Assembly (NCBI GenBank): GCA_943704425.1 | Contig: CALSCP010001344.1 | Coordinates: 1-35,529, forward strand | Direction of reading: 5' to 3' | DNA length: 35,529 nucleotides | From: Ministeria vibrans ATCC 50519 | Taxonomy: Eukaryota > Protista > Filasterea | The notes under the pieces: generated by a model | What the model was told of the DNA's origin: nothing | The model's input: only the letters and a program-made list of their open reading frames with translations | Database searches by the model: none | Position numbers and translations under genes: made by a program | Shown: in pieces, positions 1 to 35,529 of the stretch | Layout of the letters: every line of letters starts with the position of its first letter | Position numbering within the stretch: the stretch's first letter is position 1

Positions 1-47
<47 letters not shown>

Positions 48-198
48 GACAGAGAGAGACAGAGAAGAGACAGAGAGAGACAGAGAGAGACAGAGAGAGA
101 CAGAGAGAGACAGAGAGAGACAGAGAGAGAGGGAGAAAGAAACAAAGTGATAGAGAGAAGAGGGAGAAAGAAACAAAGTGATAGAGAGAGAGAGAGAG
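1..198. repeat. (AG)n / (AGAGAGAGAC)n microsatellite with AAACAAAGTGAT units
   Basis: Directly visible; the same AAACAAAGTGAT(AG)n unit recurs at ~6620-6700 (reverse), 25240-25430 and 32575-32640. Confidence 0.95.
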
Positions 199-271
199 TG
201 AGCGGACGAGTACGGAGAATATAATTATGCGTGTAATGCACTGCAAAAAGAGAAGAAAAAAGAAGCTTGTA

Positions 272-710
272 CCGCTGCCGATGAAGTATAGCCAAAATAG
301 GCAATACAAAGAGCTGCGTCTGCACTTGCGTTGGAGTCAATCGCGCATGTTGCCTGGCCGCTGAGCATTGGCGTGACAGGAGCACCCATGACGACTGGAG
401 AGGAGAAGAGCGAAAAAGTGTTATAATTTCCAAAGAACACCCTCTCATCATCGAGAAGGTATGGGCACACGAGAAGGCCACACGGTCGCTTAGAAATGAG
501 TAGTATCGTGTTGAGCAGGCCGAGGGCATGGCGATAGAGAGCTGTTTCGCGCGCGAAGAAGGCAAAACCGCAAAAAGTACATGGAACGAGTTAAACGCGA
601 CACAAGAGGAACGGGCACCTCAAACAGGAGACAGGCAATTGCGTGGGTGGCTGTGCTGGTGTATCAGACACAAAGATGGGTTCGGAACAACGAGTGAGAC
701 CACAAGAGGA

Positions 711-743
<33 letters not shown>

Positions 744-982
744 GACAACGGCAAATGTCTTTGAGCGATTCGACTCGTGGAGCACGACAGGTACCACAGA
801 AGCAAGGGGGAGAGGAGAGGGGTTGCATGGAAAGAGTCGAAGGCGTACCCGAAAGACCAACGATGGTCAGAAGGACGATTCTCATTGGCAAAGGTTCCTC
901 TGTGGAATGTGAGTGCTCTGCAGAGGAGTCGCACCGTCCGACGGGTCGTCAAGAGTGCAAGAAAAGAAAAGTGACAAGTCAC
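272..982 (-). CDS. possible exons of an unidentified gene
   Basis: There is an open stretch LYRHALGLLNTILL...CIAYFGYTSSAA between an acceptor-like AAACAG (~541) and a donor-like GTACAA (~271). No domain was recognised and the structure is uncertain. Confidence 0.25.
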
Positions 983-1377
983 TGGTCACAAGTGAGGGTG
1001 GTGACTATGGTGAGAGACTGTCAGTAAAGTATGACAAAACTCAAGAAAGTTTGGATGAGAGATAGTCAGAAGATGACTCTATTAAAGAAGATGACTCTAT
1101 TAAAATACGAACCAATTTAAGATAATAAAAGGTTTACTTTCATTACAGTCATGGCTTTTTCTTCTTCAAATTTATTCAAACTTTCCCCCAGATATACAGA
1201 AAGAAACAACCAACTTTGAATGGAGCAAAAAAACAAACATCAACAAACGTTCTTTATCTATATACATTAATTGTACATTTATAAGCTCTTCACTGCTGCA
1301 TGCGCCTGAACTGCACTTTACCGTGCTCTCTTCATGCTCCTCTGTGTCATGAACACGCCGCGAAAAAAAAAATTAAC

Positions 1378-4300
1378 TTACACTTGACAAGAAAAGTCGA
1401 GGGAATGAACGGAGTGCACAATAGCACCGCTCGCAAGTGAGGCGGATGCCGAGTATGAAAGCGATCCGGCGACAGTGGGTACAAAGGAGAGCGAATGAGT
1501 GGCCGGCAGAGGAGTGGACGGGAGGAAGCAATGGACGGGAGTGCCCAGGAGTAAAGGTTGGGAGGCAGGGTCGTCGCTTGGAGGCGAGTAGATTGCGAGG
1601 GAGACTTGGACTGGCTCGTCGAGGGCTGCGCTTGACAGTGCTTGGCCCACACGGTGCAGTGTGGCCGAGATGGTAGTAGTAGATCCAAGGTGGAGACGGA
1701 AGGAGTCGTCGGATGCAGAGAGAGACAGTGTGAAACGATCGGGTGTGACAAAGTCTAGTTGTGCTCGTGAGAGGAGCCAATCGGGAGCGATAGGACACAC
1801 GCTTCCGTGGCGTCTACTCGGTTCTTTTGAGAGCCGAGACCAGTCGACGGAGATCATTTGAGCAAGACTGCGTGTGTACCAGCGAAGCGAACGCCACCAC
1901 TGTCGATCGGTGGCACTGAGAGAACGCAATTCGTCGGTGAGTACAAACTGAGTGGTGGACTCGCACGAAGGTTCGCTTGCAAGCTGATCCGAATCGAGTT
2001 CAAAGCAAGGGACACTGATGCACACCAAGTGGTGTGCAAGGGGGCCAAGTTGAAATGGAGCAGTGGCAGGGGTGGTGTGGATGTTTGGCGTGAGCTCGTA
2101 CGCGTGCTCCTTGTCCGTGCTGGTGCAAGTAAACTTGAGAAGAAAGTGAGTCCGTTGGGCGGCAGCAGAGGAGTGACTTGAAGAGTGTTCTCGCGGAGGC
2201 AGAGAGAGGGAGATGTCGGAGAAACGCAAGTGTTGACGAGTGGCAAGGGGCAACGTGAAAGAGTGCGAGCGAGTAAGAGCGGAATTGGAGCCGGAGTAGG
2301 TACACACAAGTGACGGAGACGCTGCGTCGATGAGGGGAGAGATGGGAACGGGAGCGATAATAGAGAGCGAGATGGTGTGTTGTTCCTGAGGTACGAGTGG
2401 AAGAAACGACGCCAGGTCAGGCCAGACACAGCGGTAACCGGCGGAGGATGGGGGTGAGAACGCAAGAGACTCGATGGGAGAGGCGCCTGAGTTGCTGAGG
2501 GTGACCTGAAGCGATGTGTGTTCGCCTGCGTCAAGAGTGACAGAAGCAAGAGTTGCCGAGGTGTCAATGTGAAGGAGTGGAAGGGGCTCGACGACGGTAA
2601 CACTGACGGTGGTGGGTAAGGGTAGACTGGAAAAGACGCCAAAGCGGCGTACACGGACACCACGGATGAGAAGGAGCCCGGTTCGCGTGGGCACGACATG
2701 TAACGCCAACGTGGTGCGCGTGGCGGACGCAAGCAGATGACGGAGGGGACGCGACTCGGTAAGAATGGAAGTATCGTCGTCGTCGCCGTCGAGCAGGAGC
2801 GAAATGCGATCAAGGCGCACGTCAAATTCAGTTGCATTACGCAGACCAATGTGAACGACGGCCGCCTCATGCTGGATCCAGACGGGCCCATTCTTGTCGG
2901 GTGCCGCTGATGACGACGAGAGCGACGAGAAGATGAAGGGTGACAGGGAACTGGTAAGTCCACTTGTGAGTGTAGGAGGATCACAAATAAGTTGGGGGCG
3001 CACAAAGAGAAGAGCGGGCAGCAGCACGAGGGTCTTGGTAGTGTCGGCGTACGCAGCAAAAGTGTCTAGACGCTTGGGCTTTGCAGGCAATTTCTCGTCT
3101 GTCGCGGTGGAGAGGGTATCGACGAGAGAGTCATACGGGGGACGCGTGAGAGTATCGATAGCGTTGGTAAGGAAAGTGTAGTCGCTGGCACTAAGAGCAT
3201 AGTGAAGACGCTGGAGGAGAAAGGAGAGAGCAGCAATGACGACGGGAATGTTGGCGGCATGGTGGGCAAGACCAGCAACATCACGCAGGAGCTGGGCCTG
3301 GAGAATGGGCCAGGCAAGGGGACGACGCCAACGGCCGAGGAAGCGGTCGTTCTCGAGAGTGGACGGCGACATTGACGACCAGATGCCGTCGAGAGACAGA
3401 GTGGGCAGGTGAACAGCGGGCAGGGTGTCGAGAAGGAGACGAAGGGACTGGCGGGCGGCCATAAGAGAGATGTATCGCGTTGTGGTGGACGAGGAGAGCG
3501 AGAGACGACTGTCAACAAGAATGTCATCCGAAGAATTGCTGTTGGGTGCGGAAGCAACACTGAGAGCGGAGGCATCTTGCCAGTGGAGCGTCGCTGCCAT
3601 GAAGGTGAAGAGGGCGGCCTTGCGAGCATGGTTCAGCTGACGGAAGAGGTCGCCCATGACCCGGTAAAGATGGACGCGGTCCGACGAGACAAGAGTGGTC
3701 GGGAGTGAGAGCGATGCGATGCATGAGAGAGCCTCGATAGCCTGTTCGCGGCGACCAGCGTCGATGAGGAGGCGAGTGAGACGCACACGCGCTTCGAGCT
3801 GAGCACAGCCACACGCAGTGACGTTGAGGGACTCGGCCTCGTGAAAGAGAGCGTATGCAGAGGAGTGCAAGTCAACGAGGCTGTCAATGGTAGCAGATGC
3901 GGTCGGTGCTTGGGGAGCAATGAAAGGTCGCTGATCGGGTGAGACGCGGGTGGAGAGAGCAAGCAGGGTGCCGCGGGACTCGGTGACGAGCGCCGCAGTG
4001 AGTGGGTCGTGTGCCTGACGTGCTCGGGTGGCCGCCAAGTCGTAGTGGTGCATGGCTGCCTGGGGCTGGTCTATGAGCACAGCTAGATCACCGATGCGTC
4101 GGTCAAGGCGTGCTGGAAGCAACCGGCGCAAAAGGGTCGCGGATGAGGAAGACGGAGGTGGAGGCTCGAGTGAGCGTTGCGTGTGCTGCTGCACAAGCTC
4201 GGTGTCGACGAGAAGGCCGTCTGGAAGACGTGCTGGGATTTGTCGGGCGAGAATATCACGTGCGACAATGGCAGAACGACACTGGTCGACGAGTTCGGAG

Positions 4301-4984
4301 AGGAGTGCAACGGCGACGTCGTTGAGGATGCTTGAGAGGAAGAACGCGGTGTGAGTGTCACCTTGCGAGCTCGGAACGATGGTGACGTTGGCGGCCGCAG
4401 CTCCTTCCAATCCGTCGCCTCCAACACGCTCCAACAGACTGTGTGGTGTGTCGAGTGCAAGCAGGCGTGTTGCCAACGGCCGTGGATGGAGAGCATCGGT
4501 GACGAAGCGCTCAAGCTGTTGCTGTGCGTCCTCCCAAGAACCCGACATGGAAGAGGCGTCCAGCAGGCCAATGACAGCTAGCGGGCGGCGAGCAGGGGCA
4601 ACAATGGAGACACGCGGAGTACGAAGGACTCTCGGGCGGCGTTCGGGAGGTGTGGAGGTGATGGCGGAGGCAAGCGCTGGTACGAAATGCAAATCGAGAA
4701 CGGCGCGCGTACCAAGCCGATAGGGCGCAAAGGGCGCCGGTAGCGAGTCGCAGAGGGTAGCAGGTAGCACTTGGTCGGCCAAGCGGACGCGTCGGTTCGC
4801 AGGTCGATCGATAAGACAGACATATTCGTCAAACGTTGCAAGGGCAATCTTGTCAAGGCCCACAAGTAAAACAACGATTTCTAACGGTTGGAAACAGGTG
4901 CGTGCATGTGAGCGGACGGGGCTGAGAGCGTAAGGGGGGGGGGGCGGTACCTTTGTCGCTGCCTATCTGACGAGTGAGGTCCAT
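1378..4984 (-). CDS. TRAPPC9: TRAPP II complex subunit TRAPPC9/Trs120-like
   Basis: Exons 4984-4951 (MDLTRQIGSDK) and 4880-1378, with a 70-nt GT-AG intron in frame. Trs120-like motifs: IVVLLVG..F..Y, RLDRRIGDLAVL...AMHHY...DPLTAAL, ARKAALF, WPILQ, SPFIFS, VWIQHE...LRNATEF. Confidence 0.85.
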
Positions 4985-5263
4985 CTCATGGAAGCGCGTG
5001 AGGTATCCCAAATGAACCGTGGAACAAGCGTGACTGCGTGAGGGGTGCAATGCTCTGAATTGACCAGTGGGGTGAATTCTATGATAAGCAAACAATAATA
5101 ATTAATATTGTTGCCATTCCTTCAGGTCATTCAGTTGATCAGTCAGCGGGATTGGGAACCATTCCTAATAACTAATATTATTGATTACTTGGCATTTTTG
5201 TTTGGCTTTCTTGTTTACGTCTCACTGTTGCTTTGAGCTCCTGTTTGACTTGCTCCATCCGCA

Positions 5264-6039
5264 ATGGGCTTCAAATACTACCTGTGGGACCCGTGGCTGA
5301 TCATTTCGCAGGTTTGACCGTCGGCTCTTGCGCTTTGCGCTGACACCCGCGCACTCTTAGATTGTGGCAGTGCAGACGTCGTTCTATCTGGTGTTGGGGA
5401 TGACGGTTGCTGTGGTCTCGACGCTGCTTGGCGGGGCGGTTGGACTCGACCAGCTTGTGGGCGAACGCATGATCTACCGCCACGCCAGCATTGCCTGGTC
5501 GCTGGTCGCGTGCCATGCCGTCGCATCCATTTGTGGGTACGTCTGGGGGGGGGTTATGTGTTCTTTCTGGGCTCTTTGTCGCCAGTTAGACTGCAGAGAC
5601 TGCAAAAACTTGTCATTTTTATGTTTTCATGGCACGTCAATTGACAACGTTCTCATATTAATTACATTATTATTATGATGAGCTCTCGCTTATTTTCTTC
5701 CTTTTTTTTCTTATTATGATGTTTAGAGCAATGACGCTGTTTTTGATTGTTGGGCGTGCCAAGCAATGTTTGGACTTCTCCGTGACGGCCCAGGTGATTC
5801 ACTTGCTCCTGAGCTGTCTCTACACCGGCTTTCCCACATCATGGCTATGGTGGGTGCTCTCCGTGACGGACGCCGTCATCATGACCGTCCTTGGCGAGAC
5901 CCTTTGCATGCGTCTTGACTTGTCGGACATTCCCTTGCTGTCTACCTCACTGGGCGCATCGTCTTCCTCCTCCTCCTCCTCCTCGTCTTCCGCTGCTCCA
6001 ACCGCATCGTCAACATCGCCCTCCACTGCAACCTCCTGA
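5264..6039 (+). CDS. SYS1: SYS1 Golgi integral membrane trafficking protein
   Basis: Exons 5264-5311, 5361-5536 and 5727-6039. Motifs WDPWLIISQIVAVQ, IVGRAKQCLDF, FPTSWLWW and LGETLCMRLDLSDIPL match the Sys1 family. Confidence 0.92.
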
Positions 6040-6143
6040 TCATGAGTGACTTTCCTTGTACCGTAATAATAATTATGATTGCTATATCTTTGCTTTGCTT
6101 TGTAAACATAAAAATATACGTCTTGATATTGAATTTTAATGTG

Positions 6144-6507
6144 TTACATGCGCCAAATGCGGAGGAGTTTGTCCTTACTGCCACTGACGACAGACTCGCC
6201 ATTAGGGCTCCAGTCAACCGTGTACACCTGAAACAGTGAGTGAGTGACAAAGAGTCATTGTGCGTGAGTGAGTGAGTGAGTAAGTGACAGTGATAACAAG
6301 TATGTGAGCGGGAGTGGATATTGGTGCGTCAACGAGTGAGCAAATGAGTGCATTATGTGGATTCGAATATATGTGTGTGCGTGTTCTGACCTCATCTGCG
6401 TGTCCTGGCAGATTGTTCTTGAGCGCCTTGTGCTTGACATCCCACACTTTCATTGTACTATCTTTGCTTCCAGACACCAACAGTCGCGAATCAGCTGACC
6501 AGCACAC
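6144..6507 (-). CDS. NLE1: Notchless/Rsa4 WD40 protein, last two exons only (5' part missing)
   Basis: Exons 6507-6391 and 6227-6144 read VCWSADSRLLVSGSKDSTMKVWD...LPGHADEV|YTVDWSPNGESVVSGSKDKLLRIWRM*, the characteristic NLE1 C-terminus. Confidence 0.85.
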
Positions 6508-6559
6508 CTGTTAATATCAGGTGTCAGTACATTTCACCTCTCAAATTGTTATTGTTTTG

Positions 6560-6808
<249 letters not shown>

Positions 6809-6822
6809 CATCTTTTTTGTAG

Positions 6823-7533
6823 GTCCATGCGTGGACGTGGATCTTCCATCTGTGCGTCTGGGGCAGCATTGTGTCGACTTTTGTCTACATTCTCTTCTAT
6901 CAGTCCATTTTTCCGTCGAGCAACTCCACGTATGGTGCGTGGCGTGAGATCTTCCCTGAGGGTGTCTTCTGGCTGTCAGTTCTTCTGAGCGTCGTCACTG
7001 CACTGCTCCCTTTCTACGTGATGCGTCTATGGTCGGCCGTACGCCACCCAGACACGTCTCAGCTCATCCGAGAGATGGTCAAGACGCAACAGCCGCCCTT
7101 CGACGCGCCACACGGCAATGGCCAGACCACGCCCCACTCACGCGTTACAGGCGGCACACACGGCGGTCACCCGACCCTCCATGCCATGGCCGAGCCTCCC
7201 TCGTCCCCTTCGTCTGACACGCGCGACTCCACTCACCACGGCTATGCGTTTGCCCACTCGCGCGGCTGGGGTCGTCTCATCTTGCGTGGACTCGGCCTCC
7301 ACCGTAGCGGCGGGGGCCAACGCCGTCGCTCCAGCACGCACCAGCAACACTTGGGGGACGAGTCAACGGCCGCCAACCCGCTCGGTCAGCTTTCGTCGCA
7401 CACGCCCGCCACGACCGTCGAGGCCGAGCTTAAGACCATTACCATGGACAATCTAAGCAAGGCGACGCAGATTGAGGTTGAGGAGGAGGTCCCCATCAAT
7501 CCACTTGTGCCCTCCATCGTCACAGCAATGTAA
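6823..7533 (+). CDS. P4-ATPase phospholipid flippase (ATP8/Drs2-like), terminal exon only
   Basis: After the acceptor TGTAG (6822) the frame reads VHAWTWIFHLCVWGSI...FWLSVLLSVVTALLP, the final TM helices. The tail motif GYAFAHSRGWGRLI resembles the ATP8 autoinhibitory GYAFS motif. Confidence 0.85.
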   Translation, partial: VHAWTWIFHLCVWGSIVSTFVYILFYQSIFPSSNSTYGAWREIFPEGVFWLSVLLSVVTALLPFYVMRLWSAVRHPDTSQLIREMVKTQQPPFDAPHGNGQTTPHSRVTGGTHGGHPTLHAMAEPPSSPSSDTRDSTHHGYAFAHSRGWGRLILRGLGLHRSGGGQRRRSSTHQQHLGDESTAANPLGQLSSHTPATTVEAELKTITMDNLSKATQIEVEEEVPINPLVPSIVTAM

Positions 7534-7537
7534 CAAC

Positions 7538-7907
7538 GAAATTATTTCTTCTTTTGGTTCTGATTGTAACATTGTGCATTATAAACGAGTACTGCTACTG
7601 GCTGGCCTTGTAATCGTCCTCCTGCTGGCTCTTGAAGTTGTTCTCGTTGTAGTCTGCGCCTCTGAGGAAATTATTTCTCTGATGTTAACATTGAGCATTA
7701 TAAACGAGTACTGCTCTTGGCATCGGCCTCCTGCTGGCTCTTGAAGTGGTTCTCGTTGTAGTCTGCACCCCTGAGGAAATTATTTCTTCTATTGGTTCTG
7801 ATTGTAACATTGTGCATTATAAACGAGTACTGCTACTGGCTGGCCTTGGCATCGGCCTCCTGCTGGCTCTTGAAGTTGTTCTCGTTGTAGTCTGCGCCCC
7901 TGAGGAA
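7538..7907. repeat. three tandem imperfect copies (~130/110/130 bp) of the LIM gene 3' end
   Basis: The unit gaaattatttc...cattataaacgagtactgct...gctcttgaag.gttctcgttgtagtctgc..ctgaggaa starts at 7538, 7667 and 7777. Confidence 0.92.
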
Positions 7908-9023
7908 CGCCTGCGTGTAGTGGGGCTTACAGTAGAAGTCGGTGCCAAGACTAGCAAACTCGGCGAGCTTAAGCACCGCCTGGCAAGTGGTACAGCGGAA
8001 GCACGTCTTGTGGTACGGCGTGCCGTTGGCGACCACCTGCTCCTGCGGATACGCTGTCTTGGAGCACTTTCCGCACTTGTTCGACTGGAACATTTGAGTA
8101 GCATCTGCTTTAGGCGCCTGAAAATGAGTCGGTGAGGAGAGTATACAGTGAGAAATATTGTGACAGAATCACGCATACAAGTGGTACCTTTTTTCCGCCC
8201 TTTTTCACTCTGGGACCAGTGCACAGCTTGATTTCCTTTCGTGTGTAGTTCTCAATTGATGAATCGTCAATTTCCGTCTTGAGCAGTTTCACAATTGTGT
8301 CATCATTAAATCCTAAAAGAGAATGTGACAAACGCGAAACAGCGAAACACGCGACAAACAATCAACAATCAAACACACATTTCACACAAATTATAATAAT
8401 AAAAAACGTATCACTTCACATTTGCAAAGCCCATTACGTACTCTGCATCAGCAAATGGCCCTCATAGACTACCACTTTGTGCTTCTTCGCCGTAATCAGA
8501 GTGCCTGACAGCGCCTCCATAATATCCTCCGTCTCCTTGAACAGCTCTCCAAACGCAATCTCATAGTGTCCTTCGCTTCCTTCCACCCGCTTCCCTTTCT
8601 CCACAATCACCCCAATCAGCTTGCGGATTTCCTGGTCCACCCACTTTGCAGCTGCGCGCGCCCGCTCGTCTGCCTTGGACAGCGGCTGGTCGTCGTTGAG
8701 TCCTTCGTCGTCTGACAGCGTAAACTCCCTTTGCACCGTCTCGCTTGTCTTCTTGCTGCCCTCTTCTGCCGCCTTTCGTTTCCTCTCTGCTTCCTCTTCC
8801 CCCTCTTTTGTTGCCTTCTCTTTCGCCCGCTTTGCCTCTTCTTCCTTAGCCATCTTCTTCTTCTTCGCCTCTTCTTCTTCAGCCATCTTCTTCTTCTTCG
8901 CCTCCGCCTCCGCCTTTCGCTTCTTCTCTTCCTCTGCACGCTTTCGCGCTGCCGCCTCCTCCTCGGCCTTCATCATCTTCTTCTTCCTCTCTTCTTCTTT
9001 TTCTTCTTCTTCCGCCTTTCGCT

Positions 9024-9059
<36 letters not shown>

Positions 9060-9616
9060 CCTCTTGAGCACGCTCCTTCTTCATCTTCTCTTCCGCTTCC
9101 GCCTGCTCCTCCGCCCGTCTCTTCGCCTCTTCTTCTTCCGCCTTGCGCCTCTTTGCGTCTTCCGCTGCCGCTGCCCCTGCTGCGTCCCCTCCAGCCCCGT
9201 CCGCCCGTCCTTCCCGTTCGATCCTTCCGTCCTGTGGTTTGTCGTTCGATTCCGCATCCTGCGCCGCACCCGCCTCTTCTTCCCCTTCTGCCGCATCGGA
9301 CGCCGTTTCTGCACCCGTGCCAGGCGTTGGAGTGCATTCCGAGTCCTCCTTTGGCCCTATCAACGAAACGTGTTTCAAAAGCGTGGGCTCACTTTTTGGA
9401 ATCGACGCGGGCANNNNNNNNNNTTTTTTTTTTTTTTTTTTGACGTTTACGAATCACACCGGAAACCGCATCGGCCTTTTCGACGCTTGGTTGGGAGGGA
9501 GGGAGCTTGTCGGCGGCGCCGGTTGCAATGGCGGGGGTCTCCGGCGGAACCGATGTGTCCAAAGTGGTCTTTGGGTCTGCAGTGACTTTTGCTGCTTTGC
9601 TATTCTTTGAACCCAT
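7833..9616 (-). CDS. Costars + LIM domain protein with N-terminal myristoylation motif and E/K/A-rich helical linker
   Basis: Starts MGSKNSK at 9616. Costars WVDQEIRKLI...IAFGELF...EALSGTLITAKKHKVVVYEGHLLMQ|RFNDDTIVKLL is spliced at 8442/8312. Exon 8117-7833 then encodes the LIM domain (CGKC...YHKTCFRCTTC...YCKPH). Linkage of the first exon crosses an N gap. Confidence 0.82.
9414..9423. other. assembly gap (10 N)
   Basis: Ns in the sequence next to poly-T. Confidence 1.
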
Positions 9617-10000
9617 GGCAGCTGTCAAGGGAGGGTGCGAGAGCAAGTGGGGTGGGAGTAGTGGTGGTGTGTAAGTGGGGGGTGAAGTTGAAAAGAAACC
9701 AAGGTCGAGAAAAAAGAAATTAAGTGAGAACTGAGAACTGACAACTGAGAGTGATAAAGATAATTATTAAGATAAGATACAAATCGAATCATGAGATCTG
9801 TCGAATTCAAACAGACATAGATTATCATTTTGCTTCATCGAAGTGAGGAAAGAGCAAGAAAACATGAAGTGAAGGCTGAGGAGCCGATGGCCCGCCATTC
9901 GTTGTTTCAGAATGAGTACGTCAATGATCCATCAGTTTTCACTTTTCAGTTCACTTTGTTTCAACTTTACAACATCTCTGCCTAATATCCCTCCGCTGCC

Positions 10001-11038
10001 ATGTCTATTGCCGCTGCAGCGACTTCTGCCGCTGCGTCGGCGTCGCGAGCGGCCGTTTCGGCGGGACTCCGTTTTATCGACACGCACTCTCACCCCAACC
10101 GCTGCTCACACGCACCCCGGTACGCCGAGGCGAGTGATGCTACTCTGAGGGCTGTGGCGTTGCGTGGTCTGGTCCCCGCCGAATCCCAGCTTGACGCCTA
10201 CATTGCGGTCTTTTGCGAGGCGGAGAGTGTCGTCGAGTCGAGCAACGCAATGCACTACAGCCACTACCACAGCGACCGCATGTTCTTCACTGTCGGCTGC
10301 CACCCCCACACAGCCTCAACCTACGACGCCGCGTATGAAGAAGCCATTCGCCAGGGTAAGATATGCTGTTTGTTATGCAATCTGTCGACTGCTCTGTTAT
10401 GAAACCTGTTATGAAACCTGTTGACTGACCTGCGACGCTCTTGAAGCCGCACAGCACCCTCGATGCGTGGCCATTGGTGAGGCAGGTTTGGATTACTTCA
10501 GAGATAACTCACCGCGCGACGTAAGTTGGGAGTTGTGTCGCAGAGTTTGTGCACTCACTTTGCCACTATAATGCAGGTGCAACTTAGCGTCTTTGAGCGC
10601 CAAATTGAATTGGCAGTGGAACTTTGCAAGCCTCTGGTGATCCATTCACGAGACGCCGATGATGATATGCTGAATGTGATGCGTCGATGTTTGCCCTCTG
10701 ATCACCTCATTCACCTGCACTGTTTCACATCGCAATCTGCTGACTTTGCCGCCGCACTTCTCCGCGAGTTTCCCCGACTGAAAATTGGATTTACCGGTCT
10801 CATCACGTACAAAAGCGCACGTGGTGTGCAAGACATTGTTCGCAACACCATTCCACTTGAGAGACTGCTCAGCGAGACGGATGCTCCCTACATGACCCCT
10901 GAGCCGCTCAGGAAGGTGCGCGCCGACTCCGGGCACGTCGCACTCGTCGCCAGTCGCATTGCAGTGCTCAAGGGCGTCCCTCTCGCCGCTGCAGTCCGTG
11001 TGCTGCGTGACAATGCACGTGAAATCTATGGAATTTGA
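10001..11038 (+). CDS. TatD-family deoxyribonuclease
   Basis: Exons 10001-10355, 10447-10520 and 10577-11038. Motifs FIDTHSH, VGCHPH, AIGEAGLDY, PLVIHSR, HLHCF and LSETDAPY are present. Confidence 0.93.
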
Positions 11039-11144
11039 GAAAATTCAAACATACACTGACGGCTTGGAGGCACAAAAGAATTTGGACAGTCCAAGTATGA
11101 AATGTTGTAGACAGTCAAAAAATAAAACAATATATTTCATCTCT

Positions 11145-14100
11145 CTAACAATCTGAAGAAGAGGCGACTCCGTTGCTTCGTCGGTACAGAAAAATGTCTC
11201 CGTCATTGACCATTCCCGCCGTCCAGTCCCTCCAAATACGCCCCACCAGCGCAGCCTGCAGTGCGTTGGTCGGGTCCAGCATTCGCAGTCGCCGTCGCAG
11301 CTCAACCGCACTCACATACGCCTCATCCTCGTCAAACACCTTTCCTTTGCCCAGTGCGAGAATGAGTAGCTCAGTCAGGCGCGTCACACCCCCACTCGTA
11401 AAGCTGCTGGCGTCGCGCAGTGCGCTCGTAATGGCCTGGCGTGCGTACCCTCGAACGGGCCCAGTGCGCTCGGCCATGGTCAGGTCCTCCTCTGGCACAA
11501 TCAATGCTCCGCTGTTGCAAAAGTCGCAGAACACCAACACGTTGCCACCCAGCCAGCCCACGTCGTCGCGGAGAATCGCGGAAAGGCTCAACAAACTTAG
11601 GCGTGTCAGTGAACCACCAACAGTCTCACGAGCGTCACTCAACAGCAGACCACCCCCACTGTCCTCGGCACCATGCCCAATCAGATGCACAATCAACAGC
11701 GAGTCCTGTCCCGCACCCACTCCCGCCTTCGTCGCCAACCGTGTCGTCGCATCCACAACCAGACTCCTCCTCACTGCGTCACCCTTCTTCCAGTCCACCA
11801 CCGTCTCCACATCACATCCTCGATCGCCCCACATCTTCGCCAGCTGACGAACACTCTTCTGCACCTCAGGAAGATCGTCAAAGTCCTTCAGCGCAGCATT
11901 GCCCGACGACGCATACCGACTCACTCCCACGATCAACACTGACGCATGCGAGTAGATCCCCATTGCTACACCAACAAGAACGTATCAAAAACAATCACAA
12001 TCATGTCAAACTACAAATACTAATGAATCGTACCTTCTTGCTTGCACCACCACCTCTTCAGCTTCAAATTGCACATCCGCTTCTGTCCATCAAAGCGTTT
12101 CAGCTCCGCATTCACAACCTCCGCATCGCGATAGTCTTCGGGCCGCTCAGCGACACTCTTCGGCGCAAACAGCGGATGCAATGGATGCGTCTCGCCCACT
12201 GCCAGTGCAAACGGATGCGCAGGCACCACCACAGCACGCCCGCGCCAGCCCCATCGCAGAGACCGCGTCGACTCACACACAGTCTCAACCAGTCGAGTCC
12301 ACGTCCGCTCGCACTTGATCGCCTTCTCTCCCAGCATCTCCAGTCGAATGAACGACTCGTTGCTATTGAGGCGCAGTCGCACAGACTCACACCCGTCCAT
12401 CGTCAGCGCATTCGTGCATCGTTGCGTCGCTTCAATGTGAATGTCAAGTGGACACGCCCGCCATAGGGCCACCACAACCAGATGGAAGGTGGCCAGTGAC
12501 ACTGGAAGCTCCTCCCACTTGCCATTATCCGCATTGTGCGTCATCTGGTACAGGAACAGCACTGCGGGCGCTGGTGGTGCGTTCGCCACAAAGGGCGCAC
12601 TCTCAGGCAGCAGCATCGGGATGAAAAGGTGGTCATGATGCGCATGCACCAGACTGAGGTGCTCCAGACACGCCATGAATGCTGACACGTCCGTCACATC
12701 TGCACCTGCCAGCACAGGGTCGCCGCTGCTCTTTGTCTTGGCCGCCGTCCACACCAGCCACTCCGCCACCTCCCGACAGAATCCCGCCTCGGACCGTGTT
12801 TTTGACTCGTCCAGAGACACAAGCAGGCGCTCGGTGCGCTTCACGTCGACCGAACGACCCGCCTGCGTCACCTTCGTCAGCATTTCCTTGGCACGCGCAC
12901 TCCCCGCTCGTTCCCACCGTGCCATCACCACCGAACACAGCAGTTCCACCGCCGAGATCAGCCGCGGAATGTCAAACACAATTGTGTCCTTCTCGTCCAG
13001 CGACTGCGCCGTCGCATCTTGGCGGCACACCACAATGTCCGCCGCAGACTCAAGGTACGGCACAAGTTCGGCCCGCACCTTTGCCCCGTCCGGCATAAGA
13101 TCAGTCAACATGACGGGTGGCTCAGTGCTCAGCTGGAGCGTGTCAAGGTGTTCGACAGAGGAGAGCAGTGGAATCTCGTTCAGTCGGGCGGCACGACCAA
13201 GCAGGTCCTGTGCACACACATACTCCATCGGCAGCGTGCGTCGTCGCGGTGCGACGTGCAGTGCCTGTGTGAGTGCGCTGAAGCCCACCTTCTTGCTGCT
13301 GCCCACCTGGAAGAACGGCAGAGCAGAGTCGGCAGGCTGCATCAAGTGATCGCCCAACTGCAACCCAACGAGATGAAACACTTGGTCGGAGACGGCCGCC
13401 AGCAGGTCGACGGGAACTGTGTTGTTGGGGAATGTGTCAACGTGAGTGCCCACAATGAGCACACGGAAGTATGAGTCGTCGGTCGAGGGCACTTGGTGCG
13501 CAATAATGTGGGCCCACTTGGACAGGTGCTCGTACTGTCGCTGTGCCTTGACTGGATCGTCCATGACAGACAGGTCAAATACAAGCAGGTAGGCCGACTC
13601 GGAGCCCATGAAGAGCGCAGGAAGCGAGTCAAACATCTCTTCACCTAACAATAACAGCATCAATAGGAGTGGAAGACAGTGTTCTTTGTCGTCTGCGCTA
13701 TACCGGCAAAGTCAAATGTTTCAAGGTCAATGTGGCCCTCGCGCAGTTCAGACTCGAGAAGCGTGTGCACGGCCAACATGGTGACTGAACTGGGCGTGGG
13801 GGCGGCCGGTGGCGGGGTGGATGGGCACGGAGAGGATGGTGATGATGAGGGAGAAGTGGTCGTCGAGATGGAGTGGTGCGTTGGACTGCCTGCTTGAGCG
13901 GCAGGCTGTGATGTCTGCTGTGCAGTCGTGGTGGTGGTGGTTGTCGTAGTGGTTGTCGATGGTGTGGTCTGCTGCTCGTCCTCCTCCGCCTTGCGCCCTC
14001 CAATGAGACTGGCCAGGCGGTGTTCCTCTTGCGGCACTGCCTCAAACACGCCTGTCGCCCCATCCAGCACCATTCGCACTCGCTCCAGTCGAGTGGCCAC

Positions 14101-15916
14101 TGACCGATCTGCCTCCGTTGGCAGTGTCTGTCCGCGCAGTGCACACAGCAGGGCCGTTTTGCCCGCCAGCACTGCCCCCAGACACAACAGTTTGATCGTG
14201 CGTGGTTCTACTGATCCTCGCTCAATGGCCGCCTCAAATGCCCTCTGGTACACGCTGGGAATCAAGAAAAGAACGGCATGTTAAAAACGAGAGAGATGTA
14301 TTCGTCTGTTGTAGCACTCACGTTTTGACAAACTGCGCAATGGACCATCGGTGGACTGTCTTGTCTGCACAGTGGACAATCAGTGTGTTCCCATCCGACG
14401 AGAACTCAATTGTGTCCACTCTAAACAAACACGCAAAAGCGAGTGAGTGAGTAAGTGATGAAAGGAATTGAACACACAAACCTGGAAGGAACTGCAAATT
14501 GTGTGCGAATGGTTCCTTCGAATCGGGTCCACACTTTGATTGTTCTGTCACTTGATCCACTGTAGATGGTGGTTCCGTCTCGAGACACAGCGACTGAGCA
14601 AACATAACTAAAAAGCAGAAACAAGCACATATTAGACAGGTCTTCTCTGCACAATTCAACTCACTCCGTGTGTTCCTTCAATGTCCGTTCGCACTCTCCC
14701 GTCAGCACATTCCACACTTTCACCGTCTTGTCAGATGAGCCACTGATGACATGGCGTCCGTCAAAGGAAAACACTGCTGACCGGACAAGACTGCAAACGA
14801 AGAATATAAGAGACCAAACCACACGGAATAGTGATTGAGTGACTTACGAAGAGTGTCCACTGAGTGTCTTGAGACACTTTCCACTCACAACAGACCATAT
14901 TTTGATTGTTTTGTCCCATGACCCACTGAGCACTGTTTGTCTATCAAATGAGAATGCCACGCACAGCACATCTCTGTAAACCACAAAACAATCAATACAT
15001 CAGAAGAAATTACACTCTTTCTCGATTTGAATTACTTTGAATGTCCCTGGAACGTGATTTCACACTTTCCCGTTTGACTGTCCCACAGTTTCATTGTGTG
15101 GTCGGATGAGCCACTCAGTATTTTCGTTCCGTCCGGTGAAAATCTCACTCCTCGTACAACACTGAAATGCATAAGAATGAACATCAACACAAATCAGAAT
15201 CACTCTTACTCTGTGTGGTCTTTCAGAATGAGCAGACACTCTCCCGATTGACTGTCCCACACTCGAACTGTATCGTCACCACTTCCACTGACCAATTTGA
15301 GTCCATTGGGTGAGAAATCAACAGACCAGACAACACTACACAAATGAATATTAGACACAGTGACACTCAGTGGGATATCACTCTCTCTTTCTCTAACTTT
15401 GTGTGACCAGTGAGAGTGAGAGTGCACTTTCCACTGTGCATTTCCCACACTCTGACTGACCCGTCCTCTGATCCAGTGACCACTCGCAGTCCATCGGGAG
15501 ACACTCTCACACTCGACACAGGACTAAAAGAAACCCAAAGATGGTCAGACACCAATCTCCATTGTGTTCATGGTAATTGAAAATGAAATGTCCAATTTGT
15601 GCACAACACAACGCACAGAAAGAACGGGTATTCTTATTCGTCTCGTTTCAACTTACCGTTCGTGCATGAGTGTTCTGACACACTTTTTGTCTTTCACAGA
15701 CCACACTTTGGCTGTGCTGTCGCGTGATGCACTCACAACCCACTGCTCGTCTGGAGACAGCGTAACTTCATAAATGACACCAGAGTGACCAGTGAGAGTG
15801 ACCACTCCACAGTCAACCTGTTCCCCTCCTTTGCCGTCCACTTCCACCAGCGCAACATGTGATCCTTTGTCAACAGCGACCAGTGAGTCGTCAACAGAGT
15901 GGCGAATAGCGGACAT
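11145..15916 (-). CDS. WD40 - Roc GTPase - COR-like - caspase-family (C14) protease fusion, Roco-type, about 1365 aa
   Basis: Exons 15916-15657, 15523-15398, 15335-15210, 15161-15036, 14973-14848, 14790-14665, 14607-14482, 14420-14322, 14254-13704, 13644-12034 and 11965-11145. All introns are GT-AG and the exons total 4098 nt in one frame. Roc motifs: G1 GAVLAGKT, G3 DFAG|[11 protein letters not shown]4 IVGTHVD. COR-like motif: LFIPMLLP. Protease motifs: HLIGHG and VFCDFCNSG. The start codon is the least certain part. Confidence 0.85.
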
Positions 15917-16023
15917 TCAGTTCTGAAAGAGAAACCCCATTTGTTGAGTGATCATAGAACAGTTGAGCACGACACCCTCCCGGTCCAACCAATACTGCAC
16001 CGCTCTTCCACACCCCCACTCTC

Positions 16024-16475
16024 TCCCACTCTCTACAGCGACAAGAAGAAGAGTGTTCTGTTTTGGCCATATTTTATCCACTGAATGACAAACAAACCAA
16101 AACTAATAATAACAAACACACTCTCACCCATGTCCCACCACCAATACACACACTGTAGCCCAACCATGCCATATGGGCTGTCCCTCACCACAATATCGTC
16201 TTCTAGAATTAATTCCAGTTCGACTCGACCGAAAACTACATTCGGCCTACCGCCCAACACACACACACAATGCGATCCCACGGCGCCCCAGCAGCCCCCG
16301 CACCCCCCACGGCACCCCCCTGCCCCGTGCCGCACACCAATAGCAAGCCGTGTGGCTCTCTGTCGACTCCTTCAAAATTTTAAGGGCTCACCCACACACA
16401 AAACACAGACAAAAACGCACAAGAACACACGTCGACAATGCCAGCCCACCCACAAACACCTACCAGTTGCTAGTG
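16024..16475. repeat. dispersed ~450-bp repeat, copy A (inverted copy at 35090-35529)
   Basis: 16024-16236 is nearly identical to the reverse complement of 35313-35529. The outer half shares blocks such as gtcga.tccttcaaa.ttt and aacacctacc. Confidence 0.9.
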
Positions 16476-16927
16476 TGTAGTAGCTCTTGCGGGCAGTGAC
16501 GATAGCGACAGAGGAAGTTCTGGAGAGTTATTGTCAATTTTCACATTCAGACGAAAAATGGATTATTACTACGAAAAAGAGACCAACGCAACAAACAGAT
16601 CACTGGTTGGTGGATGGTGGGTGCTAAGTCGTGAGTCGGTACTCTTCGTGAGACACAATATAGAAATAAAAGTGTGTGTGAAACTGTGAATTTACTGTGA
16701 GTAAACTACTCTCAGTGATCAGCAAATGATTGGTATCAATGGCAGGTACTGTCTGTCAAGATGCAGCTGGACTGGGCTGGGCAGCTGACATACAAGTAAC
16801 AAATCAGGGCAGTTCAAACACAGTTCAAAAACAAACAAACTGTGAAATTTTTGGCTTTTGATTTGAATAATTGATATTTACCTTTTTTTCTCGTATCAAG
16901 ACCCCCCTTTTGACACCGTAGTGTACA

Positions 16928-19008
16928 ATGGTAAGGCCGTGTTTCTCTGTCAGTCGACTCGTCTGAGGCTCCTTCCTTCGCGAATGTTCAATCTTGATTT
17001 GCACTGTGACCAAACGGACTCTTTGCCCGTCTCTTCCACCCTCCCTGTCTCCCCACACCTTCCGTGCGTGTGTCCAGTGCGCGTGTCAACTGCGCCATGT
17101 TGAGCTGTGGCTGTAGATTTGTCCTTTCAAGTTTGAAACGCTCCAATTCGTGTCCAGGCTGTTAAATGACCGCCTCTGTCACCCATTGCCCTCTCTGTGG
17201 TTATCTTTTGTCGTTCCTGCCGGCGTTTCTCTCCGAATATGCTTGTTTTCCCCTTTTTTTTTTCTCTTTTCACTTTTTTTTTTTTTCATGATCGTTCTCT
17301 CGACCTTTTTCAAACTTGTCGCGTTTGTCTGTGCCACAGGGACAAGGACAGTCTAATCTTCCGCCTGGGGCGAATCCAGGCGGCAATGGCAGTGGTGACG
17401 GCAAGGAGAAGAAGAAGTACGAGCCGCCTGCGCCTCCAACGATCGGCAAGCATCGGCGCAAGAAGCAGGGCCCGCAGTCGACGAACAAATTACCACACAG
17501 TACGCAATTGCCGCCCTCGACTCTCAGCCTTGCTGCGCTGGGCTGGGTTGGGGGTCTTTGGGTGTCGCAACTCTGTCTTTGAATGGCTGTTGAGTCTGTG
17601 TGTGTGTGTGTGTGTGTGGTTTTGTTTTGTGCATCTCTACTCACACTATGTTTCTTTTCTACTTAGTCACACCTCACTCTAAATGCCGGCTGCGAATGCT
17701 CAAGCTGGAGCGAATCAAAGACTACCTGTTGCTCGACGAAGAGTTTGTAAAAAATCAACAGCGACTGAAGCCGGACGATGAGAAGAACCAAGAGGACCGC
17801 ATGAAGGTGGATGAGCTGCGCGGGACGCCGATGGGAGTGGGGACACTGGAGGAGATTATCGATGACAACCACGCGATTGTGTCGAGCAGTCTTGGGCCCG
17901 AGTACTACGTGACGATTCTGTCCATTGTCGACAAGGACCAGCTTGAGCCCAACTGCTCCGTTCTTTTGCATCACAAGGTCATGGCCATTGTTGGTGTGCT
18001 CGCCGACGACGTCAACCCCATGGTCTCCGTCATGAAGCTCGATAAGGCGCCCACCGAGACGTACGCCGACATTGGTGGTCTTGACGAGCAAGTTCGCGAA
18101 ATCAAAGAGGCAGTCGAGGTATATCGCACAACGCCAGAGCGAAACATTATTATTATTGTTAATTTATTCAATTGTATAAATCTTTGCAGCTGCCTTTGAC
18201 GCACCCGGAACTGTACGAGGACATGGGAGTGCGACCACCGAAGGGAGTGATCCTGTACGGCCCGCCTGGCACAGGCAAGACACTGCTGGCCAAGGCAGTC
18301 GCAAACCAGACGAGCGCCACCTTTCTGCGTGTGGTGGGCAGTGAACTCATTCAAAAGCATCTTGGCGACGGACCCAAGCTCGTCCGCGAGATGTTTCGTG
18401 TTGCCGAAGACCATGCGCCTTCTATCATCTTTATTGACGAAATCGACGCGGTCGGCACCAAGCGGTACGACAGCAACAGTGGCGGTGAGCGTGAAATCCA
18501 GCGCACCATGCTTGAGCTGCTCAACCAGCTTGATGGCTTCGACGCGCGTGGCGATGTCAAAGTCATCATGGCTACTAACCGCATTGAGAGCCTTGATCCC
18601 GCCCTTATCCGTCCCGGGCGTATTGACCGAAAGATTGAGTTTCCTCTTCCCGATGAAAAGGTACACATATATACTTGTTGTGTTTGTTATAACTGAGCGT
18701 GTTTTTAGACAAAAAGGAAAATCTTCGAGTTGCACGTGTCCAAGATGACCCTGACGGACGATGTCAAACCGGACGAGTTTATTACGGCCAAGGACAATCT
18801 CAGTGGCGCCGACATCAAAGTAATCAGTTTGGCTGTGGGTGTGTGTGTGACTTACGCCGTTGTGGTTGTGTAGGCGATTTGCACTGAAGCGGGTCTGCTT
18901 GCGCTGCGTGAGCGTCGTCTACGTGTCACCCTGGATGACTTCAACAAGGCCAAGGAGTCGGTGCTGCTTAAGAACTCGGGTGGTCATCCCGAGGGTCTCT
19001 ACATGTGA
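16928..19008 (+). CDS. PSMC1: 26S proteasome AAA-ATPase Rpt2 (subunit 4), 443 aa
   Basis: Exons 16928-16930 (ATG only), 17340-17499, 17667-18118, 18190-18660, 18709-18819 and 18874-19008. Motifs [37 protein letters not shown] and the C-terminal HbYX tail EGLYM*. Confidence 0.96.
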
Positions 19009-19401
19009 TTTTTTTTTCTATTACTTTTCTGAGTACACACCCCTCCTCCTCCCCACACCTACACGGTCACTCGCACACACCTTTGTGTTGCTCAAACACC
19101 GAAGACTTTGTGTTTGAGAAATCTTTTCGACATGATATGTGCGGCACAAACATGAATTCTGTAGGGATTCTGTTGTCAATCAAATGTGTGGTGTGTATTT
19201 TTACTTACGCGGTGTACATTGAATCATGTCATATGAGTGAACTCCGTGCGTAGCCGTGTGTGACGAATCTGTCACTGTGGTCTGTGAGGGGAGAAAGAGA
19301 GAATGAGAATAACTTCGATCAAATAAAATTATTGTTATTATTATTTTGACACTCGTAAAGGCCGCTGGGCACAAGCAGGAACCCGTGGGTCTGTATCGAG
19401 G

Positions 19402-22308
19402 ATGTCACAGGGTGAGGCAGAGCGGCTGGGTGCGGTGGTGAACAAGCGGCCGCCGCACGGACCCGACTTGGGAGTGTTTCTGCGGCCACAGCTCAAAACG
19501 ATGCCTGCGCAGTGGAGCAACGCCGAATACTGCCTGCGCGCCGACCAGCTCAAGACGTGGTCGGAGCCATGGCTGTCGGCGGCTGTGTCGCGCGCCCCCG
19601 TGCTCATGGCGGCGCTGGATGCGCTCCACACGTCCATTGCGCGTCTGCAGTTTATCTCCAACAGCGTCTTCAAGGGCCCCCTGCCCAACGACCTTGTCGA
19701 GGTGGGCACTGGGGCAGACGCCAAGGCCAAGCGCGTCCTTGTCACCGCCGGCGACACCGTTCTCGCTCTCTTTGCGCATCTGGGTCGAATCGACGTTATG
19801 ACTGAGCTGCTCGAACGAATCCGCCTTGAAAAGGACCCTCACAAGCCGGAAACACAGCGCGCGTACGAGGCGGAGGAGCTGCAGACGAAGCTGCGCGACG
19901 AGTACTGTCGTCACGAGCTGCTGCGCATCGGTGCTGAGCGCGGCGAGGTTGTCTCCTGGGACGACAAGGCACGACTGCCCGCCGTCAAGCGCCTGCACGA
20001 GGAACGCGAGCGAATGCTCAAGGCGTCGCAGTCGCTCGATCCCGTAAACAAGGCCAACGACGAGGGTATTACGCCACTTGAGATTGCCATCGCAAATGGT
20101 CACTGGGCTCTCATGAAGCTGCTGGTGCAGCACGACGCCATTATTACGCCGCGCGCTTTTAGTCTCATTGCCGCACACAAATCCCCCGAACCCATCTCAT
20201 TCCTGGAGCAACAGCCCGGCACTCCGCACGACTTGGCGGCACCCATTGCGTGCCTTGACCATGAGGTCACGGCGCTTCATCTGGCCTGTCGCGATGCGCC
20301 CCTTCAAACATTCATTGACATTCTCAACTATGCCATGGAACGCGCACGCACTAAAGACCTCGCGCCGCTCTTCACCGTTGTCGACGATGCTGGCGAGACC
20401 CCCTGGGACTACGCTGCGTCGGCCGGGCGGCTTGACCTGTTGCGCCACATGGTCGAAGACCGTGGTATCTCCCTCAAAAACACGTCGCACCTCTTCCACT
20501 ACGCCTGTCGCGATGCCGCCGCCCTGCCCCATATCAAGGAGCTTCTTACATTTCTCTATGAGCAGCAAGTGGGTGTGTATACCACGGACCGCGCCGGCAA
20601 GACTGCCTTGCACTACTTGGCCGCCAGCGACGCACATTTGCCGCTGCTCACCTGGCTGTTCGAGATGCTGTGTCCGCCTTCCGTCGATATCGCGACGCAG
20701 GCGGGCGTCACGTTGTTGCATACAGCGTGCACAGCAGGCGCCCACGAGACGGCTTTGTACTTGCTGCAGCACGGTGCCGATGCGCATTGTGTGAGCGAGA
20801 TTGAGCGACTGGCGTCTATTCATTATGCCGCCCGCGGTGGCTGTGTACCGATCGTGACCGCGCTGGTCAACGACTACGACTGCAACCCGCTTCTTGCCTT
20901 CCCGCCTCACATGCGCTCGCCCGTGCACTATGCAGCCGAGGCAGCCCACGTCGATGTGGTCAGCGAGCTCTTTCGGTTAGTCACACACCAGTTTGCGGAC
21001 GAGAACGAGGAGGCAGTGCTCGACACTCTGCGCAACGATACCTCACCGCCCTCGACGACGCCCACCTATGACTCGAGCGTGCCGTACGATGCAGAAACGG
21101 ATAGAATGGAGCGCCTCGTCAACAAAAAACGGCTGCTTGAACGACAGATTGCGCTGCACGGCGGACGCAGACACTATGCCCTTTTGGTAGGTCTGCATCT
21201 CGCGTGCAAGCCCGACGGTGCTCGTCCCCTCCACTTGGCCGTGCGTGCTGCCGCCGACCGTGTTGTCGAGTGTCTTCTCGAGCTGGGCGCCGCCGCACAG
21301 GGTCCACTGGCCAAGGTGCTCTCGCGCAACACCACTCCGCTACTCGAGGCGTGTCAACTTTCGCCGTCCAAGCAGGGGGCATTGCGCACCGCAATCGTGC
21401 TTCTCGACCATTGCGGTGCAGGCTGTGTCAACGAGCCCATGGGCCCCGACAGACGCACCCCGCTCTGGCTGGCCGCGAGCGTTGGTCACGCGGCGCTTGT
21501 TGAAGAGCTGCTGGTGCGACGCCAGGCCAAGCCCGAACAGTGCGACCGCGGTGGTAAAACGCCCTTGATGGCAGCCATCTTTCATGCGCCGCGTGAGCTT
21601 GTGTGCGACACCGTGCGCACCCTGTTGAACCACGGTGCCAGTGCCGTGACGCCTACCAAACAGCCACCCTTGACGCCCCTTGCTGCCGCCGCCAAGCTTG
21701 CACATCCCGAGCTCGTGCGTCTTTTGCTTGACCATGCCGCTGCGCACAACCTCCCTGACTTGCTTAACACCTCCTGTCATCGTGGCTGCACTCCGCTACA
21801 CCTGGCCATTTTCGACCCGGACGAAGAGATGCCGCGCCTCGAGCGCTTTCGCAAACCCGGCTTTGACGAGGATGCGCTCGAGCGAGACCATCGCGATCGC
21901 GAGCTGTGCGTGCGCTATTTGCTTGAGGCAGGCGCCGAGCCCAACACGGTCGACGATGTTCACGGCGGGTCCGCACTGCAGCTCGCCATGATCCACGGTG
22001 GTGGCTCGCTCGTCGAGACTTTCTGTCGGCGAGCACAAGGGCTCACGCGCACTCATGTCTTGCACGTGCTTCAGCGCGTCGAGCAACTGGCTTCGCGCTA
22101 CGACCCGCTCCCAAGCGCACAGGCACAGGCCATTGCGCGCGCCGCCTGCGACAGCCGTCGACGCACCTGTGGCGCCTGCCGCCTTTTTGATGCCAGCAAC
22201 ACCATGCTCCTCTGTGCCAATTGTGATCGCGAGAAATACTGCGACCAGGTCTGTCAGCGCGCTGATTGGAAGAGTCACAAGCCTGTTTGTAATAAGAAAA
22301 AGAAATGA
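19402..22308 (+). CDS. ankyrin-repeat protein with C-terminal MYND zinc finger
   Basis: Single 968-aa ORF with many GxTPL/TALH ankyrin starts. The C-terminus CGAC...CANCDREKYCDQVCQRADWKSHKPVC fits the MYND pattern. Confidence 0.9.
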   Translation: MSQGEAERLGAVVNKRPPHGPDLGVFLRPQLKTMPAQWSNAEYCLRADQLKTWSEPWLSAAVSRAPVLMAALDALHTSIARLQFISNSVFKGPLPNDLVEVGTGADAKAKRVLVTAGDTVLALFAHLGRIDVMTELLERIRLEKDPHKPETQRAYEAEELQTKLRDEYCRHELLRIGAERGEVVSWDDKARLPAVKRLHEERERMLKASQSLDPVNKANDEGITPLEIAIANGHWALMKLLVQHDAIITPRAFSLIAAHKSPEPISFLEQQPGTPHDLAAPIACLDHEVTALHLACRDAPLQTFIDILNYAMERARTKDLAPLFTVVDDAGETPWDYAASAGRLDLLRHMVEDRGISLKNTSHLFHYACRDAAALPHIKELLTFLYEQQVGVYTTDRAGKTALHYLAASDAHLPLLTWLFEMLCPPSVDIATQAGVTLLHTACTAGAHETALYLLQHGADAHCVSEIERLASIHYAARGGCVPIVTALVNDYDCNPLLAFPPHMRSPVHYAAEAAHVDVVSELFRLVTHQFADENEEAVLDTLRNDTSPPSTTPTYDSSVPYDAETDRMERLVNKKRLLERQIALHGGRRHYALLVGLHLACKPDGARPLHLAVRAAADRVVECLLELGAAAQGPLAKVLSRNTTPLLEACQLSPSKQGALRTAIVLLDHCGAGCVNEPMGPDRRTPLWLAASVGHAALVEELLVRRQAKPEQCDRGGKTPLMAAIFHAPRELVCDTVRTLLNHGASAVTPTKQPPLTPLAAAAKLAHPELVRLLLDHAAAHNLPDLLNTSCHRGCTPLHLAIFDPDEEMPRLERFRKPGFDEDALERDHRDRELCVRYLLEAGAEPNTVDDVHGGSALQLAMIHGGGSLVETFCRRAQGLTRTHVLHVLQRVEQLASRYDPLPSAQAQAIARAACDSRRRTCGACRLFDASNTMLLCANCDREKYCDQVCQRADWKSHKPVCNKKKK

Positions 22309-23090
22309 GTGTCATTTTTTTGGTATGTCCTTTGAAATGTATCTTTCAAGTGACTGTTCATTCGTTCACGAAATTGTGCCTAGCTAGCCTTTTAAAATTA
22401 AACTTTCAGGTGACTTTCATTGAATTGATACGGCAGTTTTGTAATATCGTCTGAGAATCGTATTTATAAGGTTACCTGAAAGTTTTTTTTTTTTTTAAGA
22501 AAACAAAGCCAAAATACGGCTCCCAGTCTTGAGTACAACACTGCCTATCACTAGCAGCCTTGCTGACGCCACTTTGATTGAACTTTCAAGCAACTTTCAC
22601 TTTTGAATTCTCTTCGAATTCCCTTTTCAGCGAAGCTTCCGGACGGTAAATACTTATTTTCGCCGTATGTAATATGTAGGTGAAAGAACAATTTACTTCA
22701 TACTTCGCATGATATCAAGTATTCCAAATGTAAATAGTCAGGTACATTTTACACGGCGAAATTTATTACATACTTAAATTTAATAAACGGCTTAATTGCC
22801 CATTCTTGAAATTCTTATACTTGCTTTATTTTTATTTTTTTCTTCTGTGTAAATGTAGAACAGGCTGGTGATGAGAGTAAAACAAACTGGTGTAAGTGAA
22901 ATAATGCAGTAGCACACGAGCTGGCGAGGAAAGATGTGTCAGAGATGGATATGAGAGGAGTCGTGCAAATGTATCACGTTTACAAAGAGGCCCGTCTTGG
23001 CTCCTGTATGTGTGAAGCGGCCACTTCGGATGGAAGCATTTGCCCTAGTGGGACTTCCAAAAAGAACCAAAAAACAAGGAGACGGGGGGG

Positions 23091-23382
23091 TTTTTTTTTT
23101 TGAAAACCTAGGATGAAAGCTTCATTGTACAAGACAATCTGATTAGCCCTCCGAAGCGGCTGCTCCAGCCCCATGGGCCGAACGGTAATCAGAACGAGAC
23201 TTGTATGCGCTCAAAAAGGTGCACCCAGGCAAGCACACCTCCGAGCCCAGAAGGAGACGGTTTGCAGTGCCAACAGTGTTGGGACTGCTCAAGTTTTTTT
23301 TGAAAAACTAGGATGAAAGCTTCATTGTACAAGACAATCTAGCCCTCCGAAGCGGCTGCTCCATCCCCATGGGCCGAACGGG
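23091..23382 (-). repeat. two ~90-bp direct repeats each ending in an A-run on the minus strand; possible retroposon 3' ends
   Basis: tttttgaaaa.ctaggatgaaagcttcattgtacaagacaatct...gccctccgaagcggctgctcca.ccccatgggccgaacgg occurs at ~23091-23185 and ~23294-23382. Confidence 0.75.
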
Positions 23383-23939
23383 ACTACTCAAGTGCAAGGA
23401 AGTGGACATTAGGAGGGACTATGGCACAACTACGACAGTTAATGACCAGTAGATTATGCACGGGATGCGATGATGGCTTGGCGGAGACTAGAGAGTCCCT
23501 AGAGAGTCCCGAGAGAGAAGGGACTTGGGAGTACGGACGAATGCTACGATGAAGGGGCGCTGAAGTCAGTGAAGTGAGCACAGAGTAATAGGGTTGGCGC
23601 ATGGACGAAGGAGATGGACAGGGGACGAACTGGCGAGGGCAATCTCCGGGCAATCAGTGTCCAATCGAAGTTCAATCGGAGTTCAATCAGTGCTCAATCG
23701 GCAGTGCTGCGGAAGAGGCTGAAGAAGACGACGAAGGAGGCGGTGAAGAGTACCCAAGAGTTAAGAGTGATACGAGAACCATGTCAAGAGGAGCAATGAT
23801 ACTCATACAGATTTATACGGAGTTCCAGTCCGTCAAAGCAGGATGTTGATCGACGGAATATTGTTAAATACTTAAATTAGTGTGTTTACAGGTTTCTCGC
23901 ACACCCTCCTCATTCAAGGGACTGCACTACAAGTATACA

Positions 23940-24477
<538 letters not shown>

Positions 24478-24508
24478 ACAAGAAGGAATATATGTACTGT
24501 ATTATATG

Positions 24509-25145
24509 CTAAGGGTCAGCCAGAGATGAGAGTTCAACGCGCGGAAGGGTCTTTGCACGGTCAAGAGAGGCAGTGCGTTCCTGGAGGACATTGAGAAAGG
24601 AAGGGTGGTCCTTGCCGACAGCAGCCTCACAGAAGCGCTCGAGTTGCTCCCAGTGCAGAGTGGACTCGGCCTGTTGGCTGAGAGAGAAGAGTTATGAGTG
24701 TGCATGAACAAGGGGAGGCGAAGGAACATTCTATTTCAACTTGTGTGCACGATGCAAAGCGATGAATGCGCCCGTACACACCACAATAAAACATCATGTC
24801 TCGTCTTGCTCTCGCACCGTCTCTCTCGATCTCTATCTCTCTCCGTTTGATCAACATACCCTAAACGCGAGTACAATTCTGCAATGTCGCGTTTTGTTGC
24901 CATCCATTCGTTGATCCGTCGGTGTTTCTCCCACAGGATCAGTGCTAAATAAAGTTCATACAGAGGGTCAAAAAATTACCCTCTCTCTTAATTTCACTAC
25001 CTTTGTTATAATATTCAATGGCCTTTTTGGTTCGTTTCGTCTCACGATACAACAAACCCAAATTATGGTATACCTGTCACCAACAGCAACTAGCGTCAAG
25101 AAAAACAAGAACACCAAACACACAGAGACACAGAAACACAGAAAC

Positions 25146-25238
<93 letters not shown>

Positions 25239-26183
25239 AGAGAAACAAAGTGATAGAGAGAGAGAAACAAAGTGATAGAGAGAGAGAAACAAAGTGATAG
25301 AGAGAGAGAAACAAAGTGATAGAGAGAGAGAAACAAAGTGATAGAGAGAGAGAAACAAAGTGATAGAGAGAGAGAAACAAAGTGATAGAGAGAGAGAGAG
25401 AGAAACAAAGTGATAGAGAGAGAGAGAGATCACACGCAGATACACACACACATGTACGCAAACAGACAAACATACAGACACACACACAAACGGGGACGTA
25501 CGTGAGCAACGTCGTAGTGATCTCTGCCGAGTTGTTTGACACGCTGAACCAGTGCCCCTACAAATTTGCTCTCGGCCTCGTCGTAGCGCCCCATGGGGCA
25601 GAGAAACAGGCCCATGTTCACTGCTGCAGCACAGACATGGAGATCTTCGGGACCGTAGATCTCCAGAACGATCGAATGTGCAATGGTGCCCAAATCTAAT
25701 GCTTTCTGTCGCACGTCCAACGGTCGTTCAGCGCCGCAGATACATCTCCCGACTTACCTGACACTGGTCACTCTGAAAGTACAGCATGGCGGTTCTCGTG
25801 GCCCACTGCACGTCGCGACAGACAAAGCAGGATGAGCGTGGCAGACACAGACGAAAGTGTCACGCCGTCTTCTTTTTTTCTCGGGGTTCATTGTCACCTT
25901 CGCAAACTCACGACTGGTCTCGCCAAAGGCCTCTGCCACCTTAGCCCGCTGGCGGTTGAGCACAGCGTCCATCTACGGAAGGCGGTGCGCCGCGCAGGTG
26001 CGTGCAGGCGATGAGCGACGGCGATGCGCGACTGGGCCCTACCGTCGCAATGTCCTTCTGTTGTACGGCCGCTGAGAGCATTTTGATGTCGTTGATCGTC
26101 TCCTCGTCCATGATGGGCTGTCCTACGCCATCGTCGGAGCTGCCGGCGAGGTCCGTGGCCGGCGGGTTCTCAGATGTGGACAT
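24509..26183 (-). CDS. TPR protein (kinesin-light-chain-type TPR repeats)
   Basis: About 7 exons splice in frame: ...EFAK|WATRTAMLYFQSDQCQ|KALDLG...NMGLFLCPMGRYDEAE...LGRDHYDVAH|VYHNLGLLY...KAIEYYNK|ALILWEK...LG|QQAE...GKDHP...ADP*. Confidence 0.8.
25148..25430. repeat. (AG)n plus tandem (AG)nAAACAAAGTGAT satellite inside a TPR-gene intron
   Basis: About eight tandem AAACAAAGTGATAGAGAG units; the flanking exons join in frame. Confidence 0.95.
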
Positions 26184-26301
26184 GAGAGAAAAATTTATAA
26201 TATTTTGACTTATTCACATTTCACGAATTGTGTGATTCAACCCTCTTACATGAGACATCACTTACAATCATTTTTATTAATATTACAAGTAGACGTTTAT
26301 C

Positions 26302-28912
26302 ATGATCAAACGATCCACATGGCAATCTCGGGCCACCGGTACGACAGTAAAGCGACACAATCGCTTGTAATTGTTCGGTTTTCCTTCGGTTTCTTTCAGA
26401 GGTTGAAAACGACGAGAACGACAGCCGAACCAAGCCGATAGCGCCGTCCCAACGGGCCGTACGTGTTGCTGTCCGCATCCGGCCTCCGTTTGAATCAGAA
26501 TTGGCAACGGTACAAATCGGTTCATTTTTGAATTTTGTACTTATGAATCTGACGCTCTACAGGGCACTTACGAGGATGTCGTGCACGTGTCACCCAACCA
26601 GAGGTAAGACAAAGCACCAAGGATGGATTTCCTGCCGCGAATGTGTCCTCTTGGGCTGTACATTGGTCAGCGGTTTTCATTTGGGGTTTGACAATTATTG
26701 AGTTGGTTTAAAGGGACTTTCAAGTGATCTTTCATTGAGACAAGTTAAAATGATTGCGACTGAGTGCTCTCTCATCCATCCCCACTGTAGAAAGGTTGTC
26801 GTCTCGTACGCGGACCACAGCGAAGAGTTTGCGTTTGATCAAAACTTTGGCCCGGAGACGACACAGGAGGAGGTGTACAACGACATTGCCGCTCCCTTGG
26901 TCGAGCAGGTTCTCAACGGCCGCAGCTGCACCGTCATGGCATATGGCCAAACAGGCACAGGAAAGGTGAGAGAAATAAGTGAAAAACCGTCGTCTACTCT
27001 TCCGTTAAAAGCAAAGTGTGGAACCTGGGGGTGTAGACACACACAATGGGCCTTCTGACACGTCTCGCGCCCGACCCGTCTCCTGCCGATGGAATTGTGT
27101 CGCGTGCCCTCCACCACATCTTTCGATCTCGTCGTACTACTACTGCACCTCAGCGCGTAGCGCTCACCTTCACTCAGCTGTACTGTGATCAGCTGTTCAA
27201 TCTGCTTAATCCCAACTGTACCGGTTCGCTGGTGATTCGTGAAGATCCAAAAAGAGGGTTTTACATTGACGGATTGGGTACGAAGAGAGTGATGATATTG
27301 ATATAGATGAATTTAAATTCATTCACAACGCACCACCATTATAGTTATGACACAATTTTGTTCACGCAAGTACTCAATTGACACGCATTTTTACACTTTT
27401 ACCCACTTCTAGTCACACACCTTAAGATGAAAAAATAGACTCAAAACTTACTATCATACGACACAATTTTGTTCACACAAATACTCAATTGACCTCCAAC
27501 ATACTCCGACACACATTTTTACACTTATACTCACTTTCAGGCACACATTTAAAAAAACTTTTTTTTACCCCTTTGCAGAAGAACAAGAAGTTGGAAGTGT
27601 GGCGGAAGCGATTGAAGTGGTCAACTATGGCCTGGAACAACGGTACATGGCGAGCACACGACGGAACGTGACGAGCAGTCGAAGTCACTGCACATTGACT
27701 GTGACGGTGTTTGAAGGGGACGCGGATATGGGGCGGAAGTTGACGCTGATTGATTTGGCCGGGAGCGAGCGTGTGGCGGTGTCGCGCAGCAGTGGAGTGC
27801 GGTTGGACGAGGCCAAGGCGATTAATAAGAGTCTGTCGTTCCTGGGGAATGTGGTGCGGGCATTGGCACAAGGAAAGACGGGCGGCAGCAGCGAGTCGAC
27901 GTACGTGAGCTATCGGAGCAGTAAGCTGACGACGTTGCTGCACGAGACGCTTGCAGGTGGTGCTGGAGTGGGACTGGTTGCCACTGTGGACATGGGTCGG
28001 AGCAACCGCAGCGAGACACTGTCGACGTTGGCGTTTGCACGACGATGTATGGCGGTGCAGGTGCAGTATACAATTGGAAAGGGACAGGGAAGGAGGAAGA
28101 AGAGGACAGGGGAGGAAGGAGGGGAGGAGGGGGATGGGGAGGAGGAGTGGGAGCGCAGGATGGCCGAGCAGGCGCAGGTGCATGCTGTGCGCGAGCAAAA
28201 GCTGGTGGAATTTTATGAGCAGACAATTCAGGAGATGGAAGAGCGACTTAAGAGCGCACAGGAAAGACGAAGAGAAGAAGAGGAGGAAAGAGAAGAAGCG
28301 GGCATGAGCGCGTCAGTGGCGCAGTATAAGGCGGATGAGGAGAGGATTGCGCGTGAAATGAGCAGCGCGCCCCTCAATGTGCCCACGACTGTCACGACAA
28401 GCACACCAAGACCCGTCATGGCCTACACGTACAAACTACTGGCGGATCTCCGGACGCGCACTCTGGCGCCCATTGAGACGAGTCTTGCACGCGAACAGTC
28501 GCTCTGTGCGGCCCATGGCATTGCACCGGTGCTCGACGCGCAGTCCCTGCCCACCGACGCAGTCCTTCCGCCTCTCGACACCCTTGACACGGACGCATCG
28601 TTGCTATCGGCACTCCGTACTGCACACGGCCACGTGGCTGCCAACACCCACTTGATTGCGCGCGTGTGGGAACGCAAAGACGCACGCATTGCGTCTCTGG
28701 CTCAGGCTCTCAGCGATCTTCAACAACAACAACAAGAGTCCTCGTCGCCCGCCGTGGTCGCCGTCGCCCGCACCTCGCCCTGGCCTCAAGGTGTGCCCCA
28801 GCAACCGCTTGAGTGCACCACTTTGTCCTCACGTGTGGCGGCGGCTTCCATGTCAGGTGTGTCCGCGCGCGACCGAGTTCGGATGCTTCTTGACGAGTCC
28901 TCAGCAGTGTGA
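26302..28912 (+). CDS. N-terminal-motor kinesin (subfamily unassigned)
   Basis: Spliced motifs VRVAVRIRP, FAFD, AYGQTGTGK|THTMG, SSRSH, LIDLAGSE, INKSL, YRSSKLT and ETLSTLAFA, followed by coiled coil. The start is uncertain (26302 or 26319). Confidence 0.92.
27349..27530. repeat. imperfect ~110-bp tandem duplication in kinesin intron 27278-27578
   Basis: gacacaattttgttcac.caa.tactcaattgac...catttttacactt occurs twice, at ~27349 and ~27460. Confidence 0.75.
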
Positions 28913-28956
28913 TGAATACAGTTAATTTCTTAACAATGCAGTCAGTCACTTCTCTA

Positions 28957-29048
28957 GTGGGAACGAGTATCATCGACGGGTTGGGACAACGCTCGGCGGG
29001 GTTTGCATTGACGCCATGGTAACCCAATGAGGCTATTGGTGTCCCGTT
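28957..29048 (+). pseudogene. degenerate fragment duplicated from the 5' part of the 30785-31858 gene
   Basis: gaacgagtatcatcgacgggttgggacaacgctcggcgggg matches gaacgagtaccatcgacgcgttgggcaacgctcggcgggat at ~30856. It carries a 1-nt insertion and TGG CAA changed to TGG TAA. Confidence 0.75.
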
Positions 29049-29371
29049 CACCGGTCGCCGGCGCACGTGAAGCGCCTCAGGGGCTTCATGCTGCCACTGC
29101 CGGCGTTGCGTGCTCTCGGTGTGTGTGTGTGTCTTTTCGAATATCTCGAATTCTTTGTGCGCTTGCTGCAAGAGCGTATTAGTGGGTCTATGGATGTTTC
29201 ATCTTCTTGGGGCTAGCCTATGGCGGAAGCATTGTATTATTTTTCATTGCATTAACTCTTCTTCTCGAGTAAACTTTACTGCATTTCTTCCCATCCTCCA
29301 AATGGGCTTATTCAGCTCCAGTCTCGACATTTTTTTAACTTTGATTATCACCAATCAATACCACTGTACAG

Positions 29372-29968
29372 ATGAGCTCGGCATTGGGCTTTGTCGTGCA
29401 CGGAATCGACTCGGGGTGTGTGTTTTTCGCCCATTTCTACGATGTGTGTGGCGACGAGCGGGCCAGTGCAGAGGGCGTCCGACGCGGCCGGCACCAGGCG
29501 CAGGCCGACCTCGCCGCCATGTCTGTTCGCGCCGACGTGGTGATGCGGCGTGGTTCGCCGGGCGGCCTCGCCGCTGGAACGTCTGGCGGGGCGTCAGGCG
29601 ACGATGAAATATTCGGCAACGTTCCGATTGATCGTGGCGTTCTGTCGCTCCCCGCCGGCGGCCCGTTCACCGTGCGGACCGTCGCTGTGTGGCAGGTGGT
29701 GGGCAAGTGTGGTCTTACCCTGCTGTGCGGCCCCGGCGCCAACCGGCTGCTCGCGAGCGACGTAGTGGCGCATGCCGCTTCGCTGCTCGCCAGTGTGTCG
29801 TCGCCCAGGCTGTGGGATCAGCCTGCCGACACCCTCCTGCGACCCGAAGACGTCGCTGCCGTGCTTCACCATCTCATGCCGTCGGGAACAATGCTCCTCC
29901 TCAACGCGCGCCTGATCAAGACAGCGAGGAAAGCGCTCGTCGCCCAAATGGCCCAAGAGAAGAGATGA
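29372..29968 (+). CDS. AP5S1: AP-5 complex subunit sigma
   Basis: GFVVH...GVLSLPAGGPF...VAVWQ...ANRLLA...LLRPEDVAAVLHHLMPSGTMLLLN parallels the AP5S1 pattern as recalled (AFLIH...F..P..VVW...ENLLLAE...LLR...LPHGQLLFLN); about 200 aa. Confidence 0.82.
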   Translation: MSSALGFVVHGIDSGCVFFAHFYDVCGDERASAEGVRRGRHQAQADLAAMSVRADVVMRRGSPGGLAAGTSGGASGDDEIFGNVPIDRGVLSLPAGGPFTVRTVAVWQVVGKCGLTLLCGPGANRLLASDVVAHAASLLASVSSPRLWDQPADTLLRPEDVAAVLHHLMPSGTMLLLNARLIKTARKALVAQMAQEKR

Positions 29969-30078
29969 GATGAGCACTAGGGGCCCCTTCGTTTTGATTG
30001 TGTATGTAATTTTGTCAAAGAATGTAACAACAAAGCCCTTTATATATCATTATTATGTCGATGGTACAGCACCTGTTG

Positions 30079-30655
30079 CTACGTCCCCTTCTTGCGCCGA
30101 ATCACCTCGAAGGCGCTGTACTCGAGCGTGTCAACATCACGTTCGTTGCGAAACTCTGCACGGTCTATTCTGCTGGCGGGAGAACCCGTATGGCGCAGCC
30201 AGTGCTTGAGACGCGCCAGACTGTCACAGTCGCCTTGAGCGACGCCAAGGACAGAGCCCGACGGGAGATTCTTGCACCAGCCTACGAGGGAGAGCGACTC
30301 GGCTTGGCGTGCCGTATTGACGCGGAAGAAGACCCCCTGGACCTGAACAGAGAAAGAGAGAGAGAAAAGGAGAGGAGTGAGAGGAGTGAGAGCGAGTCAG
30401 CGACACTCAATTGATACATTAGTATTACTACTATGAGAAGAAGACATATTCACTGACCTTTCCAAAAATCTCAAAATCAACTGAACACAGCCGCATTGGA
30501 CAGTCGGCGTCGGAAGCACAGCGTGCAACACTAAGCTGGGGGTCGACAGAGGCTGGTTGCTGAGTGAACAGGCGGGCGGCGAGGAGGAGAGTGCCAGCAA
30601 AGACAATCGACACCAAGACTTTCTTTCTCCACGACCAGTCCGTCCTCTCTCCCAT
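30079..30655 (-). CDS. acylphosphatase with hydrophobic N-terminal extension
   Basis: Exons 30655-30458 and 30342-30079 read SVDFEIFGK|VQGVFFR...LVGWCKN...GSVLG...WL..TGSPASRI. The catalytic Arg and Asn are present. Confidence 0.92.
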
Positions 30656-30784
30656 GCACTACAAAGACCAAACGGAAGAGTCCAGTCTTTTTACAGAAAG
30701 AGGCTACTCAGCGACCGACAAAAGATGAAAAGATGATTCATTTTTTTCATATTCAAACTTCATTCAAACAAACAATAATTTGAA

Positions 30785-31858
30785 ATGAACGGTCCTGCTC
30801 GTGTGGAAACACGGACTGCAGCACGATATGCACGGGAGGGAGCCTACTCGTGGGAGAACGAGTACCATCGACGCGTTGGGCAACGCTCGGCGGGATTCGC
30901 TTCGGTGCCATGGCAACCGTATGTGCCGCTCGGTGCGCCTCCCGAGCTCGACACCAGCCAGCTGGTGATGCGCTCACTGGGTCGGCGACCCGTTGTCAAA
31001 GCGGCGGTGGCGCACGCAGACCGCACTGCCTTTCAGAAGGCACTTCTTCGCGACCCACCGCCACCTCGTCCTGTCACGCCCGAAAGCAGCGAAGCCGACC
31101 GACCACGCACGCTGGGGCAAGACGACAGCAACCGTGGGCGTGAACGTCGTCGACTCGAAGACAATGGCTACGAGAGACTACGCGAGGGCATCAAGGAGGC
31201 AGACCGACGCACTCGACGGGTGACCACTGCTGGCGTGCCATTGCACCGGCTCACGGCGATGCTCTCGCGCGAGCCAGGCATCGGCGAACGCTTCAACGAG
31301 ACACGCTACGCTGCCGACTCGACAGCGCGCATGCGTGCAGCAGCCACACAAGACGCCAGAGAACGAGGGGCAGCGCTGGAGAGCCGCGACGGAAGGCAGG
31401 CACCAAGCGAAGCCACGACTCCCTCGTCGACCATGTACATCACAGGCACCACCGCATCGTCATCCTCGTTTGCCCAGCCACGTCCACTCGCTATATCGCA
31501 CGCACAAGCGCTCGACGCCACAGCGCGCGTTGGTGCATTCGTCCAAGCGCGCTCCACGCCAACCACAAAGGAAGCCACAACACTACCACCACCACAACGC
31601 CAAACAGACCCCTCCAATCGCGTTCAATCACTTCGCTACGGATTCGACCGCGTTGCTCAGTCCAGTCGCTCCCACATCGACACTCTTCTCACGGCACGCC
31701 ATCAAAACCGCATTGCGCATTGGGAGACCACTCAGAGTGCGCTCGACACTGTGTGTGTGGCAAAACGGGTTTCGGCGGATTCGCAGAGTGATCTTTCGAA
31801 CATCAGACGCACTGCCCAGTCGCTGAGACAAAGCCAGCTTAACAGAGAAACAAAGTAA
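30785..31858 (+). CDS. hypothetical protein, 357 aa, R/S/T-rich
   Basis: Long single ORF with coding-like GC content between AT-rich flanks; no domain recognised. Confidence 0.7.
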   Translation: MNGPARVETRTAARYAREGAYSWENEYHRRVGQRSAGFASVPWQPYVPLGAPPELDTSQLVMRSLGRRPVVKAAVAHADRTAFQKALLRDPPPPRPVTPESSEADRPRTLGQDDSNRGRERRRLEDNGYERLREGIKEADRRTRRVTTAGVPLHRLTAMLSREPGIGERFNETRYAADSTARMRAAATQDARERGAALESRDGRQAPSEATTPSSTMYITGTTASSSSFAQPRPLAISHAQALDATARVGAFVQARSTPTTKEATTLPPPQRQTDPSNRVQSLRYGFDRVAQSSRSHIDTLLTARHQNRIAHWETTQSALDTVCVAKRVSADSQSDLSNIRRTAQSLRQSQLNRETK

Positions 31859-32120
31859 ACGGAATTTCTGGGTGAGACTGATTGAAATGATTGTGTCGTT
31901 TTGTGATGCAGAAAGAAAAAAGTTTACGACTGGTATTTCATCCTGATGGAATATGTCAATCAAGAGCGAAAGAAACGCAAACTGTCAACGGCAGAAGAAG
32001 TGCTCATTCGAAAGGTACAGAGCCAACTATAGCAAGTGTGACAGATTTTGAGAGTGAGAAGAGAGAGAGAGAGAAAAGAAGAGAAAGACATTTGGAGTGA
32101 GAGAAAAGGAGAGAATCAAG

Positions 32121-32358
32121 TACCCAAGGAGAGAAGAATTATTGTGACTTGCACCACTAATGTCACTCTCTTTCTCTGTGCAACGTGTTTTAGCTGCGTC
32201 GGGAAGCAGCAAAAGGCACAGTGCTGACGGAAGACACACTGAGCACACACATCAAGGGACTGGGAGTGACGGGTGAAGGAGAGTCCGCGCGTGCCCTCAT
32301 TGAGTTCATTGCACTCCATATTCTGTCCAATGAGCACTTTTTGTCCAGCGACACACTT
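32121..32358 (-). CDS. possible exon of an unrelated Cys-rich (PSI-like) protein
   Basis: The frame CVAGQKVLIG...DVCAQCVFRQHCAFCCF is open. The frame choice and splice sites are uncertain. Confidence 0.25.
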
Positions 32359-32441
32359 CCAAAATGGTTCAGAGCACGGCAATGACCAATGATATGATAA
32401 AAAGGAAAAAAGCTGTGTGTTTTCTTGAGATACAAAAAAAG

Positions 32442-32638
<197 letters not shown>

Positions 32639-32682
32639 AGATTTCAAAAATTGAAGAGGATCGGTAAGATGGCTGTGCGTAC

Positions 32683-33451
32683 AGTCGATCTAAAGATGGT
32701 TGCGCCAAAGAGAGGAGAGCGCTGGGCGATGCGAAGGTACTCTGCGACGGCCTCGCGACGACGCTGGCCACGCAGACTGTAGTAGACGGGCGGCAGACGT
32801 GCCTCCCAGTACCCGTCTCGATAGGTGCTGAGCATGCGTGCGGGCATAAACCCGACAATTGATTCTCGTCTAAGTCGAGGAGGTGCGTAGGTATGAGAGG
32901 GGGAGATATTTTATTCGTTTGCCTTACTGAAAACGATCGCGTCTAAGACACTTTGGGAAGTCACCGTCGCAGATTTGCAAGAAGAGCGCCGCAAGACGCA
33001 CAAGACAGTACTCGTCCAGCAAATATACTCCGCTCACAACCATATTCATCACCTGAAGACAAAAGCAATAATGTAAAACAGCGGCTCACACACCCTTTAT
33101 CATATTATTCGCATAAGCATTTCGTATTTACCTGAAGCCAGTAGAGCGTTTTGGCGGCGTCGTCGGGCAACTGCATGTCAGGAAGAAACAGGCGCACCTT
33201 CATGGTCATAGTAATGCTTCCAAACAACCCTTGGTCGCGCAGTGTTTGGTCCAGCTCAACCCAAGTGTCTACAGAGAACGGCTTCCTCCATCAACTTTTC
33301 TCTCTTTCTATCGCTTTGCTCTTTCTCCTTCCCCCCTCTCTCTATGCGTATGCTTACCATAACCCTCAAATTGAGGAATGGCAAGTCCGAAGAATTCAAC
33401 ACAGTGTGCTTTCACTTTGAAACACTCTGTGAGTGTTTGTTCCATCAGTGC
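32683..33451 (-). CDS. FERM-domain protein, internal four-exon fragment
   Basis: Spliced VEFFGL...|TWVELDQTLRDQ...MKVRLFLPD...TLYWLQ|...LAALFLQICDGDF...|...AEYLRIAQRSPLFGATIF matches FERM F1/F2. Microsatellites flank it on both sides. Confidence 0.8.
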
Positions 33452-33498
33452 CTACGCAACCAAACACATCCTCTTTTGTCAATCGCTCGAGTTTCGTC

Positions 33499-33533
<35 letters not shown>

Positions 33534-33560
33534 GGAGGGAGAGAGAGAGAGAGAGAAAGG
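33499..33560. repeat. (AG)n microsatellite
   Basis: Directly visible. Confidence 0.95.
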
Positions 33561-33583
33561 GTATAATTCGAATGGGGAGTGTG

Positions 33584-34799
33584 TTAGCGCCCGCGACCAC
33601 CACGGGAGCCACCGCGACCACCGCCACCACGGCCGCCTCGGGGCCCACCACGCCCACGCCCACGCATGCTGCCACCGCCCATGGTTGCAGCTGAGAGAAA
33701 GAGAAGGGAGGGGATGAGTCTCTCTTTTTAAGCAGGGGAGCAGGGGAATGGTGTGCTTGTGAGTGGTCACGTTACGCGGGTACAACAAAAAGAAAAAAGA
33801 AAAAATATTAAGAGAGAAGGTAGACGAGTGACTTCGTGCGTTGAGTGAGTCATGAAACACACTTCGAATTATTTTGATTCGAAAACTTCTTTGTGGCGGG
33901 GTTGACATACTTTCTGCCTTCTTTTGCTTTGTCTTGGGTGTGTCATCGACAAGAAGTGTGTCGAGCGGAAGTGGTTCGGGCAAAAGAATATATCTAGAAT
34001 TAATAGGAATGAGTTTAAGATTCATCTATTGATCGATCGCCTACCTGATATTATTGCCACGGACACTGAGTGTGTCCAGAGGCGTCACGTCGCCGCTCTT
34101 GGCCTTGAGCTTGACTGCTTTTAAGTGGGTGTTCATTGCCTGAAGGAAAAGAGACGACAAGTCAGACAACATATGACATTCGTAAATATACACCAACTCT
34201 GGGTGTGCATTGCCAAGTGCTCTCTCAACGCATGCCTCAGGGCGGTGTAGATATAAACAGGTCTTGAGGCGAGAGGTTCAACGTAACAATATGACATTTT
34301 GCAAATGATTCAACAAACACCGAGATGAGAGCAAGCGAGAGAGAATTCTGCGCGGTGGCGAGCATGGCGGCGCATCACAGCGCGGAGGTAAGCGTTTGAT
34401 CGGGATTTGACGGCGATTCTGACCAGGAGAGAGCAAATCAGGAAACGAGAAAAAAAAAGTAAGACTAACGAGAGAGAGACTGAATGAAAGCGCACACAGA
34501 GGCACGGAACAGAGCAATAGCAAGGCATCGCGCGCGATGGAGGGGGAGAGACAGGCAGAGGCGGACGGGAAAGCGGACCGTTTGGACGACGTTAAAAAAA
34601 AAGACATCAGAACGAAAAAAGCTCTGATGGAAACGCTGAGAAAGCCTGAGAGCGTTCTGACGACGGTGCGAAGAGTAGGGGCAGGGCGGAGGGGTACCTG
34701 GTCGACGCCTACGATGGTTCCGTGTACAGACTGTCCGTTTTTCAGTTCAATAGTGACTGTTTCGCCCGTCAGCTTCATCAAAAAGCGGTTCAACTTCAT
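33584..34799 (-). CDS. SNRPD1: small nuclear ribonucleoprotein Sm D1
   Basis: Exons 34799-34698, 34139-34045, 33993-33911 and 33690-33584 read [28 protein letters not shown]|.MNTHLK...LSVRGNNIR|[14 protein letters not shown], then an RG/RGG tail. Confidence 0.96.
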
Positions 34800-35089
34800 G
34801 TCTGTGTCTGTAGGGCCGTTGCAAGTGGGTGTGGAGAGAGAGTCGCTCACAGGTGCTATTAAAATTATTAATAATTACGACGAGTTTAAAGATCACTTTT
34901 AGTACTCATTCAGACGCCAGTGCAACCCGCTCTTCGCAGTCAGCACTCTTGTGTCGCTGTTTATTAAGGGACTGGCGAAAGTGAGGATCTTCAAGTGCGT
35001 TTCATGAGCTGTGCGATTTGTTTTTGATCTGAAAATGTTCACATTCGCATTAGAACCAACTGGACACTCTGCCGCGACTGGTGTCAAGT

Positions 35090-35529
35090 GTCTGTACTAC
35101 CAGGTAGGTGTTGGGGTGCGCTAGGAACGACGATACAGCGCGTTTCGTTGTGTTTGGGAGAACCTTCAAAAATTTGAAGGAATCGACTCGTTTGCGTACT
35201 ATGCGCCTTTGGCCCATCGCATGGAGCAGGGGTGTGTGTGTTTGTTGGAGCAAGGTGGCAGTGTGCTTTGGTGTCGAATTTGTGTTGTGTGTTGAGTTGT
35301 ACGGACGAAAGTGTTTTCGGTCGAGTCGAACTGGAATTAATTCTAGAAGACGATATTGTGGTGAGGGACAGCCCATATGGCATGGTTGGGTTACAGTGTG
35401 GGTGTCTGTTGGTGGTGGGGCATGGGTGAGAGTGTGTTTGTTATTATTAGTTTTGGTTTGTTTGTCATTCAGTGGATAAAATATGGCCAAAACAGAACAC
35501 TCTTCTTCTTGTCGCTGTAGAGAGTGGGA
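35090..35529. repeat. dispersed repeat, copy B (inverted relative to 16024-16475; runs off window end)
   Basis: 35313-35529 is nearly identical to the reverse complement of 16024-16236. Confidence 0.9.

Follow-up and report, generated by a model that had tools for sequence, protein, structure and literature searches.

In animals, plants and fungi, STAND ATPases form the core of the intracellular receptors for immunity and death. A parallel role has been suspected for Roco GTPases, and the direct fusions of a Roco core to an effector are so far, to our knowledge, computational predictions in bacteria only. Namely, Kaur, Iyer, Burroughs and Aravind (2021) predicted computationally a set of bacterial LRR-AP-GTPase(Roc)-COR proteins in which a caspase is one of about 24 C-terminal effectors, and these proteins were read as counter-invader systems (PMC8195603). 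Here we describe a gene of Ministeria vibrans, a unicellular relative of animals, in which a WD40 propeller, a Roc GTPase, a COR domain and a caspase-fold protease follow one another in a single open frame. The window, that is, the whole stretch of DNA that was analysed, comprises 35,529 nucleotides (contig CALSCP010001344.1), and the genes that neighbour this one within it are of the housekeeping kind (TRAPPC9, a P4-ATPase fragment, a kinesin and an ankyrin-MYND gene).

Read base by base on the minus strand from 15916 to 11145, the gene consists of 11 exons and ten introns of 48-133 nt (10/10 GT-AG) and has a CDS of 4098 nt, or 1365 codons and the stop. The fragmented ORFs thus do join through GT-AG introns into one frame, as the preliminary description had proposed, and its three key introns (14321-14255, 13703-13645 and 12033-11966) with their junction residues proved exact, as did its positions for the catalytic His (11675-11673) and the catalytic Cys (11519-11517); the P-loop, DFAG and GTHVD were confirmed as well. 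Splicing is here deduced from the sequence together with its conservation among paralogues. Junctions were checked locally, by fusing the short stretches on either side of a candidate intron and translating the product, while profile, structure and homologue searches took single exons or contiguous loci as queries. The features are as follows, with exon bounds from manual reading.

11145-15916 (-): whole coding region, from manual base reading and ORF pieces
15917-16423 (-): upstream stretch of about 500 nt, likely 5' UTR and promoter, shared with the C916 copy as part of the same duplication (window-versus-L016 blastn)
14322-15916 (-): WD40 propeller, exons 1-8 (seven exon pieces match Pfam WD40 at E from 2e-7 to 2e-11)
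15916-15657 (-): exon 1
15523-15398 (-): exon 2
15335-15210 (-): exon 3
15161-15036 (-): exon 4
14973-14848 (-): exon 5
14790-14665 (-): exon 6
14607-14482 (-): exon 7
14420-14322 (-): exon 8
14254-13704 (-): exon 9, Roc N-terminal half with strand 1, P-loop, switch I, strands 2-3 and DFAG (GxxxxGK[TS] and DFAG conserved in 15 paralogues)
14155-14178 (-): P-loop GAVLAGKT (G1); G26, A30, G31 and K32 invariant in the paralogue alignment
13774-13992 (-): Thr/Ser/Pro-rich low-complexity insert in Roc, between strands 2 and 3 (paralogue alignment; indels against the C916 copy)
13713-13704 and 13644-13643 (-): DFAG, spanning intron 13703-13645 (base reading)
13644-12034 (-): exon 10
13250-13644 (-): first part of exon 10, Roc C-terminal half with switch II EEMF (profile matches LRRK2 Roc)
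13450-13436 (-): G4 motif GTHVD (base reading; conserved in paralogues)
12034-13249 (-): remainder of exon 10, COR domain (COR-A and COR-B), boundary with Roc approximate (AF2 and Foldseek)
11966-12033 (-): intron 10 at the COR/protease junction, 68 nt, phase 1, position and phase kept in 22/22 paralogue junctions
11965-11145 (-): exon 11, caspase-fold (clan CD, C14-like) protease domain and stop (paralogue Pfam, profile, AF2 and Foldseek)
11673-11675 (-): predicted catalytic His, His97 of the exon, in LIGHG; invariant in 21 paralogues and aligned with the SGHG His of metacaspase-4
11517-11519 (-): predicted catalytic Cys, Cys149, in CDFCNSG; invariant and aligned with DSCHSG of metacaspase-4

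The Roc GTPase and the COR-like region of the preliminary description are both borne out, albeit by different kinds of evidence. Motifs G1, G3 and G4 of the Ras-like Roc domain are present in the window gene and conserved in its paralogues. Roco proteins bind and hydrolyse GTP and dimerise through COR-B in a nucleotide-dependent way; the domain here is predicted to bind GTP. Pfam Roc stays below threshold on the pieces of the window gene. A Roc profile matched in the PDB only LRRK2 Roc chains, weakly (E 0.085-0.65), and among 1.84 billion representative proteins only five outside ones, all with Pfam Roc and two with COR-A. The low-complexity insert within Roc differs in length and sequence among paralogues. 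As for COR, Pfam COR-A and COR-B find no match by sequence on the window pieces, and it is by fold only that this domain is placed directly C-terminal of Roc. In particular, the AF2 model of exon 10 (pLDDT 80) has as its top 31 Foldseek matches exclusively LRRK1, CtRoco, LRRK2 and MbRoco2, over 450-540 columns and along the whole exon, the isolated COR domain 3dpt_B (6e-5) being among them.

The gene is not singular but one of many. At least 33 loci in the Ministeria vibrans genome carry a COR exon directly upstream of a protease exon on the same strand, separated by gaps that range from about 60 to 460 nt but are mostly close to 100 nt. The propeller is laid out with one blade per exon, exons 2-7 each being exactly 126 nt long and in phase 2. 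Repeated units are present, as in WD40 beta-propellers, and seven of the about eight repeats first proposed lie above the Pfam threshold, whereas the eighth and last blade, in exon 8 (99 nt), is degenerate.

The youngest duplicate of the window gene, the C916 copy, is a recent duplicate of 5.3 kb, and comparing the two shows where the gene has changed. Six of the ten introns are identical, and introns 1-8 together differ at 3 of 547 nt, as against 41 mismatches in the 630 nt of blade exons 3-7 (Fisher P = 9e-9). For this one paralogue pair, exons 2-7 give a dN/dS of 1.31, as against 0.29 for Roc-COR. What is more, 13 of 24 replacements fall at the top-face positions R1-2, R1 and D-1 (binomial P = 2e-9), which are the contact hotspots of WD40 domains (PMC3419727). 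This pattern suggests that the ligand-contact residues of the propeller are under diversifying pressure, as in immune receptors. That said, the protease exon has 16 synonymous changes in 272 codons, compared with 8 in the 536 codons of exon 10, and because its synonymous divergence is raised in this way, gene conversion has shaped the pair; it could also have added to the differences in the blade exons.

We consider it reasonably likely that the window gene encodes an intracellular receptor of the sensor-switch-effector type, which probably senses non-self or danger. Its 1365 residues would hold sensor, switch and effector in one chain. Namely, the N-terminal propeller would bind a ligand on its top face, and the Roc-COR tandem, like that of LRRK2 and of bacterial Roco proteins, would switch its conformation and oligomeric state in a nucleotide-dependent manner. 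The metacaspase-like C-terminal domain, with its His/Cys dyad intact, would be coupled to this switch and provide the output, cutting the receptor's own chain or downstream substrates after the switch has flipped. The family of at least 33 genes would then amount to a lineage-specific receptor repertoire. Because the sensor surfaces diversify quickly, the ligands would most likely be non-self or danger molecules, be it from a pathogen, a virus or a foreign conspecific, with defence or regulated cell death as the likely outcome. The same reading had been offered in the preliminary description, and the expansion of the family and the concentration of replacements on ligand-contact positions favour it, even though the design is not new to biology. 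In its strongest form, the proposal would be that Ministeria vibrans possesses several dozen NLR- or apoptosome-like receptors switched by a GTPase, with Roc-COR replacing the STAND ATPase, a built-in metacaspase-like executioner, and hypervariable WD40 surfaces for sensing pathogens or foreign conspecifics, and that these receptors trigger proteolysis or cell death directly; to this form we can subscribe only tentatively.

Metacaspases frequently have roles other than death, and an immune role is not implied by the Roco fold either, because known Roco proteins act also in trafficking, the cytoskeleton and development. One could argue, then, that the window gene encodes a GTPase-regulated processing protease or scaffold of ordinary signalling, trafficking or development, with no role in immunity or death, in keeping with the varied non-immune functions of Roco proteins, such as many of those of Dictyostelium (PMC6337361), and with the housekeeping character of the neighbouring genes. 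However, a set of no fewer than 33 paralogues that share one core, together with dN/dS above 1 focused on ligand-contact positions, would be unusual for housekeeping regulators, and we regard such an ordinary role as unlikely, if worth keeping in mind.

In the receptor reading, the C-terminal domain would be a working protease. The active site of animal caspases (C14A) reads QACxG, and their S1 pocket is basic and accepts Asp. The motif here is CDFCNSG, and the protease, resembling metacaspases and orthocaspases, is no animal caspase, for which reason the initiator caspase activated by proximity, invoked in the preliminary description, is an analogy at most. A complex prediction with two copies of the protease domain scored 0.00, which gives no answer either way on dimerisation. 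With Asp before the Cys, as in metacaspases, and in view of what is established on metacaspase S1 pockets, the motif suggests a specificity for Arg/Lys. The C14-type assignment itself stands by paralogues, profile and fold, although the window exon falls under every Pfam threshold, including a CHAT match of 17.8 bits against a cut-off of 24. Namely, 15 of 21 paralogues (31-67% identity) match PF00656 (Peptidase_C14) at E up to 0.1, the best at 2e-10, with one scoring 21.8 bits against the cut-off of 21.4. The profile matches metacaspase-4, and the AF2 model of exon 11 (pLDDT 81.5, pTM 0.87) has the caspase-hemoglobinase fold and finds GSU0716 (orthocaspase-like), MALT1, metacaspases (Yca1) and caspase-9 by Foldseek with probability 1.00. 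Pseudo-orthocaspases do exist (PMC6426788), and given the poor score of the window copy against Pfam C14, one might take the domain for a catalytically dead recruitment or decoy module, whose output would pass through partners rather than through proteolysis. Yet His97, Cys149 and Asp147, of which Asp147 stands two residues N-terminal of the Cys, are invariant across the 21 paralogues and align with the catalytic residues of metacaspase-4, and the His-Cys dyad follows strands 3 and 4 as in family C14, so a dead domain strikes us as quite improbable and an active protease is expected.

That the protease belongs to the same protein as Roc-COR is supported across the family. At each of the 22 junctions inspected, the COR and protease frames are linked by a phase-1 GT-AG intron (48-84 nt), only 4 of these protease exons start with a Met ahead of the conserved Tyr, and in a divergent metagenomic homologue the upstream region and the protease lie in a single ORF that leaves no room for an intron. 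The fusion is a trait of the family to which the window gene belongs. The idea that the model is mis-joined and the protease exon a separate gene, or that the window copy is an unexpressed pseudogene, is very hard to credit, since, although this copy's protease exon happens to start with Met, all 11 exons are open in frame, the COR-protease gap is just 68 nt, the phase-1 intron recurs in every paralogue examined, 18 of 22 lack the Met, and Roc-COR is under purifying selection; we infer that the window copy is expressed. Several other sequences were looked at in this connection. L011 (C2822), an open frame of 1075 codons, was rejected as proof of an intronless fusion, as in-frame introns of 84 nt and about 60 nt are read through by chance. 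A homologous-protein search with L011, whole or protease region, returned nothing, the words from the whole query probably stemming from low-complexity sequence. P0010 was rejected as a spliced product, being intron read-through on a metagenome contig. The upstream part of P0018 aligns weakly with COR-B (hhalign E 0.064), a hint at most, and a PDB sequence search with single exons gave nothing useful.

As far as we searched the literature, no report of a WD40-Roc-COR-caspase-like design in a eukaryote was found, and within that search the claim that the architecture had gone undescribed in eukaryotes holds. The Roc-COR-caspase design is nevertheless not unprecedented, for the bacterial LRR-Roc-COR-caspase predictions precede it (PMC8195603). 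The architecture recurs at no fewer than 33 loci of this genome; its bacterial precedent is computational. What is new here is the excess of replacements at propeller contact positions relative to the C916 copy, with most propeller introns identical. Moreover, dozens of intact eukaryotic copies with a protease output make it possible to ask, in a culturable protist, whether a Roc-COR switch controls the fused protease through its nucleotide state or through the binding of a ligand, a question that bears on the mechanistic role of LRRK-type Roc-COR modules. If the receptor reading is true, the family would be a working eukaryotic example of the bacterial Roco conflict systems, a proposed source of animal immune and apoptotic modules, and if this filasterean aggregates, it would also bear on the origin of self/non-self control near the origin of animals.

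Among known systems, bacterial metacaspase-NACHT-WD40 proteins, Apaf-1 and the fungal HET-E/NWD NLRs (PMC3501461, PMC4986451) follow the same logic, in which a WD40 sensor is combined with an NTPase switch and a death effector. Their switch, however, is a STAND ATPase, where the window gene has Roc-COR, and its domains run in the opposite order to those of the bacterial proteins. No exon of the window gene has an NB-ARC or NACHT match in Pfam, so the gene is an analogue and not a member of the STAND/NLR/Apaf-1 group, in line with the earlier proposal of a GTPase in place of NB-ARC/NACHT. With LRRK1, LRRK2 and C. tepidum Roco the gene shares the Roc-COR fold (Foldseek probability 1.00), and with LRRK2 the switch II and G4 motifs (DFAGxE.F, GTHxD). 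WD40 occurs in LRRK proteins too, C-terminally there and N-terminally here, while the window gene differs from LRRK1/LRRK2 in having no kinase, a protease output and a large disordered insert in Roc.

Closer to the root of animals, the ROCO family of Trichoplax (PMC4104024) is likewise expanded, with at least 17 genes, and fuses Roc-COR to apoptosis and immunity modules (CARD, death and TIR domains); these are adaptors that would recruit a protease, whereas here the protease itself is fused. The brown-algal LRR-ROCO candidate immune receptors (PMC11378527) also form an expanded family in which each sensor repeat is its own symmetric phase-2 exon, of 72 nt there and 126 nt here, a layout that was read as a route to receptor diversity, but their sensors are LRRs and no effector domain follows COR. 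Finally, the bacterial AP-GTPase (Roc)-COR proteins have an LRR sensor where the window gene has a WD40 propeller in a eukaryotic host and with introns, and their paralogues differ in effector, unlike the core-bearing members examined here, which have the same protease throughout. Outside the Roc half, the sequences of bacterial Roco proteins are too dissimilar for HMMER to detect, and the nearest named neighbour of one paralogue, at a sub-threshold score, is an ESM Atlas cluster of cyanobacterial COR-A/COR-B/CHAT proteins. What the two groups have in common is a single chain that runs from fast-evolving repeats at the N-terminus through Roc and COR to an effector at the C-terminus, which in bacteria may be caspase-like, and the presence of many paralogues per genome.

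Read base by base, the gene comprises eleven exons on the minus strand of the window.

Exons of the gene
15916-15657, minus strand, exon 1
15523-15398, minus strand, exon 2
15335-15210, minus strand, exon 3
15161-15036, minus strand, exon 4
14973-14848, minus strand, exon 5
14790-14665, minus strand, exon 6
14607-14482, minus strand, exon 7
14420-14322, minus strand, exon 8
14254-13704, minus strand, exon 9
13644-12034, minus strand, exon 10
11965-11145, minus strand, exon 11

All ten introns are of the GT...AG type (48-133 nt in the minus-strand reading), and the coding sequence of 4098 nt, or 1365 codons including the stop, runs without a break in frame from an ATG at 15916 that is immediately preceded by an in-frame TGA. 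The preliminary description, in which separate ORFs were joined through GT-AG introns into one frame, is borne out by this reading, as its three introns with their junction residues and its coordinates for the catalytic His (11675-11673) and Cys (11519-11517) are matched exactly. Searches and folds were run on single exons or contiguous loci, and the splice junctions were checked by a local script.

Exons 1-7 encode one WD40 unit apiece, above the Pfam threshold (E 2e-7 to 2e-11), and exon 8 encodes the last, degenerate blade; of the roughly eight repeats first proposed, seven therefore pass the threshold and the eighth is degenerate. Exons 2-7 share a length of exactly 126 nt and phase 2, with a single blade in each.

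As far as the predicted switch is concerned, the P-loop GAVLAGKT lies in exon 9, which terminates in DFAG, while exon 10 opens with EEMF and contains GTHVD, and these Roc motifs are kept in 12-15 paralogues. Used as a profile against the PDB, exon 10 matched LRRK2 Roc chains only, at weak E-values, with switch II and GTHLD aligned. Against 1.84 billion representative proteins it gave nine matches in all, four of them fragments of its own family and the remaining five all Pfam Roc proteins (E 5e-11 to 2e-25), two with COR-A. COR is unrecognisable by sequence in the window gene. Its AlphaFold2 model (exon 10, pLDDT 80) found only LRRK1, LRRK2, C. tepidum Roco and M. barkeri Roco2 among its best 31 Foldseek matches, including the isolated COR domain 3dpt_B, over 345-549 alignment columns save for one 211-column partial. 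By modelled fold and by motifs, then, the gene belongs to the Roco family: the proposed Roc GTPase holds on its conserved motifs and profile matches, and the COR-like region is recovered by fold, without a sequence match. A Thr/Ser/Pro-rich disordered insert (13774-13992, minus strand) splits the Roc domain between strands 2 and 3; its length and sequence are different in every paralogue, with indels even against the 97% identical young duplicate on contig C916 of the same assembly.

Exon 11 of the window copy matches CHAT alone in Pfam, below threshold. Among 21 paralogous exons, 15 match Peptidase_C14 at E up to 0.1 (best 2e-10), and the family profile matches Arabidopsis metacaspase-4, in register at GHG and D-x-C-x-S-G. 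What is more, the exon 11 model (pLDDT 81.5) matches GSU0716, MALT1, yeast metacaspases and caspase-9 with a Foldseek probability of 1.00, the neighbours in the ESM Atlas are C14 clusters from bacteria, and His97, Asp147 and Cys149 do not vary across the 21 paralogues. By predicted fold and dyad, the protease is thus a member of clan CD/C14, as had been suggested. It is not an animal-type caspase, and the likeness to initiator caspases is one of analogy: the Asp two residues ahead of the Cys follows the metacaspase/orthocaspase pattern instead of the animal QACxG. By analogy with what is established for metacaspase S1 pockets, the enzyme more probably favours a basic residue at P1.

Could the protease exon be a separate gene? 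A Met between the splice acceptor and a conserved Tyr, as a separate start would have it, is present at only 4 of the 22 COR/protease junctions that could be examined, which in general rules out a separate gene for the protease exon. At all 22, a phase-1 GT-AG intron of 48-84 nt joins the frames without a stop, and these introns have diverged freely between paralogues while the flanking codons are kept. Across the assembly, with about 60 protease-exon and about 69 Roc-COR-exon matches, a COR exon lies directly upstream of a protease exon on the same strand at no fewer than 33 loci, the gap between matches being about 60 to 460 nt and mostly about 100 nt. The intron at DFAG is also kept among paralogues. 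Within-genome comparison thus argues that the COR and protease exons belong to one gene, joined by predicted splicing. In P0018, a divergent homologue from environmental metagenome contig L040, a single ORF spans both the protease and the region upstream of it, which bears a weak likeness to COR-B (hhalign E 0.064); only nine residues separate its WW motif from the conserved Tyr, leaving no room for an intron.

Two other candidates were set aside. Some family introns are stop-free and divisible by three in length (about 5739-5822 and near 4130 in locus L011; about 3012-3100 in locus L027), and exons consequently merge into long ORFs that imitate intronless genes. The L011 paralogue, on contig C2822, was dropped as proof of an intronless fusion, its long frame being a chance read-through of two in-frame introns, and the metagenome-derived protein P0010 was rejected as a spliced product for the same kind of read-through.

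Positions 11141-16423 of the window, i.e. the gene and about 500 nt upstream, are duplicated on C916 at 97% identity. Since the flanks are unrelated on either side, the copy represents a young paralogue rather than an allele. The two were compared exon by exon.

Differences between the window gene and its C916 copy
Introns 1, 4, 5, 6, 8, 9: 0 differences
Introns 1-8 pooled: 3 of 547 nt mismatched
Blade exons 3-7: 41 of 630 nt mismatched (Fisher P = 9e-9 relative to introns 1-8)
Blade exons 2-7: 24 replacement and 6 silent codons, dN/dS 1.31
Exon 10 (Roc-COR): 7 replacement and 8 silent codons, dN/dS 0.29

The blade replacements recur by position, affecting codons 1 and 19 in five blades each and codon 3 in three of the six. 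Wu et al. 2012 give rules defining the top-face hotspot positions R1-2, R1 and D-1 of a propeller (PMC3419727), and these codons are exactly those positions. Together they make up 3 of 41 positions and take 13 of the 24 replacements (binomial P = 2e-9, for a single paralogue pair). This is direct sequence evidence that the putative sensor surface is diversifying. That said, the protease exon (11145-11965) carries 16 silent differences in 272 codons, versus 8 in 536 in exon 10, an excess that points to a mosaic history of the pair, and gene conversion may contribute to the differences. An element of about 250 nt at the end of the window (35280-35529) matches opposite-strand sequence upstream of the C916 copy at 93.7%, and the 110-nt stretch 16314-16423 is found in two places close to that copy. 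A short dispersed repeat may be involved, or else an element associated with promoters.

Several paralogues are without a WD40 match by tblastn, and the N-terminal regions of the family appear variable. Upstream of the L011 paralogue (C2822:46000-54000) by only about 15-50 nt lies a 950-codon frame (ORF 582-3434, plus strand) with NB-ARC (E 2e-8) and DUF7779 as well as a second, weak Roc-like match, which may form a single STAND ATPase, Roc-COR and protease gene with it or be a tandem neighbour. Locus L025 (C1441:51930-60703) has a 606-codon frame upstream of its paralogue (ORF 4005-5822, minus strand) that matches Peptidase_C14 (E 3e-5), in locus L022 a comparable caspase-like start precedes the protease exon, and locus L036 (C894:82249-91019) has a 1302-codon DUF3638 and DUF3645 frame upstream (ORF 4864-8769, minus strand). 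Three environmental metagenome scaffolds, L038, L039 and L040 (ENA ERZ23497041, ERZ23497376, ERZ23497388; 'SCHR19-1 ... METAG'), contain family members that are 45-97% identical to the window protease exon, so the organism or its close relatives were present in those samples. Within the window itself there is no clustering of family members, and the neighbours are ordinary genes.

Neighbours of the gene in the window
1378-4863, minus strand, TRAPPC9
10526-11038, plus strand, TatD-like hydrolase (from translation only)
19402-22308, plus strand, ankyrin-repeat protein with MYND finger
27599-28912, plus strand, kinesin motor exon

The gene is genuine and intact and belongs to a large WD40-Roc-COR-metacaspase-like family specific to its lineage; its function we infer from its anatomy and from what is established for the families. 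A variable ligand would be bound by the top face of the propeller and its binding relayed to Roc-COR, a tandem that in LRRK2 and the bacterial Roco proteins couples nucleotide state to dimerisation via COR-B. A change of state here would release or juxtapose the C-terminal metacaspase-like domains, which could then cleave themselves or substrates. Family size, variable N-termini and hotspot diversification suggest that the target would be non-self or danger and the outcome defence or regulated death.

How does this design compare with known systems? A Roco review makes no mention of a protease fusion (PMC6337361), a literature search found no paper on the design in eukaryotes, and a paper on Ministeria vibrans aggregation leaves the family unmentioned (PMC13366479). 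Placozoan ROCOs bear CARD, death and TIR adaptors (PMC4104024), and brown-algal LRR-ROCOs, read as immune receptors, have one 72-nt phase-2 exon per LRR (PMC11378527), a close parallel to the 126-nt blade exons. Bacterial metacaspase-NACHT-WD40 proteins share the logic but use a STAND ATPase switch (PMC3501461); the product of the window gene falls outside the STAND/NLR proteins. Among named ESM Atlas clusters, the one closest to a paralogue, cyanobacterial COR-A/COR-B/CHAT, scores 0.84, under the tool's 0.9 mark, and is only a lead. Most pertinently, Kaur et al. 2021 described bacterial LRR - AP-GTPase - COR proteins with at least 24 different C-terminal effectors, caspase included, interpreted as counter-invader systems (PMC8195603), so the design was already known as a bacterial prediction. 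The preliminary interpretation is supported in part: its architecture holds, as does the lack of a eukaryotic report within the reach of the search, its sensor-switch-effector reading gains from the family size and the diversifying putative sensor surface, and the design has a predicted precedent in bacteria. The window gene adds a new eukaryotic variant, with WD40 as its putative sensor, to a kind hitherto only predicted, in bacteria.

Follow-up and report, generated by a model that had tools for sequence, protein, structure and literature searches.

Among the described systems closest to the locus reported here are the NWD and HNWD proteins of the fungus Podospora anserina (het-e, het-d and het-r), which carry 42-residue WD40 units and form a multi-gene repertoire tied to a death effector (Paoletti 2007, PMC1805685; Chevanne 2010, PMC2873952). 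Their repeats are intronless, near-identical, variable in number and subject to concerted evolution, and their switch is a NACHT domain. Selection acts there on codons 7, 9, 25 and 27, arranged as two pairs with a conserved residue inside each; the d-a loop holds one pair and the b-c turn the other, and both places are at the top face of the propeller (PMC1805685). Three top-face hotspots of WD40 propellers have been defined: R1-2 and R1, which are the two variable residues of the strand-a fingerprint and have a bulky residue between them, and D-1, the residue preceding the conserved Asp (Wu et al. 2012, PMC3419727).

The LRR-ROCO and NB-ARC-TPR receptors of Ectocarpus encode one repeat per symmetric exon of equal length (72 nt for LRR and 126 nt for TPR), and form a large lineage-specific family with positive selection on the ligand-face residues; the LRR-ROCO proteins have a Roc-COR core (Zambounis et al. 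2012, PMC3341825; PMC11378527). Exon shuffling in these genes is reported to make the alignment of whole domains between paralogues 'meaningless' (PMC3341825). Roc followed by COR is also the arrangement in LRRK2, LRRK1 and the ROCO family with its bacterial Roco proteins, where the chain has a WD40 domain as well. The clan CD metacaspases, the paracaspase MALT1 and CHAT proteins share a caspase/haemoglobinase fold and a His-Gly ... Cys dyad.

The window analysed here is a stretch of 35,529 nucleotides, contig CALSCP010001344.1 (C1344) of Ministeria vibrans ATCC 50519, from an assembly of 29.7 Mb in 2860 contigs. It contains a minus-strand gene modelled with 11 exons and 1365 codons, which encodes a WD40 array, a Roc-COR module and a caspase-fold domain in that order (Table 1). 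The exon lengths sum to 4098 nt, a whole number of codons (1366 including the stop), which supports the gene model; its splice sites and start codon are predicted. Searches and fold predictions took one exon product at a time, and scripts crossed the introns solely to read the three-base junction codons.

Table 1. Features of the WD40-Roc-COR-caspase gene in the window, in the order of transcription (coordinates of the forward strand)
Feature	Coordinates	Strand	Remarks
Upstream region co-duplicated with the gene	15917..16423	-	Similarity to C916 stops at 16423 (blastn)
First coding exon	15657..15916	-	ORF from ATG at 15916; ~40 N-terminal residues with predicted closing d-strand VVTLTGH, then WD40 blade 1; PF00400 37.9 bits (residues 39-73); phase-2 end, donor GT at 15656
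Blade 2 exon, 126 nt	15398..15523	-	AG/GT borders, phase 2; PF00400 39.4 bits
Intron, 62 nt, phase 2	15336..15397	-	
Blade 3 exon, 126 nt	15210..15335	-	AG/GT borders, phase 2; PF00400 35.8 bits
Intron, 48 nt, phase 2	15162..15209	-	
Blade 4 exon, 126 nt	15036..15161	-	AG/GT borders, phase 2; PF00400 38.7 bits
Intron, 62 nt, phase 2	14974..15035	-	
Blade 5 exon, 126 nt	14848..14973	-	AG/GT borders, phase 2; PF00400 42.2 bits
Intron, 57 nt, phase 2	14791..14847	-	
Blade 6 exon, 126 nt	14665..14790	-	AG/GT borders, phase 2; PF00400 34.9 bits
Intron, 57 nt, phase 2	14608..14664	-	
Blade 7 exon, 126 nt, VP in place of GH	14482..14607	-	AG/GT borders, phase 2; PF00400 31.5 bits
99-nt exon, strands a-c of putative eighth blade, without d strand	14322..14420	-	WD-like sequence pattern; phase 2 at both ends
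Roc N-half exon	13704..14254	-	P-loop GAVLAGKT; Thr/Ser/Pro-rich low-complexity insert ~13770-13995; DFAG (G3) split by phase-1 intron
Roc C-half (THVD = G4) and predicted COR exon, long helical region	12034..13644	-	Profile and predicted-fold matches
Last exon, predicted caspase-fold (clan CD) domain	11145..11965	-	His97 (HLIGHG), Cys149 (DFCNSG); stop 11147-11145
Roc-COR-caspase introns, both phase 1	13703-13645 and 12033-11966	-	

A preliminary description of the locus had reported six consecutive 126-nt exons (15523 to 14482), phase-2 introns of 48-62 nt at one common repeat position and only two introns inside the Roc-COR-caspase part, and all of this is borne out, with AG/GT borders and every frame open. 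A pyrimidine-rich tract and AG precede each of the 126-nt exons and GT follows it; the first nucleotide of the exon completes a codon and the last two open the next. Translated singly, the six exons score 31.5-42.2 bits against the Pfam WD40 model PF00400 (gathering score 27), with residues 2-27 of each aligned to model positions 14-39. The introns lie one and two-thirds codons beyond the GH-like dipeptide, and those flanking the array (at the upstream exon end at 15657 and before the downstream 99-nt exon) are likewise phase 2 and fall at the same repeat position. The intron appears to sit in the d-a loop, such that one exon corresponds to one predicted structural blade (a-b-c-d), a unit different from the conventional d+abc WD40 sequence repeat. 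The same layout is present in all 13 paralogues examined, which excludes a chance origin.

The 99-nt exon matches the Pfam WD40 model weakly (E 0.03, below threshold) and would encode the eighth blade. The WD40 domain is apparently a propeller of eight repeats in which the 126-nt exons are blades 2-7, and its closure would be of the velcro type. Within the window gene the blades are 32-54% identical to one another.

The central module contains the motifs of a ROCO-type GTPase, a P-loop, G3 and a THVD G4 that conforms to the THxD of LRRK2. Pfam Ras and Roc models match the gene below their cut-offs (E 0.04-0.07), and a profile built from 11 paralogues matches only LRRK2 Roc chains in the PDB (E 0.002-0.01). 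Homologous ORFs to the Roc N-half exon are present in the paralogues. A sequence-level search with the product of the following exon gave no match to COR. An AlphaFold (AF2) model of this 547-residue product (pLDDT 80.4) was compared with the PDB by Foldseek, and the top 30 matches are ROCO proteins without exception (LRRK1, LRRK2 and the C. tepidum and M. barkeri Roco proteins; best E 1.9e-8). One of them is the isolated COR domain 3dpt_B (TM 0.53, target-normalised). In the ESM Atlas, the named clusters that match best are COR-A/Roc and COR-A (0.95-0.96). The module is thus predicted, mainly from modelled folds, to be a Roc domain followed directly by COR. The window gene contains no NACHT or NB-ARC STAND NTPase; NACHT genes are present elsewhere in the genome.

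Sequence matches of the last exon product are weak and below Pfam cut-offs (CHAT, E 0.002; Metacaspase-4, E 0.013). Its AF2 model (pLDDT 69.9, pTM 0.78) retrieves MALT1, caspases 9, 8, 7, 3 and 6 and metacaspases with Foldseek (best E 1.7e-7, probability 1.0), and an alignment of nine paralogues shows His97 and Cys149 to be invariant. On the strength mainly of the predicted fold, the last exon encodes a putative clan CD domain of the caspase/haemoglobinase fold with a candidate His/Cys dyad. Single stops are found in some caspase ORFs of other paralogues.

This combination of parts differs from each of the described systems. Compared with LRRK2 and LRRK1, the window gene has neither a kinase nor LRRs, its WD40 domain is N-terminal and hypervariable, and its output domain is a C-terminal caspase fold; compared with the metacaspases, MALT1 and CHAT proteins, the caspase-like domain is fused to a ROCO switch and is without death, CARD or Ig domains. 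The Podospora proteins use NACHT where the window gene uses Roc-COR, and their domain order is the reverse of that here, where the sensor is N-terminal and the effector C-terminal. Among ROCO proteins the gene is a variant with a new architecture, one that includes a hypervariable WD40 sensor. Literature searches returned nothing relevant on WD40 proteins with one repeat per exon or on WD40-ROCO-caspase proteins.

The gene belongs to a large family. Genome searches gave 69 matches with the COR exon product and 57 with the caspase product, corresponding to at least 40 loci. A search for paralogous WD40 exons, as the preliminary description had advised, was productive: a profile of the six blades detected at least 546 candidate blades, mostly in short open frames ~180 nt apart, a spacing that corresponds to the blade-per-exon pattern. 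A close copy in the assembly, on contig C916, matches the window at 97% by blastn over 11141-16423 only, with flanks that differ abruptly at the ends of the gene, and the confinement of the match to this interval identifies the two as a gene-sized duplicate pair. A further copy, 97.8% identical, is present in ENA contig ERZ23497376 scaffold_1299 (locus L027), from an independently assembled short-read metagenome, a source from which L027 may be chimeric. Outside this group, a phmmer search of 1.84 billion representatives returned the ORF itself and three short fragments, none outside the lineage, so divergent is the sequence; phmmer against the PDB gave no match, and metagenome scans with the protein and with a profile found no relatives. 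The assembly is fragmented and possibly metagenome-derived, such that some 'paralogues' could be strain variants. Many contigs shorter than 1 kb hold array fragments only; near-identical arrays with hypervariable codons cause the assembly to break inside arrays, and copy number is consequently underestimated.

The differences between the window gene and its C916 duplicate cluster in the WD40 exons, where every blade is affected at the same codons. With the split junction codon of each blade numbered 0 and the others 1-41, the hypervariable codons are 0, 1, 3, 19 and 21. These were picked on the C1344/C916 pair, and the C1443/C1080 pair provides an independent and unbiased test. In C1344/C916, 29 of 90 hypervariable nucleotides differ (32%), compared with 15/666 (2.3%) in the scaffold and 2/281 (0.7%) in introns (Fisher's test of hypervariable versus intron sites, p 9e-18); in C1443/C1080 the corresponding values are 31/90 (34%), 14/666 (2.1%) and 1/259 (0.4%), with p 2e-19. 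Divergence at the hypervariable sites thus exceeds that of introns 50-80-fold in two young pairs. At codons 1, 3, 19 and 21, 15 of 24 are already replaced in each young pair, and all of the changed hypervariable codons (30/30) are non-synonymous. The preliminary description had named top-face positions that vary between blades, and this was sound; what the paralogues add is the hypervariability of five codons in every blade when near-identical copies are compared.

The pattern recurs in further copies. Twenty-four more fragments on tiny contigs, 90-100% identical to the C1443 array, give 23% divergence at hypervariable sites, 2.6% in the scaffold and 1.9% in introns, and a single blade border in 12 sequences shows eight residue combinations (haplotypes). 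Blade 1 takes part, with its R1-2, R1, D-1 and D+1 positions varying among the three close copies (window, C916 and L027), while the 99-nt last blade is invariant among them. Older pairs are saturated at hypervariable sites (0.6-0.7) and have diverged by 0.21 in introns versus 0.14 in the scaffold; because introns diverge faster than scaffold in these pairs, the introns behave as neutral-like sequence and the scaffold as sequence under purifying selection. Several sites carry three different residues among the three closest copies and are connected by single-base steps (CCT/CGT/GGT and GTT/GCT/CCT), which fits serial point substitutions.

The hypervariable codons fall within the pattern x1-V2-x3-S4-V5 ... 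S-G-S-x19-D20-x21-T, in which codons 1, 3 and 19 correspond to R1-2, R1 and D-1; mapped by these sequence rules, they would lie on the top face of the propeller. The pairs 1/3 and 19/21 match Podospora codons 7/9 and 25/27, with equal spacing and with the same conserved residues flanked, such that four hypervariable positions are shared between the two systems. The WD40 sensor appears from these comparisons to diversify by amino-acid replacement at five codons per blade, in the manner of immune-type receptors.

We consider it likely that the locus belongs to a family of WD40-Roc-COR-caspase sensors in which a blade-per-exon structure is retained as a fixed relic and codons of the top face are replaced rapidly. 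The variable face would bind a variable ligand, such as a non-self or pathogen product; binding would be relayed via the Roc-COR GTPase and dimerisation switch, and the C-terminal caspase-like protease would be activated, probably in a death or defence response. This would be an NLR-like logic on a ROCO core.

A 50-80-fold excess over introns is very high for point mutation and selection alone, and part of it may stem from gene conversion that homogenises the backbone, or from a special mutational input. The copies could be older than their introns suggest, in a form of concerted evolution in which frequent conversion homogenises backbone and introns and balancing or diversifying selection preserves the differences at the five codons. 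The size of the excess favours such a process, and the three close copies form a mosaic (35 runs over 126 informative sites), in which L027 follows the window across Roc but C916 across the caspase part, although L027 is possibly chimeric and the mosaic only suggestive. However, conversion tracts would need to end between hypervariable codons that are 6-50 nt apart, intron divergence in the older pairs is ordinary and clock-like, and the stepwise single-nucleotide paths among the three copies fit point mutation. As a main explanation conversion is unlikely on these grounds, and it would still require diversifying selection at the same codons.

Alternatively, the family could be the counterpart, on a ROCO base and in a unicellular eukaryote, of the NLR receptors of immunity or allorecognition, with the five codons per blade owing their diversity to a dedicated input (site-targeted mutagenesis or templated micro-conversion) instead of to ordinary mutation and selection. 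This would explain the replacement of 60% of the hypervariable codons while introns differ by 0.5%, and the mutational target might be marked in part by the introns, which flank the hypervariable patch and split it. We regard such an input as somewhat less probable again than conversion.

The preliminary description had proposed a different means of diversification, in which the symmetric 126-nt exons are active cassettes that are skipped, duplicated or swapped among paralogues as in Ectocarpus. Any such event would keep the frame because the exons are equal and symmetric, and the brown-algal precedent that it invoked, one LRR per shuffling exon in ROCO genes, is real (PMC3341825). The arrays annotated in 13 paralogues (C1344, C916, C1758, C2467, C1443, C1080, C1887, C2424, C491, C986, C1679, C2206 and C1339) nevertheless all have one and the same order, with six array exons between a first exon and a short last one, and they align colinearly, unlike those of Ectocarpus. 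Array exons are mostly 126 nt, with a few of 120, 123, 129 or 132 nt, and the exon sets of the window, C916 and L027 are identical. Apparent missing exons in C2206, C1339 and C2424 proved to be degenerate or odd-length exons or microsatellite introns, and the C1758 array, a candidate 'orphan', is followed by an N gap.

A maximum-likelihood tree of 65 exons, computed with the hypervariable bases masked, has clusters that follow rank in the array. Rank labels require 13 changes on this tree (minimum 5) compared with a mean of 41.8 for shuffled labels, and so low a number was reached in none of 200 shuffles; gene labels require 56 changes, indicating no grouping by gene, and no sister exons from the same gene are present among the 65. 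Only in the C1443 subfamily is rank 2 the sister group of rank 3, and rank 1 that of rank 4. This shows that an exon duplication or conversion took place long ago, and such events are the only ones traced; among the 13 paralogues and L027 there is no sign of recent exon duplication, loss, swapping or concerted evolution. Further, a closed propeller tolerates the loss of a blade poorly. The layout is best read as a relic left by ancient duplication of exons in tandem, now fixed, inherited family-wide and without present-day shuffling, and active cassettes are accordingly a distinctly improbable explanation of the variation.

Of the preliminary description's interpretation, the diversifying recognition-type domain is therefore supported, and exon modularity as its means is not. 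The absence of exon exchange among paralogues, which it had set against its own interpretation, is what the tree indicates, whereas a single-copy gene and purifying selection at the surface positions, which it had listed alongside, are contradicted by the family size and by the hypervariable codons. The window gene resembles both precedents in its fast-evolving putative ligand face, but it is neither of the Ectocarpus type, being without shuffling, nor of the Podospora type, being without concerted evolution and NACHT. In Ectocarpus the sensor consists of shuffled, length-variable LRRs or TPRs, whereas here it would be a closed WD40 propeller of fixed exons with a fused caspase-like effector; the introns are phase 2 here, whereas the Ectocarpus study screens runs of multiple-of-three exons ('phase 0' in its terms). 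In contrast to the intronless, near-identical Podospora repeats, the blades have their own exons, are well diverged from one another, and are fixed in number and order.

Mixed strains or collapsed repeats could in principle create false paralogues and variants, and the number of contigs, the many short ones with array fragments alone, and the abrupt change of the C916 and window flanks at the ends of the gene are all compatible with an assembly artefact. Yet two independent pairs, 24 fragments and the independently assembled ENA contig all show the same pattern; sequencing errors would not hit five in-frame codons per blade, and if some copies are alleles instead of paralogues the conclusion on hypervariable codons is unchanged. 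We regard an artefact as very improbable. Relaxed constraint or decay of the copies into pseudogenes scarcely merits consideration, even though the hypervariable positions lie in loops and some other paralogues have stops in their caspase ORFs, because neutral sites cannot outpace introns as these do, every one of the 30 changed codons alters the amino acid, no frame of the window gene is interrupted, and purifying selection acts on the scaffold of the older pairs.

If the preferred reading of rapid top-face replacement on a fixed exon layout is correct, the family would represent a third, independent construction of a large intracellular receptor repertoire, in which a WD40 binding face is rewritten codon by codon, an LRRK2-type Roc-COR module replaces the usual NACHT or NB-ARC, and the caspase-like effector is in the same chain. 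The hypervariable WD40 faces of fungal allorecognition would have arisen again on another chassis and without repeat reshuffling. Such proteins would provide a natural setting in which to investigate what is sensed by ROCO switches, a question that bears on LRRK2. The locus also carries a caution, in that symmetric exons with one repeat each do not on their own count as evidence for exon shuffling.

An A-specific (DGR-like) or otherwise biased mutation spectrum at the hypervariable codons was rejected, as every substitution type is present. The ratios of transitions to transversions are 10:19 and 13:18 in the two young pairs, as expected near saturation, and the ~9 tandem double changes counted by eye in C1344/C916 are about as many as a rough estimate predicts from independent hits at 32% divergence. 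The hypervariable sites are enriched in Tyr, Trp, Asn and Arg.

Members of the WD40-Roc-COR-caspase family are represented in the Ministeria vibrans assembly (G000) not only by genes but by dozens of contigs of 110–750 bp that contain nothing but pieces of one WD40 array, at 91–100% identity (C2204, C1718, C1114, C2752, C407, C1481, C1720, C2776 and ~25 others; loci L033–L059). The hypervariable codons, five per blade, are the break points of the assembly within the arrays, and the family is therefore larger than contig counts imply.

In the paralogues with one blade per exon, array exon length is fixed and intron length is free. Microsatellites lengthen array introns in L021 (C2424:6919-7293) and L025 (C2467:20207-20340), the repeats being (ATA)n, accompanied by an N gap, and (GA)n(TA)n. 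Within the subfamily of L014, L015, L017 and L021 (C1443, C1080, C1887 and C2424), the exons at the second and third places of the array (rank 2 and rank 3) are mutual closest relatives, with the motifs KALSGS ... KLWDIER ... TFEGH, and the rank-1 and rank-4 exons are likewise closest to each other. This kinship reflects old exon duplication or exon-to-exon conversion, with exon number unaltered. In contrast to this family, a WD40 array on contig C2017 (G000:C2017:48305-48898, +) has no introns, and follows a strict 126-nt period within an open frame of 1092 residues; it is absent from the five NACHT matches listed for G000.

A third copy of the window's WD40-Roc-COR-caspase gene, L027, lies on an independent metagenome contig (ENA ERZ23497376, SCHR19-1_SAMN09406036_METAG-scaffold_1299). 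It is nearer the window copy in the Roc region and nearer the paralogue on contig C916 in the caspase region and 3′ flank, a mosaic arising either from recombination between copies or from chimeric assembly. Between the window copy and C916, the main indel hotspot is the low-complexity insert in Roc (Table), where one 100-nt bin holds 44 differing columns.

The final 183 bases of the window (35347-35529, +) are an inverted copy of 16020-16202 (−), directly upstream of the gene. They match the start of L027 at 98.9%, and C916 was also matched; a further family member probably begins at this contig end. A 110-nt segment of the upstream region (window 16314-16423) is present twice in C916 (14028-14137 and 14354-14463), the second copy at 100% identity.

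The genes flanking the window copy are ordinary (Table). A short run of Ns (~9380-9440), a scaffold gap, adjoins the Glu/Lys/Ala-rich ORF.

Table. Roc insert, neighbouring genes and Glu/Lys/Ala-rich ORF in the window
Feature	Position	Strand	Remarks
LIM domain protein	7836-8093	−	
Glu/Lys/Ala-rich ORF	8434-9378	−	Strongly enriched
TatD-type DNase	10526-11035	+	Convergent with 3′ end of the WD40-Roc-COR-caspase gene
Thr/Ser/Pro-rich low-complexity insert	13770-13995	−	In Roc domain, between P-loop and DFAG
Proteasomal AAA ATPase	17600-18693	+	
Ankyrin-repeat protein	19402-22305	+	968 residues; MYND finger at C-terminus
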